A stretch of DNA of 64,000 bases from an uncultured Beijerinckia sp. Its GTDB lineage: Bacteria; Pseudomonadota; Alphaproteobacteria; Rhizobiales; Beijerinckiaceae. The stretch is taken from contig CAZLBA010000004.1 of the NCBI GenBank assembly GCA_964557555.1, forward strand, positions 7,667 to 71,666, read 5' to 3'. How positions within the stretch are numbered: the stretch's first letter is position 1; every line of letters begins with the position of its first letter. The translations under genes and the position numbers were made by a program. The notes beneath the pieces are model-generated. The model was not told the DNA's origin and ran no database searches. It saw only the letters and a list, made by a program, of their open reading frames with translations. Below, piece by piece: positions 1 through 64,000 of this stretch.

Positions 1-1
1 C

Positions 2-52
2 CAGATCGAGCGCATCGCCCTGCTTCGCCTGAAGGATCGACTTGCAGCTTGA
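2..52 (+). CDS. uraD: 3' end of an OHCU decarboxylase (UraD, possibly PuuE-UraD fusion), partial
   Basis: Frame 2 reads QIERIALLRLKDRLAA*, which resembles the UraD C-terminus; a purine-type NCS2 permease follows. Only 16 codons are visible. Confidence 0.6.
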   Translation, partial: QIERIALLRLKDRLAA

Positions 53-231
53 ACTGCCAGCCAAGAACCAAGGATTTGCGAAACACAAAAAAAGCCTGAG
101 CAATCAGGTCATAAGCCCGCTTGAGCGGGAATGTCAGGGTGGGAACGCGCAATAGGGCCCTTGGTCCGACCTTGCCCCTCCCCAACTTCAATCGCCAAAA
201 ATGGCGCGAACGCGAACAAAGGGGCACTCCC

Positions 232-1614
232 ATGACAGAGAAAGTTCATCCCGTTGATGAAGTTCTGCCAGCTGGCAAACTGACGGCGCTTGGAATTCAG
301 CATGTGCTGGTGATGTATGCGGGTGCGGTCGCGGTTCCGCTCATCATTGGTCGCGCTCTGGGTCTTACACCTGAACAAGTCGCATTTCTCATCAATGCCG
401 ACCTGTTTGCCTGCGGCCTTGTGACCTTGATTCAGGCCTTCGGCATTCCCGGTGTGGGCATTCGCATGCCCGTGATGATGGGCGTGACCTTCGCCTCCGT
501 GGCGCCCATGCTGGCCATGATTGCAGCAGGCAAAGCAGCCAATGCACCGCCAGCGCAAACACTCAATCTCATCTATGGTTCAGTGATCGCAGCTGGTGCC
601 TTTGGCTTCATCATCTCACCCTTTGTGAGCCGGATGTTGCGCTTCTTCCCGCCCGTGGTCACCGGCACAATCATTCTCGTCATCGGTATTACTTTGATGC
701 GCATCGGCATCAACTGGGCCGCTGGCGCACCCTCCGACAGCATGCCGAGCTATGGCGATCCCATTCATCTGGGCGTTGCAGCCTTTGTGCTGATCGTGAT
801 CCTTGCGATCACGAAATTCACGCGGGGCTTTGTCCAAAATATCGCGGTGCTGCTCGGCATTGTGGCGGGCGCTGTGGTTGCCATCATCATTGGCAAGATG
901 AGCTTTGCGAAAGTGGCAACGGCACCCTGGTTTGGACTGGTGCTGCCCTTCCAGTTTGGCATGCCCATTTTCGATCCTGTCTCGATCCTGACCATGTGTC
1001 TGGTGATGATCGTTGTCATGATTGAATCAACCGGCATGTTCCTCGCTCTGGGTACCATGACGGATCGCAAGGTTGATCATGATTCGCTGACACGTGGCCT
1101 GCGTGCTGATGGTCTGGGCACCATCATTGGCGGCGTCTTCAACACCTTCCCCTACACGTCCTTCTCGCAGAATGTCGGCCTTGTGGGTGTGACAGGTGTG
1201 CGCTCGCGCTGGGTCTGCGTTGCGGGTGGCGTCATTCTCCTGTTGCTTGGCCTCACGCCGAAACTGGCACAGCTGGTGGAATCCGTCCCGACCTTTGTGC
1301 TGGGCGGCGCGGGGATCGTGATGTTCGGCATGGTCGCTGCAACCGGGATCCGCATTCTGGCGGCCGTGGACTTCACCAACAACCGTAACAACCTGTTCAT
1401 CGTGGCCATCTCTGTCGGCTTTGGCATGATCCCGCTGGTCGCGCCGAAATTCTTCCACAAGATGCCTGATGCTCTGGCGCCCCTGCTTCATTCGGGCATT
1501 CTGCTGGCCGCTATCGCAGCAGTCATCCTGAACGCCTATTTCAACGGCACCTCTGCCTCCGATGCCGAGGAACAGGCGGCTGAGACCAGCAAGGCTTTTG
1601 ACGGCGGTCACTGA
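232..1614 (+). CDS. NCS2 family nucleobase:cation symporter (xanthine/uric acid permease-like)
   Basis: QHVLVMYAGAVAVP N-terminal motif, NCS2 signature FSQNVGLVGVTG, many TM segments; start moved to ATG 232 after AGGGG. Confidence 0.93.
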   Translation: MTEKVHPVDEVLPAGKLTALGIQHVLVMYAGAVAVPLIIGRALGLTPEQVAFLINADLFACGLVTLIQAFGIPGVGIRMPVMMGVTFASVAPMLAMIAAGKAANAPPAQTLNLIYGSVIAAGAFGFIISPFVSRMLRFFPPVVTGTIILVIGITLMRIGINWAAGAPSDSMPSYGDPIHLGVAAFVLIVILAITKFTRGFVQNIAVLLGIVAGAVVAIIIGKMSFAKVATAPWFGLVLPFQFGMPIFDPVSILTMCLVMIVVMIESTGMFLALGTMTDRKVDHDSLTRGLRADGLGTIIGGVFNTFPYTSFSQNVGLVGVTGVRSRWVCVAGGVILLLLGLTPKLAQLVESVPTFVLGGAGIVMFGMVAATGIRILAAVDFTNNRNNLFIVAISVGFGMIPLVAPKFFHKMPDALAPLLHSGILLAAIAAVILNAYFNGTSASDAEEQAAETSKAFDGGH

Positions 1615-1623
1615 GAGTTGAGC

Positions 1624-1648
1624 GGGCGGGCCTTCGGGCTCGCCCCTT
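1624..1648 (+). terminator. GC-rich hairpin after the NCS2 gene
   Basis: GGGCGGGCC-TTCG-GGCTCGCCC stem with a cUUCGg tetraloop; weak U-tract. Confidence 0.5.
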
Positions 1649-1682
1649 ACCTGCCGAAGGGCAGAGACATTAGAATTTTACT

Positions 1683-1699
1683 TTGGCAGGATTCATGCA
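1683..1699 (+). promoter_or_regulatory. Candidate sigma54 -24/-12 promoter
   Basis: TTGGCAGGATTCATGCA: GG and GC separated by exactly 10 nt, 45 nt before ATG 1745. Confidence 0.4.
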
Positions 1700-1744
1700 A
1701 TCTTCCCGGCCACAAACAAAGTGGCCCCTAGGAAGGATTGGCAT

Positions 1745-2506
1745 ATGAAGCCGCAAGAACCGTGGATTGGAAAGCGCGCCCGCATCGGAGTGGTGATTCC
1801 CTCCACCAATATTGGCGTCGAATATGACTGCCAACAAATCATCCCCCCCGGCGTATCGTGGCATTTTGCCCGTTTTTTCGTCAGTCAGCCGGATTTGTCG
1901 AGCGACAATATGTTCCTCGCTTTCGTGGAGGCCATCCGCGAAACGATCCCCTATGCCATGCGCGACATCATGACCTGCGAGCCAAGCTACATCATGATGG
2001 GCATGTCCGCGGAGACATTCTGGGGCGGTTTGGAAGGCAATGTGGAATTTGAAGCGCGCCTGCGTGACATGATCGGCCCTCAGATGGGCCTCACCAGCGG
2101 CGCTGCTGCGCTCAAGTCTGCAATCGACTGTTTTGGAGCCAAGACGGTTGCTGCGCTCACCCCTTATCAGTCGGTGGGGGACGAACAGGTCCATCGCTTT
2201 CTGGAAGAGTCGGGCTACAATGTCACGAAGGTGATTGGCCTGAAATGCGATAGCGCGACTTCAATCGCACATACGCCCCCGCGAGAGGTCATCGACACGG
2301 TGATCAAGGAGCTTGATGGCTCCAATGTGGACTGCATCGTGCAGGCCGGCACCAATCTGTCCGCACTCGACATCTTCCCCACTTTGGAAAAGCAACTCGG
2401 CAAGCCCATCATCCCGATCAATGTCGCAACCATCTGGCACGCGCTGCGTGCGCAGGGCGTCAATGACAAGATCTTCGGCAAAGGCTGGCTGCTGGAGCGC
2501 TTCTGA
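1745..2506 (+). CDS. Maleate isomerase/arylmalonate decarboxylase-like protein (Asp/Glu racemase superfamily)
   Basis: RIGVVIPSTN, ALTPY and PIIPINVATIWHALR motifs; GGAAGGA RBS before ATG 1745. Confidence 0.85.
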   Translation: MKPQEPWIGKRARIGVVIPSTNIGVEYDCQQIIPPGVSWHFARFFVSQPDLSSDNMFLAFVEAIRETIPYAMRDIMTCEPSYIMMGMSAETFWGGLEGNVEFEARLRDMIGPQMGLTSGAAALKSAIDCFGAKTVAALTPYQSVGDEQVHRFLEESGYNVTKVIGLKCDSATSIAHTPPREVIDTVIKELDGSNVDCIVQAGTNLSALDIFPTLEKQLGKPIIPINVATIWHALRAQGVNDKIFGKGWLLERF

Positions 2507-2536
2507 CAGCGCTTCTTCAACAGGTGAATCAAACGA

Positions 2537-3745
2537 ATGATGACAGATAAGCGCATTCTGATTTCTGGCGCAGGCCCGGTTGGCTACACAACTGCGCTCA
2601 ATCTCGCACGCTACGGCATTCCCTTCACCTTGCTTGAAGCGGGTGCCGAGATTTTCGAAGACCCGCGTGCAGGCACGATCCATCCGCCGACCCTCGAAAT
2701 GTTCGAGGAGAGCGGCGTCACACAGAAAATGCTCGAACAGGGCTATCTCGTCCCCAATTACCACTACAGGGATCGCAAACTGGGCGTGATCGCGGACTTT
2801 CCGCTGAGCGTGCTCAAGAATGATACGCGTCACCCCTATCGCATCATGCTCGAGCAGCACAAGCTCTCGCATATTCTGCGCGAACAGTTGAAAGCCTATT
2901 CGAACTACGAGATCCTCAACAACCACCGCGTTGCACGCGTCTCTCAGGATGCGGATGGCGTGACTGTTGTTGCTGATACACCAGAAGGTGAAAAGACCTT
3001 CCGCGGCACCTGGCTGATTGGCTGCGACGGCGGACGCAGTCAGGTGCGCAAGAGCATGAATGTGAAGTTCGAGGGCTTCACATGGGAAGAGCGCTTCCTT
3101 GTCTTGAGCACGCGCTATGACTTCGGCCAGCATGGTTTCGCATTGACGAATTACATCGCTGACCCCGAGGAATGGTGCGCCCTGTTCAAGGTGCCGGGCT
3201 ATGATGGCAAGGGCCTTTGGCGCATTCTCTTCCCCGCAGAAGACGGCGCGACGCAGGAAGAGCTGTTCGACGAGGCCTCCATTCAGCGCCGCATTCAAGG
3301 CTTCCATGCCAAGGATGGCACCTATGAGATTTACCACCGCAATCTCTATGAAGTGCATCAACGCGTGGCCTCTTGCTACCGCGATGGGCGCTGCCTGCTG
3401 GCTGGTGATGCAGCCCATATCAACAATCCGCTAGGCGGCATGGGCATGAATTTCGGCCTGCATGACAGCTTCAATCTGACGGAGAAGCTGGCGAGGATCT
3501 GGCATGAGGGCGCGAGCCACGATCTGCTGGATCTCTATGATCGCCAGCGTCGCACGGTTGCGCAGGAATATCTCCAGCGCCAGACTATCGAGAACAAGAA
3601 AAACATCGAACAAAAGGACCCGGCTGCCCGCGCGCAGTTCTATGAAGAGCTTCGCGGTATTCTGGCCGACCCCGACAAGCTGCACAGCTACCTGTTGCGT
3701 GTGGCGATGATTGAGGGCATACGGCGTTCGAACTCGATCACCTGA
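2537..3745 (+). CDS. FAD-dependent aromatic monooxygenase (MhpA/PheA-like)
   Basis: GAGPVG, IGCDGGRS and LAGDAAHINNPLGGMGMN fingerprints. Confidence 0.92.
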   Translation: MMTDKRILISGAGPVGYTTALNLARYGIPFTLLEAGAEIFEDPRAGTIHPPTLEMFEESGVTQKMLEQGYLVPNYHYRDRKLGVIADFPLSVLKNDTRHPYRIMLEQHKLSHILREQLKAYSNYEILNNHRVARVSQDADGVTVVADTPEGEKTFRGTWLIGCDGGRSQVRKSMNVKFEGFTWEERFLVLSTRYDFGQHGFALTNYIADPEEWCALFKVPGYDGKGLWRILFPAEDGATQEELFDEASIQRRIQGFHAKDGTYEIYHRNLYEVHQRVASCYRDGRCLLAGDAAHINNPLGGMGMNFGLHDSFNLTEKLARIWHEGASHDLLDLYDRQRRTVAQEYLQRQTIENKKNIEQKDPAARAQFYEELRGILADPDKLHSYLLRVAMIEGIRRSNSIT

Positions 3746-3777
3746 AACGAGTAAACCAATAACCGGAGGGGCCATTC

Positions 3778-4707
3778 ATGGCATTGAAACTCGCAGTTCC
3801 TGACCTGATCTCGAATTCCTATTTCACCGCAGTCGCGGCGATTGATCTTGGCCTCTTCAAGAAAGAAGGCCTTGATGTCGAGCTTGAGCTGATCTTCCCC
3901 GTCAACAAGACGCTTGAAGTGCTGCGTGATGGCGGCCTCGATTTCGTTGGCGGCTCTGCGCATTCGGTGCCCTTCGCCTTCCCGGAATGGAAGGGCGGCA
4001 AGCTGCTGGGTTCACTGGCGCAGAACATGTATTGGTTCCTCGTTCTTCGCAAAGACCTGAAGGCGAAGAAGGGCGACATCAATGCCATCAAGGGCCTCAG
4101 CATTGGCGCGGCTCCCCTTGTCGAGCTTGGCCTGAAGCGCCTCCTCACCGAGAGCGGCATTGATCCTGAGAAGGATGTGAAGATCGGCCCTGTGCCCGGC
4201 GCCTTCCTTGGCGAAAACAAGAATTTCGGTGTTGCTGCCGCCAAGGCTCTGGGTGCTGGCATGATTGACGGCTTCTGGGCCAATGGCATGGGCGCCGAAG
4301 TGGCCGTCACCAGCGGCTATGGCGACATCATCATTGATGCGCGCCGTGGCGATGGTCCACCCAAGGCAATCAATTATACAATGCCCGCACTCATCACCTC
4401 TGACGCTGTGATCAACCGCGATCCTGAAGTGGCTGCCGCTGCCGTGCGCGCACTTGTGGCAACGCAAAAGGCCATCAAGGCTGACATCAAGCTCGCTACC
4501 GAAGTCGGCAAGAAGCGCTTCCCTGAGTCAGAAGCAGCACTCATTGCCCAGGTCGTCGAGCGCGATCTGCCCTTCTACAGTGCGCATATCAGCCGGGAAT
4601 TTGTTGCAGGCATGCTCGAATTCCAGCAGCACATGGGTCTCATCAAGGCTCCTGTAGCCTATGAAGATGTGGTCGCCACGCAATTCTCGCATCTGTGGGA
4701 CAAGTAA
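3778..4707 (+). CDS. NMT1/THI5/SsuA-like substrate-binding-fold protein without a signal peptide
   Basis: GLFKKEGLDVEL motif; the N-terminus MALKLAVPDL has no hydrophobic signal segment; strong GGAGG RBS. Confidence 0.8.
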   Translation: MALKLAVPDLISNSYFTAVAAIDLGLFKKEGLDVELELIFPVNKTLEVLRDGGLDFVGGSAHSVPFAFPEWKGGKLLGSLAQNMYWFLVLRKDLKAKKGDINAIKGLSIGAAPLVELGLKRLLTESGIDPEKDVKIGPVPGAFLGENKNFGVAAAKALGAGMIDGFWANGMGAEVAVTSGYGDIIIDARRGDGPPKAINYTMPALITSDAVINRDPEVAAAAVRALVATQKAIKADIKLATEVGKKRFPESEAALIAQVVERDLPFYSAHISREFVAGMLEFQQHMGLIKAPVAYEDVVATQFSHLWDK

Positions 4708-4716
4708 GGACCGGTC

Positions 4717-5337
4717 ATGAGCGATCTTGAAATCTACAAAAAGCAAGGCTTCGGCGCGAGTTCAGGTTTCGGCCAGCGGCCGGCCCTGCTGATCGTGGAT
4801 TTCATCAATGGCTTTGCCGATCCGAAATATTTTGGTGGCGGGAATATTCCCGCCGCCATCGACAATACGAAAGTTCTGCTGGACGCGGCGCGCAAGCATA
4901 AAATCCCCGTTTGCTACACGCGACAGTTTTACGAGAAAGACGGTTCTGATCACGGCGTCTTCAATCTCAAGGCGCCCAATCTCGGCATCCTGACGGATGA
5001 ACATCCCTCAAGCCATGTGGTTGAAAAGCTGAAACCACAGACCGGCGAATATGTGCTGCGCAAACTCGCACCCTCCGCCTTTTTCTGCACCGATCTTGTC
5101 AATTGGCTCGCCTTCCGCAGCGTTGACACCGTCATCGTCACAGGCTGCACGACATCAGGCTGCGTGCGTGCAAGCGTGGTGGACTCGATGAGCTATAATT
5201 TCCGCACCATTGTTGCGACGGATTGCGTGGGTGATCGCGCCAGCGCGCCCCATGAGGCCAATCTTTTCGATATGGGCCAGAAATATGCGGATCTGCATGA
5301 GTCTGGCTATATCATCGACTGGCTCTCAAAGCGGTAG
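4717..5337 (+). CDS. Isochorismatase-family cysteine hydrolase (maleamate amidohydrolase/N-carbamoylsarcosine amidase-like)
   Basis: Asp-Lys-Cys triad context IVDF, RKLAPSAF, GCTTSGCVRAS; C-terminal HEANLFDMGQKYAD. Confidence 0.9.
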   Translation: MSDLEIYKKQGFGASSGFGQRPALLIVDFINGFADPKYFGGGNIPAAIDNTKVLLDAARKHKIPVCYTRQFYEKDGSDHGVFNLKAPNLGILTDEHPSSHVVEKLKPQTGEYVLRKLAPSAFFCTDLVNWLAFRSVDTVIVTGCTTSGCVRASVVDSMSYNFRTIVATDCVGDRASAPHEANLFDMGQKYADLHESGYIIDWLSKR

Positions 5338-5787
5338 AGCCGTCGCATATTTGACCTGATCGAGAGCAAAGCTCGACTCGATGGATGAGATGCCTTCGAG
5401 CCGCGTCAGTTTTTGCTTGATGAAACGCTCATAAGCAGACAAGTCAGAGACAACCACGCGCAACAAATAGTCGCGATGGCCGGTCATCAGATAACATTCC
5501 ATCACCTCGCTCCAGGCCGCGACTGCTTTGGCAAACCGCTCCAGATCTTCTTCCCGCTGCCGTGCGAGCTTGATCGACACAAAGACGCTTACGGGCAAAC
5601 CGACCGCGCGTTGATCAATCGTGACGCCATAGCGCGTGATGATGCCCCGCTCTTCCAGCATCTTGATTCGCCTGTGACAGGGCGAGGGCGAGAGACCCAC
5701 CTTCTCGGAAATTTCCTGCATGGTGAGGCGGCTGTCCTGCTGGAGCAGGGACAGAATTTTGCGGTCGATGGCGTCCAATTCCGTCAT
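5326..5787 (-). CDS. Lrp/AsnC family transcriptional regulator
   Basis: LDAIDRKILSLLQ...VGLSPSPCHRRIKMLE HTH and ECYLMTGHRDYLL RAM domain. Confidence 0.95.
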   Translation of the reverse strand: MTELDAIDRKILSLLQQDSRLTMQEISEKVGLSPSPCHRRIKMLEERGIITRYGVTIDQRAVGLPVSVFVSIKLARQREEDLERFAKAVAAWSEVMECYLMTGHRDYLLRVVVSDLSAYERFIKQKLTRLEGISSIESSFALDQVKYATALPL

Positions 5788-5942
5788 TGGATAAACATTC
5801 CAAATAAGTTCTTTTCACGCGGATTATATCCTAAAATAGCCCATCCAGAAGGGACAAATTTAGAATTTTTAGCCCCGCTGTCTCCTATAGCTTGTGCAGG
5901 AACGCCGGGTGATTCCGGCCATGAACCATTGGGAGCCTGACC

Positions 5943-7136
5943 GTGAGCGGACCTCTGTCCAACCTGCGCGTGATCGAATTGGGAACGCTGATTGCAGCCC
6001 CCTTCGCCTCACGTCTTCTGGCGGAGTTTGGGGCTGACGTGATCAAGGTTGAGCCACCGCAAGGAGGCGACCCTTTGCGCACATGGCGCAAGATGCACAA
6101 GGACACATCGATCTGGTGGTATCTGCAGTCGCGCAACAAGCGTTCGATTGCCATTGATCTGCGCCAGAGCGAAGGACAGGACGTCGTCCGCCGTCTCGTC
6201 AAGGATGCGGATGTGGTGATCGAGAATTTCCGACCCGGAACTTTGGAACGCTGGGGCATTGGTTGGGAGCAACTCTCCGCTATCAATCCCAATCTCACCA
6301 TGGTGCGCATTTCAGGCTATGGACAGACAGGCCCATCTGCCCATCGTCCGGGCTTCGGCGCGATTGGCGAAGCCATGGGCGGCTTGCGCTACACAACGGG
6401 CGAACCCAACTCACCGCCCTCGCGCATGGGTGTGAGTATTGGTGACTCCATTGCCTCCCTTCATGCCGTCTTTGGCGCGCTGATGAGCGTGCTCAATGTA
6501 AAGACCAATGGTGGCAAGGGCCAGGTTGTTGATGTCTCGCTTTGCGAAAGCGTCTTCAACATGATGGAGTCGCTGATCCCGGAATATGACCTCTTCGGCT
6601 TCGTGCGCGAACGCACAGGCGGCGCCCTGCCGGGCATCTGCCCGTCCAATACCTATCGCACACAGGATGGGAAATTTGTTGTGGTCGCCGGTAATAGTGA
6701 TTCCATCTTCAAGCGTCTGATGACCGCCATCGGGCGTGAAGACATGGCCAATGATCCCGCCCTTGCCAATAATGAAGGCCGTGTCAAACAAACTGCGCGC
6801 ATTGACGATGCGATCTCCGCTTATACGACACAGCATCCGCTCAAACATATCCTCGGCATTCTCGATGGCGCAGAAGTGCCCGTCAGCCCGATCTATTCCG
6901 CAGCCGACATTGTGGAAGATGAACATTTTCAGGCGCGCGAGATGATTGTGACGGAAACCTTGCCAGATGGCACCAAGGTGAAAATGCCCGGCATTTTCCC
7001 ACGCCTCACCGCAACACCCGGCACACGCAAATGGCTCGGCCCATCACTGGGTGAACATACACAGGACATTCTCGCCAGCGCAGGCTATCAGCCGCAGGAG
7101 ATCGAAGCCCTGCGCAGCAAAAAGGCCGTTGGATGA
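5943..7136 (+). CDS. CaiB/BaiF family III CoA transferase
   Basis: GADVIKVEPP, RNKRS, ENFRPG, ISGYGQTGP, IGD catalytic Asp; GTG start. Confidence 0.95.
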   Translation: MSGPLSNLRVIELGTLIAAPFASRLLAEFGADVIKVEPPQGGDPLRTWRKMHKDTSIWWYLQSRNKRSIAIDLRQSEGQDVVRRLVKDADVVIENFRPGTLERWGIGWEQLSAINPNLTMVRISGYGQTGPSAHRPGFGAIGEAMGGLRYTTGEPNSPPSRMGVSIGDSIASLHAVFGALMSVLNVKTNGGKGQVVDVSLCESVFNMMESLIPEYDLFGFVRERTGGALPGICPSNTYRTQDGKFVVVAGNSDSIFKRLMTAIGREDMANDPALANNEGRVKQTARIDDAISAYTTQHPLKHILGILDGAEVPVSPIYSAADIVEDEHFQAREMIVTETLPDGTKVKMPGIFPRLTATPGTRKWLGPSLGEHTQDILASAGYQPQEIEALRSKKAVG

Positions 7137-8050
7137 GCATGAACAGAGTCGAGATTTTCGAAGTTGTCGCGCGTGATGGCCTGCAAAACGAAGCGCGTTT
7201 CGTAGAGACTGCCGACAAGATCAAGCTGATTGATGCCCTGTCTCAGACAGGTCTTGCCAAGATTGAAGCAACCGCTTTCGTCTCACCCAAGGCCGTCCCC
7301 AATATGCGCGATGCCACAGAGGTCATGGCCGGCATCAAACGCGCGCCCGGCGTCATCTATTCAGCGCTTGTCCCCAATCTGCGCGGCGCAGAGGCCGCGA
7401 TTGCCAGCGGTGTGCAGGAGGTCAATCTCGTTTTCTCCGCAAGCGAGAGCCATAACAAGGCCAATGTGCGAATGAGCTGCGAAGAGTCACTGACAGCACT
7501 CAGCACCATCATCAGCACATGCAAGGCGGCGGGCCTGCCCGCCAATGTCAGCATCGCCACCAGCTTTGGCTGCCCCTTCGAAGGCATCATGCCGGCAGCA
7601 CGTGTACTTGGCTTTATACAAAGCTGCACCGAGATGGGTGTGAGCCAGATCACGCTGGCCGACACGACCGGCATGGCCAACCCCGCTCAGGTTGAGGCGC
7701 TTGTCAGCCAAACACGCAACCGCTTCCCCGACCTCGCGCTGACCTTGCATTTCCACGACACGCGCGGCATGGGGCTCGCCAATGTCTATGCGGCCTATCA
7801 CGCCGGCGCACGACGATTTGATGCATCGCTTGGCGGTATTGGGGGCTGCCCCTTTGCGCCCGGCGCCACCGGCAATATTTGCACGGAAGATACCGTTCAC
7901 ATGTTCGAGCAAATGGGCGTTGAGACCGGTGTGAACTTGCCAAAGCTTCTGGAAATCGCCAAAACTCTGCCCGCGCTGGTTGGTCATGACACCTTCGGTT
8001 CGGTCCTCAAAGCGGGTCGCTCCTGCGATTTGCATCCGATGCCGAAGTAA
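7133..8050 (+). CDS. Hydroxymethylglutaryl-CoA lyase family protein
   Basis: RDGLQNE, HFHDTRG, GGCPFAPGATGN; ATGA overlap with the CoA transferase. Confidence 0.93.
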   Translation: MSMNRVEIFEVVARDGLQNEARFVETADKIKLIDALSQTGLAKIEATAFVSPKAVPNMRDATEVMAGIKRAPGVIYSALVPNLRGAEAAIASGVQEVNLVFSASESHNKANVRMSCEESLTALSTIISTCKAAGLPANVSIATSFGCPFEGIMPAARVLGFIQSCTEMGVSQITLADTTGMANPAQVEALVSQTRNRFPDLALTLHFHDTRGMGLANVYAAYHAGARRFDASLGGIGGCPFAPGATGNICTEDTVHMFEQMGVETGVNLPKLLEIAKTLPALVGHDTFGSVLKAGRSCDLHPMPK

Positions 8051-8096
8051 GGCCTCAGCGCAAAGGGCCGAACTCACGGCCAATGCAGGAGGCAAC

Positions 8097-8408
8097 ATGC
8101 CCAAGGGCTATATTATCGCGCGCGTGACCGTGAATGATCCTGACACCTATGCGCTTTACGCAGCAGGTTCGACAGCCGCCATCAAGAAATATGGCGCGCG
8201 TGTGCTTGTGCGCGGTGGCAAGCATGAGGCACTCGAAGGCACAGCACGCCCTCGCAATGTCGTGCTGGAATTCGACAGCTATGAACAGGCCAAGGCCTAT
8301 TACGATTCGCCTGAATATCAGGCAGCGCGTGCCCATCGCATAGGCGTGAGCGAGGGTGAATTCTTGCTCGTCGAAGGTTTCGACGGCCCACAGCCCAAAG
8401 ACAGCTGA
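8097..8408 (+). CDS. DUF1330 family small alpha/beta barrel protein
   Basis: KYGARVLVRGG...LEG...VVLEF...YDSPEYQAA pattern; AGGAGG RBS before ATG 8097. Confidence 0.88.
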   Translation: MPKGYIIARVTVNDPDTYALYAAGSTAAIKKYGARVLVRGGKHEALEGTARPRNVVLEFDSYEQAKAYYDSPEYQAARAHRIGVSEGEFLLVEGFDGPQPKDS

Positions 8409-8440
8409 CAGACTGAACCATGATGGGCTCCCTGCCTGAG

Positions 8441-8456
8441 CGGCACGGAGCCTGCA
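8441..8456 (+). promoter_or_regulatory. Candidate sigma54 promoter upstream of a Bug gene
   Basis: CGGCACGGAGCCTGCA with GG-N10-GC spacing. Confidence 0.28.
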
Positions 8457-8499
8457 TAAGAAGATCAGACCCATTATTGGTCCTGGAGGGAGTTATCGC

Positions 8500-9513
8500 A
8501 TGAACTTGTCTCTTCGCGCTTTCACGCGGCGATCTTTGAATGTGCTGGCTGTGGCGGGCATCGCTACGCTGGCTGGCGTGACCGCATCTTCATCGGCGCT
8601 TGCACAGGCATGGCCTGCACGTCCCGTGACCATCGTGGTGCCCTTCCCTGCGGGCGGCAATACCGACACCATGGCGCGTCTGGCGGCTGAGTATTTGTCC
8701 ACCAAGCTCGGTCAGCAATTCGTTGTCGAAAACCGTCCGACAGGCGGCGGCGTGGTTGCAGCAGCGCAGGTCGCCAAAGGTCCGGCAGATGGCTACACGC
8801 TGTTCTTCGCATCAGCTGGTCAGACCGTCATTCTGCCGATGATGCAGAAGGTCAATTACGATCCTGAAACCGAATTCACGCCCGTCAGCATTCTGGGCAC
8901 TGGCCCCTTCGTGCTGGGCGTGCGCGCAACACTCCCCGTCAACAACTTCGCTGAGTTCCTCGACTATGCGAAGAAGCAGAAAGATGGGCTCAATGTTGCC
9001 TCTCCGGGTCAGGGTTCAATCGGCCATCTCTCCGCTGGCCTGCTCGCCAAGCGCGCCGGCTTCAACATCGTCTATGTGCCCTATCAAGGCGGCGGACCGG
9101 CGATGAATGCGCTGCTCAATCACGATGTGGACTTCTACTTCGGCAATGCATCAGAATTGCTGCAACATGCTGATGGTGGCCGCATCAAGATCCTCGCCGT
9201 TTCCACGCAGGATCGCATGAAGCAGCTGCCCAACACGCCGCCAGTCGCCTCGGCCTATCCTGGCTTTTCAACTTCTTCCTGGAATGGCTTCCTCGTTGCC
9301 AAGGGCACACCGCCTGAGATCGTCAAGAAGCTGATGGAAGAAACCATCGCCGCAAGCAAGGACCCCAAGATCGCCTCGCGTCTTGAGGCTCTGGGCATCC
9401 GCCCCATCGGCTCCACCTCGGAAGAGATGGCCAAGATCATGGCAGCTGAGCGCCCCGTCTATAAGGAGGCCATCGAAGCAGCTGGTCTCATGCAGTCAAA
9501 GAAGGCTCAGTAA
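8500..9513 (+). CDS. Bug/TctC tripartite tricarboxylate transporter substrate-binding protein
   Basis: Signal peptide, WPARPVTIVVPFPAGGNTD, VENRP, PADGYTL. Confidence 0.93.
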   Translation: MNLSLRAFTRRSLNVLAVAGIATLAGVTASSSALAQAWPARPVTIVVPFPAGGNTDTMARLAAEYLSTKLGQQFVVENRPTGGGVVAAAQVAKGPADGYTLFFASAGQTVILPMMQKVNYDPETEFTPVSILGTGPFVLGVRATLPVNNFAEFLDYAKKQKDGLNVASPGQGSIGHLSAGLLAKRAGFNIVYVPYQGGGPAMNALLNHDVDFYFGNASELLQHADGGRIKILAVSTQDRMKQLPNTPPVASAYPGFSTSSWNGFLVAKGTPPEIVKKLMEETIAASKDPKIASRLEALGIRPIGSTSEEMAKIMAAERPVYKEAIEAAGLMQSKKAQ

Positions 9514-9534
9514 AGATCGCTCACCCGCAAAACG

Positions 9535-9564
9535 AAGCCCGCCGCATCATGCGGCGGGCTTTTT
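9535..9564. terminator. Intrinsic terminator between convergent genes
   Basis: AAGCCCGCCGCAT-C-ATGCGGCGGGCTT perfect inverted repeat followed by a T-run. Confidence 0.85.
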
Positions 9565-9585
9565 GATTTCGTCACGTGCAAAAGA

Positions 9586-10209
9586 TCAGGCGAGACCTTC
9601 CATCTTGATTGCCTTCTCAACAGCTGGACGCGCGCGCATACGCTGATAATGGGCTGCGAGGTTGGGCGGCAATTCTTCCTTGAGGCGATTAACCTTCCAA
9701 TATTCGAGATAGAACAGCGCATAGTCAGCGATTGAAGGCTGTGCGCCGCCAAGATAGTCCTTGCCTGCAATCTCCTCATTGAAGCGCGCAAGGCCCTTGT
9801 CATAAACAGCGCGCCCCTTCTCGCGAATGACCGGGAAGTCCGCTTCATTGGGCGCAAAATGCTGTGGCATCCACATGCGCGTGAAACCCTGCATATGCAG
9901 GCTCGCCACAATATAATCGACAGCCTCCAGCGTGCGGGCCATCCCCTCCGGATCGCTGGGGAGCAGCTTCTTGTCAGGGTTGGTTAGGGCAAGCCAGGTC
10001 GCGATTGCAGGCCATTCCGTCAGCAGGCTGCCATCTTCGCGCTTCAGCGCGGGCACTTTGGCCTTCGGATTCACGGCCAGATATTCGGGCTTGTGCTGCA
10101 TGCCCTTGGTCAGATCAACAAGAACCAGCTCATAGGGCTTGCCGATTTCTTCAAGCAGCAGATGAATGCCCAGCGAGCAGGTGCCGGGTGAATGGAACAG
10201 CGTGAACAT
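9586..10209 (-). CDS. Glutathione S-transferase (beta class-like)
   Basis: SPGTCSL, VNPKAKVP, SIADYALF; GGAG RBS before ATG 10209. Confidence 0.93.
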   Translation of the reverse strand: MFTLFHSPGTCSLGIHLLLEEIGKPYELVLVDLTKGMQHKPEYLAVNPKAKVPALKREDGSLLTEWPAIATWLALTNPDKKLLPSDPEGMARTLEAVDYIVASLHMQGFTRMWMPQHFAPNEADFPVIREKGRAVYDKGLARFNEEIAGKDYLGGAQPSIADYALFYLEYWKVNRLKEELPPNLAAHYQRMRARPAVEKAIKMEGLA

Positions 10210-10290
10210 ACAGATCTCCGAGTGAAACATGCCAGAGAAGGAAGACGGTGCAAGGCTAGTGCACCATCTTCCGTTTGGCGATAGCGAAAA

Positions 10291-11259
10291 TCAGTTGGAT
10301 GACTTGATGCCAGCCGCCTTGATGATGCCTGTCCATTTTACAATCTCAGCCGAGACGAATTTCTTGAACTCATCCGTTGAGGTGCTCCAGGGCTCCACAC
10401 CGATTTCGGTGAGCCTCTTCTGAATGTCAGGATCGGCAATCACTGCCCGTGTTTCACGGTTCAGGCGATCAACAATCGCCTTGGGCGTGCCCTTGGGTGC
10501 GGCCAGACCGAACCATGCATAGGACTCGTAATTTTGCACGCCCTCTTCTGCCATGGTGGGTACATTGGGCAGCGAGCGGCTGCGCGTCTTCGTGGTGACT
10601 GCAAGCGGCAATACTTGCTTGGCTTGCAGCTGAGCCGCGACATTGGGGATGAGCTGGAAGCTGACAGGCACGTCGCCCGAAATCAGATCCACCGCAATCT
10701 GGTTACCGGAGCTGTAGGGCACATGCGTCATGCGCGTGCCAGCTGCGATGTCGAAATAAGCCCCGGCCAGATGCTGCGAAGAGCCGATGCCAACGGATGA
10801 GTACGAGATCCGGTCAGGCCGCGCTTTCACAAAGGCGATGAATTCCTGCACATTCTTCACTGGCACTTTGGTCGGGTTCACAACCAGCACATTGACCAAC
10901 GTGCCGACCGGCGAGATGAACTCAAAATCTGTCTCAGGGTCATAGGGCAGCTTATCCATCACCCGATTGATGACGAAGGGGCCGGGCGCTGCAAAGACGA
11001 GAGAATAACCATCGGGATCTGCCTTGGCGATGATGGCAGTTCCCGTATTGCCGCCTGCACCGGCGCGGTTTTCAACCAGCACGCGCTGACCAAGGCGCTC
11101 ACCAAGCTTGTCGGCCACAATACGCGCAATGGTGTCGCTGGCGCTGCCGGCCCCAAAGGGCATCATCAGCTTGATGGGACGGTCGGGATAGGTCTGCGCA
11201 TTGACTTGGGCACAGGTCGCCACGGCAGCGACTGCCAGCGCGGACAGAAATTTCAGCAT
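10291..11259 (-). CDS. Bug/TctC substrate-binding protein
   Basis: Signal peptide, YPDRPIKLMMPFGAGSASD, VENRAGAGG. Confidence 0.93.
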   Translation of the reverse strand: MLKFLSALAVAAVATCAQVNAQTYPDRPIKLMMPFGAGSASDTIARIVADKLGERLGQRVLVENRAGAGGNTGTAIIAKADPDGYSLVFAAPGPFVINRVMDKLPYDPETDFEFISPVGTLVNVLVVNPTKVPVKNVQEFIAFVKARPDRISYSSVGIGSSQHLAGAYFDIAAGTRMTHVPYSSGNQIAVDLISGDVPVSFQLIPNVAAQLQAKQVLPLAVTTKTRSRSLPNVPTMAEEGVQNYESYAWFGLAAPKGTPKAIVDRLNRETRAVIADPDIQKRLTEIGVEPWSTSTDEFKKFVSAEIVKWTGIIKAAGIKSSN

Positions 11260-11388
11260 TCTCGTCTCCCCATCTCTGCGGGCGGCTTCAAGGCCGGCCC
11301 CTGAGTAAACAATAGTTTTTTTACATCGACTTGTCAGGTCACGATGCGGCCATTGGCAAGCCTGCCCCCACGCCATAGGATCGCGGCC

Positions 11389-12759
11389 ATGACAAAGAGA
11401 AACGCCCCCATCACGAGCCTGCGCGACTGGCTCGATCGCCTCGCTGAAACCGGCCGCCTTGCCCGCATCCGCGACAATATCTCACTCACACATGAGCTCG
11501 CTGCCATCGCAAAAAAATTCGATGGTCAACAGGCCAGCTTTTTCCCGCGCCCAGGAGGCCACCAGATGCCCGTCATCTCCGGGCTGACCTCTGACCGCGC
11601 TTGGGTTGCGGAGGCCATGGGCGTGGCTCCTGAGGCCGTTCTGGACCGTTTCCAGCAAGCGGTTCGCGCTCCCCTCCCATGGCGCGAGGTGACCGAGGCG
11701 CCCGCGCAGGAGGTGACGCATCGTCAACCCGATCTGACAAAACATCTGCCAATTCCCACCCATAATGAGCATGACAGCGGCCCCTATATCACTGCGGGCC
11801 TGCTCATCAGCCGCAATCCCAAAAGCGGCGTGCAAAATGTCGCCATCCATCGTTTGCAAGTCTCCGGGCCGGATCGGCTGGGAGCCTTGCTGTTGCCGCG
11901 CCAAACCCTGGCCTATCAGCAAGCCGCGGAAGAGGCGGGCAAGGATCTGCCCATCGCCATCGTCATTGGCATTGATCCGCTTACATTGCTCGCCTCACAG
12001 GCCATCAGCCCCTCTGATCAGGATGAGCTTGAAATTGCCGGCGCGCTGCATGGCGAGCCTTTGCGTGTCGTCAAATGCATCACCAATGATCTGCGCGTGC
12101 CTGCGGACGCAGAAATCGTCATTGAAGGCCGCTTGCTGGCGAAGGAACGCGCAGCTGAAGGGCCTTTTGGTGAATTCCCGCAATATTACGGAGAACGCGC
12201 CAATCGCCATGTGATTGCGATTGATTGCATCACCCACCGCAAGGACGCGCTGTTCCATACGATTGTTGGTGGCGGGCTTGAGCATCTGCTGCTCGGCGGC
12301 ATCCCACGCGAAGCGACTCTGCGCGATGCTTTGCAGCGCAGTTTCCCCAATGTGACTGATGTGCATCTCTCACGCGGCGGTGTGTGCCGCTATCATCTTT
12401 ATGTGCAGATGAAGAAACGCCATGAGGGTGAGGCCAAAAATGTCATCTTCGCCGCATTCGCTGCGCATTATGACATCAAGCAAGTCATCGTCGTGGATGA
12501 AGATGTCGATGTCCATCAACCATCAGAGGTCGAATGGGCGGTTGCCACGCGTTTTCAGGCTGATCGCGACCTCGTGGTGACAGGACATGCCCTTGGCTCC
12601 AAGCTTGACCCATCAACGGATGATGGTGTTGGCGCGAAAATGGGACTTGATGCGACAAAGCCGATCGCTGCACCTGAAATGCGCTTCCTGCGTATTCGTG
12701 TTCCGGGCGAGCATGATGTGGACCCGGCAGAGGTGGTCAAAGGCTCGACCTGGCGCTGA
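11389..12759 (+). CDS. hmfF: UbiD family prFMN decarboxylase, 2,5-furandicarboxylate decarboxylase-like
   Basis: EGPFGEFPQYYG, QNVAIHRLQ, HTIVGGGLEHLLLG and HLSRGGVCRYH match HmfF as I recall it along the whole length. Confidence 0.8.
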   Translation: MTKRNAPITSLRDWLDRLAETGRLARIRDNISLTHELAAIAKKFDGQQASFFPRPGGHQMPVISGLTSDRAWVAEAMGVAPEAVLDRFQQAVRAPLPWREVTEAPAQEVTHRQPDLTKHLPIPTHNEHDSGPYITAGLLISRNPKSGVQNVAIHRLQVSGPDRLGALLLPRQTLAYQQAAEEAGKDLPIAIVIGIDPLTLLASQAISPSDQDELEIAGALHGEPLRVVKCITNDLRVPADAEIVIEGRLLAKERAAEGPFGEFPQYYGERANRHVIAIDCITHRKDALFHTIVGGGLEHLLLGGIPREATLRDALQRSFPNVTDVHLSRGGVCRYHLYVQMKKRHEGEAKNVIFAAFAAHYDIKQVIVVDEDVDVHQPSEVEWAVATRFQADRDLVVTGHALGSKLDPSTDDGVGAKMGLDATKPIAAPEMRFLRIRVPGEHDVDPAEVVKGSTWR

Positions 12760-13347
12760 TCAGGGTGCCAGCCATTGCTTGTGACATTGCCCGTCGCGCC
12801 ATTCAAAAAAGGCACGGCGGTGCCCTTCATGATGCAGATAAAGCCATTCAAGCTTTTGCACCTCAATCGTCACGACACTGAAATGTTCAAGCCCCGTTGA
12901 ACCACGAATCTCCCCCTCATGAGGATCGTGCAGCGGCATACGCGGTGGAGACAGCTGCGTGTAGCAGACCCGACTTTTTTCTTGCGAACCTTCCCAACAT
13001 TGCAGCGCCAGGGGGGTAGCGGGCTCATGAATGGTCGCAAGACCATTCACCCGCAATTGCAGCTTGCTTTTGAAATCATAAAAAAGCGCAGCTATACGCG
13101 GGTCTCTTTTCAATTCTTCAATCTTGGGCGCGCGCATATCAGTATGAAAGCGAATGCTGCGGGCAGTCTCATTCACATGTCGCAACACGACTGTGCGCGC
13201 GGAAGGCGCGCCATCAAGCCCGATGGTTGTGATGGCGGGTGTGTGGAAGCCCGAACGACGATCCTGCACGCCGCGCGTCAGCAAGCGCCATGCATGGGAG
13301 AGGCTCGCATCAAGATCATTGAAGAAAGGTGGCTTTGCGTCATCCAT
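12760..13347 (-). CDS. Pyridoxamine 5'-phosphate oxidase-like FMN-binding split-barrel protein (Alr4036-like)
   Basis: PSARTVVLR, FHTDMRAPK, LQLRVNG, LEWLYL...HRRA. Confidence 0.85.
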   Translation of the reverse strand: MDDAKPPFFNDLDASLSHAWRLLTRGVQDRRSGFHTPAITTIGLDGAPSARTVVLRHVNETARSIRFHTDMRAPKIEELKRDPRIAALFYDFKSKLQLRVNGLATIHEPATPLALQCWEGSQEKSRVCYTQLSPPRMPLHDPHEGEIRGSTGLEHFSVVTIEVQKLEWLYLHHEGHRRAFFEWRDGQCHKQWLAP

Positions 13348-13384
13348 GCGGGCAAATTAGCAATGCCCGCATGAAGCTGCAATC

Positions 13385-14374
13385 TCACTCACTCCAGGCG
13401 ATGATGGGGGTGAACAGCTCATCAACCGGCAAGGGACGTTCAATGAAATGCTGATCGACGAGATATTGCACAAAGGCAGTCAGGATCTTGCGATTGGCTT
13501 CGACCCCATAGGGCCAAGGATCAGGCCCCATCAACTCATCCATTTCGGCAAGCTCATCATAAAGCCATGGCAACATCAGCCGTTGCGCGCCTGAGAATCG
13601 CACCTGCTTCAAGGCCCAGGATTTCGATTCCTGACAGGCTTTGAACAGCGACTCGGGCACCCAGGGATGCTGCTTGTAGAGATCTTCGCGGATCACCAGC
13701 GTGTGCATGATTGGATGGAAGCCTGTACGCTTGTAGAAATCCTTCTCCCGCGCGCGATAGTCTGGGAAGAGGCGGGCAACATTTTTGCCCTTGTCGAGAG
13801 CTTGCGGGCGCCGCGCACCGAAATAGGCATCAATCTCACCCGCCTCCAGCATGTCATTCAGCGTGCGATCTGAGGGGATGAGTTCGAGCTTCAATGGCCG
13901 AACGGGGCGCAGATCCATGTCATGATCAGGCGCGCGCGGCTCATTCACGCCGCCTTCCACCCATTGAATCGTGTCAAGATTGACGCCGTAATCATGCTGC
14001 AGAATACCACGCACCCAGACACCCGCAGTCTGGCGATATTCCTGCACCCCGACGCGCTTGCCTTCGAGATCCTTCGGCTCGCGAATATTCGACGACTTCG
14101 CCACAAAGATGAAACCGTGACGAAAGACCCGCGATGGGAAAACAGGCAGTGCAACAAAAGGAAAATCACCGCGCGCGCGCATGATGCAATAATGCGCCAG
14201 AGACATTTCCGCGACATCAAAGGAGTTGGTCTTGATCATACGCGCAAAAATCTCAGGCGGTGATTGAATACCGAGATAGCGCAGATCAATTCCTTCCGGC
14301 TGCACCACACCCTGCGCCAGAGCTTCCATGCGATCATAAGGCCCGCAGGCCATGGTGAGTGCAAGTTTGGACAT
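13385..14374 (-). CDS. 4,5-dihydroxyphthalate decarboxylase-like protein (OphC/Pht5 family, SBP fold)
   Basis: LTMACGPYDR, FDVAEMSL, FPSRVFRH, EYRQTAGVWVRG, HPIMH, DPWPYG; no signal peptide. Confidence 0.85.
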   Translation of the reverse strand: MSKLALTMACGPYDRMEALAQGVVQPEGIDLRYLGIQSPPEIFARMIKTNSFDVAEMSLAHYCIMRARGDFPFVALPVFPSRVFRHGFIFVAKSSNIREPKDLEGKRVGVQEYRQTAGVWVRGILQHDYGVNLDTIQWVEGGVNEPRAPDHDMDLRPVRPLKLELIPSDRTLNDMLEAGEIDAYFGARRPQALDKGKNVARLFPDYRAREKDFYKRTGFHPIMHTLVIREDLYKQHPWVPESLFKACQESKSWALKQVRFSGAQRLMLPWLYDELAEMDELMGPDPWPYGVEANRKILTAFVQYLVDQHFIERPLPVDELFTPIIAWSE

Positions 14375-14391
14375 ATCTTTTCTCTTTGGCA

Positions 14392-14880
14392 CTAGAGCGG
14401 AATCACAAGCAGCGTATCAATCTGACGCGAGTCGAGAATGACCGTGCGCTCGACAAGCTTCAGACCATCAGCTGCCAACCGGATCTTGTCTTGCGTGCGA
14501 CCGCAGACAAAAACATCCATATGGCCACCATTGGTGGTGCGCAGGACGGTAAAGGTTGACGTTGACGTCACCACATCCCCCTCCAGCTTGTCGATGCGCA
14601 ACGCCCCCGGCACATGGCAATAGACATGCGGTTCAAAAATATTGGCCGTCCGCATGGCAACGATACGATCCTTGAACATGCCATGGCCTTTGCACGACAT
14701 GAGGTTCAAAGGCAGGCCCAGCTCCATATTCTCCCGCGTCGTGATGCGATAACTGCCATCTTCTTCGAAGAAGCTGTGCCACTCCTCCAGCCGATCCTCG
14801 TCGATCGCCAGCATATATTCGGCCAGAAAGGCCTCAACGCTCACACGCAGGCTGAGCGCATCAGAAAGCTTATCTGTCAT
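14392..14880 (-). CDS. Ring-hydroxylating Rieske oxygenase small (beta) subunit
   Basis: AIDEDRLEEW, ITTREN, ANIFEPH, IDTLLVIPL (AndAd/NagH/TphA3 type). Confidence 0.9.
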   Translation of the reverse strand: MTDKLSDALSLRVSVEAFLAEYMLAIDEDRLEEWHSFFEEDGSYRITTRENMELGLPLNLMSCKGHGMFKDRIVAMRTANIFEPHVYCHVPGALRIDKLEGDVVTSTSTFTVLRTTNGGHMDVFVCGRTQDKIRLAADGLKLVERTVILDSRQIDTLLVIPL

Positions 14881-14894
14881 CTTGCGCCCCCGCC

Positions 14895-16139
14895 TCAGAT
14901 CTTCATGCAATCGCGCCAGCCCTTCCAGAAGCCGCGCACTGCTGATTCCGTCACGCGCGACCCTGCGCTTGGCTCAATACCACGCCCACCCATCGGCATG
15001 ACTGTCATGGCATCGGGATCAGCCTTGGCCGCGGTCTGCACAAAACCGCCGACACAGCCATCCTCCATTGAAATGAAGCCCGCAGGGCCAACGAGATTGT
15101 TTGCCTTCAGACGCAGCTCGATCATATCCGGCGTGTCATCCGCAAAGCCGAGCACCGTCCATACCAGTTCGCTGCGATCAACGCCCTTGGGCAAGAGCTG
15201 TCGTACCGCCAGCGCGTTGAGGATTTGCTGCACAACGAGATTGGGGAAGATGGTCTGGATGGAATTGGTAACGAGGTCGCCCAGCTCCAGACGATGCTCC
15301 ATCACAGAAGGATCATTGAGACTATACTGCTCCTTGAGCGAGCGCACTTTTTCCCGGCCCGTTGGATCATCATTGGGCGCAGTGCGTTCGGTATAGCTCA
15401 AATGATGCCAGCCGCTTTCACTCAGCTTGATACCCCCGCCCATATTGGGACGCACCACACCGAATGTGTTGTGAAACACATGCAACAGGCTCGCGTGATA
15501 GGAATCCTTGTTGTTCTCGGCATAAAGCTTCCAATTATTGGGCAGCATCTGGCTATGATAGCCAAGAACCTTGAGCGGCTTGATGAAAACACGATCAATC
15601 GAGGCAATCAGCTCATCACCAAGATAGGACCGGAAGTCCGGTGTCTCATGGCTGAATGTACCAAAGACAAGACCGCGATAGGTCTCAACACGCAGCCGCA
15701 CCAAATTGTGCTTGCCCATGTCGAAGCTCTCATCGACACCCCCCTTGCCCCCGACACCCTTGCGGAAGGCAACACCTGTCAGCTTGCCGTCAAGATCATA
15801 GGTCCAGTTATGATAGACGCAGGTAAGTTCTTTCACATGACCACGCGGCTTGTAGCAGAGCAATGAGCCTTTATGCTCGCAACGGTTCATCACCGCATTG
15901 ATCCGGCCATCCAGCGTGCGCAGCATGATGACTGGCGCGTCACCCACAAAAGTCGTCTTGTAATCACCCGGATTGGGGATTTCGACATCAAGGCCGAGAA
16001 AATTCCATGTCGGCCCCTGAAACAGCCGCTCCTGCTCCAAAGCGTAAAGCGCCGGGTCTGTATAGACACGGTAGGGCACCCGCGATGTGTCCGCCACCGG
16101 CCATGTAAAGAGTGGATCTGACTGCGCCGTCTGGGCCAC
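14895..16139 (-). CDS. Rieske oxygenase large (alpha) subunit, terephthalate/anthranilate (TphA2/AndAc) type
   Basis: Rieske CEH...CVYH; mononuclear iron motif NWKLYAENNKDSYHASLLH; GPAGFISMEDG; GTG start after GGAGGA. Confidence 0.92.
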   Translation of the reverse strand: MAQTAQSDPLFTWPVADTSRVPYRVYTDPALYALEQERLFQGPTWNFLGLDVEIPNPGDYKTTFVGDAPVIMLRTLDGRINAVMNRCEHKGSLLCYKPRGHVKELTCVYHNWTYDLDGKLTGVAFRKGVGGKGGVDESFDMGKHNLVRLRVETYRGLVFGTFSHETPDFRSYLGDELIASIDRVFIKPLKVLGYHSQMLPNNWKLYAENNKDSYHASLLHVFHNTFGVVRPNMGGGIKLSESGWHHLSYTERTAPNDDPTGREKVRSLKEQYSLNDPSVMEHRLELGDLVTNSIQTIFPNLVVQQILNALAVRQLLPKGVDRSELVWTVLGFADDTPDMIELRLKANNLVGPAGFISMEDGCVGGFVQTAAKADPDAMTVMPMGGRGIEPSAGSRVTESAVRGFWKGWRDCMKI

Positions 16140-16319
16140 GCTTGTTCCTCCCAAGCAGTGATGATTTTGTGAGTTAACCAGCGCCCTACCCCTGTGACAA
16201 GATTGCGCTGCGGGATCTTCAGAATGGCCTTTGCCATTGACAAGATCAAGCCGGAGCTGTTGCCGAGCGCAAAAGGCCTCGCTAGGCTCGGTGTCAACAA
16301 TGACGAGGGAGGCTCAAAT

Positions 16320-17363
16320 ATGATTACCCACCATCTGCGTCTCGCGGCCTGTGGCCTTGCGCTTGCTGTCGCCAGCCTGCCACTTGGCGCTTCGGCGCAA
16401 GCGCAGGATGTCGCCAGCTTCTATCGTGGAAAAACGGTTCAGGCAGTCGTCGGCTATCCTGCCGGATCCACCTTCGAGCTTTATCTGCGCATGTTCGCCC
16501 GCCATGTCGGCAAGCATATTCCCGGCAACCCCAATGTCGTCATCCAGCACATGCCGGGTGCTGGATCGCTCACCGCGACCAGCCATCTGGCCAATGTCGC
16601 CGCGAAAGATGGCTCCGTCTTCGGAATGCCCAATCCGGTAAACACGATTGAACCCCTGCTCGATCCTGCACGCACAAAATTCGATCCCACGCAGTTCAGC
16701 TGGATCGGCAATCTGAATACGGAGACCTCGACCTGCAGCTTCTGGGCGAATGACATCAAGACCCTTGATGATCTGCGCAAGCGCGAGGTGACCGTAGGCT
16801 CGACCGGTCCTGCGTCAGGTTCGACGATTGATGCTGTGATCATTTCGCAGCTGCTCGGATTGAAGCTGAAAGTCGTGACCGGCTATCGCGTCATCAATGA
16901 CATCAAGATCGCAGCCGAGCGTGGCGAGGTTGACGGCTTCTGTGGCTTGCTTGTTTCAGCCCTCAAGACGGATTTCGTCACGGAGTGGAAGTCTGGGCGC
17001 ATCTCCGTACCTGTCCAGATGGGACTGACAAAACATCCCGACATTCCAAATGTCCCCAATGCCTATGATCTCGTCACCAAGGAAGAAGATCGCCAGCTAT
17101 TCCAGCTCATCTTCGGGCCATGGGCCTATGGCCGCCCGATGTTCATGCCGCCGGGCGTACCTGCTGAACGGCTTGCCGCCATGCGCGCTGCCTTCAAGGC
17201 AACTTTGTCTGATCCGGAATTCATCAGCGAGACACAGAAGATCGGCCTTGAGATCAACCCCTCACCGGGCGATGCGATTGTGCCTGTTATTCAGCGCATC
17301 ATGAAAACACCCGAACCCGTCGTTATGCGTGCGCGTCAGCTCCTTGCCGTAGACAAGCGCTGA
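16320..17363 (+). CDS. Bug/TctC substrate-binding protein (long subtype)
   Basis: Signal peptide, FYRGKT, IPGNPNVVIQHMPGAG, ERGEVDG. Confidence 0.88.
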   Translation: MITHHLRLAACGLALAVASLPLGASAQAQDVASFYRGKTVQAVVGYPAGSTFELYLRMFARHVGKHIPGNPNVVIQHMPGAGSLTATSHLANVAAKDGSVFGMPNPVNTIEPLLDPARTKFDPTQFSWIGNLNTETSTCSFWANDIKTLDDLRKREVTVGSTGPASGSTIDAVIISQLLGLKLKVVTGYRVINDIKIAAERGEVDGFCGLLVSALKTDFVTEWKSGRISVPVQMGLTKHPDIPNVPNAYDLVTKEEDRQLFQLIFGPWAYGRPMFMPPGVPAERLAAMRAAFKATLSDPEFISETQKIGLEINPSPGDAIVPVIQRIMKTPEPVVMRARQLLAVDKR

Positions 17364-17462
17364 TTGCCGCGAGATTGGGCAGGCTGCCTCGCGCAGCCGC
17401 CCAACAATAAGGCTGGACTGTTTTTTGCAAAGAGCCGCGCAGGCCTATCAGGAGATGCTGAC

Positions 17463-18491
17463 ATGAAAACCCTGATCAAATCCGCACTTGCTGCAACCTG
17501 CGCGCTCACATTCATCGCTGCGCCTGCTCATGCCCAATCGGCAGAGGATTTCTACAAGGGCAAGCAGATCACCATTTTGGTGGGTTTTACGACCGGCAAT
17601 GGCGCGGACTCCTATGCACGTCTCATCTCGCGCTGGCTGTCGAAATATATTCCCGGCAATCCGACCGTTGTTGTGCAGAACATGCCCGGCTCCGGCAGCC
17701 TTACCATGGCAAATTATCTCTACAATGTTGCTCCCAAGGATGGACTGACTTTCGGCATCTTCAATCGCAACATTCCGCTTGAACCCTTGATGGGCAATGC
17801 AGCAGCGAAATTTGATCCGTCGAAATTCAACTGGCTGGGAAGCACCAATGCAGAACCCAGCCTCTGCGTCTCCTGGAATGAATCAGGCATTCTGTCATTG
17901 GAGGATATGAAGCAGCGGCCCTTCACAGTGGCCGCAACGGGCATCAACGCCAATAGCGGCCTTGTGCCGACAATCCTCAATCGCGTGCTGGGCACCAAGA
18001 TCAAAATTGTTATGGGCTATCCTGGCGGCAACGAAATGAATCTGGCAATGGAACGGCGGGAGGTTGATGGTCGCTGCGGCTGGTCACGCAGCTCACTGAT
18101 GGCCTCCAAGGCCGATTGGGTCGCAAGCAAGAAAGTGTCCTTGCTCGTGCAGGCCGGCCTGCAAAAGAGTCCCCAGATGCAGGACATCCCGCTTGCCATG
18201 GATGGCGTGCGTTCCGAAAAGGATCGTCAGCTTCTCAAGCTGGCTGTTGCATGGGATGAAATGGCGTGGCCCTTCGCCTTGCCTCCGCAAGTGCCTGCAG
18301 AGCGCGTTGCGACCATGCGCACTGCCTTTGCAGCTGTACTGAAAGATCCTGAGTTGCGGATGCAGGCGCAAAAGGAAGGGCTTGATCTCGCCCTCGTTCA
18401 GCCCCAGCAGATTGAACACATTCTGAGCGACATTTACGCGACCCCAGCCGATGTCGTGGACACGATGAAAGACATCATGAAGGGCAAGTAA
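17463..18491 (+). CDS. Bug/TctC substrate-binding protein (long subtype)
   Basis: Signal peptide, FYKGKQ, IPGNPTVVVQNMPGSG. Confidence 0.88.
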   Translation: MKTLIKSALAATCALTFIAAPAHAQSAEDFYKGKQITILVGFTTGNGADSYARLISRWLSKYIPGNPTVVVQNMPGSGSLTMANYLYNVAPKDGLTFGIFNRNIPLEPLMGNAAAKFDPSKFNWLGSTNAEPSLCVSWNESGILSLEDMKQRPFTVAATGINANSGLVPTILNRVLGTKIKIVMGYPGGNEMNLAMERREVDGRCGWSRSSLMASKADWVASKKVSLLVQAGLQKSPQMQDIPLAMDGVRSEKDRQLLKLAVAWDEMAWPFALPPQVPAERVATMRTAFAAVLKDPELRMQAQKEGLDLALVQPQQIEHILSDIYATPADVVDTMKDIMKGK

Positions 18492-18550
18492 GGCTGCTTG
18501 ACACAAGCGGCTGAAGCGCGAACCATCCTCCCATCCAAAGGGGGGAAACC

Positions 18551-19540
18551 ATGGGCGCTTTTTTTCGCAATGTGAGCCGCGGCCTTCTCGTGCTCGGCTC
18601 GATGATCAGCCTGACCGTATCGCCGGGCCTGGCGCAGACATGGCCAGAGCGGCCAATCCACATCTTTGTGGCGCAGGGCGCTGGTGGCGGACAAGACTCC
18701 ATCATGCGCTATCTCGCAGACAAGCTGTCAACGCGCTTGCGCCAGTCGATCGTTATTGAAAATCGGCCGGGCGCAGGCGCGATCATCGGAACGCAAGCAG
18801 CCGCACGCGCGACGCCTGATGGCTATAATTTTGCAGTCACCTCGTCTGCCGCCATGGCCTCGAACCCGCATCTGGTCAAGGCACTTCCTTATGATCCGCT
18901 GAGAGACTTTGTGCCTGTTGCCTTGTTGTCGAAGCCGGGTTTCTTGTTTTCAGCTTCGAGCAAATTGCCGGCAAAGACCTTGCCCGAACTCATTGCTCTG
19001 GAAAAGAAAGAGCCCGGCCGCATTTCCGTTGCTATTGACGGGCTGCGCAATGCCAATGGACTTGCAGCGGCCTATCTCAACAAGGTTGCCGGTGTGAATA
19101 TGCGCCTTGTTCCCTATACGAGCCCAGCACAGGGAATGCAGGATGTCATCAATGGAAATGTTGATGTCTTTGTGGCTCCACCCGGCGTTCATATGCCGCA
19201 AATCGAAGCTGGAAAGCTGAACCCCATCGCTGTTACGGGCGGGCAACGCGAAGTTGCCTTGCCCAACACGCCGATGATTGGCGAATCCTATCCCGGCTTC
19301 ACCATGCTCGGCTGGTTGATGATCTCTGCGCCTGCCAATACGCCCAAACATGCGATTGCCGCGATGAATGCTGCCCTTGACGATGTGTTGAAAGATCCTG
19401 CCGTGATTGAATGGATGCTGAAATTCGGCTCACCCTCCAACCGTGGCGCCGGCAATCTTGCCGAACTTGAAAACTTCGTGCGCAGCGAAATCGAGTTATG
19501 GGGCAAGATCACCAAGACACTCGGCATGGAGCCGCAATAA
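18551..19540 (+). CDS. Bug/TctC substrate-binding protein
   Basis: WPERPI, IENRPGAG, PDGY. Confidence 0.9.
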   Translation: MGAFFRNVSRGLLVLGSMISLTVSPGLAQTWPERPIHIFVAQGAGGGQDSIMRYLADKLSTRLRQSIVIENRPGAGAIIGTQAAARATPDGYNFAVTSSAAMASNPHLVKALPYDPLRDFVPVALLSKPGFLFSASSKLPAKTLPELIALEKKEPGRISVAIDGLRNANGLAAAYLNKVAGVNMRLVPYTSPAQGMQDVINGNVDVFVAPPGVHMPQIEAGKLNPIAVTGGQREVALPNTPMIGESYPGFTMLGWLMISAPANTPKHAIAAMNAALDDVLKDPAVIEWMLKFGSPSNRGAGNLAELENFVRSEIELWGKITKTLGMEPQ

Positions 19541-20035
19541 TCAGCGTTGCCGCCAGAGCACCTTGGGGCGGATCTTCTCCCACAGATTGCTGTAAACAAT
19601 CTGCAGCTCCGTCTCGATGCGCGCCCCACTGTGCAGAAGGTCTCGCCAGAGCGAGACCTTTTCTGCATCGGGCTCGGTCGCATTCACCGGACCAATCGCA
19701 ACACTGCGGCAAATGTCTTTGCGCTTCGATGCGCAAATGATGTCGAGCACGCCCTTTGTTCCAAGGCGATCATCCTTCAGGAATATGCGCGGCTCGCAAT
19801 AAGCATAAGCGACAAGCGCTTCCTTGCGGCAAAGCCAAAGGCAGAATTCCCGCCGCTGGGCCGGCTCAAAATAGGAGGATGGAACTTCAAAGATGAACTG
19901 CTTTTGCTGCCCCGTCACACCGGAAAAACGGATGGCATAATCTCCACCAGGCAGAAGTGCCTGCGTATAGAGATGCTCGAATTCGACCGCGAGGCGATCT
20001 GCGAGGTCGATATTGTCAGCCGCTGCTATGCCCAT
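19541..20035 (-). CDS. Hypothetical protein
   Basis: 164-aa ORF that fills the gap exactly and is co-oriented with the upstream minus-strand operon; no motif recognised. Confidence 0.55.
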   Translation of the reverse strand: MGIAAADNIDLADRLAVEFEHLYTQALLPGGDYAIRFSGVTGQQKQFIFEVPSSYFEPAQRREFCLWLCRKEALVAYAYCEPRIFLKDDRLGTKGVLDIICASKRKDICRSVAIGPVNATEPDAEKVSLWRDLLHSGARIETELQIVYSNLWEKIRPKVLWRQR

Positions 20036-20107
20036 GACGCGCTCGCGAGTGCATGTTATGCCATTGCTCGCGGCAATCCTTTAAGAACATGTTAACTCGG
20101 CCAACGA

Positions 20108-21064
20108 CTAGCGGGCTTCGCGATTGATCATGTCATCCGGGCGACCAGCCATGAAAGCCCGCAAATTATGGGCGATCTGATCAATCGTATCCTCCGGATA
20201 GGTATCATAGAAGCCCCCAAGATGGGGCGTAATGATCAGATTGGGCGCATCCCAAAGCGGATCATTTGCTGGCATCGGCTCATTTTGCACCGTATCCAGC
20301 GCCGCACCCCCAATTTGACCGGACTTCAGCGCCTCAATCAGGGCAGGCTCATCAATGATGCCGCCACGCGCGATGTTAACGATATAGGCGCCCCGTTTCA
20401 TTGCATTCAAGACAGGCGCATTGATGATCTTCTTTGTCGTCTCATCGAGCGGAATGAGGAGAACAAGAAAATCGAGCGTTGCCACTGCCTTTTGCAAATC
20501 ATCGCGCGGCGCCCATTCATCAAAGCCCGGCAGGTCGCGCGCTGTGCGCGAGATTCCCACAACATGCATGTTGAGCGCCTTTAATCGCGGCGCAAGCGCT
20601 TCAGCGATTAAGCCCACGCCCAGAATACCGACCCGCCTGCCTTGCAGGATCTTGGCCCGAAAGCGATCCCAGCGGTGCTCATCACGCGCGCGCACAGAGC
20701 GTGGGAAATCACGCGCAAGAGCCAACATGTGCAAGATGGCGATCTCAGATAAGGGTGCACCATGAACGCCACGGGTTGATGTCACCACAACGTCACGCGC
20801 AAGGCCCGCGCGATCCGTAATTCCATCGACACCTGTACCAAAGGCATGGACCCATTTCAGCTTGCGTGCATCCACAAAGATATCTTCCTTTACGGCCACG
20901 CCGAAGGCCATGAAGATATCAGCATCGACAATGTCACGGCGGGCATCAGCAACAGTTGCAACTGTCTTCACCGACACATCGGGAAAGCGTTCTCGAATGA
21001 GATTTTCATAGGAGTGACGGATAGACGGCTCCCAAGGGAGCAAGATGAGAATGGAAAGAGACAT
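20108..21064 (-). CDS. D-2-hydroxyacid dehydrogenase family protein
   Basis: GILGVGLIA, VNIARG, AALDT...EP, ITPHLGG. Confidence 0.93.
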   Translation of the reverse strand: MSLSILILLPWEPSIRHSYENLIRERFPDVSVKTVATVADARRDIVDADIFMAFGVAVKEDIFVDARKLKWVHAFGTGVDGITDRAGLARDVVVTSTRGVHGAPLSEIAILHMLALARDFPRSVRARDEHRWDRFRAKILQGRRVGILGVGLIAEALAPRLKALNMHVVGISRTARDLPGFDEWAPRDDLQKAVATLDFLVLLIPLDETTKKIINAPVLNAMKRGAYIVNIARGGIIDEPALIEALKSGQIGGAALDTVQNEPMPANDPLWDAPNLIITPHLGGFYDTYPEDTIDQIAHNLRAFMAGRPDDMINREAR

Positions 21065-21112
21065 GCCAGATACTCAGGTGGAGCGCCCCGCCAAAAGCGG
21101 GGCTTGCATCAG

Positions 21113-21988
21113 TCACAATTTGGGAAAGCCCAGACATTCAGCTGGATTATCGACCAACACCCGATCGCGGATCTTTTCATCAGGGATCCAGTCGAGCAGC
21201 TGGTCCAGCAAGGCGACGTCATTGGGCATCGGCTTGAAATATTGAGGATGCGGCCAGTCCGTGCCCCACATCAGCCGCTCTGGCGCATGTTGCACCATTT
21301 TCTTCACGAAAGGATCCATGTCGGAGAAGGGAAAGTTCTCCTGCTTCGATGGGCGCGGTGACAGTTTCACCCAGCAACGGCCTGTATCGAGACAATCAAG
21401 AACAAACTTGAATCCCTTGCTGTCGAGGCCCTTGGAAGGATCAATGCCTCCCGAATGCTCAAGCACGAATTTACCGGGCGATTTGAGGATCAGGGGTAAC
21501 CAATCCGGCTGTTCCTCCGGCTTCACAAGATAATGCATCTGCCAGCCAAATTCATGGCATCTGGCGATCAGGCGCGTATCCATTTCCTTCGACAGGCGCC
21601 ATGTCACGCGATAGCCAACAACGCCATTATCGGTGAGAATTTGCAGCTCATTGTCGGTGATACCCGACCACGGGATGACGACCGCGCGCAAACGATCTGG
21701 AAAACGCGATTGCGCATGAAGAACGAGATCATAATTGTTCTCATACATCATCGACTGCACATGCAATCCGCGCTGAAACCCCAAGGCATCCTGCAGCTTC
21801 AGCCAATCTTCAATAGGTGTATCTTCGAATTCGAGATGCGAGAAACAGTGATTAGGCTTGAGCGGAAAAAGCTTCTGCGGACCAATGAAGTGGAAATGCG
21901 TATCACAGGCTCCGGGCGGAACTTTCAGCTTCGGCTTGGGATAGTTGCGATCAATGACGGGTGAGAGCGGACGCTTCGTTTCAGTCAT
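21113..21988 (-). CDS. Amidohydrolase family lactonase (LigI/COG3618-like)
   Basis: ACDTHFH, WVKLS, MWGTDWPHP, VDNPA; ATGA overlap with the upstream Bug gene. Confidence 0.88.
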   Translation of the reverse strand: MTETKRPLSPVIDRNYPKPKLKVPPGACDTHFHFIGPQKLFPLKPNHCFSHLEFEDTPIEDWLKLQDALGFQRGLHVQSMMYENNYDLVLHAQSRFPDRLRAVVIPWSGITDNELQILTDNGVVGYRVTWRLSKEMDTRLIARCHEFGWQMHYLVKPEEQPDWLPLILKSPGKFVLEHSGGIDPSKGLDSKGFKFVLDCLDTGRCWVKLSPRPSKQENFPFSDMDPFVKKMVQHAPERLMWGTDWPHPQYFKPMPNDVALLDQLLDWIPDEKIRDRVLVDNPAECLGFPKL

Positions 21989-22956
21989 GGAACCACCTTG
22001 ATATTGGCATCTTTCATCACCGCAAACCATTTCGCATAGTCTGCTTCCAGATAGGCACGGAATTGTTCGGGCGTATTGCCTCGCGCCTGCGAGCCCAAAG
22101 CTTCGAGCTTCTCGCGCGCCATCGGCGTTGCCAGTGCTGCCCGCGTCGCCTCACTCAATCGGGCAACGATATGATCGGGCGTATCCTTTGGTACAAAGAG
22201 TCCGTTCCAAGTTTCACCCTTCACGTCGGGAAAACCGAGTTCGGCCATGGTGGGCACGTCAGGGATGGCCGATGAGCGCTCAGGCCCCAACACGGCAAGC
22301 GCGCGGAGCTTTCCGGCCTGTATATGGCCGAGCGTTTCGACAAGTTGTTGCAGGCCCATATCCACGTGGCCTGCCACAAGATCATTCACAGCAGGCGCAT
22401 TTCCGCGATAGGCAACCTCAGTCCATGTGATGCCTGCCTTGAGACGGAACAACTCACCCATGAAGTGATTGATACTCGCACCACCTGAATTGCCGAGTGT
22501 CAGCCGACCCGGAGATTGCTTCGCATAAGCGACAAGTTCGGGAATCGTCTTGACAGGCAGGCTTGTGCGCACCGTCAAAACATTCGTCGCTACAGATACC
22601 ATGCTGACGGGCTTGAAAACCTGATCCCATTTATATGGTGGCTTCGCCATCGTCATCGGTCCCAACATGACATTGCCATTGGACCCTATGAAGACCGTAT
22701 AACCATCGGGGGCAGACTTGGCCACATATTCGCCAGCGATGATTCCGCCAGCCCCTGCGCGATTTTCAACGATGATCGGCTGACCCAGCGAATTGCCGAT
22801 GGCTGCTTGCAAGATGCGAGCAGCCGTATCCACATTGCCGCCTGCAGCATAAGGCACAACGATTGTGATCGGACGCGCTGGATAAGTTTGCGCCATGGCT
22901 GATCCGGTTGCAACGAACGCAGCCCAAGCAAATGCCATAACGGCTTTTAATCTCAT
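21985..22956 (-). CDS. Bug/TctC substrate-binding protein
   Basis: YPARPITIVVPYAAGGNVD, VENRAGAGG. Confidence 0.93.
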   Translation of the reverse strand: MRLKAVMAFAWAAFVATGSAMAQTYPARPITIVVPYAAGGNVDTAARILQAAIGNSLGQPIIVENRAGAGGIIAGEYVAKSAPDGYTVFIGSNGNVMLGPMTMAKPPYKWDQVFKPVSMVSVATNVLTVRTSLPVKTIPELVAYAKQSPGRLTLGNSGGASINHFMGELFRLKAGITWTEVAYRGNAPAVNDLVAGHVDMGLQQLVETLGHIQAGKLRALAVLGPERSSAIPDVPTMAELGFPDVKGETWNGLFVPKDTPDHIVARLSEATRAALATPMAREKLEALGSQARGNTPEQFRAYLEADYAKWFAVMKDANIKVVP

Positions 22957-23043
22957 GATCGCCTCCCCCCTGAGACCGTTTCTTTTCAGCACAAAAACAG
23001 AAGCTTGGCCAGAGCCCCGCGTGAAACGCGCGGCTATGGCGGC

Positions 23044-24675
23044 TCACTTTCTGTCGCGCAAGGCACGACGGTCGATCTTCATCAGGGTTGTTCGCGGCAA
23101 GGCGTCGATGAAGACAATGTCTTCGGGAACTTTGTAGCCGCCCAGCGGGCGCACTTGCGCGCACAAGTCCTGCTTCAATGCATCTGTGGCCTCAACGCCC
23201 TTCTTCAACACGACATAAGCGCGCGGTTTTGTAAAACCATCCTTGTCATCGAAAGAAACGACGGCTGCTTCCAAAACGCAATCATGAGCCGTAATCGCTG
23301 CCTCAATTTCAATGGGGGAAACCCAAAGCCCTTTCACCTTGAAGACATCGCTCTCTCGGCTGTTGAACCAGAAGAAGCCATCTTCATCAAACATCAGGCT
23401 ATCGCCTGTGCGAGTCCAGGCGCCCATGAAAGTTTCGCGCGACTTGTCATATTTGCGCCAGTAGAAGAAACAGGCCGTGCGGCTTTTGATCCAGGCCTCG
23501 CCCGGCACATTGGGCTCAGTGATGTCTTCACCATCTGCGCTGACCAGCCGAACCTCAACACCGAAGATGGGCTTGCCCAGACTTCCCGACTTGTTCTCTT
23601 CCTTGCGATTAGCAATCCATTCATAAGTAATTTCAGAACTGCCAATGGAGTCAAAAATCTCCACACCGAAAGCCGCCTTGAAACTGCCAAACACTTCCGG
23701 CGGAATCTTCTCCGAGGCGCTAGCCACAAAATTCACACTCGACAGATCAATAGGCTGTGGCGACATACGATGATATTCGAGCATGTTTTTGATGATGGTC
23801 GGCACGGTGATGAACTTCGTGACCTTCCATTTTTGCAAGACTTCGCAGACGACTTCGGCACTTGGCGCGCGACGATCAATGATGACGGTGGCACCCATGC
23901 TCAAGGGAATATGCATCCCCGGCCAGATTCCATGCGTGAAATATTTGCGCGATGTCGCATAGACGACATCTTCCGGCACATAGCTCCAGAACTTGCCGTG
24001 ACGTGCGGGAACAAGAAAGAAATCATAGGCCAGATGCGTAATGCCCTTGGCCGTTCCCGTCGTGCCGCCCGAATAGAACATATAGCAGATATCGTCTGAA
24101 TGACGTTTCCAGCCGGAACAGGTCTTGTCGCCCTTTGCAACAATGTCGGAGAGCGACATCACTGCCACCTTGCCATGCGGGAGGCTACGAGCCTCACCAC
24201 GTATGATCACGCGCTGCAGACTGGGCGGAAGCTCCTGCGCGATTTCGGCAAGCTTGTCGAATTGCTCTTCATCAATATAGAGCGTTGCCGCGCCCGTATC
24301 CGAAATGAAGTAGCCGAGATCTTTCGCTTTATAAAGATCGGATACGACAGCGGGGATGGCGCCAATATGGACGCAGGCATACCAGACTTGCACATAATCC
24401 AAACTGTCAGTGGCAAAGAGCAAGACGCGCTCGCCGGGCACAATGCCTGCCTTTTGCAAGGCTGAACCCGTGGTCAATATGCCCTGCATCAATTGCGCAT
24501 AAGAGACCGATTTTCCATCTGCGACCACCGCGACACGCTCTGGCGTCTGCGCGCAATGGCGCGCGAGCAGAACCTCAACCGGGTTGAACCATTCCGGATA
24601 TTCCGGATCCTTCCAGGCACGCCAATCCTTGGAGTAAATCAGATGATCATAGCTCGTTGACTTGCGGTCCAGCAT
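23044..24675 (-). CDS. Aryl-CoA ligase (benzoate-CoA ligase family)
   Basis: YSGGTTGTAKG P-loop, IGSSE, TRTGD, KVKGLWVSPIEIE, LPRTTLMKI. Confidence 0.88.
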   Translation of the reverse strand: MLDRKSTSYDHLIYSKDWRAWKDPEYPEWFNPVEVLLARHCAQTPERVAVVADGKSVSYAQLMQGILTTGSALQKAGIVPGERVLLFATDSLDYVQVWYACVHIGAIPAVVSDLYKAKDLGYFISDTGAATLYIDEEQFDKLAEIAQELPPSLQRVIIRGEARSLPHGKVAVMSLSDIVAKGDKTCSGWKRHSDDICYMFYSGGTTGTAKGITHLAYDFFLVPARHGKFWSYVPEDVVYATSRKYFTHGIWPGMHIPLSMGATVIIDRRAPSAEVVCEVLQKWKVTKFITVPTIIKNMLEYHRMSPQPIDLSSVNFVASASEKIPPEVFGSFKAAFGVEIFDSIGSSEITYEWIANRKEENKSGSLGKPIFGVEVRLVSADGEDITEPNVPGEAWIKSRTACFFYWRKYDKSRETFMGAWTRTGDSLMFDEDGFFWFNSRESDVFKVKGLWVSPIEIEAAITAHDCVLEAAVVSFDDKDGFTKPRAYVVLKKGVEATDALKQDLCAQVRPLGGYKVPEDIVFIDALPRTTLMKIDRRALRDRK

Positions 24676-24759
24676 GGGCGCGCTTCTCCCCTTTCCATTG
24701 CGTCAAAACTAGACGGTCAAAAATGAAAAGTACAGAAAGGACACGCACGAACTCAGCTT

Positions 24760-26712
24760 CTAGGCGATGGCCTTGTCGGCTGCCTTGCGACGCAACACAA
24801 GGAACAGGGCAACCGCAAGCAGACCGCCCGCGGCCTGCCCCATCGCATTGGGCCAGAGCATGAGCCCCAGCGCCCCGATGAGGATCACCTGCTCAATCAC
24901 GCCGAGCCGCTGACGGATCACATGACCGTGCAAGATCAGCGCTGCCGCAAAGACCAGCGCAAAGCCTACCAGCGTATGCCAGATGATCTCGGCCCAGCCG
25001 CCCTGCAACATGATCCCAGGGTTGAACAAAAAGAAGAAGGGCAGCAGAAAACCACCCACGGCCAGCTTACAGGCGTAGACGCTGAGCTTGCCAGGATTAG
25101 CCCCAGCAATGGCGGCTGCAGCGAAATTGGCAACAGCCACGGGCGGCGTTATGGCCGAGAGACAAGCATAAAAGAGCAGGAACATATGCACGGGGATGAC
25201 CGGCAACTGAAACTTTCCAATGAGCACCGGCGCCAGCAGTGCAACGCCCATGATGTAAACACCTGTGGTGGGCATCCCCAACCCCAAAAGGATGAGGATA
25301 ATTCCTGCAAGGATGAGTGTTGTGATCAGATAGCCGCCCGAAAGCTGAAACATCAGCAGCGTGAATTTACCGGACAGCCCGGTCAGCTCGATGCAACCAA
25401 TCACCAGACCAGCAGCGGCAACAGAGCTTGCAAGCGGAACAGAACTCAAGCAGGTATCAACACAGGCCGCGACGAATTTCCTTGGGCCGATGCGCTTGCT
25501 TGCATCAGCAAACCAGCTTGCGATAATCACAGATACAACAGAACCTGCGGCGACATAGGCAGCTGAATAGCCCTGCACCAAAAGCCAAATGAGAACGATA
25601 ATTGGCAAAACGCTTGACCAGTTGCGTTGAAGAGCGACCTTCAAGCCGACAATCTGCGACTCTTCCAAAGGCGCCAGATTGCGTCGCTCTGCCTCAAAAT
25701 GCACAAAGCAATAAATGCCAAAATAATAGCCCAGCGCTGGCAGCGTCGCATAAAGGCAAACCAGCGCATAGGACACACCCGTAAAATCCGCCATCATGAA
25801 GGCCACCGCGCCCATGACCGGCGGCAACATGGAGCCGCCCGTTGATGAAGCAGCTTCAATTGCAGCAGCGCGCTCCGCTGGAATGCCAATCTTCTTCATG
25901 ATCGGAATACTGACCGGCCCTGTCGTTGCAACATCTGCAACCGGACTACCGGAGATGGAGCCATAAAGGCCGCTTGATAAAACGCAGGCTTTTGCGGGCC
26001 CGCCTGCCATACGCCCCGTCAAAGCCGCGCCTAAATCGAAGAAGAGCTGTCCACCGCCGCTAATGACGTAAAAATTGCCAAAAAGCACGAAGAGAAAAGC
26101 ATAGCTCGCCGCGACATAAAGCGGTGAGCCGAAGATGCCATCCGTTCCGATCAGCTGCATTTCAATGAAATAGTCGTAGGTGATTCCGGGGTGTCGGAAA
26201 GGTCCCGTCAACATGTGCCCGAAAGCGGAATAGGCCAGCAGCACAAAAATAACGCTGGTTAGTCCCCAGCCAACCGTACGCCGACAGACTTCAATCGTCG
26301 CCAGAATGAGGATTGTGCCGGCTATCGCATCTGCGCGCTCAACTTCCGAAAAGCCGGACATCCATTCAGCATAACGCGCACCATTCAAGGCCATATAGAT
26401 GGCCGCTCCGCAACTCACCGCACCGAGCAACCAGTCCCAGATGGTCAAATATTCAATGCGGCCATGCAAGGTCGTGGTGAGGAAACACACCGGCAGCAAC
26501 AGAACGAGAAAGACCGCAATCTGAAAATGCTGCGGCGCATGTGCAAAAAGAGCGAAATAGGAGATGATCAAAGTGGCAATGACAGACAGAACTGCCACGA
26601 AAACCCCGATACCCCCCTCTGGCCTTATCCGTCGTGTCTCATCAATTGATTCGATGATCCACGTCACAAGACCAGCAGGGGACTTGCGGGTGAGCTGCAA
26701 TTGATCCGTCAT
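24760..26712 (-). CDS. TAXI-TRAP fused 4TM/12TM permease
   Basis: GGPAKACV, GSISGS, AIEAASSTGG...PPVMGAVAF, GMPTT, ITPPVA. Confidence 0.93.
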   Translation of the reverse strand: MTDQLQLTRKSPAGLVTWIIESIDETRRIRPEGGIGVFVAVLSVIATLIISYFALFAHAPQHFQIAVFLVLLLPVCFLTTTLHGRIEYLTIWDWLLGAVSCGAAIYMALNGARYAEWMSGFSEVERADAIAGTILILATIEVCRRTVGWGLTSVIFVLLAYSAFGHMLTGPFRHPGITYDYFIEMQLIGTDGIFGSPLYVAASYAFLFVLFGNFYVISGGGQLFFDLGAALTGRMAGGPAKACVLSSGLYGSISGSPVADVATTGPVSIPIMKKIGIPAERAAAIEAASSTGGSMLPPVMGAVAFMMADFTGVSYALVCLYATLPALGYYFGIYCFVHFEAERRNLAPLEESQIVGLKVALQRNWSSVLPIIVLIWLLVQGYSAAYVAAGSVVSVIIASWFADASKRIGPRKFVAACVDTCLSSVPLASSVAAAGLVIGCIELTGLSGKFTLLMFQLSGGYLITTLILAGIILILLGLGMPTTGVYIMGVALLAPVLIGKFQLPVIPVHMFLLFYACLSAITPPVAVANFAAAAIAGANPGKLSVYACKLAVGGFLLPFFFLFNPGIMLQGGWAEIIWHTLVGFALVFAAALILHGHVIRQRLGVIEQVILIGALGLMLWPNAMGQAAGGLLAVALFLVLRRKAADKAIA

Positions 26713-26727
26713 GCGCCGCTGCCCTGT

Positions 26728-27768
26728 TTACTTCACGAGCCCGGCTTCTTTGTAATAGCGCAAGGCACCGGGATGCGTGCTGATCTGCGTTGTATTGCGC
26801 GCAGCCTCGGCGGGGGTGAAGGATGCGAGCGAGGGATGGATGGCCCGCACACGGTCCCGATTTTCCATCAGCGCCTTGGTGAATTTATAGACGGTCTCTT
26901 CGGAAACATGGTCACCCGCAACAATGGCATTCCAGATCACCACCGTCGTCTCATCCTTGGTCACGAAAGGATAGGCCCCGGCCGGCACCTTGATGGTGCG
27001 CAAGCCCCATTTGGCCGCCTCTGCAGCAAGCTTGTCGGCATCTGCTGAAATCCACTGCAAGGCGCGTCCCCGCGCAAGGTCGGTCACTTCAGCTGTCGGC
27101 AGAAACCCGCCATTGATGAAGACATCGACCTTGCCGTCGCGCAATGCATCAAACCCCGTCGCAGAATTACCGCGGATCATATTGCGACCATTATCCGTGA
27201 CTTCGCCCTCCCTGATACCAAAGGCATTGAACATGGTCTGATACATGGTCACCGTCGATTGCAAATTGGCTGCCAGATTGACGGTCAGACGCATGGGCGG
27301 CTTTTTGGCGGCAATGTCAGCGAAAGACGCGACGCCGTTTTTATCGGCCCATTCCTTCGTCATCAGATTATGCACGACCAGCCCTTCATGCAGCATCATG
27401 ACGAAATGAAACTTGCCTTTCAGCGGCTCCTTGAAAGGAGCCCGTCCTTCATTCGCATAGGCGATTTCAACAGGCGACGCGTTGAAAGCGAAATCTGATT
27501 TGCCGGTACCGATATTCAAAATGCCGCCAGCCGGAGAGCCGGGCTTATAGGTCGCATCAGTGCCCGGATAGGCTTCTCGAACAATGCCATTCAACGATTC
27601 GGTCACGACTTTGAAATAGCCTGTCGCAGTGGCACCATCGACCGAGAAGCTGATGGGGTTTTTGTTGTTGAAGGCCGGCCCCGCGCCGGAAGATGAGGCA
27701 GATTGCTGGGCTTTGGCAGGCAGCGCGAAAACCAGAACAAGTGGAAGAAATGCAGCAGTCAGGCGCAT
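26728..27768 (-). CDS. TAXI family TRAP substrate-binding protein
   Basis: Signal peptide, C-terminal HPGALRYYKEAG; adjacent to the fused permease. Confidence 0.9.
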   Translation of the reverse strand: MRLTAAFLPLVLVFALPAKAQQSASSSGAGPAFNNKNPISFSVDGATATGYFKVVTESLNGIVREAYPGTDATYKPGSPAGGILNIGTGKSDFAFNASPVEIAYANEGRAPFKEPLKGKFHFVMMLHEGLVVHNLMTKEWADKNGVASFADIAAKKPPMRLTVNLAANLQSTVTMYQTMFNAFGIREGEVTDNGRNMIRGNSATGFDALRDGKVDVFINGGFLPTAEVTDLARGRALQWISADADKLAAEAAKWGLRTIKVPAGAYPFVTKDETTVVIWNAIVAGDHVSEETVYKFTKALMENRDRVRAIHPSLASFTPAEAARNTTQISTHPGALRYYKEAGLVK

Positions 27769-27894
27769 GGCCGTCCCTCCCAAATTGTTTGACGCGCCCA
27801 TCCTGCCACCCTCATTTGCGCTGGTCAAAGCTTGGTTTTGGCCTTGAATCCCTTGCGCCCAGACCTAGCTGAACGGTGTGGAGGCCGCTGCCTG

Positions 27895-29436
27895 ATGCAT
27901 CTCATCCGTTTGCTCTCAATCTTGATCCTGCTTGGTTACAGCCTTTTTCTGGCAATTTTCGCCAAAACCGGCTTTCCACAAGGGCTCAATACAGGCGCTG
28001 CACTACCATTCGTCACCGATCAGCCTGTTGGTGAAGATGGTTATTACATGATGCTGGCGGCCTGGAATCTGGCCGAGGGACGCGGTCTCACTGCCAATTT
28101 TAACGCAATCGTGACCGGCATTCAGCCTCTCATGACGCTGGTGCTCGCAGGCCTTGCAAAGCTGGTACAAATCGCGGGCGGAGACAAGTTCGCCCTCGCA
28201 CGCGCCATGATCCTGTTTGGCGGGGTTAATCTTGCTGTCTTTGCCCTCACCATCAGCCATATTCTGCGCCTCACCATCAAGGATCGCGCACAGGCCGAAC
28301 TGGCGGCTACCCTCGGCGTCATTGCAACCTGCCTCAGCTTCTACCTCTTCCGCACCTTCACTTATGGACTGGAAACGGGACTATATCTGACACTCGTGGC
28401 CATGCTCATCGCCGCTTTGCTGCGCCAGTCAGAGATGAAATATTTCACTTGGGGCCGTGCCCTTTCGTTGGGCCTGCTTGTGGGCTTGTGCGGATTAGCG
28501 CGCATAGATTTTGGCATTCTGGCAGCGGTGGCCTTTGGCATTCTGTTCATCACGCGCCGCCTGCCCTTCACCACCTGCCTTGTTTCAGGTCTCATCGCCC
28601 TTGCTGTGACGGCCCCATGGTTCTTGTGGGTGAAGTCGGTCAGCGGCACCTATATGCCAACCTCCGGCCCTGCACAGGCAGAGATGATCAATGCAGGCAG
28701 CGCGCCGGGACGGATGGAAGCCATGCTGGCCGCAGTCGCCCAGAATATGACGCCATGGTGGCCGCTGGGTGGCTCCGCCGGCCTCGGCCTCATCGCGCTT
28801 GCTCTTCTTGCTCTTATTCTGGGGATGGCAAAAAGAGCGGGCCAAAATGCTCAACCATTCATCTTGTGGAGCTTTGTGGCCGCCTTTGCCTTGCTGCCGG
28901 TCATTTACGTTGTCTTCTTCTGGGCGGGACATTTCTATGCTCGCTACACCGCTTTGATTGTCATACCAGCCCTCATCTTCTGCTGCGCTTCTGCCTCTCA
29001 CCTTGTCTCGCAACGAAGCGGACCAGCGGCTGCGATGTTTTTGGCGATTGCCCTGCTGATCAATGGCGAAGCCATGATCAGCGCGCATCACAAGGGCGGT
29101 ATCAGTGATGGCCATGCGGTCGCTGCAGGCTATGTTGCGCGCGAATTGCCACGGGAGGCACGGGTCGGCGCATTCCAGAGCGGTGTCGTTGGCTTCTACA
29201 ATGAGAATGTGATCAATCTCGATGGCAAGGTCAATCAACCTGCCTTGCTTGCCTTGCGTGACAAGCGCATCGAAGACTATCTCGATGCAGAGAAGATCGA
29301 CTATGTCATAGACTGGGCGGGCGTCATTGAAGGTTTGATGCCACGCGCCTATCCAAACGGAGATTGGGTGAAATGCCCAAAGCCGGTCAATAATCTCGAA
29401 ACAATCTGCGTCATGCGGCGAGGAGCGAAACCGTGA
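27895..29436 (+). CDS. GT-C polytopic glycosyltransferase, AftB-like arabinofuranosyltransferase candidate
   Basis: EDGYY...WNLAEGRG loop after the first TM, GLETGL, ARIDF, C-terminal GVVGFY...VINLDGKVN; about 12 TM segments; operon context. Confidence 0.7.
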   Translation: MHLIRLLSILILLGYSLFLAIFAKTGFPQGLNTGAALPFVTDQPVGEDGYYMMLAAWNLAEGRGLTANFNAIVTGIQPLMTLVLAGLAKLVQIAGGDKFALARAMILFGGVNLAVFALTISHILRLTIKDRAQAELAATLGVIATCLSFYLFRTFTYGLETGLYLTLVAMLIAALLRQSEMKYFTWGRALSLGLLVGLCGLARIDFGILAAVAFGILFITRRLPFTTCLVSGLIALAVTAPWFLWVKSVSGTYMPTSGPAQAEMINAGSAPGRMEAMLAAVAQNMTPWWPLGGSAGLGLIALALLALILGMAKRAGQNAQPFILWSFVAAFALLPVIYVVFFWAGHFYARYTALIVIPALIFCCASASHLVSQRSGPAAAMFLAIALLINGEAMISAHHKGGISDGHAVAAGYVARELPREARVGAFQSGVVGFYNENVINLDGKVNQPALLALRDKRIEDYLDAEKIDYVIDWAGVIEGLMPRAYPNGDWVKCPKPVNNLETICVMRRGAKP

Positions 29437-30317
29437 AATCGCATCTGCCGCCTTGGTTGCTGGTTCTGCGTCCCCATCAATGGCTGAAGAATCTTCTCGT
29501 CTTTGTGCCGCTCGTCGCCTCGCATCGCTTCGAGGCAGACATCATCGTCCATTCACTTCTGGCCTTCATCGCCTTCAGTATCACCGCATCGGCCGTTTAT
29601 GTTGTGAATGATGTGAAGGATGTCGAAGCTGACAGAGCCCATCCGCGCAAACGCTTTCGTCCATTCGCCAGTGGCGCCCTGCCAGTGTCTCGCGCACCAC
29701 TGCTTCTCGCCGCCTTGCTGGTGCCGGGTTTTGCGATAGCCATTTGGACCGGTCCCCTATTTGCCGGCAGCCTCATCCTCTATCTCGCGATCAGCGGGGC
29801 TTACTCCTATCGGCTGAAGGGAGAGCCCATTCTTGACGTGTGTATTCTGGCCGGCCTCTATACGTGGCGCATCGTGGCTGGAGGATTGGCAACAGGCATC
29901 ACCCTGTCCGTGTGGCTTTTGGCATTCTCGATCTTCTTCTTCCTGGCACTGGCGGCAGTGAAGCGGCAGGCGGAATTGGTGGATCGACTCAAATGTGGCG
30001 AGGAACTGGCTCCCGGCCGCGGCTATCATGTCAGCGATCTGCCGATCATTGCAGGAATGGCCATGGCTGCAGGCTATGTGTCCGTGCTGGTGATGGCACT
30101 TTATGTCAACTCGCCCCATATTGCCGATCTCTACAAACATCCGGCCGCTCTTTGGGGCGTGTGCCTTGTCTTGCTCTACTGGATCAGCCATGTGGTACTG
30201 ACCGCGCATCGCGGGCTGATGCATGATGATCCGCTGGTCTTTGCCTTGCGCGATGGCATTAGCCGTTTTTGCGTTTTGTTAATGGCCGCTTTCCTCGCAG
30301 GGGGAACTTTTCTTTGA
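29433..30317 (+). CDS. UbiA family polyprenyl-phosphate 5-phosphoribosyltransferase (DPPR synthase/NoeC-like)
   Basis: LRPHQWLKN, VNDVKDVEADRAHPRKRFRPFASG, KRQAEL, MHDDP. Confidence 0.9.
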   Translation: MKSHLPPWLLVLRPHQWLKNLLVFVPLVASHRFEADIIVHSLLAFIAFSITASAVYVVNDVKDVEADRAHPRKRFRPFASGALPVSRAPLLLAALLVPGFAIAIWTGPLFAGSLILYLAISGAYSYRLKGEPILDVCILAGLYTWRIVAGGLATGITLSVWLLAFSIFFFLALAAVKRQAELVDRLKCGEELAPGRGYHVSDLPIIAGMAMAAGYVSVLVMALYVNSPHIADLYKHPAALWGVCLVLLYWISHVVLTAHRGLMHDDPLVFALRDGISRFCVLLMAAFLAGGTFL

Positions 30318-30730
30318 GCACTAGCCAGCTCATCTTTCGTTATGCAGCCTTTGCGGTGATAGCGACCCTGGCCAATCTCGGTGCGCAGCGTTTGGTGCTG
30401 GCATGGGACAGCACCGCCACGGGCTATGCCATCGCGGTGATCTGCGGCACAGGCATCGGCCTCGTGGTCAAATTCCTGCTCGATCGCCGCTGGATCTTTT
30501 TCGAAAAGAACCATGAACTCGCGCAGCAGAGCCGCCAATTCACGCTTTATGCCAGCACCGGAATCCTCACCACGCTCCTGTTCTGGACAAGTGAAACGCT
30601 CTTCTGGTGGATTGGCGGCAGTGATGCTGCCCGCGAGCTGGGCGCCATCATCGGTCTCGCCATCGGCTACGTGGTGAAGTATCGTCTCGACCGTCGATTT
30701 GTTTTCACCGATCAGGCGAGGCCCTCATGA
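30314..30730 (+). CDS. GtrA family membrane protein
   Basis: Four-TM protein with duplicated KFLLDRRWIF/KYRLDRRFVF motifs; TTG start overlapping the upstream stop. Confidence 0.85.
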   Translation: MSTSQLIFRYAAFAVIATLANLGAQRLVLAWDSTATGYAIAVICGTGIGLVVKFLLDRRWIFFEKNHELAQQSRQFTLYASTGILTTLLFWTSETLFWWIGGSDAARELGAIIGLAIGYVVKYRLDRRFVFTDQARPS

Positions 30731-32040
30731 AGCTCGCTGGATGGGGGCTTTACCCCACGGCCGAGTGTCGCTTGCTGCAGCCGCGCGATGTTGCGCAGAT
30801 CCGCGCCGCGCTGGCGCAAGGCCCATTGATTGCGCGCGGCAATGGGCGCGCTTATGGCGACAGTGCTCTCAACACAGACCAGACCGTTGATATGCGCGCT
30901 TTTCAGCGTATGCTGTCTTTCGATGATGTGAGTGGTCAGCTCGTTGCAGAGGCCGGCACATTGCTCAGCGACATTATTGAGGTCTTTTTGCCACGTGGAT
31001 GGTTTCCTGCTGTGACGCCGGGCACCCGTTACGTCACACTGGGCGGCATGGTGGCAGCCGACATACACGGCAAGAACCATCATGGCTTTGGTGGTATGCG
31101 CGCCTGCCTCGACTGGATTGATCTTTTATGCGCAGATGGAGAGATCAGGCGCTGCAGCCAGCAAGAAAATGTCGCCTTGTTTGACTGGACCTGTGGCGGC
31201 ATGGGACTAACCGGGATTATCTTGCGTGTTGCTTTGCGCTTGCAGCGCGTCGAAAGCGGATGGATCAACCAGACAAGTCATGTCGCGCGCAATCTTGATG
31301 AGGTAATGGCCCTCTTCGAGACATATGACAGCGCAACTTATTCCGTCGCATGGATTGATTGCCTGGCAAGTGGAGAAGCTCTTGGCCGCTCAATCCTGAT
31401 GCTGGGCGAACATGCAAAGCGTCAAGATTTGCCGCAGGGCAACGATGTGTTTCCGCGCGCACGCAAAGCGCTTTCTGTCCCTTTGGCTCCACCTGCAATC
31501 ATGCTCAATCGCTGGACCATGCGCGGCTTCAATGAGCTTTACTATCAGCTCGGATCACGCAAGGCTGGCCGGTCCCTCGCAAATTGGGAAGATTACTTCT
31601 ATCCGCTTGATAAATTACTGCATTGGAACAGGCTCTATGGTCGCAATGGCTTTGTGCAGTTTCAATGCGTGCTGCCACATGCAACAGCCAAAGCCGGCCT
31701 GAAGGCTCTTTTGCAGAAAACAGCAGAACGGGGACTTGGATCCTTTCTGGCTGTGTTGAAAAAAATGGGAAAGGATACAGGTGCTTTCTCTTTCCCCATG
31801 GAGGGCTATACTTTAGCGCTGGATTTCCCTGTCTCTCCGGAAGTTCTGACACTTCTCGAGTCGCTTGATGAAATTGTCATCGAATATGGCGGGCGTTTTT
31901 ATCTTGCCAAAGATGCGCGTATGACTGCAGATCGTTTGATCCGCGCCGATCAGCGCGCAGGTTTTTTTAAATCCATGCGGTCAACCGAAGGGCTGGCCCC
32001 TCATTTTCAATCGCTTCAATCTACGAGGTTGCAACTGTGA
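30727..32040 (+). CDS. dprE1: Polyprenylphosphoryl-beta-D-ribose 2'-oxidase-like FAD oxidoreductase
   Basis: IARGNGRAYGD, VTPGT, DIHGKNHH, GGMGLTG, YSVAWID, FYPLD, YLAKD. Confidence 0.88.
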   Translation: MKLAGWGLYPTAECRLLQPRDVAQIRAALAQGPLIARGNGRAYGDSALNTDQTVDMRAFQRMLSFDDVSGQLVAEAGTLLSDIIEVFLPRGWFPAVTPGTRYVTLGGMVAADIHGKNHHGFGGMRACLDWIDLLCADGEIRRCSQQENVALFDWTCGGMGLTGIILRVALRLQRVESGWINQTSHVARNLDEVMALFETYDSATYSVAWIDCLASGEALGRSILMLGEHAKRQDLPQGNDVFPRARKALSVPLAPPAIMLNRWTMRGFNELYYQLGSRKAGRSLANWEDYFYPLDKLLHWNRLYGRNGFVQFQCVLPHATAKAGLKALLQKTAERGLGSFLAVLKKMGKDTGAFSFPMEGYTLALDFPVSPEVLTLLESLDEIVIEYGGRFYLAKDARMTADRLIRADQRAGFFKSMRSTEGLAPHFQSLQSTRLQL

Positions 32041-32774
32041 CATCAGCACCCGTTCTCATTCTTGGCGGTTACTCGGATATCGGCCTCGCCATCGCTCATC
32101 GTTTCGCGGCACAGGGGCATCCCATCCAGCTGGCTGCGCGGCAAATCCACCGCCTTGCGGATGATGCGCGCGACATCCAAACACGCCATCGCGTGACAGT
32201 TGAGCTAATCGAATTCGACATTCTGGCAAGTGACCGGTTTGAGACCTTCATCACCTCGCTTCCGGCCGCGCCAGAAACAGTTGTCTGTGTCGTTGGTCTC
32301 CTTGGCAAGCAAGAAGAGAGCGAACAGGATTGGCGCGCGGCTGAGCAGGTTTTGCGCAGCAATTTTGAAGGGCCTGCCCTGATACTGGGACTGTTCGCCA
32401 ACCGCTTCGAGACAGCAGGAAGAGGCACAATCATCGGTGTCAGTTCCGTAGCAGGCGACCGCGGACGCGCGACCAATTATGTTTATGGATCCGCCAAGGC
32501 CGGTTTCACGGCTTTCCTCTCAGGCCTGCGCAACCGGCTCGCCAAAAAGGGCGTGAAGGTGGTGACTGTGCTGCCCGGCTTTGTTGCCACCCGCATGACT
32601 GCGGAGATGAAACTACCAAGGGCTCTGACGACATCACCGCAACATGTGGCCGAAGCCGTTGCACAGGCCGTGCAGAAGAACCGCGACGTGATCTATGTTG
32701 CCCCCATATGGCGCCTGATCATGTTCGTCATCCGCCATTTGCCCGAAACGATCTTCAAGCGGTTGCGCATCTGA
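32037..32774 (+). CDS. dprE2: DprE2-like short-chain reductase
   Basis: ILGGYSDIG, SSVAGDRGRATNYVYGSAKAG; directly follows dprE1. Confidence 0.85.
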   Translation: MTSAPVLILGGYSDIGLAIAHRFAAQGHPIQLAARQIHRLADDARDIQTRHRVTVELIEFDILASDRFETFITSLPAAPETVVCVVGLLGKQEESEQDWRAAEQVLRSNFEGPALILGLFANRFETAGRGTIIGVSSVAGDRGRATNYVYGSAKAGFTAFLSGLRNRLAKKGVKVVTVLPGFVATRMTAEMKLPRALTTSPQHVAEAVAQAVQKNRDVIYVAPIWRLIMFVIRHLPETIFKRLRI

Positions 32775-32844
32775 TTTTTCCTGCCGGTTTGACCGCTACC
32801 GTTTGGGGTGACAGGATGGCGGAAAATAATCGGGAGGAGACGAA

Positions 32845-33813
32845 ATGCGCTTGCTTGCAGCATTATGCTTTATGGCGGCTGCCTTGGGCGGACAAGCAGC
32901 CCAAGCTCAGGATTCAGCCTGGCCTAACCAACCCGTACGCGTCATCGTACCTTTTCCAGCAGGCGGCCCAGCCGATATCATTGCACGCTTCGTAAGCGAG
33001 CGACTGGCACAAACATTCGGCCAATCTTTCATCATCGAAAACAGGCCGGGCGCCAATACAGCCATTGCCGCTGCACAAGTCGCCAAAGCGCCCGCCAATG
33101 GCTACACGCTTCTTGTGGTGATGGATGTCACCATGGTGCTCAATCCGCTAACGGTGAAAAATCTCTCCTATGACCCGGTACGCGATTTTGCCCCCATCAG
33201 CCTGCTGGCCAAGAATGCAACCCTGCTGACAGTACATGCAGACGGGCCAAAGTCCGTGGCGGAACTCGTAGCCAAGGCAAAGGCAACGCCATCGAAGCTC
33301 AATTTTGGCGCAGGCATTTTGACCACTCGTCTGGCCGGTGAACTCTTTGCGCGCGAAAGTGGCTTCTCCGTCCAATATGTGCCTTTCCAGGGCAGCCCAC
33401 CCACCGTGCAAGCCCTGCTGTCAAAGTCGGTGGATTTCATCATTGACGGGCAGGCATCAAGCTTACCACTGATACAGGCTGGCACATTCCGTGCGCTTGC
33501 CAAATCAAACCGTGCCCCCGTTCCGCCACTGCCCCATCTCAAAAGCCTTGCTGAAGAAACGGGATCGGCCGCGCTTGAAGACATCTCGACATGGATTGGC
33601 CTTGTAGCCCCCACTGGCACGCCGCAACCCATCATCGACAAATTGCAAGCGCAGATCGCCCGGATTTATGCTGAACCGGGAATGAGTGCGCGCCTGCTTG
33701 ATATCGGGATCACACCTGCAGCGAATAAACCAGCCGAGTTCATCGACTTCATGCGCAATGAATCACAACGCTGGAGCAAGGTCATCCGTGACAGTGGCAT
33801 CGAGCTGAATTGA
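32845..33813 (+). CDS. Bug/TctC substrate-binding protein
   Basis: WPNQPVRVIVPFPAGGPAD, IENRPGA. Confidence 0.93.
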   Translation: MRLLAALCFMAAALGGQAAQAQDSAWPNQPVRVIVPFPAGGPADIIARFVSERLAQTFGQSFIIENRPGANTAIAAAQVAKAPANGYTLLVVMDVTMVLNPLTVKNLSYDPVRDFAPISLLAKNATLLTVHADGPKSVAELVAKAKATPSKLNFGAGILTTRLAGELFARESGFSVQYVPFQGSPPTVQALLSKSVDFIIDGQASSLPLIQAGTFRALAKSNRAPVPPLPHLKSLAEETGSAALEDISTWIGLVAPTGTPQPIIDKLQAQIARIYAEPGMSARLLDIGITPAANKPAEFIDFMRNESQRWSKVIRDSGIELN

Positions 33814-33828
33814 GAAGAGGCGGCTCTG

Positions 33829-33855
33829 AGGGCGATGGCAAAACCATCGCCCTTT
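33829..33855. terminator. Terminator hairpin between convergent genes
   Basis: AGGGCGATGG-CAAAA-CCATCGCCCT followed by TT. Confidence 0.7.
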
Positions 33856-33865
33856 CGCGCAGCCC

Positions 33866-35221
33866 CTATCGCAGGCCTCTGCGCGTAGACAGATCAGGCG
33901 GCCGCCGCAATCCAAGATTTTCGCGCAGCGTCTTGCCTTCATAGTCTGTATGAAACAAGCCTCGACGCTGTAGCTCCGGGATAAGCTTATTGACGACATC
34001 CTTGTAGGAAGTCGGCACATCGCTCGGCAAAATGTTGAAACCATCCGCCCCACGCTCAAGGAACCACGACTCCAGCTCATCGGCAATTTGTTTGACAGAG
34101 CCAATCAACGTCCAATGATGCTTGGCTGCGGCAGAGCGCATGGCCACCTGACGCAGTGTCAGGCCCTCGCGACGAGCCAGCGTGATATAGCTTTCAACAG
34201 CACTTACGCGCGCATTATTGACCGGAATGTCGGGCAAAGGTGCATCAAGATCATACTGTGATAGATCGACCCCACCCAGATTGGCAGACAAGCGCTGCAT
34301 AGCAACCCGCAGTGGAATCAAACTATTCATCATATCGAATTTTTCTTTGGCCTCCGTTTCGGTGTCAGCCATGAAAAGCAAGGCACCCGGCATGATGAGA
34401 ATGTCATCCGGCGTCCGACCGAACTGACCACAGCGGCCCTTTACGTTGTTGTAAAAGGTTTGGGCGTTTTGCAGGTTCGATTGTGAGGTGAAAATGACAT
34501 CAGCAACACGCGCGGAGATATTCATTCCGGGCTCGGACGATCCGGCCTGAATAAGCACCGGATGACCCTGGGGTGAGCGAGGCACGGCCGATGGACCGCG
34601 AACTTTGAAATATTTGCCTGAATGATTGAGCAAATGAACCCCATCGGGGCGCATGTAAACACCGCTTTTCTTGTCGCGCGGAAACGCATCATCGTCATAG
34701 CTATCCCAGATGCCGCGCACCACATCGACAAACTCTTCAGCTCGCTCATATCGCTCGGCATGAGGGACATGCTGTTCACGATTGAACTGAAGAGCATCAT
34801 CCTTGTTACTGCCCGTTACAATGTTCCATGCTGCGCGCCCTCCAGAGACATGATCGAGCGAGGCAACGGTACGAGCTAAATTATATGGCTCCAGATAAGT
34901 CGTGGTCATGGTTGAGGCGAGCCCGACATGCTTCGTCATCATCGACACAGCCGACAAGATCGGAATGGGATCCATGCGGTCAATGCGTGATGTCAGGCTT
35001 TGCGTTTCGAAATCATCCGTACCGGGCGGACTTGCAGCATCAGCAATGAAGAGCATATGCATCTTGCCACGCTCAATCGTCTGTGCCGCCTCAATCCAAC
35101 GCTGGATATTCTGGCCACCATCACATGTTGAGCCAGGCAGGCGCCAACCAGCCATGTGGTAATTGCCGTCACCCGTCAAAAAGAGCGACAGCTTCATCTG
35201 ACGTTTCATTGTCTCTGCCAT
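33866..35221 (-). CDS. LLM-class flavin monooxygenase, NtaA/DszA/SnaA family
   Basis: LFIAD, SLDHVSGGRAAWNIVT, PQGHPVLIQAGSS, PELQRRGLF...TLRENLG. Confidence 0.92.
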   Translation of the reverse strand: MAETMKRQMKLSLFLTGDGNYHMAGWRLPGSTCDGGQNIQRWIEAAQTIERGKMHMLFIADAASPPGTDDFETQSLTSRIDRMDPIPILSAVSMMTKHVGLASTMTTTYLEPYNLARTVASLDHVSGGRAAWNIVTGSNKDDALQFNREQHVPHAERYERAEEFVDVVRGIWDSYDDDAFPRDKKSGVYMRPDGVHLLNHSGKYFKVRGPSAVPRSPQGHPVLIQAGSSEPGMNISARVADVIFTSQSNLQNAQTFYNNVKGRCGQFGRTPDDILIMPGALLFMADTETEAKEKFDMMNSLIPLRVAMQRLSANLGGVDLSQYDLDAPLPDIPVNNARVSAVESYITLARREGLTLRQVAMRSAAAKHHWTLIGSVKQIADELESWFLERGADGFNILPSDVPTSYKDVVNKLIPELQRRGLFHTDYEGKTLRENLGLRRPPDLSTRRGLR

Positions 35222-35263
35222 TTCTGCATTCCGTTCCCGTTTGCTAGACCAAGGTGCAACGCC

Positions 35264-36262
35264 TCAACGCGGGTTTGTTGATTCTTGCTGAAGGCCCAAT
35301 TTGCCGATCACAGTGCGCCAACGCTGCAAATCTGTTGCAAGTCGCTTGTCCATATCTTCAGGGGCGCCAATAGCTGCCTCCATGCCCAATTGCCTAAACC
35401 GGTCCTGCACATCGGGCAGCTTCAATACGGCGATAATTTCCCGATTGAGCTGGTTGATGATCTCGCGTGGCGTTCCGGCAGGCGCTGACACACCATTCCA
35501 TGAGGTCACGATATAGTCGATCCCACTTTCTGTGACGGTCGGCGTATCGGGTGTCAGTGCGGATCGCTTCTCACCTGCTGAAGCAATGAGCTTGAGCTGC
35601 TTATCTGCAAGTGAGGGAGCGAAAGCTGCAAGATAGTCAAAGCCCACATCAATATCACCGCGGGTAAGCGCATGAATCAGCTCCGGTGAGCTTTTATAAG
35701 GCACCACGGTCGCCTCACTTCCGATCACGGCGCGAAACATATCTGCAGCCAAATTTTGCGTGCTACCTGCCGAAATGGCACCGAAGTTCAGTTTGCGTGG
35801 ATTGGCGCGGTCATAATCAACCAGCTGCTTCACCGTGTTCAGAGAGCCTGCTGTGCGCGTGGCCAGCAACAGGTCAAATTGCGCCAGCATGGAGACAGAG
35901 GTGAAATCTTTCGCAAGATCATAAGGCAGTGATTTGAAAAGCGACGCGCTGATTGTATAGCTGTTGCCAACTTGCAAAAGTGTATAGCCATCCGGGGTCG
36001 CCGTCTTGCCGGCCATCGCTGAGTTAATGCCGCCTGCACCGGGTCTATTTTCGATTACGAACTGCATGCCCGTGCGTTCACTAACCTTACCCGTCACAAG
36101 CCGAAAGGTAATGTCACCAATGCCGCCTGCGGCAAAAGGCAGGAAGATGCGCACTGGTTTGTTGGGGTATTGGGCCATGGCCTCCCCACTCATGCCCGCT
36201 ATAAAGAAGGCTCCAGCTGCAGCCAAGAGACTCATTCGTCGCGACATTGCAATTGCGGCCAT
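35264..36262 (-). CDS. Bug/TctC substrate-binding protein
   Basis: YPNKPVRIFLPFAAGGIGD, IENRPGAGG. Confidence 0.93.
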   Translation of the reverse strand: MAAIAMSRRMSLLAAAGAFFIAGMSGEAMAQYPNKPVRIFLPFAAGGIGDITFRLVTGKVSERTGMQFVIENRPGAGGINSAMAGKTATPDGYTLLQVGNSYTISASLFKSLPYDLAKDFTSVSMLAQFDLLLATRTAGSLNTVKQLVDYDRANPRKLNFGAISAGSTQNLAADMFRAVIGSEATVVPYKSSPELIHALTRGDIDVGFDYLAAFAPSLADKQLKLIASAGEKRSALTPDTPTVTESGIDYIVTSWNGVSAPAGTPREIINQLNREIIAVLKLPDVQDRFRQLGMEAAIGAPEDMDKRLATDLQRWRTVIGKLGLQQESTNPR

Positions 36263-36352
36263 GTGAATTTCCTCCCATCTGATTTGCGGCTGTCGATCAC
36301 CGCTTCTACTTTATAATTAAAGGGCCAAGATGACTTGGTCCAGCCAATCCGC

Positions 36353-37330
36353 TCAGAGCTTTGACGGATCGAAAAAAGCCTGTTCGAGCGGCACGCGGCG
36401 CGGGATCATCTGCTGCTTGAAGGCCGTGTCCTCCAGCTTCAGAATTGTCGGCAAATTGGCTTCCATCCCATAGGGCAAGGGATCCTCACCCACGATATGA
36501 GTCAATGCTCGATACCGCTGATCTGTCGGCGTATCAGCTTCACCTGAATGCAAACGTTTCAACCAAAGCTGCTTGGCCTGATCGAAAGCATCATACAGAG
36601 AGCGCGCCACCCATGGATGTTCCTGCAGAACAGAATCTTTAACGACAATCGTTCCATGCATGGGATATATGCCTGTTTGTCGATACCACTGCGCCTCAAG
36701 TTCAGTAGCGTTGGGAAAAAGGTCAGGATAGCCCTGTGCCTGAACCTGCTTCCACCCACCCGTAGGGGCGCCTGCGCGACCGATGCCTGCATTGCCATCA
36801 AAGCCAGCTGCCAATTCACCGCGTTCCATCATCTCAACAAGCGACCGACCTTCAGGTGCATGAATAACATTAGGCGGCAGCTGCAACTGCGTCACATGTT
36901 CCTCATCATCAACCACCCATGTGACCTTGCTGGCGTCAAGTCCGTAATCATCAATGAGAATGCCGCGCGTCCATACGCCCGTGGTGACCGAATAGGCACG
37001 TACGCCAACTTTCTTGCCTTCGAGATCTTTCGGTACGCGAATACCAGAGTCGGGATGAAGAAGCAGACCACCATGATGGAAACGGCGGAAAATGAAGATC
37101 GGCAACGCACAAAAAGGTGCGCCATAGGCGCGTGCGATCATATAGGTGGTCGGCGCCAATTCGCAGACATCGAACTCGACCTGTCGCACCATACGCCGAA
37201 AGGCGGCAATCTGCGGTACGACGCGAATGAATTCGGCCTCAACCCCCTCGATCTCGACGCGGCCATTCAAAAGATCCGCTGTGTGCGGATATTCTGCAAT
37301 GGCGAGCGTCAGATGAAGCTTCTTTGACAT
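36353..37330 (-). CDS. 4,5-dihydroxyphthalate decarboxylase-like protein (OphC family, SBP fold)
   Basis: FDVCELA, RRFHH, AYSVTTGVWTRG, IYPMHG, DPLPYG; no signal peptide. Confidence 0.82.
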   Translation of the reverse strand: MSKKLHLTLAIAEYPHTADLLNGRVEIEGVEAEFIRVVPQIAAFRRMVRQVEFDVCELAPTTYMIARAYGAPFCALPIFIFRRFHHGGLLLHPDSGIRVPKDLEGKKVGVRAYSVTTGVWTRGILIDDYGLDASKVTWVVDDEEHVTQLQLPPNVIHAPEGRSLVEMMERGELAAGFDGNAGIGRAGAPTGGWKQVQAQGYPDLFPNATELEAQWYRQTGIYPMHGTIVVKDSVLQEHPWVARSLYDAFDQAKQLWLKRLHSGEADTPTDQRYRALTHIVGEDPLPYGMEANLPTILKLEDTAFKQQMIPRRVPLEQAFFDPSKL

Positions 37331-37457
37331 TCTTTTCCCCCAGGGGTTCTTTTACGAGACTGCGACCCGTTACACTCAACTAGCCTGAAAAGGACGAATG
37401 AAAAAGAGCGACAGGCCAAGCACTGCCGCTCTTACTGGAATGGCAGCTGCGGTGCCC

Positions 37458-38417
37458 TTATTCGATCTTGATATTGGCCTCTTCGATGATCTTCTTCCAG
37501 CGTGCTGTTTCGCTCTTGAGAAAAACACCGAAGCTTTCTGGACTGTCACCGATGATGGTGAGGCCAAGCGTCTCCAGGCGCGGCTTCACATCCGGTAGAG
37601 TCAAGATTTTGGCGATTTCGGTATTCAGTCGCTTGACCAGATCCGGCGGCGTTCCACGCGGCACGACGAAACTGTACCAAATACCAGCATCAATGGCGGG
37701 GAAACCCTGTTCCGCGGTCGTTGGAATCGCAGGCGCCTGCGGATGGCGTGATTTTGCTGACAGCGCGATCGCCTTCAGCCCGCCACTCTTTGCGTCCTCA
37801 ACAACATTGGAGAAGTTGTCGCAGATAAAGGTTACATCGCCTGCCAGCACAGCCTGTTTAGCCGGTGCGGGTCCGCGGAAGGGCACATGGATCATATTGC
37901 CCTTGGCAGCCGCCTTCAGCATCTCACCACACAAATGGCTCGTGCTGCCAACACCACCTGAACCGAAGCTCACAGTGCCCGGCTTGCTTTGGGCGAGTTT
38001 GATCAAATCATCGACCGTATTGGCCGGGATAGCCTTGTTGACCACGATGAGATTGGGCGTGCCTGCGAGATTGATCAATGGATCAAATGATTTCTCCGGG
38101 TCGTAGGAGAGATTGGAATAGAGGAACTGATTAGCCGCCAGAACACCGGTTGGCGCCATCAAAATCTGGCTGCCATCAGCAGCACCACGAGCCACGCGTT
38201 GCGCGCCGATGGCTCCATTGGCGCCTGCAACATTCTCCACGATCACTGTTACGCCCAGCGCTTGCTGCAAATGCGGCGCAACCATACGCGGGATCAGGTC
38301 ACTCGTGCTACCGGGCGGATAAGGCACAACGAGTGTCATTTGCTTGGGCAGAGTCTGCGCTTGTGCATATGACATGAACAAGGCGAGCCCCATCAGGGCA
38401 AGACGTCCCGCTTTCAT
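37458..38417 (-). CDS. Bug/TctC substrate-binding protein
   Basis: LVVPYPPGSTSD, VENVAGANG; start is ATG 38417 or TTG 38420. Confidence 0.92.
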   Translation of the reverse strand: MKAGRLALMGLALFMSYAQAQTLPKQMTLVVPYPPGSTSDLIPRMVAPHLQQALGVTVIVENVAGANGAIGAQRVARGAADGSQILMAPTGVLAANQFLYSNLSYDPEKSFDPLINLAGTPNLIVVNKAIPANTVDDLIKLAQSKPGTVSFGSGGVGSTSHLCGEMLKAAAKGNMIHVPFRGPAPAKQAVLAGDVTFICDNFSNVVEDAKSGGLKAIALSAKSRHPQAPAIPTTAEQGFPAIDAGIWYSFVVPRGTPPDLVKRLNTEIAKILTLPDVKPRLETLGLTIIGDSPESFGVFLKSETARWKKIIEEANIKIE

Positions 38418-38474
38418 CAAAACCTCTCCATTCTTGAGACCGACCAGATTGTTTGGATTCGGCCATTTCCTACG

Positions 38475-38496
38475 AGCCAGCTGACATCAGCTGGCT
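38475..38496. repeat. Perfect intergenic palindrome
   Basis: AGCCAGCTGA-CA-TCAGCTGGCT. Confidence 0.6.
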
Positions 38497-38566
38497 TGCC
38501 TCGATGATCGAGCTTTTCGAGCCTCTATCGGCAAGCAAGTCATGCGCCAGTTGCGCGTGAGCCCAT

Positions 38567-39649
38567 TCAAGCTGCCTGTCTCTGGTGATGGCTTCCTTCG
38601 AAATGGGGAGCCACCTCGGCCATGAAACGCGCCATCTCATCCTTCACCTGGGCATTGGGCTTCAGCCCAAGGCTGAAATAGAGAATCACTTCAGCAAAAC
38701 CCGCCGCCTCCACTTTTTCCTTGAGAATGTCGGTGATTTTGGCCGAATTGCCGATCAGCACGGCGCTATCGGTGAAGTCTTCCGGCTTCATGGTTTGATA
38801 GCGGTTCACGATTTTTTCAAAGTAGTGGTAATTTTCCGGGGCATTGCGCTTGTCACCGGGCAAAGCATGCGAGGTACATTCCTTGTGATAGCGCAACTGA
38901 CGCTCACGCGCTGCGCGCTCTTCTGCAGCTGTGTCCGCGAAATGGATGAAATAGCTGGTGATCAATCGCCCGGCCGGTTTCTGGGCTGCTGCGCAAGCCT
39001 CGCGATAAATATCAGCTGTCGCTGCCAGTGAACCATGCATACTTGATGCTGCACCTGCTGCAACAACAAGCCCCATATTCAGGCGTGCAGCAAGCTCAAT
39101 GGATGGACGTGAAAAAGAGGCAACATACATCGGAATGGGATCTTGCACCGGGCGCGGCGTAATCCACACATCTTCGAATTGGTAATGCTTTCCCCTCCAC
39201 GACATATGTTCGTCTTTGGCCCAGAAGCGCTGCAAGATTTCCATGCCTTCTGCAAAAATGGAGGCGTTATTTTCAAAGTCAGCACCAAAGGGACCATATT
39301 CGCGGCGATCGTAACCACGCCCAGCTGCAAAATCGACGCGCCCCTTGCTCAAAAGATCCAGCGTCGCCCATTGCTCAGCCACACGAATGGGGTGATGCAG
39401 CGGTAGCACGGTGACAGCAGGCGCCAAGCGGATATGTTTCGTCTGCGCCGCAAGATAGGTCAGGACAAGTTCTGGAGATGAATTGACACCCAGCGTGCTA
39501 AAATGATGTTCACCAATCCAGGCAGAATGCATGCCGAGCTTTTCAGCCAGCAGGGCCTGCTCGACGATTTCGCTGACAAGCTGATTGGGACTGCGGCGAT
39601 TGCCGGCATACTGATTATCGCTGAGGGTGAAATAGCCGAACTCCAACAT
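38567..39649 (-). CDS. Luciferase-like (LLM) flavin-dependent oxidoreductase
   Basis: WIGEHHF, HPIRVAEQWATLDLLSKGRV, GRGY, TPRPVQ. Confidence 0.92.
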   Translation of the reverse strand: MLEFGYFTLSDNQYAGNRRSPNQLVSEIVEQALLAEKLGMHSAWIGEHHFSTLGVNSSPELVLTYLAAQTKHIRLAPAVTVLPLHHPIRVAEQWATLDLLSKGRVDFAAGRGYDRREYGPFGADFENNASIFAEGMEILQRFWAKDEHMSWRGKHYQFEDVWITPRPVQDPIPMYVASFSRPSIELAARLNMGLVVAAGAASSMHGSLAATADIYREACAAAQKPAGRLITSYFIHFADTAAEERAARERQLRYHKECTSHALPGDKRNAPENYHYFEKIVNRYQTMKPEDFTDSAVLIGNSAKITDILKEKVEAAGFAEVILYFSLGLKPNAQVKDEMARFMAEVAPHFEGSHHQRQAA

Positions 39650-39792
39650 GTCCTCCCGTTTTTATTGTGGCCGTGAGCCAGACGCATCATAAGCCCCAAA
39701 AAGGGGAGAGGTAAATTCCCCTATTTGCTTCAAAGGGTCTTGCGCCCTATCATTCGACCCAAGCCAAAAAATAAGGCATCCAGGGAGGAAAC

Positions 39793-40773
39793 ATGCAGCC
39801 GATCATCTCTCGCCGGTCGCTTGTCGGCGGCCTTGCTGCGCTTGCAGCACCCGGTTCCGCTCACGCGCAGGCCTATCCGAACAAACCCCTGCGCATGATC
39901 GTCAGCTTTGCACCGGGCGGCCCCACAGATGTTCTGGCTCGTATGCTGGCTGACGCGCTGGGCCGTAAACTTGGGCAGAGCATCGTGGTCGAGAACCATG
40001 CCGGTGCGGGTGGTAATATCGGTTATGGGCTGGGCGCGAATGCCACTGCCGATGGCTATACGCTGACCTTTGCAGACCCCTCCATCGTCATCAATGCATC
40101 GCTCTACAAGACACTGCCCTTCGACGTTGAGCGGGATTATAGCGCGGTCTCCGGCGCATTCCGTGGCCCTACTGTGCTTGTTGTGCCGGGCAAATCGAAC
40201 TTCACCACGCTCACCGATTTCATCCGTCACGCCAAGGCAAATCCGGGCAAGCTCAGCTATGGATCTGCAGGCAACGGAACACCACCGCATCTCAATGCAG
40301 AGCTGATCAAGGATGATCAGGGCCTCGACATTGCCCATGTGCCCTATCGTGGCGCAGCCCCTGCCATTATTGATCTGGTTGCAGGTCGCATTGACATGAT
40401 GTGCCTCAATATCGGCTCAGCAAAAGCGCAAATCGAGAGCGGCGAATTGCGCGGGATTGCAGTGAGCGGACCCAAGCGCGCTGCTGCTTTGCCCAATGTC
40501 CCAACCTTTCGCGAAGGCGGCATTCCCATGCTTGCCATGGACCCCGGCACATGGTGGGGCATTCTCGTCCCAGCCAAAACGTCAAGCGACATTGTCACGC
40601 GACTGAATGCAGCCATGCGAGCGGCTATGGAAGATCCTGACTTGCAGCGCCGCCTTACCTCGATGAGTGTCGAGCCGATTGCCGGGTCTTCTCAGGACTT
40701 CTTCAAACTCATTCTCGAAGAAAAAAAGAAGTGGGCGGACGTCATCACACGCGCCAAAATCAAGGTGGAATAG
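39793..40773 (+). CDS. Bug/TctC substrate-binding protein
   Basis: SRRSL signal, YPNKPLRMIVSFAPGGPTD. Confidence 0.93.
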   Translation: MQPIISRRSLVGGLAALAAPGSAHAQAYPNKPLRMIVSFAPGGPTDVLARMLADALGRKLGQSIVVENHAGAGGNIGYGLGANATADGYTLTFADPSIVINASLYKTLPFDVERDYSAVSGAFRGPTVLVVPGKSNFTTLTDFIRHAKANPGKLSYGSAGNGTPPHLNAELIKDDQGLDIAHVPYRGAAPAIIDLVAGRIDMMCLNIGSAKAQIESGELRGIAVSGPKRAAALPNVPTFREGGIPMLAMDPGTWWGILVPAKTSSDIVTRLNAAMRAAMEDPDLQRRLTSMSVEPIAGSSQDFFKLILEEKKKWADVITRAKIKVE

Positions 40774-40916
40774 GAGCAGGTTAAGGCTTAGCGCGATCTG
40801 CCTGAAAGCCAACTTGCTCCCCTATTGCCTACACACCCTTGCCAAGGAGGCGGCACACCCGTAGCATTCCCAAAGACAAGAGGCATCATAAGCCATCGGT
40901 CACAAGGGAGGCTGGA

Positions 40917-41867
40917 ATGCAGGGCACTGCGGACATCCTCAAGGGGCTCAGCCTGGAACATATTCGCAGCTTTCAGCAGGTTGCGGATATAGGTGGCTTT
41001 CGCGCGGCGGCGCAGAAAATGAATGTTTCACAAGGGACCTTGAGCGCCCATATTGCAGCCCTTGAAGAGGCGCTGAATGTGCAGCTTATGGCACGCACCA
41101 CCCGCGTCATCAAACTCACACCAGCGGGCGAGCGCTTTCTGATTGCCATCCGCAAATCTCTCGAAGATCTGAACAAGGCGGTCTTGGATGTTGTGCAAGA
41201 TGAGAGCGTCATCGGCACCCGCGTTGTGCTGGCATGTACGCCAAGCCTTGCCTCCAATGTCGTGCCAGTGGCCCTGAAGAGTTTTCGCAGCAAATGCCCC
41301 AATGTGTTTGTCGAAATTCTGGACGATGCGGCTCATGCGGTAGAAGAGCTCGTCATTGCAGGAACAGCAGATGTGGGAATAGGAGCGCCTCCCAAACGTC
41401 GTGAAAGCCTGTCTTACCTGTCTGTGGGGCAAGAGACCTTCGCGGTTCTGGTGCCTGCGGATCATGTTCTGGCAAAGGCTCAGCGCATCGGACTGGAGGA
41501 TCTGGAAGGCCAGCCGCTGATCTCCATGTTGCCAGACACGAGTGTGCGCTCGGTCATTGAAGCTGCATTTGCGCGCCAACATCTCCGCTTCCAGCCACAT
41601 CTTTGCGTGCGGCATCACCCCGCCGCCATCTCGCTTGTGGAAGCAGGCTTTGGCCTGACGCTGCTGCCGCGCAGCATTCTGGCGCGCGCCAATAGTGACT
41701 ATCTGCGCGTGGTACCTTTGAAAGAAGACATCACACGGGAGCTGGGTGTGATGCAGCGACGCGGCGAAATCTTGAATGCCAATGCAACACTGCTCGTGCA
41801 TGAGCTACGCCGCGCCCTGCAGCGCTATAGACCCGGGCTCAAAGGGCAGCCTGCCACTGTTCTATAA
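40917..41867 (+). CDS. LysR family transcriptional regulator
   Basis: GFRAAAQKMNVSQGTLSAHIAALEE...RTTR...LTPAG HTH; GGAGG RBS before ATG 40917. Confidence 0.93.
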   Translation: MQGTADILKGLSLEHIRSFQQVADIGGFRAAAQKMNVSQGTLSAHIAALEEALNVQLMARTTRVIKLTPAGERFLIAIRKSLEDLNKAVLDVVQDESVIGTRVVLACTPSLASNVVPVALKSFRSKCPNVFVEILDDAAHAVEELVIAGTADVGIGAPPKRRESLSYLSVGQETFAVLVPADHVLAKAQRIGLEDLEGQPLISMLPDTSVRSVIEAAFARQHLRFQPHLCVRHHPAAISLVEAGFGLTLLPRSILARANSDYLRVVPLKEDITRELGVMQRRGEILNANATLLVHELRRALQRYRPGLKGQPATVL

Positions 41868-41896
41868 ACTGATCAGATAAATCAGATAGTTTCGAT
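41864..41896. promoter_or_regulatory. Candidate LysR binding region
   Basis: AT-rich stretch with a T-N11-A box (ATAAACTGATCAGAT) and tandem ATCAGATA repeats upstream of the UbiD gene. Confidence 0.35.
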
Positions 41897-41974
41897 TTTT
41901 TGGTCAATATCCCTCCGCTATGCTCGCCAAAGATGCGCCGACAGAGCGCATTTGTCAGGCTGGAGGAAACACCT

Positions 41975-43600
41975 GTGAGCGATATCGGCTATCCCGATCT
42001 TCATGCCCATTTGCGCGCGCTGGAAGAGAAAGGACTTCTCGTCCGCGTCAAACGCAGCATCAATAAAGACACCGAAATGCATCCGCTGGTGCGCTGGCAG
42101 TTTCGTGGCAGCGTACCGGAAAAAGAGCGTCGCGGCTTCTTGTTTGAGAATGTGACTGACAGCAAGGGCACGACCTATGACATTCCCGTCGCAGTCGGTG
42201 TGCTGGCCTCCAGCCAGGATATTTACAGTGTCGGCATCGGCTGCGAAGTGTCGAAGATCAAGGAGCAGTGGGACCGGGCAGAGCGCGAACAAATCCCGCC
42301 AAAAATGATCGACAATGCGCCTTGTCAGGAGATCGTCATTCAAGGTGATGCCTTGAATGAAAAGGGCAAGGGCGTCGATGGTATTCCAATTCCGATCTCC
42401 ACGCCGGGCTTTGACAATGCACCTTATGCCTCTTGCTCGATGTTCATCACCAAAGATCCTGATACGGGCTTGCAGAATATTGGTAACTATCGCGCCATGG
42501 TGAAAAGCCCTACGCGGCTTGGCATGAATCCTGAGATTGAACTCAATCAGGGCATCCACGAGCACTGGCTGAAATACAAAGCGCGTGGCGAACGAATGCC
42601 AGCTGTGTTGGTGCTCGGCGCACCGCCCTGCATCACATTTGCTTCCGTGCATAAGCTGCCAAAACATCTCGACGAGATGGCGGTTGCAGGCGGTCTTGTC
42701 GGCGCGCCAATCCGGGTCTGCAAAGCCAAGACGGTGGACATGATCGTGCCCGCTGATTCAGAAATCGTGATCGAAGGCTATATTGATACGGAATGGTTAG
42801 AGCCTGAGGGCAGCTTTGGCGAGTCGCATGGTTACATGAATTTGAAGGAGTATAATGCCTTCATGGATGTGACCTGCATCACCCGCCGCAAGAAGGCGGT
42901 TCTGGTCTCGATCATCTCGCAAGTCACTCCATCAGAATCGAGCCTCATCAAGCGTGTGGCTTATGAGCCAGCCTTTCTGCATCACCTCAATCATCATCTC
43001 AATATCAGCGGCGTCACCCGTGTATTCATGCATGAGCCCCTGACCAATCTGCGCAAGCTGATCATTTTGCAATTGAAGCAAGATACGCTTGAAGCAGAAG
43101 TTTGGCGTGCCCTATATGGCGCCTCTTCCTTCTCCTCCTCGGTGGGCAAGATCACGATTGCGGTTAATGAGGATATCGACCCGGAAAATCTCGATATGGT
43201 GTTTTGGGCAATGTCCTATCGAATGAGACCGCATAAAGACATGCGCGTTCTCGATCATAAGGATATGGGCCACGGGCCGCGTGCGGGTTCCGACGACAAT
43301 CATTATGAAGCAACGGATTCGTCTATGCTCATCAATGCCATGTTGAAGAAGCCTTATCCGCCCATTTCTCTCCCTGCCCGCGAATTCATGGAAAAGGCCA
43401 AGGTCATTTGGGAAGAATTGGGGCTACATCCGCTAAAGCCCGAAATGCCATGGTTCGGCTATTCGCTTGGCCAGTGGCCAGATGAGTTTCAGGCTGAAGC
43501 AGACCGTGCCGTAAAGAGCGAATATTGGGCCACTGGTGATGTCATCAAGCAGCGCCGGCGCAATGACAAGCGCATGAATGACCCCTTCCTCGATCTGTGA
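41975..43600 (+). CDS. UbiD family (de)carboxylase, substrate unknown
   Basis: NIGNYRAM, VPADSEIVIEG, EGSFGESHGY, VNEDIDPEN; GTG start after GGAGGA. Confidence 0.9.
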   Translation: MSDIGYPDLHAHLRALEEKGLLVRVKRSINKDTEMHPLVRWQFRGSVPEKERRGFLFENVTDSKGTTYDIPVAVGVLASSQDIYSVGIGCEVSKIKEQWDRAEREQIPPKMIDNAPCQEIVIQGDALNEKGKGVDGIPIPISTPGFDNAPYASCSMFITKDPDTGLQNIGNYRAMVKSPTRLGMNPEIELNQGIHEHWLKYKARGERMPAVLVLGAPPCITFASVHKLPKHLDEMAVAGGLVGAPIRVCKAKTVDMIVPADSEIVIEGYIDTEWLEPEGSFGESHGYMNLKEYNAFMDVTCITRRKKAVLVSIISQVTPSESSLIKRVAYEPAFLHHLNHHLNISGVTRVFMHEPLTNLRKLIILQLKQDTLEAEVWRALYGASSFSSSVGKITIAVNEDIDPENLDMVFWAMSYRMRPHKDMRVLDHKDMGHGPRAGSDDNHYEATDSSMLINAMLKKPYPPISLPAREFMEKAKVIWEELGLHPLKPEMPWFGYSLGQWPDEFQAEADRAVKSEYWATGDVIKQRRRNDKRMNDPFLDL

Positions 43601-43622
43601 GCACACACTGATCGCCCAGAAG

Positions 43623-43652
43623 AAAGCCCCGGCTTAAAGCCGGGGCTTTTTT
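43623..43652. terminator. Bidirectional intrinsic terminator
   Basis: AAAGCCCCGGCTT-A-AAGCCGGGGCTTT followed by further T's. Confidence 0.88.
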
Positions 43653-43655
43653 GCT

Positions 43656-44690
43656 TCAGTCACCGATCAGGCGGATCGCTTCATTGACCACTTCGCGGGG
43701 GCTTGCATAGGCCCTGCGGATCAGCTCGGTCATTTTCTCACCCGACATCGGGCTTACTTCCAGCTTCATCTGGCGCGCTTCAGCAAGGAATTCTGGATCA
43801 TTCATGGTCTCCATGAAAGCCTTGCGCAAGATCGCCACACGCTCAGGCGGCGTGCCGGGCGGTGCCGCAAAGGGGCGCGCAACCGTTTGCGACAAGGAGA
43901 TCAGCTCAATCGCATCCCGCTGTTGCTTCGACTTGGCAAGTTCATGCATCAGCGGCACATTGGGCAGTTCCTTATCTCTTTCGAGACCCATTTGCGCGAG
44001 ATAGACGATGCGCTTGTTTTGCAGCCATTCCTGATGATTGGACCGTATCGAGGAGACAGTATAGCCACAAATCCCCTTCACCTCACCGCGTTCGAGCGCC
44101 ATGGCCATGTCGCGGGACCCCGGATAGCCGGTCACGAGCTTCATCTTTGCCCCAAGGGCATTGCGGGCAACACCGGTGAAAATGTCTGGGTCTGATCCTT
44201 TGGCAAGGCCTGCAACGGGGATCTCCTTGTTGCGAAGATCTTCCATCGTGGTTACCCCCGCATCGCTCCAGGCGATACAGGCGCTCGTATCCGCAGCCAC
44301 ACTGCCAATCCACTGCACATTGGAGACATCATATTTTGCCCCCTCGATGAGCGGTGAGAGGGGCAAGGTACGTCCAAACGTGGCCATCACCATTCCGTCT
44401 TTCGGAGCCATGTTGATGAGCCATTCCAGCGACTTCACGCTACCGGCGCCCGGCATGTTCTGTGGCAGGAAATTCGGTCGGCCGGGCATATATTTACCCA
44501 TATGCCGGGCAACCAGCCTTCCATACATGTCATAGCCACCACCGACCGAATAGCCGATGACGACCGTAATCGTCTTGCCCTTGTAAATCTCTTCGCCCGA
44601 AGCAGCATGTGCGATTGCAGGCAGAGCCGCTGTTGTGAGCAGCGTTGCAACCGAGAGCATGCGTGAAACTCTTGAGAGTCTTTTTGGCAT
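43656..44690 (-). CDS. Bug/TctC substrate-binding protein (long subtype)
   Basis: IYKGKTITVVIGYSVGGGYD, QNMPGAG, ERGEV. Confidence 0.88.
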   Translation of the reverse strand: MPKRLSRVSRMLSVATLLTTAALPAIAHAASGEEIYKGKTITVVIGYSVGGGYDMYGRLVARHMGKYMPGRPNFLPQNMPGAGSVKSLEWLINMAPKDGMVMATFGRTLPLSPLIEGAKYDVSNVQWIGSVAADTSACIAWSDAGVTTMEDLRNKEIPVAGLAKGSDPDIFTGVARNALGAKMKLVTGYPGSRDMAMALERGEVKGICGYTVSSIRSNHQEWLQNKRIVYLAQMGLERDKELPNVPLMHELAKSKQQRDAIELISLSQTVARPFAAPPGTPPERVAILRKAFMETMNDPEFLAEARQMKLEVSPMSGEKMTELIRRAYASPREVVNEAIRLIGD

Positions 44691-44822
44691 GGCAGGCTCT
44701 TGAATGGCGTTTCCCCATTCACAAGCATGCTACGCAGCTCAAGAGGCAGCAACCGATTTGAGCTCGTGAAGATGGACGCTATTGTTCACTTAACCGATCA
44801 ATCGCACCATCAGAGCTGAAAC

Positions 44823-44853
44823 CAAACAAGAAAGGCCCGGCGCAAGCCGGGCC
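44823..44853 (-). terminator. Intrinsic terminator after soxF
   Basis: On the minus strand GGCCCGGC-TTGC-GCCGGGCC followed by TTTCTTGTTT. Confidence 0.75.
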
Positions 44854-44882
44854 CATCTGCTGCGAACAGCTGATAGCTGCAA

Positions 44883-46166
44883 TCAACCGAAAATGTCCTT
44901 CGTGATGCCAGCATACCAACCCATATTTTCAGCCTGCTGGTCCTTGCGTTGTGCCGGCGTCTCATTGGTCTGCGACACAAAGGTCTCAACCGCACCGATC
45001 TTTCCATCCTTGGCCGCATAAGAGCCGCCAACCTTGACGGTGTCATCGGGAGCGAGCAGCGACCAGCATGTGTTGGAATAGCGCGCCGGGAACACACGGG
45101 ACTGTGTCAGCTCCCCACGCACATTCATTGCAGCAACCTTTGCCTGGCTGTTGGCCGCAAAGGCAGACTTCGGCATGTCGCCTGCAATGCAAGCATCCCC
45201 CACAACATAGATGGACTTGTCATTGGCAGACTGCATCGTCTCAGGATTGATGGGGCAGAAACCTGAACCATCAACCAGCTGCGCATCACGCGCAATCTTG
45301 GAGGCCATCTGGGCAGGAATGACATTTACCAAGGCAGCATTCTTGTAGGTTTCGAAACCGGTGACGACCGTATTTGTCTTTGGATCGACCGATTTCACGC
45401 CTTCATGGATCTTCGGCCCCAGCCATTCAACCATGCCGGGATAATGACGATCCCAAGCCTGCTGGAAGAGTGCCTGTTTGGAGAAGGACTCCTTGGGGTC
45501 GATGATGATGATCTTCGACTTGGTCTTGCCTGCTGTCTTGAGCACATGAGCCATCATCGAGACGCGCTCATAAGGGCCGGGCGGACAGCGATAGGGATTA
45601 GGCGGCGCAATCATCACAATGGTGCCGCCATTGGGAACAGCTGCAAGGCGCTTCTTGAGAATGTCAGTCTGCGGACCTGCCTTCCATGCATGCGGCATGG
45701 ATTGTTCAAACTGCTGGCCCCAGCCCGGAACTGAATCATATTTCAAGTCAATGCCGGGCGAAATCACCAACCGGTCATATGAAAGCCGCGTACCATCATT
45801 CAGCACGACCTGCTTCTTGTCACGGTCGATCAGCTTTGCCATCTGGCGTGCATGTTTGAGCTTGTATTGCGCCACCAGCGTGTCATAGCGATGCGTGATC
45901 GACTGCATATCGCGGAAGCCACCCAAATAGAGATTCGAGTGGAAGCAGGTCACGAATTGGGAGGCCGGCTCCACCAGCGTGACCGCAAGCTGCCCCTCGC
46001 TATCCTTGGCGATGTATTTTGCAGCCGTTGCACCGCCCGGCCCGCCACCAATCACAATCACATTGGCTTTCGCACGACCAAGTACTGCAGGCGCACCAAG
46101 CACCATGCTGGCGCCAAAGGTTGAGGCGCCAAGCAGAACACTGCGACGATCGAATTGAGACATCAT
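44883..46166 (-). CDS. soxF: Flavocytochrome c sulfide dehydrogenase flavoprotein
   Basis: Tat signal RRSVL, GGGPGG, YRCPPGPYER, MPKSAF, NTCWSL. Confidence 0.92.
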   Translation of the reverse strand: MMSQFDRRSVLLGASTFGASMVLGAPAVLGRAKANVIVIGGGPGGATAAKYIAKDSEGQLAVTLVEPASQFVTCFHSNLYLGGFRDMQSITHRYDTLVAQYKLKHARQMAKLIDRDKKQVVLNDGTRLSYDRLVISPGIDLKYDSVPGWGQQFEQSMPHAWKAGPQTDILKKRLAAVPNGGTIVMIAPPNPYRCPPGPYERVSMMAHVLKTAGKTKSKIIIIDPKESFSKQALFQQAWDRHYPGMVEWLGPKIHEGVKSVDPKTNTVVTGFETYKNAALVNVIPAQMASKIARDAQLVDGSGFCPINPETMQSANDKSIYVVGDACIAGDMPKSAFAANSQAKVAAMNVRGELTQSRVFPARYSNTCWSLLAPDDTVKVGGSYAAKDGKIGAVETFVSQTNETPAQRKDQQAENMGWYAGITKDIFG

Positions 46167-46223
46167 TTCCTCCCGTTCTTTTCACAAGATTACTGGCAAG
46201 CGTAACCGTGACGCAAGCAGCAT

Positions 46224-46547
46224 CTACTTTTGAGACGCATTTTTTAACTTACCGAAATAGGCTGCCAGAGCTGCCATGTCATCGGCAGAAAGCCTGCCTG
46301 CAATAGTCTGCATCGTGACATTGTCCCGATGCTTGTCCTTGTAGGACTGGAGCACGGCAACGAACTGATCCTCAGGCCAACCGGTAATCGCGGGGACACC
46401 CGCGATGACTTGACCTGACTTTTGGTGGCAGGTGACGCATTCGCTGGAAAGATATTCTCCCAACGCCGCATCACCTCGCCCGGCCTGAGCATAGGCTTGG
46501 GACGCAAGAGCGACCAGCGGGATCGACAAGAGCAAGTGCAGGCGCAT
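46224..46547 (-). CDS. Small monoheme cytochrome c (at the soxE position)
   Basis: Signal peptide, CVTCH, distal Met; 1-nt overlap with the soxD stop. Confidence 0.88.
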   Translation of the reverse strand: MRLHLLLSIPLVALASQAYAQAGRGDAALGEYLSSECVTCHQKSGQVIAGVPAITGWPEDQFVAVLQSYKDKHRDNVTMQTIAGRLSADDMAALAAYFGKLKNASQK

Positions 46548-47218
46548 TATTCCACACGCGGTGCTGTCTTGGAGTCAGGTGTCACGTCGAGGACGCGCGC
46601 ACGGTTCATGACTTTGGGCGTGCCTGCTATGCAATTGCTCATGCATGGCGTCTTTTTCCAGAAAGCCTTTTCACTTGTCTCACGATTGTCGTCGTAGAAA
46701 GCTTTGGCATTGGGCAAAGACACCGATTTGAAATTCTCATCCGAGAGAACGAAATCGTCATTGGCGAGATCGTTCAGATTGAGAAGAAAAGCCGTGATGG
46801 CATAGGTCTCATCGGCAGTGAGTGACTGAGCATTACCAAAAGGCATCGTGCGCCGAACATAGTCGAACACGGTGGACAGATAAGGCCAGAAAGAGCCGAT
46901 GGTCTTTTCAGGATTGTCCTTGCTGAGTGAGCCGCGCCCGCCCGCCAGCACGGGATAGCGGCCAGCACCTTCGCCAAACTCGCCATGGCACATGGCGCAG
47001 CGTTCAAGATAGAGTTCCTCTCCCTGCTTCACACTTCCTTTGCCTTTGGGAAGGCCGGCGCCATCGGGGCGGACATCTATGTCCCATGCGGCAATTTCCT
47101 CAGGCAAGGCAATCCGTCCAAGCCCGGTCTTTTTCGCAGGCGCCTGCGTCTGCGCCAGCGCAGGCACAGCAAAACAGATGGCAAGGACAATGAGAGCTGC
47201 ATTACGAAATTTCGACAT
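46547..47218 (-). CDS. soxD: Sulfane dehydrogenase cytochrome c subunit (monoheme)
   Basis: AWDIDVRPDGAGLP, CAMCHG, KTIGSFWPY, MPFG. Confidence 0.92.
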   Translation of the reverse strand: MSKFRNAALIVLAICFAVPALAQTQAPAKKTGLGRIALPEEIAAWDIDVRPDGAGLPKGKGSVKQGEELYLERCAMCHGEFGEGAGRYPVLAGGRGSLSKDNPEKTIGSFWPYLSTVFDYVRRTMPFGNAQSLTADETYAITAFLLNLNDLANDDFVLSDENFKSVSLPNAKAFYDDNRETSEKAFWKKTPCMSNCIAGTPKVMNRARVLDVTPDSKTAPRVE

Positions 47219-48473
47219 TTTCGACCTCCCCATTGCCATGCACCAGCCAGGTCTGGATGCCGTTATTGTGATAAATTGAATTGGTACCCCGCACCGCACG
47301 CAGCTCTTGCTTCGTTGGCTGGACATAACCCGTATTGTCCATTGCACGGGACTGAACCATCAGCTCTCGCCCATCCCATTCGAAGTCGAAATAGAAGCGC
47401 ACGATGGACATCGGCAATGATGGCCCCTCGATTCGAGCGGTCTTCCAGTTGCGTCCTCCATCAAGTGACACATCGACCCGCGTGACGGTACCACGCCCGG
47501 ACCATGCAATGCCGGAAAGCACATTGGCGCCTTTATGTTTCATTGGCGCCTGAGGCGATGGGCTGGTGACAACAGATTTCGCATCCATGATCCATGTGAA
47601 GCGACGCGATCTGCCATCAGCCAGAAGATCGGTATATTTCGATGTCTCTTCGCGCGCGTGCCAGGGCTGATCACCCACTTCAACGCGGCGCAGCCATTTC
47701 ACCCACATATTACCTTCCCAACCGGGAACGACGAGGCGCACGGGATAGCCTTGTTCAGGCCGCAGGGCTTCACCATTCATGCCGAAGGCGACGAGGCAAT
47801 CCTTCATCGCCTTTTCGATGGGAATGGAGCGCGTCATCAAAGATGCATCTGCGCCTTCCGGCATCACCCATTTGCCACTGGTCTTGACCCCAGCCTCATC
47901 CAGCAAAACCTTCAAAGGCACGCCGGTATACCAGACATTATGGATCATTCCGTGGGTGAACTGGCAGCCATTGAGCTGCGCGCCCCGCCATTCCATGCCT
48001 GAATTGGCAGCGCATTCGAGGAAATAGGCGCGGTTGACGCGGCCCGGCATCCGCTTGAGATCCTCCATCGTGAAGACAAGCGGACGATCCACAAGGCCAT
48101 TGATCATGATCCGATGCTTGGCGGGATCAATCTCGGCAATGCCGCCGTGATGACGCTCGAAAGCAAGACCTGATGGCGTGATCACGCCATCAAGTGCGTG
48201 AATGGGTGTAAAATTGACGGAGGATTCACGGCTGACCGTGAGCCATTCCACATCCTGACGCACGATGTGTTTTTCAAATTTCGACGGCGTCCCATAGGGC
48301 CGCGCCTGCACGCCATCTCCCAGAAAGCGGCTCCAATCCTGCACTTCCGTAATCAACGGATCAGGCTTGGTCTGCGCGCCCGCCTTGGAAGAAGCCACTG
48401 CAGCACCGGCGAGCCCTGCGCCGGCGAGGAAATGGCGGCGATCCATTGATCGCTTTGCATTTTGTTCGCTCAT
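47202..48473 (-). CDS. soxC: Sulfane dehydrogenase molybdoprotein
   Basis: Tat RRHFL, FERHH, FLECAAN, EQGYPVRLVVPGWEG, YHNN. Confidence 0.95.
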   Translation of the reverse strand: MSEQNAKRSMDRRHFLAGAGLAGAAVASSKAGAQTKPDPLITEVQDWSRFLGDGVQARPYGTPSKFEKHIVRQDVEWLTVSRESSVNFTPIHALDGVITPSGLAFERHHGGIAEIDPAKHRIMINGLVDRPLVFTMEDLKRMPGRVNRAYFLECAANSGMEWRGAQLNGCQFTHGMIHNVWYTGVPLKVLLDEAGVKTSGKWVMPEGADASLMTRSIPIEKAMKDCLVAFGMNGEALRPEQGYPVRLVVPGWEGNMWVKWLRRVEVGDQPWHAREETSKYTDLLADGRSRRFTWIMDAKSVVTSPSPQAPMKHKGANVLSGIAWSGRGTVTRVDVSLDGGRNWKTARIEGPSLPMSIVRFYFDFEWDGRELMVQSRAMDNTGYVQPTKQELRAVRGTNSIYHNNGIQTWLVHGNGEVENVEIS

Positions 48474-48503
48474 GCCATCCACCCTATTTTCAATCTGAAT
48501 TGG

Positions 48504-50201
48504 TTACGCGCCGACCAGTTTCACCGAGGTATTGGGGTCGAGTTTCACTGTCTTCACACGGGCCAGATATTTCTCGACAACATCCCAGATCGGCGGTCCT
48601 TCGGTCCCTTGATTGACGCTGGCCCAACCAGCCACGACATATCGACGATTGGCGTCGATGGGCTTGCCAGTCTTCAGCTCTGTCATGTCGGAAATCCGCT
48701 GATTGACGGGCTTGGATACATCAATCGTATAGCCAACACCCCCGACCCGGACCATGTCGCCGCCACCCTGGAAATATGGATCCGGGTGGAAGATATTGTC
48801 TGCGACATCTTCCAGAATGGCCTTCAGCTGTGAGCCTGCCATCTCCATGCGATAGCAGTTGGGATAGGTCATTGCGGTGGCATTCGCCAGAGCCTCGAAC
48901 GTGATCGCATCGCCGGGAACCAGCGTGCCACCCCAGCGGAAGCCCGGCGAAAGCGAAATTTCCGCATCGCGCTCTGACAACATCGCGGCACAAATCAGAT
49001 CATCAAAGGTGCCATTGAAGTTACCGCGCCGGTAAAGCAGCGTTTCGGTACGTGCGAGTTCTCGCGAAAGCTCTGCTGCAAAGGGTTCGCGAATTTTCTT
49101 CACGAGTGCAGCCATCTGCGCATCAGGCGTGATCGCGTCTGAGAATACGGGCATCAGTTTGTAACGGAAGCCAGCGATTTTTTTGTCTCTTACATCAAGG
49201 TCAAGGCGGGATACGAATTTGCCATGCGAGCCTGAGGCAATCAAAATTGTATGACCGACCTGCAATGCTCCCGGCATTGCATCATGCGTATGCGCCGTGA
49301 GGATAACATCGAGCCCCTTCACGCGACCTGCAAGCTTCCGGTCAACGTCAAAGCCATTATGCGAGAGCAGAATGACAACATCTGCACCCTCGGCCCGCGC
49401 TTCATCGACCTGCTTTTGCAGATCGTCTTCACGAATGCCAAATTCCCAGTCGGGGAACATCCAGCGGGGATTGGCAATGGCCGTACGCGGCAAGGCCTGA
49501 CCAATCACGGCCACTTTCGCGCCGCCGCGCTCGAACATTTTACGGGCCTCGAACACCGGCTCCTGCCACTCTGCAGAGCGGATGTTCTGCGCCAGAAAAG
49601 CGAAAGGTGCGGTGTCGGCAATTTCCTTCACGCGCTTGTCGCCCAGAGTGAATTCCCAATGCGACGTCATCGCATCAATTTTCAGCGCGGCCTGCACATC
49701 GACCATGTCCTGACCATTGGTCTTGAGCGAGGTCCAGCTGCCTTGCCATGTATCACCACCGTCCAGCAGCAACACATTCCCATCACCGCGATCGGCGCGT
49801 ATCGCATTGATCAGAGTTGCCACACGATCCATGCCACCCATGCGCCCATAATTTCGCGCCAGCGCCACAAAATCTTCGCTGGTCAGGGCATAGGCATCTG
49901 GCGACCCAGCAGCGATCTTGAACCAGTTGCGAAATTCCGCATCCGTGAGATGTGGCGGCTTGCCACGCGCTTCACCCACGCCAAGATTGATAGATGGCTC
50001 GCGGAAATAAAGCGGCATCAGCTGAGCATGGATATCCGTGACATGCAGGATCGTGAGACGGCCTAGCGGGTCGAAACGCATGATATCGGCCTGCGTCATG
50101 CGCTGCTGTGCAGCAACACGCCCCAGCGGCCCCAGACCTGAGCCAGACATCATCACAGATGCAGCGGCTGTCGCCTGCAGGAAATGCCTGCGCGATACCA
50201 T
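48504..50201 (-). CDS. soxB: Thiosulfohydrolase
   Basis: Tat RRHFL, TDIHAQL, DGGDTWQGS, HWEF, LSHNG, HTHD, QGGGDMVRVGG. Confidence 0.96.
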   Translation of the reverse strand: MVSRRHFLQATAAASVMMSGSGLGPLGRVAAQQRMTQADIMRFDPLGRLTILHVTDIHAQLMPLYFREPSINLGVGEARGKPPHLTDAEFRNWFKIAAGSPDAYALTSEDFVALARNYGRMGGMDRVATLINAIRADRGDGNVLLLDGGDTWQGSWTSLKTNGQDMVDVQAALKIDAMTSHWEFTLGDKRVKEIADTAPFAFLAQNIRSAEWQEPVFEARKMFERGGAKVAVIGQALPRTAIANPRWMFPDWEFGIREDDLQKQVDEARAEGADVVILLSHNGFDVDRKLAGRVKGLDVILTAHTHDAMPGALQVGHTILIASGSHGKFVSRLDLDVRDKKIAGFRYKLMPVFSDAITPDAQMAALVKKIREPFAAELSRELARTETLLYRRGNFNGTFDDLICAAMLSERDAEISLSPGFRWGGTLVPGDAITFEALANATAMTYPNCYRMEMAGSQLKAILEDVADNIFHPDPYFQGGGDMVRVGGVGYTIDVSKPVNQRISDMTELKTGKPIDANRRYVVAGWASVNQGTEGPPIWDVVEKYLARVKTVKLDPNTSVKLVGA

Positions 50202-50241
50202 GCTGACCTCCCGTTTCTTCTTGCCTTGCGGCACAACGCAA

Positions 50242-50568
50242 TCAGGCGACGTTCAGCTTGGAAGCTGCCGTATATTCGGAGCCGTTATCGTCCTTCCAGA
50301 CGAATTTGAACTCACCCGACTCGGCTGCCTTGTAAAAGAAGGACTGATAGGGATTGGCTGACACCGCCGTGTACCAATCCGCCTCAAACACAACCTTGCC
50401 GTTGAAGCTGGCTGTGAACTTGTTGATGATCCGGCGTGGAATGGTCTTGCCAGCGGAATCCTTGCGCTGGCCTGATTCCATCTCATGCGAAATCAGCGTC
50501 TTGATCTCGATGAGTTCGCCCTTCTTGGCATTTGCAGGAACACGAACACGCGGTGTGGGGTTCGACAT
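50242..50568 (-). CDS. soxZ: Sulfur carrier protein SoxZ
   Basis: KTLISHEMESGQRKD...IPR, VSANPY. Confidence 0.95.
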   Translation of the reverse strand: MSNPTPRVRVPANAKKGELIEIKTLISHEMESGQRKDSAGKTIPRRIINKFTASFNGKVVFEADWYTAVSANPYQSFFYKAAESGEFKFVWKDDNGSEYTAASKLNVA

Positions 50569-50603
50569 ATCTCAATCTCCTCGAAGCTGAATGAAAGGCA
50601 GAA

Positions 50604-51062
50604 TTAGCCGCCACAACCACCGATCGTGACTTTCACTTCAGCCTTGTCGGTGAAGAGCGAGCCGTCGGACATTTCAGCGATGCAAATGACATTTTGTGTT
50701 TGCGCAAGACGCATACGCGCCGCAGCCGATGCCTTGCCGCACTCCGGCGTGAAGCGATAGCTGACCACATGCGGCAGCGGATTTCCGTCCGCATAGATGT
50801 GAACGCTCTTCACGTAATTATCGGGCGTCATCGGGCTTTCGACATCCACATTGACCGGAACGACAAGGCCGTTTTCGGCAATCTGGGGCACATCCAACTT
50901 CACCCGACCAGAAGCGGGCTTCTTGTCGCCATAGAGCTTGGTGATTTCCGCCTGAACCGCCGCAGCATCAGCGTAGGCCATGCGGGAGGACAAAAGAGCG
51001 GCGAGTGCAGCAATGCCGCCCATGGTCGCCTGACGGCGAGTCAAATTACCGATCGGGATCAT
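50604..51062 (-). CDS. soxY: Sulfur carrier protein SoxY
   Basis: Tat TRR, PQIAENG, C-terminal VKVTIGGCGG swinging arm. Confidence 0.96.
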   Translation of the reverse strand: MIPIGNLTRRQATMGGIAALAALLSSRMAYADAAAVQAEITKLYGDKKPASGRVKLDVPQIAENGLVVPVNVDVESPMTPDNYVKSVHIYADGNPLPHVVSYRFTPECGKASAAARMRLAQTQNVICIAEMSDGSLFTDKAEVKVTIGGCGG

Positions 51063-51208
51063 GAAACTTCCTCCAGACAGCCAAAGTATGATGGGACCCC
51101 TCTTGACTTCGGGGCCCTCGATTTCAAACATAGTGATATCTATTTTTTTGAATGTAAAGCGCCATCATTAAGGGGACCCCTTACCAAAAGGGGGAAGAGG
51201 AGGACGCC

Positions 51209-52036
51209 ATGGGAATGGGACTCAAAACGCTCACAGTGAGTATTTACCTAATTTTATCAACGACTTATGTATCTGCTCAGGCAGCGATCGACCCAACGGA
51301 AAAGGAGCTTGAGCGCTTTCGAGCCATGATCAGCGATCCCATGGCCAATCCGGGTTTTTTGGCCGTGGACCGGGGCGAGGCACTTTGGAGCCAGAAGCGC
51401 GGCAAGAAAAACACGTCTCTTGAGTCCTGCGATCTGGGCGAGGGCCCCGGCAAGCTGGAAGGGGCCTATGCGCGCCTGCCGCGCTACTTCAAGGATGCCG
51501 ACAAGGTCATGGATCTGGAACAACGGCTCTTGTGGTGCATGGAAAAGGTTCAGGACCTCGATACAGCCGACATCATCAAGCGCCGCTTCTCTGCACCGGG
51601 CGTGGCATCTGACATGGAAGACCTCGTCGCCTTCATCGCCAACAAATCAAGCGGCATGAAGATCGAGTGGCAGAACCAGCATCCGAAAGAGCAACAAGCG
51701 ACGGCTCTGGGGGAAGCCATGTTTTATCGCCGTGCCGGTGTGATGGATTTCTCTTGCGCATCCTGTCACGGCGATCAGGGCAAGCGTATTCGTCTTCAGG
51801 GCCTCCCCTATTTGAAAGAGCCGGGGAAGACGGCGCAGGAAACCATGGGCTCCTGGCCGACCTATCGCATTTCCCAAAGTGCCACGCGCACCATGCAGCA
51901 CCGCATGTGGGATTGCATGCGCCAGCAGCGCTGGCCTGAACCTGATTATGCATCAGACGGCATCACCGCCCTGCTCGCTTTTCTGAACAAGCAAGCCGAT
52001 GGCGGGGAGCTGCAAGTTCCTTCCATCAAGCGCTGA
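51209..52036 (+). CDS. soxA: SoxAX cytochrome subunit A (monoheme, type II-like)
   Basis: Single CASCH, active-site RMWDCMRQ, N-terminal SCD/LWC cysteine pair instead of a first heme motif. Confidence 0.93.
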
Positions 52037-52042
52037 GGAGAC

Positions 52043-52660
52043 ATGACCATGAAGATCCGTTTTCTCCTCATCCCACTCGCTTTCTTTTCGACTTCTGCAC
52101 TGGCGCAAGCCAACAAGCCTGTCGATATTGAAACCATGGAGAAGTCTGTCAGGGAAATGTTCTCCAAAGCTTCACCTGATTGGCAAAAGCGCAACGAACT
52201 GGATGAGACACAACGTGTCTGCACAGTAACGCGCAATGATGTGACAGCCGCTCAAGCAGAGGCGATCCAGAAGCGCGAATCTGCCGGCGTACCAAAGCCA
52301 CCGGGTGGCAAATATCTTGGGGACTGGAAGAAGGGCTATCAGATCGCCAATAACGGGCGCGGCGGCCAATTTTCCGATCCACCTGGAACAGTCGCCGGAG
52401 GCAACTGCTTTGCCTGCCACCAGCTTGATCCGAAAGAGTTGAGCTATGGCACCTTGGGACCAAGCCTGGCTGCTTATGGCAAGCAGCGCAATTATGATCA
52501 GGACTCCATCGAGGATGCATGGAAGAAAATCTATAATTCCCAATCTGTCGTGGCCTGCTCGAATATGCCGCGCTTTGGCAGCATGGGCATATTGTCAGCC
52601 GAGCAGATACAGGATGTGATGGCCTATCTCTTCGACCCGAATTCACCCGTGAACAAATGA
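52043..52660 (+). CDS. soxX: SoxAX cytochrome subunit X
   Basis: GNCFACHQ, GTLGPSL, SNMPRFG. Confidence 0.93.
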   Translation: MTMKIRFLLIPLAFFSTSALAQANKPVDIETMEKSVREMFSKASPDWQKRNELDETQRVCTVTRNDVTAAQAEAIQKRESAGVPKPPGGKYLGDWKKGYQIANNGRGGQFSDPPGTVAGGNCFACHQLDPKELSYGTLGPSLAAYGKQRNYDQDSIEDAWKKIYNSQSVVACSNMPRFGSMGILSAEQIQDVMAYLFDPNSPVNK

Positions 52661-52692
52661 AAAATCGGCGGGGGCGTTCAGCGTCCTCGCCA

Positions 52693-53247
52693 CTATCCTC
52701 CTTGCTTGAGCCAATCAGGGAAAGACGTGTTCAAATAGCCCTCTTCCTTCACATAGCGAAACATCGCAAGGAAAGATTGAGGCTCAAGCAAACCCGACAT
52801 GCGCGCCACTTCGCGTTGTGGCGCAGGCTTTTGTGCAAGTCCTTGTGTCTTTGCAGGGTAGAAGATGATCGTCGGCGTCAGTCGTACGCCCTGCCTACGC
52901 GCAAAATCCCGCTCGCTCATGGTTTTGCCGTCCACATCAGTAACCTCGCGCGCACCAGACAGATTGAGGTGCAAGATTTCAAAATGCGAACGCACGTAAT
53001 TCACGATCGCTTCGGTTGAGAAATGCTCCTCCGCCATGCGCTTGCAATAAGGACAAGCGCGCTGGCTAAAGATGATAGCAATACGCTTGCCCGAAGTGGC
53101 AGCACTCTCGATGTCTTCATTCAGATTGAGAAAGCTCTCCAGATACCAGTCGAAATGATACATCCCATCTTCACCAAGCTTTGGCTGCGCATGAGCCGCT
53201 AGCGAGGTGACGGAGAATCCCAATAAGACGGATCGGCGTGTCAGCAT
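52693..53247 (-). CDS. soxW: Periplasmic thioredoxin SoxW
   Basis: WYLESFLNLNED, CPYC, TPT; downstream of soxV. Confidence 0.85.
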   Translation of the reverse strand: MLTRRSVLLGFSVTSLAAHAQPKLGEDGMYHFDWYLESFLNLNEDIESAATSGKRIAIIFSQRACPYCKRMAEEHFSTEAIVNYVRSHFEILHLNLSGAREVTDVDGKTMSERDFARRQGVRLTPTIIFYPAKTQGLAQKPAPQREVARMSGLLEPQSFLAMFRYVKEEGYLNTSFPDWLKQGG

Positions 53248-53253
53248 GATGAC

Positions 53254-53982
53254 CTATCCTATCTGACCCAAAGAAGGGAATTTTTCTAAAAGCCAATTGC
53301 CTATGCTGGGCATGAGCCCCGTGATGAAAAGCAGACCTGTCACAACCATAATGAGACCGATGACACGCTCGACCAGCGCGATATGGGAGCGGAATGTGTT
53401 CAGGAAGGATGTGAACGCGCCCACGAAAAAAGACGCTGCGAGAAAAGGTACGCCAATGCCCAGCGCATAAGAGCCCAGCAATGCCATCCCATGCAGGACC
53501 GTGTCTTGTGCGCCTGCAACAATGAGGATCGAGGCAAGCACTGGCCCCACGCAGGGTGTCCACCCAAAAGCAAAAGCCAGCCCGACAACAAAGGCACCTG
53601 CATGGCTGGCTGGAGCGCGCGCTGAGAAACGCAATTCCCGGAAAAAGAGCAAGACGCGAAACAGGCCAAGGAAGTGCAAACCAAGCACCACAATCAAGGC
53701 ACCCGCAATCATCGACAACAGATCATACCAGCGCGTCAGCCATTGACCGAGCGTGCTGGCCGTGGCCCCCAATGTCACAAAGACGACCGAGAACCCTGCG
53801 ACAAAGAAAAGAGCGCGGATGAAGCTGCGCTGCGCCAGGCTCTTGTCCGCGGTCTTGAGGGCGGACAGGTCTGAGCCAGTAAGAAAGCAGAGATAGGGCA
53901 ATACCAGCGGCAAGATGCAGGGCGACAGGAAGGATAGAAGGCCCGCCGCGAAGGCGCCCGCAAAGCTCATCTGCGCCAACAA
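53254..53982 (-). CDS. soxV: CcdA-like membrane thiol-disulfide transporter
   Basis: SFLSPCILPL and FGWTPCVGP. Confidence 0.88.
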   Translation of the reverse strand: MLAQMSFAGAFAAGLLSFLSPCILPLVLPYLCFLTGSDLSALKTADKSLAQRSFIRALFFVAGFSVVFVTLGATASTLGQWLTRWYDLLSMIAGALIVVLGLHFLGLFRVLLFFRELRFSARAPASHAGAFVVGLAFAFGWTPCVGPVLASILIVAGAQDTVLHGMALLGSYALGIGVPFLAASFFVGAFTSFLNTFRSHIALVERVIGLIMVVTGLLFITGLMPSIGNWLLEKFPSLGQIG

Positions 53983-54000
53983 GCCATCCTCCCGGAGCTG

Positions 54001-54030
54001 GCATTCGTATTCGAATATATCTATATTAGT
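54001..54030. promoter_or_regulatory. AT-rich soxV/soxS divergent promoter, candidate SoxR operator
   Basis: TATTCGAATA palindrome at 54008-54017; SoxR is known to bind the soxS-soxV intergenic region in Paracoccus. Confidence 0.45.
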
Positions 54031-54033
54031 TTT

Positions 54034-54450
54034 ATGACCCTCTGGACAGCCCTCCGCTGGATAGTTTTAACGAGCCTGCTGCTCGCAGGTCCTTCTGCGG
54101 CTGCGCGCGCCGCTGAGCTTCTTTTCGTGGAGCGAGCGGGTTGCCCCTATTGCGCCAAATGGGATCGAGAAGTTTCAGGCGCTTACCAGAATTCTGCGGA
54201 GGGACAGCGTGCGCCCTTGCGCCGTCACTCTTTGGAAAGCGGGCAACCAACTGGACTATCGGCCCCCGTGCGATTTACGCCGACCTTTGTGTTGATGGAC
54301 AACGGACGTGAAGTGGGTCGCATTACGGGCTATATGGATGATCATAGTTTCTGGGGCCTCCTTACGCCTTTGATGGCAAAGCTCGACACCCTTTCCAGAC
54401 CGACAGCGACCCGCCAAGGAGCTTCAGGTGACAATCAACGCGTCCCGTGA
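54034..54450 (+). CDS. soxS: Periplasmic thioredoxin-like SoxS
   Basis: Signal peptide, GCPYCAKW, FTPTF, GRITGY...FW. Confidence 0.85.
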   Translation: MTLWTALRWIVLTSLLLAGPSAAARAAELLFVERAGCPYCAKWDREVSGAYQNSAEGQRAPLRRHSLESGQPTGLSAPVRFTPTFVLMDNGREVGRITGYMDDHSFWGLLTPLMAKLDTLSRPTATRQGASGDNQRVP

Positions 54451-54790
54451 AATCGAAGCAGAACTTCGCTCTGATGTAGAATTCTCTCCCCGGCTGGACG
54501 AATTGTTCCGCAATGCGCGCGAAGCGAGTGATTTCCTTAAGGCCCTGTCGCATGAGAACCGCCTGCTGCTTCTCTGCCTGTTGGCGGAAAAAGAGCGTTC
54601 CGTGAGCGAGTTGGAGACAATCCTCGCACTGCGCCAGCCCGCCGTCTCCCAGCAGCTCGCGCGGCTACGCTATGACGACCTTGTCACCACAAGGCGGGAT
54701 GGCAAGACGATCTATTATTCCATAGCAAACGAGAATGTGCGTCGCATTGTGACCGTTATCTACGATATGTTCTGCGAAAAGGGCCGCTAG
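54428..54790 (+). CDS. soxR: ArsR family sulfane-sulfur-responsive repressor
   Basis: LKALSHENRLLLLCLL, SQQLARLR, C-terminal MFC (BigR/SqrR-type Cys pair). Confidence 0.88.
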   Translation: MTINASREIEAELRSDVEFSPRLDELFRNAREASDFLKALSHENRLLLLCLLAEKERSVSELETILALRQPAVSQQLARLRYDDLVTTRRDGKTIYYSIANENVRRIVTVIYDMFCEKGR

Positions 54791-54841
54791 CACTGCGCTT
54801 CGGCATCAGACAAAAATATAAGGCCCTGTCGGGAGGAAGAC

Positions 54842-55945
54842 ATGGCAGGCTTGGCGAGCAGCTCTGTTGCTCTTTTGGGACTTCTGGTTGGCGTTCTGGT
54901 CGGCTTCACCGCCCGCCGCGCGCGACTGTGCACGTTGGGTGCAATTGAATCAGCTCTTGTCGGGGGCGACTGGCGCTGGATGAAAATCTTTGGGCTTGCT
55001 TTTGCCATCGCCCTCATCGGCACCCAACTTCTGATCATCAATGATTGGCTCGATGACACGCAATCGCGTTATCTACCGACCCGGCTTGCCGTCTTTGCCA
55101 TCATCATCGGCTCCCTGCTGTTCGGCGTTGGAATGGCACTCGTTGGGACCTGTGCCTTCGGCAACCTGGTTCGACTTGGCTCAGGCGATCTTCGCAGCCT
55201 CGTGGTGCTGCTCATCTTCGCAGCAGTCGCGCTCATGACACTGCGCGGCAGTCTCGCCGTCATCAGGCTCGATTGGATCGAGCAGATTGTATGGACCCAG
55301 CCACATGATCAGCACGCCTCTTTGGTCGCATGGCTGGAACGATCTACCGGAAGCAACTGGCGCAGCTGGCTAACAGCCACCATCGCCCTGCCACTGATCC
55401 TGCTCGTGGCCTTTGACCGCCGGCTGCGCAAATCACCGCGCTTGCTGATCGCAGCAGCGACATTGGGACTGGGCGTTGTGTCCGGCTGGGCTGCAACCGG
55501 ACCACTGGCGGATGAATTCGCGCAATTGCGCTTGCAGAGCCTCACTTTTGTGGCACCCGTGGCCCGCGCTTTCAACGGAGTGGTCTTCGGCACGGAATGG
55601 CTCGAATTCTCAACGCTCAGCGTGCCGGGCGTCATCATTGGCTCCTTCCTCGCTGCTATTCTGGCTGGCGAATTTCGCTGGGAAGCCTTTGATGACCATC
55701 TCGAAATGCGCCGACATTTGCTAGGCGCGATACTGATGGGGGTCGGAGGTGTGCTGGCGGGCGGATGCACAATTGGCCAAGGAATTACAGCGGGTTCACT
55801 CCTCGCCCTGTCCTGGCCCATTGCGGTTTTGGGCATGATGTGCGGCGCATGGTTTGGCCTGACGATCCTAGTGGAAGGCTCCGTCCGTGAATGTATCACC
55901 ACACGTTTTGACCGCATCCGACGCCACCGGCGACGCGAGGCGTGA
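54842..55945 (+). CDS. soxT: YeeE/YedE sulfur transporter
   Basis: RLCTLGA, GTCAFG, AGGCTIGQG conserved Cys motifs; follows soxR. Confidence 0.88.
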   Translation: MAGLASSSVALLGLLVGVLVGFTARRARLCTLGAIESALVGGDWRWMKIFGLAFAIALIGTQLLIINDWLDDTQSRYLPTRLAVFAIIIGSLLFGVGMALVGTCAFGNLVRLGSGDLRSLVVLLIFAAVALMTLRGSLAVIRLDWIEQIVWTQPHDQHASLVAWLERSTGSNWRSWLTATIALPLILLVAFDRRLRKSPRLLIAAATLGLGVVSGWAATGPLADEFAQLRLQSLTFVAPVARAFNGVVFGTEWLEFSTLSVPGVIIGSFLAAILAGEFRWEAFDDHLEMRRHLLGAILMGVGGVLAGGCTIGQGITAGSLLALSWPIAVLGMMCGAWFGLTILVEGSVRECITTRFDRIRRHRRREA

Positions 55946-55951
55946 ACCCTC

Positions 55952-56833
55952 TCAAGCCGGCACAAATCGAAAAGCAGTGCCTGCACGCTCAGTGCGTCCC
56001 CGACCGCCATTCGGCAAATGGTAGCCGATGAAGGAAAGCTTTTCGGAGGCCAATCGGTCCAGAAGCTTCTTGCGTGTGGCAACAGCCAGGTCACCATCCT
56101 GATCCGCCCCCGTAGCGATGTCGGGATGGGCAAAAGCGAGAAGCGGATGGGTCAGCGCATCACCCAGCACGATGAAGCTTTCTGAACCGTGGCGAATTTC
56201 AAATGACGTGTGACCGGCGGTGTGCCCAGCTGTTGCCAAAGCTGCGACCCCTGGCAACACTTCTTCACCTGCCTTGAAGGTACTGAGCACGGGGCTCAAT
56301 TCTTTCAGCAACCGCTGAGCCCCGGCCGGGATTGCCTGCAAAGATTCCGGCAAGCCTGAGAAGGCTTGTGGACCCAACCAGAAGTCACGCTCCACGAGGC
56401 TGATGTGATATTTCGCATTGGGAAAGGCAGGTGTTCCGAAATCATCCAATGCTCCCCACAGGTGATCGGGATGAGCATGTGTGAAGAGGACATGCGACAC
56501 TTTTTCAGGATCAATGGCTGCAGCATTCAGCGCTTCCTGAAGCTTGCCGGCCCCTGACATGAAATTGGGACCTGCCCCGCAGTCAAACAGGATGATCTCT
56601 TCGCCCCGTTTGAGCAGCGTGACATTCAGGGGGCTGCGATATTCGGGTGCATAAGCGCCAGCCGCCTTGAGAACCTCCATGGCTTGGGGCTGATCTCTCT
56701 CCCGCGCCAGAAAGCTTGTTGGAAGCGTCAAGGCTCCATCACTCAGCGTTGAAATCTGCGCAGCTGGCTGCGCCACTCCAGCATTTGCTGCCAGAACGGC
56801 TGCCGAGCCCAAGAGAAAATGCCTTCGATCCAT
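55952..56833 (-). CDS. Tat-exported MBL-fold metallohydrolase (SoxG-like)
   Basis: RRHFL signal, THAHPDH, GHTAGH, LGD, GYH. Confidence 0.85.
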   Translation of the reverse strand: MDRRHFLLGSAAVLAANAGVAQPAAQISTLSDGALTLPTSFLARERDQPQAMEVLKAAGAYAPEYRSPLNVTLLKRGEEIILFDCGAGPNFMSGAGKLQEALNAAAIDPEKVSHVLFTHAHPDHLWGALDDFGTPAFPNAKYHISLVERDFWLGPQAFSGLPESLQAIPAGAQRLLKELSPVLSTFKAGEEVLPGVAALATAGHTAGHTSFEIRHGSESFIVLGDALTHPLLAFAHPDIATGADQDGDLAVATRKKLLDRLASEKLSFIGYHLPNGGRGRTERAGTAFRFVPA

Positions 56834-56858
56834 AATCATCTCCGACAAGGTCTGATTG

Positions 56859-57866
56859 CTAATGCGACGAGAAAGTAAAGCGTGATCCAACATTCGATGT
56901 CACCAGCTTCTCCGGCATCAGCTGGCGTACCGCATCAATGAAACCGCTACCAGAACAATGCATGGGCAGGATGACATCAGGGTCAAGGATCTTCAGCTCA
57001 TCGACTGTGTGGCGAATATAATCAGGTGTAGCCGTGCCCAGATGAAATCCGCCGATCACAGCATGAAGCTTAGTCACACCCGAAACATGCATGGCCGTCT
57101 TGACCGTGTTGATGAGGCCGACATGACCACAAGAGGTGATTACAACAAGACCCTTGTTGCGGATAATATAGCAAGCAGCATGTTCATCCGGGTGCTCATC
57201 CTTCACCAGCGCACCCTGCCGCTCTGCATTGGTGAAATGGTCATAGCCCTCTTCCACCATAGAGCCGCCTGTCACGCATTCAAAGCTCTGGCGCTTGATA
57301 TAGCCACTTGTGAAGACCTGACCAAGAGAGAGGGGCTTTGAACAGCAGACAGAACAGACGCCCTTGTCCGTCAGATGGTCGCGATCAACGCGGCCCCATG
57401 AAACAGGCTTTTCCTTCTTGCCAATCCATTTCTCGCGAAATGCCTCTTCGCCACCCACGAAAAGGGAAAGATCATCCGGCATGGCATCGCGATAATGATC
57501 GACAAAGCCGGCAAGCCCTCCGAAATGATCGCGATGCGCATGGCTCAAGATAAGCCCTTTGATTTTACCGGGCTCGATGCCAAGCAAATCGAAGTTCCGA
57601 TTGATGATTTCGGGTGTATATCCGAAATCGACCAGATATTGCGCGCTTTCTCCATGCACATGGGATTCCAGATGAAGCGACAGCCCCCATTCGCAGGCCA
57701 GCGTTGTCATCTGCCGTCCGGGGATTTGTCGCACATGTTCGATCTCAACATGTGGATGGCTCGCCGGCGGAAGAAAGCGTTCATAAAAAGAATCGACAAG
57801 CACGCGGACCTTGAGAACATCCACGATGGGGGCGCGAAAAGCATCGCGCGGAGCGAGCTGGTCCAT
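56859..57866 (-). CDS. MBL-fold metallohydrolase (COG1237-like)
   Basis: EWGLS, SHAHRDHFGG, TSCGHVG, GGFHL, PMHCSG; start is ATG 57866 or GTG 57875. Confidence 0.87.
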   Translation of the reverse strand: MDQLAPRDAFRAPIVDVLKVRVLVDSFYERFLPPASHPHVEIEHVRQIPGRQMTTLACEWGLSLHLESHVHGESAQYLVDFGYTPEIINRNFDLLGIEPGKIKGLILSHAHRDHFGGLAGFVDHYRDAMPDDLSLFVGGEEAFREKWIGKKEKPVSWGRVDRDHLTDKGVCSVCCSKPLSLGQVFTSGYIKRQSFECVTGGSMVEEGYDHFTNAERQGALVKDEHPDEHAACYIIRNKGLVVITSCGHVGLINTVKTAMHVSGVTKLHAVIGGFHLGTATPDYIRHTVDELKILDPDVILPMHCSGSGFIDAVRQLMPEKLVTSNVGSRFTFSSH

Positions 57867-57878
57867 AGCATCCACCTC

Positions 57879-59633
57879 TCACCGGTGCCGTGTAATCGTG
57901 TCAACAAGCGCGGGCTTGCCAAGCTTCACCTGCTCAAGCGCGCGTAGCAAGGCCGGCCGCACATCATTGGGGTTTTCAATCGGACCTTCCGCCCACATGC
58001 CCATGGAGCGCGCAAGGCCGGCAAAGTCAGGCGCTGGGTCATACAAATCCATGCCGATATGCGCCTTGCCCTCATCCGTCCCGCGCTGGCGAGCGACTTT
58101 CAACTGGTGATCCCAGTCATTGTAATAGGCCCGATTATTATACATGACGATCAGGATCGGGATTTCATGTTTTGCAGCGACCCACAAAGAAGCCGCATCA
58201 TATAGCAAATCTCCGTCAGGCTGGATGTCCACCACAATGCGCTTGTGCTTCTTGTGCGCCAGCGCCACGCCAAGCGAAATGCCGATCTGTGTGGACGTGC
58301 CAAGATCCGCACCCGGATGACGGTAGGCTTTATCAAAGTCCCAATGTTTGCGCACAGTGGTCTTCAGGGTATTGGCAGCAAGCACCCAATCTTCCGTCTT
58401 GATGACATCCCATATTTCATGGGCCAGACGCGCGGGTGTCATGGGCGCAGCATCCCAATCCTTGCGCGCGGCCACCTGCCACTTCTCCCATGTTTCATTA
58501 TGTCGTTGGCCGATCTTGGCGCTGCGCGCTGCAATCTTTGCCTGCAATTTGCTGTCACCCGCGATACGCTCCTTGCAGATCTGCGTCACAGCCGGAATAG
58601 ACAAGCTCGTATCACCCAGCGCACGAACGGAACATGGCTGGGATTTGCCATAGTCGGTGGACCATTTGCTCAAACCGACTTCCGCCATGCCCATCTCGAT
58701 CCAGTCGCAGTCAGGCCGGACAAGCGGGGTCAATGTGTGGGTTTTCTCATCAAGCTCCATCGTTGGACGATGCCAGTCGCGCACATCAAGGCCACAGACG
58801 AGATCGACATCCTTTAACGCGCCCTTGTCGAGGCTGACGCAAAGTGGATGGCGATTTGGAAAATTGAGCGAATTATTCACATCCCAAACAGCAGCGCCGA
58901 CCGTTTCGGCTAGGGCAACCATGTTCTCGAATCCACCCTGATGACGGCCGGCAAATTCCGGCAGCAAGAGCGGATGATCAGCATCAAGCAAACGCTGCGC
59001 GACGGCTTGCAGGGCCTCTGGCTCAGGCATGGAGCGTGAGGGCGTACGCATTGCCGTTGCAGGGGGCAACGGCACTTCCTTGTCAATCCGCGTCTCCTGC
59101 ATTCCTGCATCAAAACAAAGATAGGTCGGACCTTTGGGTTCGGTCGTCATGATGGAATAAGCGCGCGCAAAAGCATCTGGCACGCCATCAATGCTGGAAG
59201 GCTGATAGTCCCATTTCACGAAATCGCGGATCGCATTGCCCTGCACGAGCGCCGTATGCGTCCAGTCGATATGGGGGCGCCGCTTGCCCTCATCCATCGG
59301 TCCCGTTGCGCCCATGATGAAGATCGGCACGCGGTCAATATAGGCATAATAAATAGGCATGGTCGCATGAAGCAGGCCGACGAGATTATGCAAAATCACC
59401 GCCAGCGGCTTGCCGCTGGCTTTGGCGTAACCATGGGCGATCTGCACGGCTGTCTCCTCATGCTGGCATACCAGCATGGGCGGATCATTCTTGCCGTAAT
59501 TGATCAGCGAGTCGTGCAAGCCACGAAAACTCGCCCCAGGATTGAGCGTGATATATTCGAAACCATAGCGTTGGATGAGGTCCACAATTATATCGGATTG
59601 CCACCCGCGAAGGCTGTCATCGGTCCGGCTCAT
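57879..59633 (-). CDS. Thiamine diphosphate-dependent enzyme (benzoylformate decarboxylase/acetolactate synthase-like)
   Basis: NPGASFRGL, HEETAVQIAHGYAK, QPDGDLLY...YNN ThDP motif; start moved to ATG 59633. Confidence 0.9.
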   Translation of the reverse strand: MSRTDDSLRGWQSDIIVDLIQRYGFEYITLNPGASFRGLHDSLINYGKNDPPMLVCQHEETAVQIAHGYAKASGKPLAVILHNLVGLLHATMPIYYAYIDRVPIFIMGATGPMDEGKRRPHIDWTHTALVQGNAIRDFVKWDYQPSSIDGVPDAFARAYSIMTTEPKGPTYLCFDAGMQETRIDKEVPLPPATAMRTPSRSMPEPEALQAVAQRLLDADHPLLLPEFAGRHQGGFENMVALAETVGAAVWDVNNSLNFPNRHPLCVSLDKGALKDVDLVCGLDVRDWHRPTMELDEKTHTLTPLVRPDCDWIEMGMAEVGLSKWSTDYGKSQPCSVRALGDTSLSIPAVTQICKERIAGDSKLQAKIAARSAKIGQRHNETWEKWQVAARKDWDAAPMTPARLAHEIWDVIKTEDWVLAANTLKTTVRKHWDFDKAYRHPGADLGTSTQIGISLGVALAHKKHKRIVVDIQPDGDLLYDAASLWVAAKHEIPILIVMYNNRAYYNDWDHQLKVARQRGTDEGKAHIGMDLYDPAPDFAGLARSMGMWAEGPIENPNDVRPALLRALEQVKLGKPALVDTITRHR

Positions 59634-59747
59634 TTCCACCCCTACCTTTTCTCTCGGATTTTTGCTTGGACAATTCTGGAACAATGCTACCATTTTTTCC
59701 AATGAAGCAAATGCCGTCCAAGCGACGGCCCCAAGGAGGAAACGACG

Positions 59748-60785
59748 ATGGGCAGATCCCTGCTCTATGGCCTTGCGCTTGCCCTTGGCTTGACCAGCGC
59801 ACAGGCGCAAACCGCGCCCGGACCCAATGCGGCGGACTTCTTCAAAGGCAAGGATGTCCATATGCTGATCAGCCACCCCGCCGGAGGTGGAATGGATGTT
59901 TATGCGCGTTTCTTTGCGCGCCACCTGTCCAAATTCATTCCCGGCAATCCGAATGTCATTCCGCAAAATATGCCCGGTGCTGCGGGGATCGTGATGGCCA
60001 ATAGCATGGCCTCCGTACAACCCAATGACGGGACCTATATTGCCTATGGTCCGGGCAAGATTGCTTTGGCTGACCTGCTCAAAGTGCCCGGCGCACGCTT
60101 CGATGCTGCCAAATTTTCTTACATCGGCAGCATGAATTCCGATGTGGGTGTGGCGATGTCCTGGCATACGGCACCCGTCAAGACCGCCAGCGATCTGATG
60201 CAAAGAGAGCTGCTGGTTGGTGCTGGCGGCAGCACAGATCAAAGCAATGTGTTCCCAACTGTACTGAACCGAATTCTGGGAACAAAATTCAAGATCATTC
60301 CCGGCTATGCCGGTACAGCAGCACTCTTCCTCGCGATGGAGCGCGGCGAAATCAACGGGATCGGTGGCGTCAATTATTCGTCTCTTCCAGCATCAAAGCC
60401 TGACTGGCTACGCGACAAGAAGGTCAATCTTCTTCTGCAAACATCGACCAAGCGTGATGATGACATGCCAGATGTGCCAACCGTCTTTGAATTGGCCAAG
60501 ACCGAGGAACAAAAACAAATCCTCGGCCTGATCTTCTCCCAGTCACAGCTCTCACGGCTGGTTTTTGGTCCACCCAATATGCCGCCCGAACGTCTGAAGA
60601 TCTTGCGGGATGCCTTCGATGCGATGGTCAAGGATCCGGCTGTCCTTGCAGACGCTAAAAAGCAGAATATCGAAATCAATGCTCCGACATCGGGGCCTGC
60701 GATCGACGAGCTGTTAAAGACATTCCGCGCCACACAGCCTGATGTGATCAGAAAGGCGGCCGAGGCGATGGAGCCTGGAAAATAA
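59748..60785 (+). CDS. Bug/TctC substrate-binding protein (long subtype)
   Basis: Signal peptide, FFKGKD, IPGNPNVIPQNMPGAAG. Confidence 0.88.
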   Translation: MGRSLLYGLALALGLTSAQAQTAPGPNAADFFKGKDVHMLISHPAGGGMDVYARFFARHLSKFIPGNPNVIPQNMPGAAGIVMANSMASVQPNDGTYIAYGPGKIALADLLKVPGARFDAAKFSYIGSMNSDVGVAMSWHTAPVKTASDLMQRELLVGAGGSTDQSNVFPTVLNRILGTKFKIIPGYAGTAALFLAMERGEINGIGGVNYSSLPASKPDWLRDKKVNLLLQTSTKRDDDMPDVPTVFELAKTEEQKQILGLIFSQSQLSRLVFGPPNMPPERLKILRDAFDAMVKDPAVLADAKKQNIEINAPTSGPAIDELLKTFRATQPDVIRKAAEAMEPGK

Positions 60786-60849
60786 GCGCGACAGAAGGCA
60801 GAACGTCTCTCTGGGCAAGAGGCGTTCAAGCCTTGTCTATGAGCTTGGC

Positions 60850-62172
60850 CTAAAGGAAATCGTCCAACGTCACCTTGTCGAGATTTTTGGGTGTGGCACG
60901 CTCAAAGACCATGCGCTGATCTGGCTGCGACAAAGGCGGCATCGTCGAGTCGATAAACCACCGCGCCATGGTCGGCGCGTCGCGGGCGGGATCGAGTGCG
61001 GACGTGGGAAAATTGACGATCCAGTCAATATCCGTTTTGGCATGGGTGCGGCTCGCGAAAGACCAGAAGATATCGCGCGGATCATCCAGATTGACATCCT
61101 CATCGACACCAATGGCCAGCTTCACATCCCGCGTCACACCCGACAACGTACCCAGCAATCCGGTCTTGGCCTGACCGCGCAAATTGCCACGCAACTTCAC
61201 TGCGCAGACAAGCCCGCCAGCTGATGGAAAACAACGCACATCCATCACATCAAGACCGCCCTCGATTTGGCAAATATGCTGATAGATCGCGAGTTCCTGA
61301 GCCAGCATACGCGCACCACCCGCCTCATCCTGCGAGACATGAACGGGGTGCTTACGCTGCAGCATCTTTTGGCATTTCAATCCAAAGAGTGAAACATCCT
61401 GATAAACACTCGAGGTAGAACCCAGTCGCAAGCGCTGAGAGCTTCGGCTAGTGCTCTCGCACAAGATTGCATATTCAAACTCGGCAGGAACCGTGATCCC
61501 GCTCATTTCGGCACAGGCCAACACTTCTCCTGCCAATGCACTTGCCTGATCAAGCGAAAAGCGCGGATAGAGATGCGCCATCTCTCCAGCCAGACAGGCT
61601 GCATGATGCACACCCGCCGCCAGGACAAATTGAGAACCAGCACACAGTTGATCTTCCAGCCAGTCTGGCGCATCCGCCAAGGCGCAGGCACCATCAGCAA
61701 GACGCAAGAGACGCACACGCGCAACCAGGTCGTCGTCTGATGTTCTGTCTTTACAAAAGAGCGTGACCGTCAGGCTCACGGCCTCGTCTCTTTCACAGTG
61801 ACGCGGCATTGGTACGTGCCGCAAATCATTCGGCGCGTCCACCAAATCGGCAGATAGGCTGCCATGCAGTTTCACGCCGGGCACAGGGCCCAGAAGGCGC
61901 GAACGCAACGACGCAAGCATCCCATCCTCTGCGGTCCCCAATGATGCCGCCCAAGTGCTGCGGCCCGCGTAAAAGCCTCCGAGCCAGGACCATCCCTGAT
62001 GATTGCGCAGATGGGTGGCCAGAACGGGACGATGGTGATCCTGAACAAATTGCCGCATGAAGGCGGACAAGGTTTGCGCGGGATCCAGTTCGGCATGAAG
62101 CATGGTGAGCGTTCCGCGTCTGGAAATTTTCTCCAGCGCTGCACGCAGGGAGGGGGACAAGGTGACACTCAT
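60850..62172 (-). CDS. Degenerate UbiD-like protein, probably non-catalytic
   Basis: Conserved C-terminal KLAIGVDEDVNLDDPRDIFWSFASR...LDP...IDST, but no EGPFGE motif; frame intact; ATGA overlap with the upstream UbiD. Confidence 0.78.
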   Translation of the reverse strand: MSVTLSPSLRAALEKISRRGTLTMLHAELDPAQTLSAFMRQFVQDHHRPVLATHLRNHQGWSWLGGFYAGRSTWAASLGTAEDGMLASLRSRLLGPVPGVKLHGSLSADLVDAPNDLRHVPMPRHCERDEAVSLTVTLFCKDRTSDDDLVARVRLLRLADGACALADAPDWLEDQLCAGSQFVLAAGVHHAACLAGEMAHLYPRFSLDQASALAGEVLACAEMSGITVPAEFEYAILCESTSRSSQRLRLGSTSSVYQDVSLFGLKCQKMLQRKHPVHVSQDEAGGARMLAQELAIYQHICQIEGGLDVMDVRCFPSAGGLVCAVKLRGNLRGQAKTGLLGTLSGVTRDVKLAIGVDEDVNLDDPRDIFWSFASRTHAKTDIDWIVNFPTSALDPARDAPTMARWFIDSTMPPLSQPDQRMVFERATPKNLDKVTLDDFL

Positions 62173-63584
62173 GACAGCTTTCCTTCGCTCAAGGCAGCCA
62201 TCAGCTTGGAAAGATCCACTTGCGCTGGTGCCGCGCGCTCATAGCGCTCTGATTGCGACAAAGGACGGGTGGCATCAATCATCACTTTGGTTCCGATCCG
62301 TGACGAGATGCTTTCCGATTCGAGTTCCGAGGCATTATCGAGACCAAAGACGCGCGTATCATTGATTTTTACGATATCGCGCGCGGGATCAACGCGTGTA
62401 GCCAAAGCCCATAAGACATCTTCAATCGAGGCTGGATCGACATCTTCGTCCACTGCAATGGTGAATTTGGGATGGAGAAATGGGCTCGACAACGCCGCTG
62501 TCATTGCAAGCTGCGCATGACCGGGCTTTGGATCCTTGAGCTGCAAGATGACCAGCAAAGGAGAGACACCGCCCAAACAGCGGATGTCTTTAACATTGAG
62601 ACGCCCGCCATCGAGACCCGCTAGATGCTGGAACAATTTCATCTCAATTGTCACAGCGACGATTGATTGCGCATCATTAGGTGGCAAGCCACAAGAAATC
62701 GCATAGAAGATCGGATCGTTGCGATAGGTCATGGCATTAACGGTGAAGACAGGCAATTCACCGCCATAACCGTAAGTCCCCGTGACCTCCCCGAACGGCC
62801 CTTCAGGTGAAACCTCGTCTAGTGAGACTGTGCCTTCAAGAACCAGCTCGGCATCTGCGGGCACTTCCATATCGATCGTCTCGCAACGCACGGTACGCAC
62901 CGGCTCCTGCAAGAGACTGGAGGCAATTGTAAGTTCGTCCGTGCCGAAGGGAGCAACGAAGGCGCTGGAGAAAATGATGAGCGGATGCGCGCCCACAACC
63001 ATGGCAACTTCCATGGGGCGATTCATCTTTCTGCAAATCGCAGCGATGCGGGCGGCTTGACGGGGCAGCATCAAGAAACCGGTCTTGTTCCGGCCGAGGA
63101 TCTGCGCACGATGAATGGAGATGTTGCGAATCCCCGTCTCAGGATTGCGGATGAAGCACATCCCCGAAGCAATATATCGTCCGGGATCACGCTCCGAAGT
63201 CCACATGGCCGGCAGCTTACGCAGATCAACATCATCTCCCAACAAGATGTTTTCCTTGCAGGTCGCCTCTGCAGCCGAAACACTCACACAAGGCAGCTGT
63301 GTCCGCATACGCGCTGCAAGAGTGGCCATCGCTTTATCTTCAGAAACACCGAGCGCAACAGCCCATTTGGCACGGTCTGCGACGATTTGGCTCATCGCCC
63401 GCCAGCCATCATGGCCTTTGATGTCATCAAACACAGTGGCCTTGCCAAGCTGCGCATAAGCCTTGAATGCCACCGCCGAAAGGTTTGAATCGGGATCGAC
63501 CGTTTTGGTAATGCGCGCGAGCTGTCCCGCTGCCTCCAAATCCTCCAGATAACTGCGGATGGACTGATCTTTTCTGTTTTGCAC
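62169..63584 (-). CDS. UbiD family prFMN (de)carboxylase
   Basis: ERDPGRYI, NISIHRAQ, VPADAELVLEG, EGPFGEVTGTYG, VDEDVDP; GTG start after GGAG. Confidence 0.92.
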   Translation of the reverse strand: MQNRKDQSIRSYLEDLEAAGQLARITKTVDPDSNLSAVAFKAYAQLGKATVFDDIKGHDGWRAMSQIVADRAKWAVALGVSEDKAMATLAARMRTQLPCVSVSAAEATCKENILLGDDVDLRKLPAMWTSERDPGRYIASGMCFIRNPETGIRNISIHRAQILGRNKTGFLMLPRQAARIAAICRKMNRPMEVAMVVGAHPLIIFSSAFVAPFGTDELTIASSLLQEPVRTVRCETIDMEVPADAELVLEGTVSLDEVSPEGPFGEVTGTYGYGGELPVFTVNAMTYRNDPIFYAISCGLPPNDAQSIVAVTIEMKLFQHLAGLDGGRLNVKDIRCLGGVSPLLVILQLKDPKPGHAQLAMTAALSSPFLHPKFTIAVDEDVDPASIEDVLWALATRVDPARDIVKINDTRVFGLDNASELESESISSRIGTKVMIDATRPLSQSERYERAAPAQVDLSKLMAALSEGKLS

Positions 63585-63680
63585 CTGGGTCTCCGTATTC
63601 ACTTCGACACGAAGGACTGATTCAACAAAGTTGTGCAACAAAAATAACTCACGGGAAATAGAAAGTCTTGATCGGAATCA

Positions 63681-63714
63681 AGCAGCTGATCAGGACGATT
63701 CCTCATCAGCTGCT
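63681..63714. repeat. Intergenic inverted repeat
   Basis: AGCAGCTGAT-C-AGGA-CGAT-TCCT-C-ATCAGCTGCT. Confidence 0.6.
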
Positions 63715-63740
63715 CTGAGATGGAAAAAGCTGAACACCAG

Positions 63741-63769
63741 AAAAATGGGGAGGAGCACCGCTCCTCCCC
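63741..63769 (-). terminator. Intrinsic terminator after the partial UbiD gene
   Basis: GGGGAGGAGC/GCTCCTCCCC 10-bp stem with a TTTTT run on the minus strand. Confidence 0.8.
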
Positions 63770-63776
63770 GCATCAT

Positions 63777-64000
63777 TCACTTGAACCCATATTCCTTCCA
63801 CCGCCGGGCGACTATGTCCTTATGCTCAGCCAAGGGCTCGACCGTCGGAGGATAACGCTTGCCGCCATATTGCGGCTCGGGACGGAAATCGAGGTTTTCC
63901 GTCGCATCAATCAGCACGCGGCACCACTTGCCGGTGCCAAACAGCATCGGATCTCGCTCCTCAAGCCGGGTTGAGGGATCAAGCAGCGATCCGAATGTGC
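63777..64000 (-). CDS. 3' end of another UbiD family protein (partial, absent from ORF track)
   Basis: Hand translation: TFGSLLDPSTRLEERDPMLFGTGKWCRVLIDATENLDF...VARRWKEYGFK*, containing the UbiD LDPS, IDAT and RWxEYG motifs. Confidence 0.8.
   Translation of the reverse strand, partial: TFGSLLDPSTRLEERDPMLFGTGKWCRVLIDATENLDFRPEPQYGGKRYPPTVEPLAEHKDIVARRWKEYGFK

Follow-up and report, generated by a model that had tools for sequence, protein, structure and literature searches.

Five open reading frames, all intact, occupy positions 27,895 to 32,774 on the plus strand of the window, by which we mean the whole 64,000-nucleotide stretch analysed. As the preliminary description had it, the frames are open over this span and belong to the families it named, the first gene being matched through structure. 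Every junction is a 4-nt overlap of start and stop codons (GTGA, TTGA, ATGA and GTGA, in order).

27,769..27,894, no strand: divergent gap, 126 bp, putative promoter region (from sequence)
27,895..29,436, plus strand: GT-C-fold membrane glycosyltransferase, 513 aa (predicted fold, unclassified family)
29,433..30,317, plus strand: predicted UbiA-family polyprenyl-phosphate 5-phosphoribosyltransferase (PPPRS; NoeC/Rv3806c type), 294 aa, without HAD phosphatase domain
30,314..30,730, plus strand: GtrA-family membrane protein, 138 aa; predicted donor flippase or scaffold
30,727..32,040, plus strand: DprE1-type FAD oxidase, 437 aa; predicted C2 oxidation of polyprenyl-phospho-ribose
32,037..32,774, plus strand: DprE2-type SDR reductase, 245 aa; predicted reduction to the arabino configuration

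The GtrA start was set at TTG 30,314 rather than at the upstream TTG 30,269, since the sequences of relatives match from the first residue of the former onward. The divergent gap separates the operon from a TRAP/TAXI binding-protein gene on the minus strand (likely start 27,768) and holds a GGAGG ribosome site at 27,880-27,884. Since a scan for sigma-70-like sites in 27,500-34,000 was at chance level (3 found vs. 3.3 expected, none of them in 27,769..27,894), we only infer a promoter here. The operon is surrounded by catabolic and transport genes, and no nod, pilin, glycosyltransferase or polysaccharide gene was found among the 55 scanned of the 56 other window genes (4 of these 55 have no Pfam family), which confirms over that set the lack of flanking nod, pilin and polysaccharide genes noted earlier. 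The identical four donor genes, in identical order, occur in other genomes and on plasmids, indicating that the arrangement is not due to chance.

The closest relatives are labelled Beijerinckiaceae, and the alphaproteobacterial host that had been thought probable is supported. At 89% completeness, the assembly of the genome that carries the operon (G000) does not even include rpoB. A recent foreign insertion was considered and is not supported, as GC is level with the flanks and contigs from independent runs bridge both borders. Among 50,697 phage records, searched for a phage-borne copy, none matched the GT-C and one matched the PPPRS. The share of words present in three RNA runs is 0.06-0.10, which is no evidence for expression.

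The predicted donor pathway and its known counterparts

Profile searches, proposed earlier as a check, were positive for the UbiA-type and GtrA proteins, matched DprE1 and DprE2 below their equivalog cut-offs and gave no Pfam or NCBIfam match for the 513-residue GT-C. The UbiA-type protein matches PF01040 and PRK08238, the latter over model positions 191-478 only, which indicates that it has no HAD domain. Its best PDB match is Rv3806c (E 7e-35), and in the alignment from that match all 11 residues of the PRPP, Mg and 5'-phosphate sites are kept: Rv3806c R22, K28, Y70, N73, D77, K87, R90, Y138, K143, Y157 and K191 correspond to R13, K19, Y56, N59, D63, K73, R76, Y124, K129, Y143 and K177 (substrate and Mg residues as given in PMC10994848). 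The protein is predicted to be a PPPRS that transfers phosphoribosyl from PRPP to polyprenyl phosphate.

The GtrA protein scored 47.5 bits with PF04138 (cut-off 26.1) and 157 bits with NF037976 (cut-off 50). DprE1 scored 384 bits with NF053785, under the equivalog cut-off of 500, with the next family at 38 bits; all nine PDB matches at E<=1e-10 are DprE1 (best 6e-68), and the active-site motifs IHGKNHH, FVQFQ, KKMG and YLAKD are present. It is predicted to work like DprE1, yet it lies outside the curated NF053785 equivalog. DprE2 scored 202 bits with NF053786 (cut-off 250) and 346 bits with PRK07102, over the cut-off of 267; its best PDB match is DprE2 (E 5e-39, next match 8e-16), and it carries the SSVAG and YGSAK motifs (Ser, YxxxK). 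DprE1 and DprE2 are a textbook pair, and here the adjacent genes are intact and translationally coupled. Taken together, family matches, PDB matches and kept key residues support, at the level of sequence, the polyprenyl-phospho-arabinofuranose donor pathway proposed in the preliminary description. In such a pathway, the PPPRS would make polyprenyl-phospho-pentose from PRPP, C2 oxidation by DprE1 and then reduction by DprE2 would convert the ribo lipid to the arabino lipid, GtrA may serve as flippase or scaffold for the lipid-linked donor, and the GT-C would move the pentose in the periplasm from the lipid carrier to a surface glycan, perhaps lipopolysaccharide.

In Rhizobium sp. IRBG74, also an alphaproteobacterium, noeC-noeN-noeH-noeO-noeP are responsible for D-arabinofuranosylation of Nod factors, which is abolished by deletion of noeP (PMC5080398). 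The two operons share the donor order UbiA-GtrA-DprE1-DprE2, overlapping genes, one membrane transferase and the want of a detectable HAD phosphatase, with identities of 55% to NoeC, 45% to GtrA (noeN), 54% to NoeH and 60% to NoeO. However, the transferase gene is the first in the operon here and the last (noeP) in IRBG74, and homology of the GT-C to NoeP was rejected (no BLAST or HMM match; hhalign probability 0.4%). Since the transferase is unrelated to NoeP and no nod genes lie nearby, the acceptor would differ from that of IRBG74; NodA had no match in the 89% complete G000 assembly, a search in which the control genomes were silent as well.

A three-component extracytoplasmic pentofuranose system is known from Citrobacter youngae O1/O2 (ORF15-ORF14-ORF12/GT136). 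Kelly et al. 2024 (PMC11127046) called the class widespread and list loci for which the acceptor is unknown and the GT-C unannotated, one of them from a Rhizobium. There, too, a PPPRS, a small flippase and a GT-C make up one system, and DprE1/E2 mark Araf. ORF15 is a HAD-PPPRS fusion, whereas the operon's PPPRS lacks the fused N-terminal HAD phosphatase; the small flippase is ArnE-like in Citrobacter and GtrA here; and the operon, unlike the Citrobacter genes, lies outside any O-antigen cluster. Only RY of the GT136 motifs GDG.EY, HF.Y, YWHEQ and NGRY is shared by the operon GT-C, as judged by eye, and it has no CBM, a domain that GT136 enzymes often carry at the C terminus.

Pilin arabinosylation in P. 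aeruginosa involves PA7_6245-6249 and TfpW, and a cassette of PA7_6246-6249 with pilA-tfpW-tfpX glycosylates pilin in E. coli (bioRxiv 2020.04.19.049825). At the level of description, PA7_6246-6249 have the same gene order (PPPRS, GtrA, DprE1, DprE2); the transferase gene need not be linked to the donor genes, a separation also seen in six relatives here; and the separate phosphatase is not essential. In contrast, the operon adjoins neither a phosphatase nor a pilin gene, and TfpW, encoded directly behind the pilin gene, has 646 aa and a C-terminal TPR domain, compared with the 513 aa, alpha/beta domain and lack of a TPR match of the operon GT-C. The mycobacterial DPA pathway (Rv3806c, Rv3807c, Rv3789, DprE1, DprE2) supplies the best solved-structure matches of three donor enzymes, but the operon differs from it in its Gram-negative envelope and in having no arabinan and no Rv3807c neighbour. 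With the IRBG74 noe operon as the nearest characterised copy and the class published as widespread (PMC11127046), the earlier label "mycobacterial-style" and the rarity it implied were overstated: judged by key residues and gene order, the donor module is rhizobial/pseudomonad-like and not a mycobacterial stray. Versions of this pathway are known from rhizobia, Pseudomonas and Citrobacter. The operon is a further example, which mainly adds a widespread, Beijerinckiaceae-like freshwater species to the hosts; of its parts, only the GT-C transferase belongs to an unclassified family.

No 5'-phosphatase is encoded in the operon, and a profile made from eight HAD-PPPRS fusions had no match in G000 (best E 0.92), which elsewhere carries HAD genes as well as two PAP2 genes, on contigs C6 and C168, that score above cut-off. 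Relatives show an eroded HAD domain, and the operon's PPPRS has none. There is precedent for such a lack, since no HAD phosphatase was detected in the 13-kb IRBG74 noe locus and a Pseudomonas phosphatase mutant still glycosylates its pili, less heavily (bioRxiv 2020.04.19.049825). The noeN gene was dropped as a candidate dispensable phosphatase, being GtrA. The cassette had been called self-contained; lacking a 5'-phosphatase, and with the same GT-C found apart from the donor genes in six relatives, it is not fully so.

The GT-C transferase and its association with donor genes

The first gene encodes a member of the GT-C superfamily, a fold confirmed by its structural model (pLDDT 94.3; ~11 transmembrane helices and a C-terminal alpha/beta domain). 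Some of 30 homologues match PMT_2 or the putative glycosyltransferase family LA_3751, but none reaches the cut-off, and the ESM Atlas gave solely unnamed or PMT-like clusters. The model had 31 Foldseek matches at E<=0.001, headed by GT-C enzymes, and all the matches listed are GT-C. The top structural match is ArnT, the lipid A aminoarabinose transferase (Z 21.1, rmsd 4.5, 437 aligned), which uses a lipid-phosphate-linked pentose donor, as is predicted here, but identity is 10% and the GT-C has no PMT_2 match; a separate ArnT/RgtD-like gene lies with PAP2, GT2 and LAB_N genes on G000 contig C6.

AftB, a retaining beta-1,2-arabinofuranosyltransferase (PMC12041299), stands below ArnT, Pmt, ALG12 and OST entries by Z (17.2, rmsd 4.2, 420 aligned). 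Its identity of 13-14% is the highest among the structural matches listed, and it is the only PDB sequence match of the GT-C family profile, a weak one (E 2.7). AftB D62, E172, R221, T274 and R372 align with D48, E160, R203, S257 and R350 of the GT-C, and T91 lies no more than two columns from Q77, next to a gap. These AftB-aligned residues are kept in 32-33 of 33 diverse homologues, and E47, D48, Q77, E160, R203, S257, R350 and Y351 are invariant in 107/107, with E47-D48 as the acidic site after helix 1. Six invariant residues thus appear to line up with the AftB donor site, a weak link; a broader profile (A2) lost the AftB match instead of strengthening it. We consider it unlikely that the GT-C family is a Gram-negative AftB counterpart, that is, a retaining enzyme placing beta-linked D-arabinofuranose directly onto lipid A-core in a freshwater lineage without O-antigen. 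Apart from the AftB precedent, Kelly et al. came across no side chain with beta-linked Araf (PMC11127046), and the literature surveyed, mostly without subscription papers, held no direct report of an AftB-like enzyme in Gram-negatives. If the AftB-like site does mean retaining chemistry, the enzyme would become a second case in which to study retaining GT-C catalysis, and glycoengineering could use it to obtain beta-arabinofuranosides.

Searched at E<=1e-30 against 50%-identity representatives, the family counts 1,214 clusters drawn from many diderm phyla, and it adjoins donor genes in at least seven lineages. It was seen beside them in G069/G077, in G395/G514, in Desulfobacteraceae, Prochlorococcus and Methylophilales records, and on plasmids of Jannaschia, Ruegeria and Kovacikia; the donor genes are adjacent in only 4/75 and 2/14 family loci. 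Cultured carriers of a family member include Jannaschia CCS1 (JANN_RS21590) and Ruegeria SCSIO 43209 (I5192_RS22220). Within the genus, PPPRS and DprE1 are present in 9/10 genomes with the GT-C, compared with 14/55 (PPPRS) and 10/55 (DprE1) without it, and all 9 same-genus genomes with the operon's DprE1 subtype carry the GT-C; DprE1 homologues occur in 19/65 same-genus genomes and in 65/72,556 plasmid records. In an RpoB tree of 44 of the 65 genomes (20, including G000 and G077, had no RpoB match, G057 was left out as a short fragment, and the two RpoB copies of G043 disagree), one clade holds seven of the ten GT-C genomes, so the genus tally represents two or three events, and its reading as nine independent ones was rejected. 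Among 50 more distant GT-C genomes, 48 have a PPPRS-like gene, vs. 71/121 in an Acidobacteriota sample, and since only 27/50 have DprE1, ribofuranose or some other pentose is probably among the sugars that the wider family transfers. The GT-C and the donor genes belong together, which ties an unannotated GT-C family to lipid-linked pentofuranose donors, and in this operon both lie on one 4.9-kb piece that could be moved into a laboratory strain.

The acceptor and alternative explanations

Our main reading, to which we assign a probability of about 0.75, is that the five genes form a predicted three-component pentofuranose system, which likely makes undecaprenyl-phospho-D-arabinofuranose and would, in the periplasm, pass the arabinose on to a glycan of the envelope, lipopolysaccharide being the most likely one. 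The earlier proposal of D-arabinofuranose on an envelope acceptor, whose identity it left open, is supported to the extent that sequence comparison allows. Given a working system, the odds that the acceptor is lipopolysaccharide (lipid A-core or short chain) are about even; exopolysaccharide or capsule is distinctly less probable, a protein improbable and another glycolipid slightly more so. Lipopolysaccharide comes first because searches for O-antigen and capsule export genes were negative in the incomplete G000 assembly, in which, at 89% completeness, Wzy_C/WaaL, the initiating transferase (Bac_transf), Wza, Wzx and Wzm have no match. WaaA is present in 10/10 GT-C genomes of the genus. Counting against this choice, Wzy_C is present in 6 of these 10, and distant GT-C relatives sit in exopolysaccharide clusters. 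The literature, again mostly without subscription papers, contains no direct report of an Araf acceptor in this group.

It is unlikely, in our estimate, that the same donor pathway supplies a GT-C acting on an exopolysaccharide or capsule, with the corresponding gene cluster located elsewhere or absent from the assembly. On Rhodovulum, Jannaschia and Ruegeria plasmids, distant family members do occur within polysaccharide clusters of the Wzx/Wzy type or with exosortase association, 27/67 non-genus family loci vs. 39/461 G000 windows are flanked by a Leloir GT, an initiating transferase or a GDP-fucose synthase (an inflated enrichment, as the flank profiles were built from those same loci), and GDP-sugar and dTDP-rhamnose genes were read from the sequence near G000 contig ends. 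However, beyond the unmatched export and assembly genes of G000, G069 likewise has no match for the four that were searched for in it, a Wza-like gene is the only match in G077, and polysaccharide-type neighbours were found at 0/8 same-genus family loci. Alternatively, little arabinose would be made if the GT-C moves mainly ribofuranose (or takes both pentoses), or if the pathway, for want of a phosphatase, goes no further than the lipid with its 5'-phosphate. The 23/50 distant GT-C genomes without DprE1, while 48/50 have a PPPRS-like gene, the promiscuity of the Citrobacter GT-C for pentoses (PMC11127046) and the HAD domain's erosion in relatives and absence from the operon are consistent with this. 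We nevertheless regard it as very unlikely, given the intact, coupled DprE1 and DprE2, the GT-C in all nine same-genus genomes with this DprE1 subtype, the arabinosylation achieved by the IRBG74 operon without a detectable HAD domain, and the alignment of invariant E160 with the residue through which AftB contacts the free C5 hydroxyl.

Equally remote is a protein O-arabinosyltransferase like TfpW that modifies Flp/Tad pilins or other surface proteins and masks phage receptors. G000 contig C29 has two Flp-like pilin ORFs, PEP-CTERM genes flank one GT-C family member (L059), and in G008 and G022 the donor operon has Tad genes next to it, but this is only 2/6 unlinked relatives, and it is the donor genes rather than the GT-C that the Tad genes adjoin. 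In Pseudomonas, pilins carrying D-Araf protect against phages (bioRxiv 150227), and pilins are the only precedent for phage masking, which the preliminary description overstated. The window contains no pilin gene, and the GT-C is shorter than TfpW (513 vs. 646 aa) and lacks its TPR domain. Cassette depth was flank-like in 4/4 environmental runs, unlike that of a strain-variable receptor island, although these runs were found with this stretch and contigs drop rare variants. Of 19 operon variants listed (251 more are unlisted), none is a stop, 10 are silent and 9 are missense.

Operon integrity, surroundings and donor enzymes

The five genes of the cassette form intact open reading frames across the span reported in the preliminary description, with a 4-nt start/stop overlap at every junction:

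27895-29436, + strand, GT-C gene, intact ORF (513 aa)
29433-30317, + strand, UbiA-type gene (PPPRS), intact ORF
30314-30730, + strand, GtrA gene, intact ORF
30727-32040, + strand, DprE1 gene, intact ORF
32037-32774, + strand, DprE2 gene, intact ORF

The assembly (G000, with the window on contig C4; 3.36 Mb, 233 contigs, 89% complete) is sound at the cassette, since cassette depth was similar to that of the flanks in all four runs compared and independent run contigs span 26654-30757 and 32046-33655. Seventeen sequencing runs, drawn from nine studies and for the most part from freshwater or rivers, contain at least half of the window. The nearest GT-C homologues (52-58% identical) carry Beijerinckiaceae or Hyphomicrobiales source labels, so the host is an alphaproteobacterium, as proposed earlier. 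TRAP/TctC transport, aromatic catabolism and sox genes surround the operon and, as previously described, no nod, pilin or polysaccharide genes were found among the 55 scanned of the 56 other called window genes. A TctC-family gene (32775-33813 region) begins 70 bp 3' of the operon in the same orientation. The gap contains no terminator-like site, and the gene may share the operon transcript; it is not a conserved operon neighbour in relatives. The window also carries many TctC genes, four UbiD-family genes and a sox-type sulfur oxidation cluster at 44886-55942 (SoxY, SoxZ, SoxA, sulfide dehydrogenase and others).

The best solved-structure relative of the UbiA protein is Rv3806c (E 7e-35), and the protein keeps every one of the 11 residues for substrate and magnesium listed in the available sections of PMC10994848, which describe the 5'-phosphate residues, also kept here, as absent from ordinary UbiA enzymes. 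DprE1 and DprE2 likewise have their mycobacterial namesakes as first solved-structure match (pathway roles as in the accessible part of PMC7502851, on mycobacterial DPA). In profile searches, a check proposed in the preliminary description, both scored below curated cut-offs, and the GT-C protein had no Pfam or NCBIfam match. In relative G022 (57% complete), DprE1 and DprE2 are each split over two frames (L026:8780-11276), through either sequencing error or decay. Residue 364 of the window DprE1 (31816-31818) is an alanine, aligned opposite the benzothiazinone-attacked cysteine of mycobacterial DprE1, so benzothiazinones are unlikely as probes of this enzyme. That cysteine is named as the benzothiazinone target in the same part of PMC7502851.

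The cassette had been called self-contained. Its donor genes and GT-C do share one operon, but the UbiA protein aligns with no more than the C-terminal portion of the HAD-UbiA fusion model, and a profile built from eight HAD-UbiA fusions found no HAD phosphatase domain in G000. In same-genus PPPRS genes (L021-L024, L026-L029, L151), the HAD domain ranges from fused but eroded (G001, G002, G008, G009, G022, G074) to gone (G045, G069, G077), and this gradient occurs in both donor-operon subtypes, suggesting that the fused domain may be under relaxed selection in the genus. Phosphatase absence need not block the pathway, because no HAD domain is detectable in the 13-kb Rhizobium IRBG74 noe locus either and phosphatase loss in Pseudomonas merely lowers glycosylation (bioRxiv 2020.04.19.049825, available portion). 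Two PAP2 genes of G000 score above cut-off and may serve the arabinofuranose pathway. Separately, G045 pairs a HAD-less PPPRS, 60% identical to that of the window (L149:8915-11165), with a 424-aa membrane protein that differs from the window GT-C and belongs to no Pfam family; no DprE1 was found in this genome, and the pair is a candidate ribofuranose system.

The GT-C family and its association with donor genes

A confident structure model of the first gene product, built with 107 homologues (pLDDT 94.3), shows a GT-C, matching ArnT (Z 21.1), Pmt4 (19.9) and AftB (17.2). Its family is large and unclassified: of 1.84 billion representatives, 1,214 match it at E<=1e-30. It is spread over many phyla and occurs in 13 of 400 sampled Alphaproteobacteria. 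Profile comparison rejected NoeP as its identity, and most GT136 motifs are absent as judged by eye. AftB was the sole PDB sequence match of the family profile, at a non-significant E of 2.7; in that alignment AftB D62, E172, R221, T274 and R372 (residues from the available text of PMC12041299) pair with D48, E160, R203, S257 and R350, and T91 approximately with Q77. All six GT-C residues are invariant in 107 of 107 sequences. The AftB match was lost with a broader family profile, other GT-Cs reach higher structural Z, and several of the matching positions are general GT-C sites; AftB likeness is thus best treated as a lead. Our literature search turned up no publication that treats this family or a Gram-negative AftB-like enzyme, a point on which supplement figures and subscription papers could bear.

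A second, distant family member (26% identity) lies in G008 (L050:8222-9718). Elsewhere in G000 there are several other GT-C-like genes: contig C6 carries an ArnT/RgtD-like gene accompanied by PAP2, GT2 and LAB_N (L132:5872-9452), C12 a YfhO-like gene (L134:5859-8141), C26 a GT2 and an unannotated 491-aa membrane protein (L135:7336-9770), and C117 a PMT_2 gene (L139:7516-9006).

Ten of 65 same-genus genomes carry the GT-C, nine of them together with PPPRS and the close DprE1 subtype; among the 55 without it, PPPRS occurs in 14 and a distant DprE1 in 10. The GT-C lies inside the donor operon in G000, G069 and G077 (the latter two operons without GtrA) and away from it in seven relatives (L041-L047), directly 3' of an SbmA/BacA-like ABC gene on the same strand. 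Because these seven form one RpoB clade, the co-occurrence within the genus represents two or three events, and the placement behind the ABC gene possibly one. Adjacency in other lineages provides independent support for the link: three or four donor genes flank 4 of 75 family loci (one of the four from the same genus), UbiA alone flanks one more, and donor genes adjoin the GT-C in 2 of 14 further alphaproteobacterial loci and in three of five plasmid matches (Jannaschia, Ruegeria, Kovacikia). Genome-wide, 50 of 67 non-genus loci were analyzed, leaving out the 17 most distant; 48 of the 50 genomes had a PPPRS-like gene and 27 had DprE1, against a high PPPRS-like base rate of 71/121 in a single-phylum control of Acidobacteriota (one match being an unpublished genome, G153). 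The family thus tracks lipid-linked pentofuranose donors, not always arabinose.

Candidate acceptors

LPS is a candidate acceptor for the predicted arabinose transfer: WaaA is present in all ten GT-C genomes, and G000 carries further genes that resemble those for lipid A modification. Searches of this 89% complete assembly for Wzy_C/WaaL, an initiating transferase, Wza, Wzx and Wzm came up empty, its single Wzx-family match being MurJ. However, this proposal leans on absences in an assembly without even rpoB, and polysaccharide islands often drop out of assemblies of this kind. Wzy_C in six of the ten GT-C genomes and the location of distant GT-C relatives in exopolysaccharide clusters likewise argue against LPS. 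Two Flp-like ORFs on G000 contig C29, and a donor operon with neighbouring Tad genes in two relatives, make pilin a candidate as well, although the GT-C is without TfpW features. Phage-receptor masking, raised in the preliminary description, would lean by analogy on a Pseudomonas pilin precedent (bioRxiv 150227, in the part available).

Relation to characterised arabinofuranose systems

The operon had been described as mycobacterial-style, and the best structure matches of DprE1, DprE2 and UbiA are indeed mycobacterial; by sequence identity, however, the nearest characterised donor set is the rhizobial noe operon. In Rhizobium IRBG74 the order is likewise UbiA-GtrA-FAD oxidase-SDR, followed by NoeP, and the window UbiA, GtrA, DprE1 and DprE2 are 55, 45, 54 and 60% identical to their counterparts. 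Deletion of noeP abolishes Nod-factor arabinosylation in IRBG74 (PMC5080398, accessible sections), and P. aeruginosa PA7_6246-6249 have the same donor-gene order as the window operon (bioRxiv 2020.04.19.049825, available portion). The donor module is common: 19 of the 65 same-genus genomes carry DprE1, as do 65 of 72,556 plasmid records. In the sections available, Kelly et al. 2024 (PMC11127046) define the class as PPPRS, flippase and GT-C, plus DprE1/E2 for Araf, and describe it as widespread; their listing includes loci of unknown glycan and GT-Cs that lack annotation.

Of the proposed donor pathway and envelope acceptor, the donor enzymes hold up, and the operon is a real, probably functional arabinofuranose decoration system; the rarity implied by the preliminary description was overstated. 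The class was described in 2024, and before that in rhizobia and Pseudomonas, and the window operon is a further member.

On the IRBG74 plasmid (NC_022536.1), noeC and noeH are separated by a GtrA-family gene (L218:5582-6004), by position noeN. Our literature search found no paper that identifies noeN as such, and the available part of PMC5080398 proposes it as a phosphatase; the partial phenotype of its mutant is compatible with a role as flippase or scaffold.

What the first reader, a model, noticed from the sequence alone, without database searches (positions are those of the whole stretch)
60850..63584. Active UbiD translationally coupled to a full-length pseudo-UbiD: candidate heteromeric (de)carboxylase
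Seen: the second gene overlaps the first by ATGA and has an intact 440-aa frame. Its prFMN-binding and catalytic motifs are eroded (ERDEAVSL for ERDPGRYI, VPAEFEYAILCE for VPADAELVLEG, LRLGSTSSVY for EGPFGEVTGTY), while the C-terminal oligomerisation region is well kept. Known: phenylphosphate and naphthalene carboxylases are multi-UbiD complexes. Inference: a non-catalytic scaffold or regulatory subunit forming a hetero-oligomer, which I do not recognise from any described aerobic system.
Basis: partly seen in the sequence, partly recalled or inferred. Interest (0 to 1): 0.75.

Follow-up and report, generated by a model that had tools for sequence, protein, structure and literature searches.

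The report
UbiD decarboxylase with dead-twin scaffold subunit
A decarboxylase gene with all its catalytic residues sits locked to a duplicated copy that has lost them but kept its assembly parts; the two travel together or are fused across many bacteria, so the dead copy likely serves as a required structural partner.

Summary
Gene A (471 aa) has the full UbiD Arg-Glu-Glu triad. Gene B (440 aa, ATGA overlap) is predicted to keep the UbiD fold but lacks the triad, most cofactor ligands and the substrate loop.

B is not decaying. A and B are sister clades related to an intact single-gene form (S). All 36 informative A loci in species genomes carry B; 0 of 42 S loci do; 0 of 49 B domains have the catalytic motif. 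B's oligomerisation domain is under purifying selection like A's (median dN/dS 0.18 each), while its dead cofactor domain is relaxed (0.42). The pair has fused repeatedly, once in a relative 89% identical to A, and some fusions keep only B's C-terminal domain.

A predicted A-B complex scores 0.89 against a best control of 0.00 (possibly from memory of solved UbiD dimers) and lays B's C-terminal arm on A's catalytic-glutamate loop.

Best reading: a former homo-oligomer split into a catalytic subunit and a likely obligate scaffold subunit. Binding, dependence and substrate are untested. I found no UbiD pseudoenzyme subunit in ten literature searches.

The parts
62169..63584 (-). Gene A: UbiD-family (de)carboxylase with intact catalytic triad, 471 aa from GTG
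   Evidence: TIGR00148 310 bits, over cut-off; three Pfam UbiD domains; best solved relative HmfF, E 1e-67; N154, R159, E217, E261, E266 present
62787..62804 (-). A catalytic Glu-x4-Glu motif (E261-E266); the loop on which B's arm is predicted to pack
   Evidence: sequence; predicted interface A 264-271 with B 426
60850..62172 (-). Gene B: full-length pseudo-UbiD, 440 aa, no catalytic triad
   Evidence: open frame; AlphaFold2 pLDDT 85, pTM 0.88; Foldseek to HmfF TM 0.82, E 9e-33; catalytic positions lost
60943..61317 (-). B oligomerisation domain (residues about 286-410), the part kept in every fusion type seen
   Evidence: Pfam UbiD_C 53 bits; 78% identical to the fusion relative against 46% for residues 100-285; median dN/dS 0.18
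60853..60909 (-). B C-terminal arm (residues 422-440), predicted to dock on A's cofactor domain
   Evidence: lowest-error contacts; pLDDT about 50 in B alone and 83-93 in the single-chain fusion; column conservation 64% in B, 65% in S, 35% in split A
62169..62172 (-). ATGA stop/start overlap joining A to B (translational coupling inferred)
   Evidence: 9 of 15 other split A-B junctions overlap (ATGA, GTGA or TGATG), the other 6 lie 7-11 nt apart (read; L039 and the two B-A loci not counted)
62181..62185 (-). AAGGA Shine-Dalgarno-like site inside the end of A, 8 nt before B's ATG
   Evidence: sequence
63747..63769 (-). Terminator-like hairpin between the upstream UbiD gene and A; suggests A-B is its own transcription unit
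   Evidence: 10 pairs, 8 G-C, T-run; consensus match only

Best explanation
Gene A encodes a UbiD-family enzyme with the complete catalytic triad, so it is likely a prenylated-FMN (de)carboxylase, and gene B encodes a duplicated copy without that triad which is predicted to bind A and likely replaces A's former identical partner as a required, non-catalytic scaffold subunit. Shown by sequence: A keeps the cofactor and catalytic residues, the substrate loop and the surface that receives a partner's arm; B keeps the oligomerisation domain and the C-terminal arm; the single-gene relatives (S) keep both sets. Inferred: a tandem duplication of an S-like homo-oligomer was followed by complementary loss. 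Predicted: in a 1:1 A-B pseudo-dimer the two oligomerisation domains pair, and B's arm (422-440) clamps A's cofactor domain at residues 36-41, 127-133 and the catalytic-glutamate loop 264-271, as the arm of a neighbouring subunit does in solved UbiD oligomers. Inferred: only B's C-terminal third is essential, because independent fusions remove A's arm together with the part of B that receives it, and some remove B's whole cofactor domain. The substrate is not identified. Neighbouring hydroxylases, cupin dioxygenases and molybdenum hydroxylases suggest an aromatic or heteroaromatic acid in an oxygen-using pathway (weak inference).
For: (1) Co-occurrence. Of 80 species-genome loci, 36 of 36 informative A-type loci carry B adjacent or fused (24 fused, 10 split, 1 with B cut by the contig end, 1 with a frameshifted A); 0 of 42 S loci do; 2 are cut off. 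Of 79 metagenome loci, 13 of 13 informative B loci have A next to them; 5 more begin inside B. (2) Catalytic motif present in 44 of 44 A, 99 of 99 S and 0 of 49 B domains. N154, R159, E217, E261, E266 are 100% conserved in 40 A and 90 S sequences and are not kept in 34 B. (3) Tree of C-domains: A one side of a branch (SH-aLRT 99), B (86), both joined with S against outgroups (98). A and B distances correlate across 43 loci (Mantel r 0.92, best of 999 shuffles 0.21); shared ancestry alone produces this, so it shows joint inheritance only. (4) Selection: median dN/dS A-N 0.13, A-C 0.18, B-C 0.18 (127 pairs), B-N 0.42 (122 pairs). (5) Fusions: 46 of the 120 listed best A homologues carry a B-type domain in the same chain (37 long, 9 short). 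Fused/unfused state changes at least 7 times on a 62-protein tree, and starred branches force 5 changes for the long form. The window's nearest relative P0163 (89% to A) is a fusion. (6) Predicted complex 0.89 against best control 0.00; the mark was reached by 116 of 157 solved complexes and 2 of 215 mismatched pairs; runs agree in at least 95% of contacts, partner pLDDT at least 86. (7) Complementary conservation (A/S/B, %): arm-receiving surface 75/65/26; substrate loop 78/62/32; arm 11/65/64, or 35 for A when only the 14 split A are counted. (8) B's arm is low-confidence alone (pLDDT 49-52) and confident in the fusion model (83-93, pTM 0.85). (9) In solved UbiDs the C-terminal helix associates with the cofactor domain of the adjacent monomer (PMC8988006, passages).
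Against: No experiment shows binding, dependence or activity. Most split A proteins still have an arm-like tail (33 of 47 by a loose pattern that also missed 5 of 26 S tails), so A may be able to self-associate and B could be optional. B's dead domain is still below neutral in most pairs (median 0.42, range 0.14-0.95), which allows a further role. Frameshifts interrupt B in 4 loci (L032, L096, L101, L111); 2 of these also break A, and A or S are broken in 4 other loci (L039, L105, L081, L176). I read these as assembly errors but did not prove it. The A/S/B thresholds were set after seeing the scores, with profiles built from these families; several loci are near duplicates and the dN/dS pairs share branches. 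47 single-chain A proteins have no context, so a lone A is not excluded.
Confidence: 0.75

Rival explanations
1. B binds A but acts as an optional regulator (inhibitor or allosteric tuner) of an A enzyme that works alone.
For: Most split A proteins keep an arm-like tail (33 of 47). B's dead domain is predicted to be folded and is under weak constraint. Subunit cross-talk is reported in the dimeric Fdc (PMC10850782, passage).
Against: Overlapping genes and repeated fusions fix a 1:1 ratio, which suits a structural subunit. B's N-terminal two thirds has no conserved pocket (column conservation 27% at A 100-300) and is largely or wholly missing in 9 short fusions. No informative A locus lacks B.
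Confidence: 0.13
2. B is a prenylated-FMN chaperone or maturase for A, doing the job of LpdD or PhdC with a UbiD fold.
For: Several UbiDs need such helpers (PMC10865409; PMC13040415; passages). B keeps the overall fold and a lysine at the position of A K373 in 71% of sequences.
Against: The other cofactor ligands and the substrate loop are lost. The cofactor domain is the fastest-evolving part and is deleted in short fusions. The conserved parts are interface parts.
Confidence: 0.05
3. B has gained a new catalytic or ligand-binding function unrelated to UbiD chemistry and forms a two-step complex with A.
For: Open full-length frames are kept over long evolutionary distances.
Against: All but 5 of the 28 invariant columns of the B alignment lie in the C-terminal domain and arm, and the C-terminal positions checked are mostly shared with S. 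No B-specific set of conserved polar residues appears in the N-terminal domain.
Confidence: 0.04
4. B is a decaying duplicate with no function.
For: Only 24% identity to A; frameshifts in 4 B loci; 7 synonymous and 7 non-synonymous variants in B against 11 and 3 in A among low-depth RNA contigs.
Against: Clade-wide retention, dN/dS 0.18 on the C-domain, conserved gene overlap, repeated in-frame fusion.
Confidence: 0.03

Closest known systems
HmfF (2,5-furandicarboxylate decarboxylase, PDB 6h6v/6h6x) and AnInD (7p9q)
   Same: Best solved relatives of A by sequence (HmfF E 1e-67) and of B by fold (TM 0.82). Same three-part monomer whose C-terminal arm contacts the next subunit (PMC8988006, passages).
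   Different: These are homo-oligomers with every subunit catalytic. A's score is far below that of its own clade, so the database label '2,5-furandicarboxylate decarboxylase' on many relatives is not evidence of substrate.
Phenylphosphate carboxylase PpcA/PpcB; naphthalene carboxylase cluster of strain N47
   Same: Two or more UbiD-like subunits encoded in one cluster; the naphthalene enzyme is proposed to form one complex (PMC12016498, PMC6849830, passages).
   Different: In the one Ppc locus examined both subunits pass their models and keep Arg and Glu-x4-Glu. A scores 139 and 152 bits against cut-offs of 565 and 469. These systems are anaerobic and have further subunits; no fusion was seen. 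Naphthalene carboxylase subunits were not examined here.
VdcC/VdcD (vanillic acid decarboxylase)
   Same: A non-catalytic subunit is required; it contacts loops holding the catalytic Glu-Arg-Glu residues (PMC8379154, PMC10865409, passages). B's arm is predicted to touch the equivalent glutamate loop.
   Different: VdcD is a small zinc-ribbon protein unrelated to UbiD that decorates a VdcC hexamer; B is a full-size paralogue predicted to replace alternate subunits.
LpdD and PhdC/YclD cofactor helpers
   Same: Non-catalytic UbiD-associated proteins encoded near the enzyme or its ubiX (passages).
   Different: Small, different folds, and they bind the cofactor; B has lost most cofactor ligands.
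Homomer-to-heteromer transition after gene duplication (general process)
   Same: Complementary loss in two copies that then depend on each other; shown experimentally for yeast Fcy1 (PMC10888846, abstract).
   Different: Here single genes, tandem intact pairs, split catalytic/dead pairs and two fusion lengths all occur naturally in one bacterial enzyme subfamily.

Membership tests
UbiD prFMN-dependent (de)carboxylases (gene A) | Passes the family model; three-domain UbiD architecture | tested here: met
   TIGR00148 310 bits > 245; Pfam UbiD_N, UbiD, UbiD_C over cut-off
UbiD prFMN-dependent (de)carboxylases (gene A) | Arg-xn-Glu-x4-Glu/Asp catalytic triad | tested here: met
   R159, E261, E266, invariant in 40 A sequences; motif defined in PMC10176493 (passage)
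UbiD prFMN-dependent (de)carboxylases (gene A) | Metal and phosphate ligands of the cofactor | tested here: inconclusive
   N154, E217, K373 invariant; Gln176 stands where HmfF has His. Ligand roles are recalled from Fdc1, not taken from a call.
UbiD prFMN-dependent (de)carboxylases (gene A) | A UbiX prenyltransferase in the genome | tested here: met
   One UbiX over cut-off on another contig; also in 5 of 5 other A-B genomes searched
UbiD prFMN-dependent (de)carboxylases (gene A) | Binds prFMN and decarboxylates a substrate | not testable with these tools
   needs biochemistry
UbiD fold superfamily (gene B) | Full-length UbiD fold | tested here: met
   Predicted model pLDDT 85; TM 0.82 to HmfF
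Catalytic UbiD enzymes (gene B) | Catalytic triad and family model cut-off | tested here: not met
   0 of 49 B domains with the motif; TIGR00148 45 bits
Phenylphosphate carboxylase (PpcA/PpcB) | Passes TIGR02723 / TIGR02724 | tested here: not met
   A 139 and 152 bits against 565 and 469; B 16 bits on TIGR02724
Phenylphosphate carboxylase (PpcA/PpcB) | Both UbiD subunits keep the catalytic triad | tested here: not met
   True of the one Ppc locus read, not of the A-B pair
VdcCD / hydroxyarylic acid decarboxylases | Passes the VdcC model; small zinc-ribbon D subunit | tested here: not met
   NF041204 280 bits against 650; the partner gene here is 440 aa. A small D-type gene was not searched for separately.
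Obligate heteromer with pseudoenzyme subunit | Physical association and dependence of activity on the dead subunit | not testable with these tools
   Prediction only; indirect support from fusions and co-occurrence

The most novel reading that the evidence does not exclude
This is the first UbiD pseudoenzyme subunit. The enzyme is an A3B3 hexamer with half its sites dead, held together by B, which keeps the helix that appears to build the hexamer (G333-S344: conservation S 92, B 81, A 66; in HmfF this helix carries three of the substitutions of the evolved dimeric form, read from the alignments and the title) and clamps A's catalytic loop with its arm. The subfamily preserves every stage from homo-oligomer through tandem intact pair and obligate heteromer to repeated single-chain fusions, and the roughly 610-residue fusions are natural one-site, single-chain UbiD enzymes.
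Probability: 0.3. Interest if true: 0.78.

Novelty: new variant of a known kind. Interest (0 to 1): 0.63.

Why it matters
UbiD enzymes are studied for carbon-dioxide fixation onto aromatics, and many fail to give active protein when expressed with UbiX alone. A paralogous dead subunit would be a new kind of required partner beside VdcD, LpdD and PhdC, and databases currently label it as a decarboxylase. The split, long-fusion and short-fusion forms make two open questions testable: why UbiDs need a partner's arm, and whether sites in the oligomer communicate. The family is also a natural series for the homomer-to-heteromer transition. The general evolutionary process is known, and the substrate is unknown, which limits the score.

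Tried and rejected
Genus-wide search: no A-clade or S-clade gene at E 1e-90 in 64 other genomes of the genus (38 of good quality counted by the tool, 0 matches) and no B orthologue in 40 relatives, so close kin gave no context.

Substrate from neighbours: clustering of flanking frames and Pfam scans gave HpaB-type hydroxylases (12 A-B loci), cupins, molybdenum hydroxylases (6 A-B loci), dienelactone hydrolase (9), hydantoin-racemase family (11) and TctC receptors, each confined to sub-clades. The window's own neighbours (TctC, TPP enzyme, metallo-beta-lactamase folds) joined none of the 60 largest clusters. A guess at quinolinate-type substrates found no support in one search. No substrate is claimed.

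Expression: 6 river metatranscriptomes hold 21-38% of the stretch's words. In 4 laid, short contigs cover both genes and two bridge the A/B junction, but these are low-depth contigs with no silent-stretch control, so transcription and co-transcription are not shown. Strain-level variation from DNA runs was not obtained.

Promoter scan: 2 sites against 1.5 expected, not used.

Co-transcription with the upstream UbiD was considered and set aside because of the terminator-like hairpin.

Fold search of the fusion model matched only single UbiD chains; it cannot test the dimer geometry.

The primary papers on HmfF structure and on phenylphosphate carboxylase were not held. Three look-ups of earlier scan findings returned nothing. 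The careful tree did not finish; the quick tree was used, with few columns and a long branch for window B.
Full report
OBSERVATION. The two genes are present as described. A (62169-63584, minus strand, 471 aa from GTG) overlaps B (60850-62172, 440 aa) by ATGA, with an AAGGA 8 nt upstream of B's start. A passes TIGR00148 and all three Pfam UbiD domains. B passes only UbiD_C, and its cofactor domain scores 14 bits against A's 220. The two are 24% identical end to end. An AlphaFold2 model of B (pLDDT 85, pTM 0.88) matches HmfF over its full length (TM 0.82), so B is predicted to be a folded, full-size UbiD. Base composition of B is like that of its neighbours. A terminator-like hairpin separates A from a third, unrelated UbiD gene upstream. 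The genome has 19 UbiD_C matches, one UbiX and heme-copper oxidase genes; B is the only listed UbiD frame that covers the catalytic region and lacks the Glu-x4-Glu motif.

THREE RELATED GENE TYPES. Searches with B returned a family of degenerate full-length proteins with a well-kept C-terminus. Searches with A returned single-domain proteins and many of about 610 and 820 residues. I fetched 80 loci from species genomes with an A alignment (the best 80 of 176) and 79 metagenome loci with a B alignment (the best 80 of 156, scan truncated), and classed each C-terminal domain by profile score (thresholds chosen after seeing the scores). Three types emerge: A (catalytic), B (dead) and S (a single intact gene whose C-domain resembles both). 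The catalytic motif is present in 44 of 44 A, 99 of 99 S and 0 of 49 B domains with enough upstream sequence. In a joint alignment N154, R159, E217, E261 and E266 are invariant in 40 A and 90 S sequences and are not kept in 34 stand-alone B sequences. The triad is the family's defining motif (PMC10176493, passages; PMC5818171, one passage); the metal-ligand roles of N154 and E217 are recalled. A quick tree of C-domains puts A (support 99) and B (86) each on one side of a branch, joined with S against other UbiDs (98); S itself has weak support (46).

A AND B TRAVEL TOGETHER. Among the 80 genome loci, 24 are A-B fusions, 10 are split A-B pairs (one, L039, probably a frameshifted fusion), one has B cut by the contig end, one has B behind a frameshifted A, 42 are S with no B, and 2 are cut off. 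All 36 informative A loci therefore have B. Among the metagenome loci all 13 informative B loci have A (in 3 the order is B then A); 5 begin inside B. Record titles are mostly Alpha- and Betaproteobacteria metagenome-assembled genomes. Some loci are near duplicates. Of 15 split A-B junctions 9 overlap and 6 are 7-11 nt apart. Tandem pairs of intact S genes, about 60% identical, also occur (L116, L141, L171); they resemble the expected starting state but are not shown to be ancestral. The window's pair was not found in 64 congeneric genomes.

FUSIONS SHOW WHICH PART OF B MATTERS. Of the 120 listed best homologues of A, 37 are long fusions and 9 short ones. The long form joins A just after its oligomerisation domain to B at about residue 70, removing A's arm and the first 65 residues of B, which include much of the surface predicted to receive that arm. 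The short form keeps little more than B's oligomerisation domain and arm. The fused state changes at least 7 times on a tree of 62 selected catalytic halves. Split B genes keep the N-terminal residues that the fusions lack, so fusion is the likelier derived state (inference). The window's closest relative is a fusion: 93-95% identical to A in the core domains, and to B 46% in the dead domain, 78% in the oligomerisation domain and 83% in the arm.

SELECTION. Pairwise Nei-Gojobori dN/dS over 127 locus pairs (A-domain identity at least 80%, mean dS at most 0.9) has medians of 0.13 (A cofactor domain), 0.18 (A C-domain), 0.18 (B C-domain) and 0.42 (B dead domain, 122 pairs, range 0.14-0.95). Pairs share branches, so no test is implied. 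Against this, B is frameshifted in four loci; two of them are also broken in A, and four further loci are broken in A or S, which looks like assembly error but is not proven. Low-depth RNA contigs of the window's own population show 7 synonymous and 7 non-synonymous variants in B, and 11 and 3 in A.

PREDICTED STRUCTURE. The A-B complex scored 0.89 against a best control of 0.00; that mark was reached by 116 of 157 solved complexes and 2 of 215 mismatched pairs, the runs agree in at least 95% of contacts and B's pLDDT is at least 86. UbiD homodimers are solved, so the pass may reflect likeness to them, and no A-A control could be run. The informative part is the geometry. The two C-domains pair, and the most confident contacts are B 426-436 on A 36-41, 130-131 and 269-270, next to the catalytic E266. 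This is the arm exchange described for solved UbiDs (PMC8988006, passages). Conservation is complementary (A/S/B, %): surface receiving the arm 75/65/26, substrate loop 78/62/32, arm 11/65/64. The A figure for the arm is lowered by fusions; among 14 split A it is 35, and 33 of 47 single-chain A proteins keep an arm-like tail, although the window's A and its nearest split relatives do not. B's arm has pLDDT about 50 in B alone and 83-93 in the model of the fusion. B also keeps a helix (333-344) better than A does (S 92, B 81, A 66). In HmfF three substitutions of the evolved dimeric form fall on this helix (my reading of the alignments and the entry title; the paper was not available), which hints that B maintains the higher-order ring.

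MECHANISM. Most likely (0.75) an S-like homo-oligomer duplicated in tandem; A kept catalysis and the docking surface, B kept the oligomerisation domain and arm, and the two now form a 1:1 pseudo-dimer, perhaps within a hexamer, with one live site per pair. Sequence losses, co-occurrence, fusion and selection are shown by calls; binding is predicted; dependence of A on B, the direction of evolution and the reaction are inferred. Rivals are an optional regulator (0.13), a cofactor chaperone (0.05), a new activity (0.04) and decay (0.03). The substrate is unresolved; flanking genes point loosely to oxygen-dependent breakdown of aromatic or heteroaromatic acids.

COMPARISON WITH KNOWN SYSTEMS. Multi-UbiD clusters are known for phenylphosphate and naphthalene carboxylases (PMC12016498; PMC6849830; PMC6644310; passages). 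In one phenylphosphate carboxylase locus, found in 1 of 401 genomes searched, both subunits pass their models and keep Arg and Glu-x4-Glu, so that locus is not a precedent for a dead subunit; naphthalene subunits were not checked. Known non-catalytic partners (VdcD, LpdD, PhdC) are small and unrelated in fold (PMC8379154; PMC10865409; PMC13040415; passages). An aerobic UbiD in lumazine breakdown is a single-gene hexamer (PMC12391406, passages). Ten full-text searches found no description of a UbiD pseudoenzyme subunit or of a double-UbiD fusion; 'UbiD' with 'pseudoenzyme' gave 0 papers. The library lacks most subscription journals, two key primary papers were not held, and no supplements were read, so a prior mention cannot be excluded. 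The general homomer-to-heteromer process is established (PMC10888846, abstract).

VERDICT. A real, conserved feature and a new variant of a known enzyme family: a catalytic UbiD with a likely obligate pseudoenzyme partner, repeatedly fused. Interest 0.63.

Noticed in passing
G000, whole genome: 19 UbiD C-domain matches but one UbiX in a 3.36-Mb genome; many congeneric genomes also show ten or more UbiD candidates. A large lineage-wide UbiD expansion.
   Followed up: partly
window 63777-64000 (-), continuing to the contig end (L001 5444-6376): A third UbiD gene with an intact Glu-x4-Glu motif lies just upstream of A on the same strand, from a different subfamily, cut by the contig end and followed by a terminator-like hairpin.
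   Followed up: partly
window A residue 176 (about 63057-63059): Gln stands where HmfF has His (a metal ligand, by recall) in 100% of A and 51% of S sequences; may indicate a different metal site.
   Followed up: no
L116 3220-6407, L141, L171: Tandem pairs of intact S-type genes about 60% identical: a possible independent duplication at an early stage.
   Followed up: partly
L112, L117, L168: Reversed gene order, B before A, in one sub-clade.
   Followed up: no
L108 3288-6340: Complete A and complete B in one open frame with a short linker: a third, full-length fusion type or a sequencing error at the overlap. P0004's extended N-terminus looks similar.
   Followed up: partly
proteins P0037, P0049, P0096, P0121, P0133, P0156: Full-length UbiD-like proteins outside the B clade with unusual residues at the catalytic Glu-x4-Glu motif; further variant or dead UbiD lineages may exist.
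   Followed up: no
G000:C88:2821-4275: One UbiD gene of the window's genome is split into two frames.
   Followed up: no
window 47202-55945: A cluster that reads like sulfur-oxidation (sox) genes with thioredoxin, cytochrome c biogenesis and sulfur-transporter-like genes; names recalled from sequence features, not scanned.
   Followed up: no
window 55952-60785: Two metallo-beta-lactamase-fold genes, a TPP-dependent enzyme and a convergent TctC-family binding protein flank the pair; no conserved link to A-B loci was seen.
   Followed up: partly
L022 1391-3157, L025 4412-6133, L096 4408-6150: A second, divergent intact UbiD gene is transcribed away from the A-B pair in these loci.
   Followed up: no
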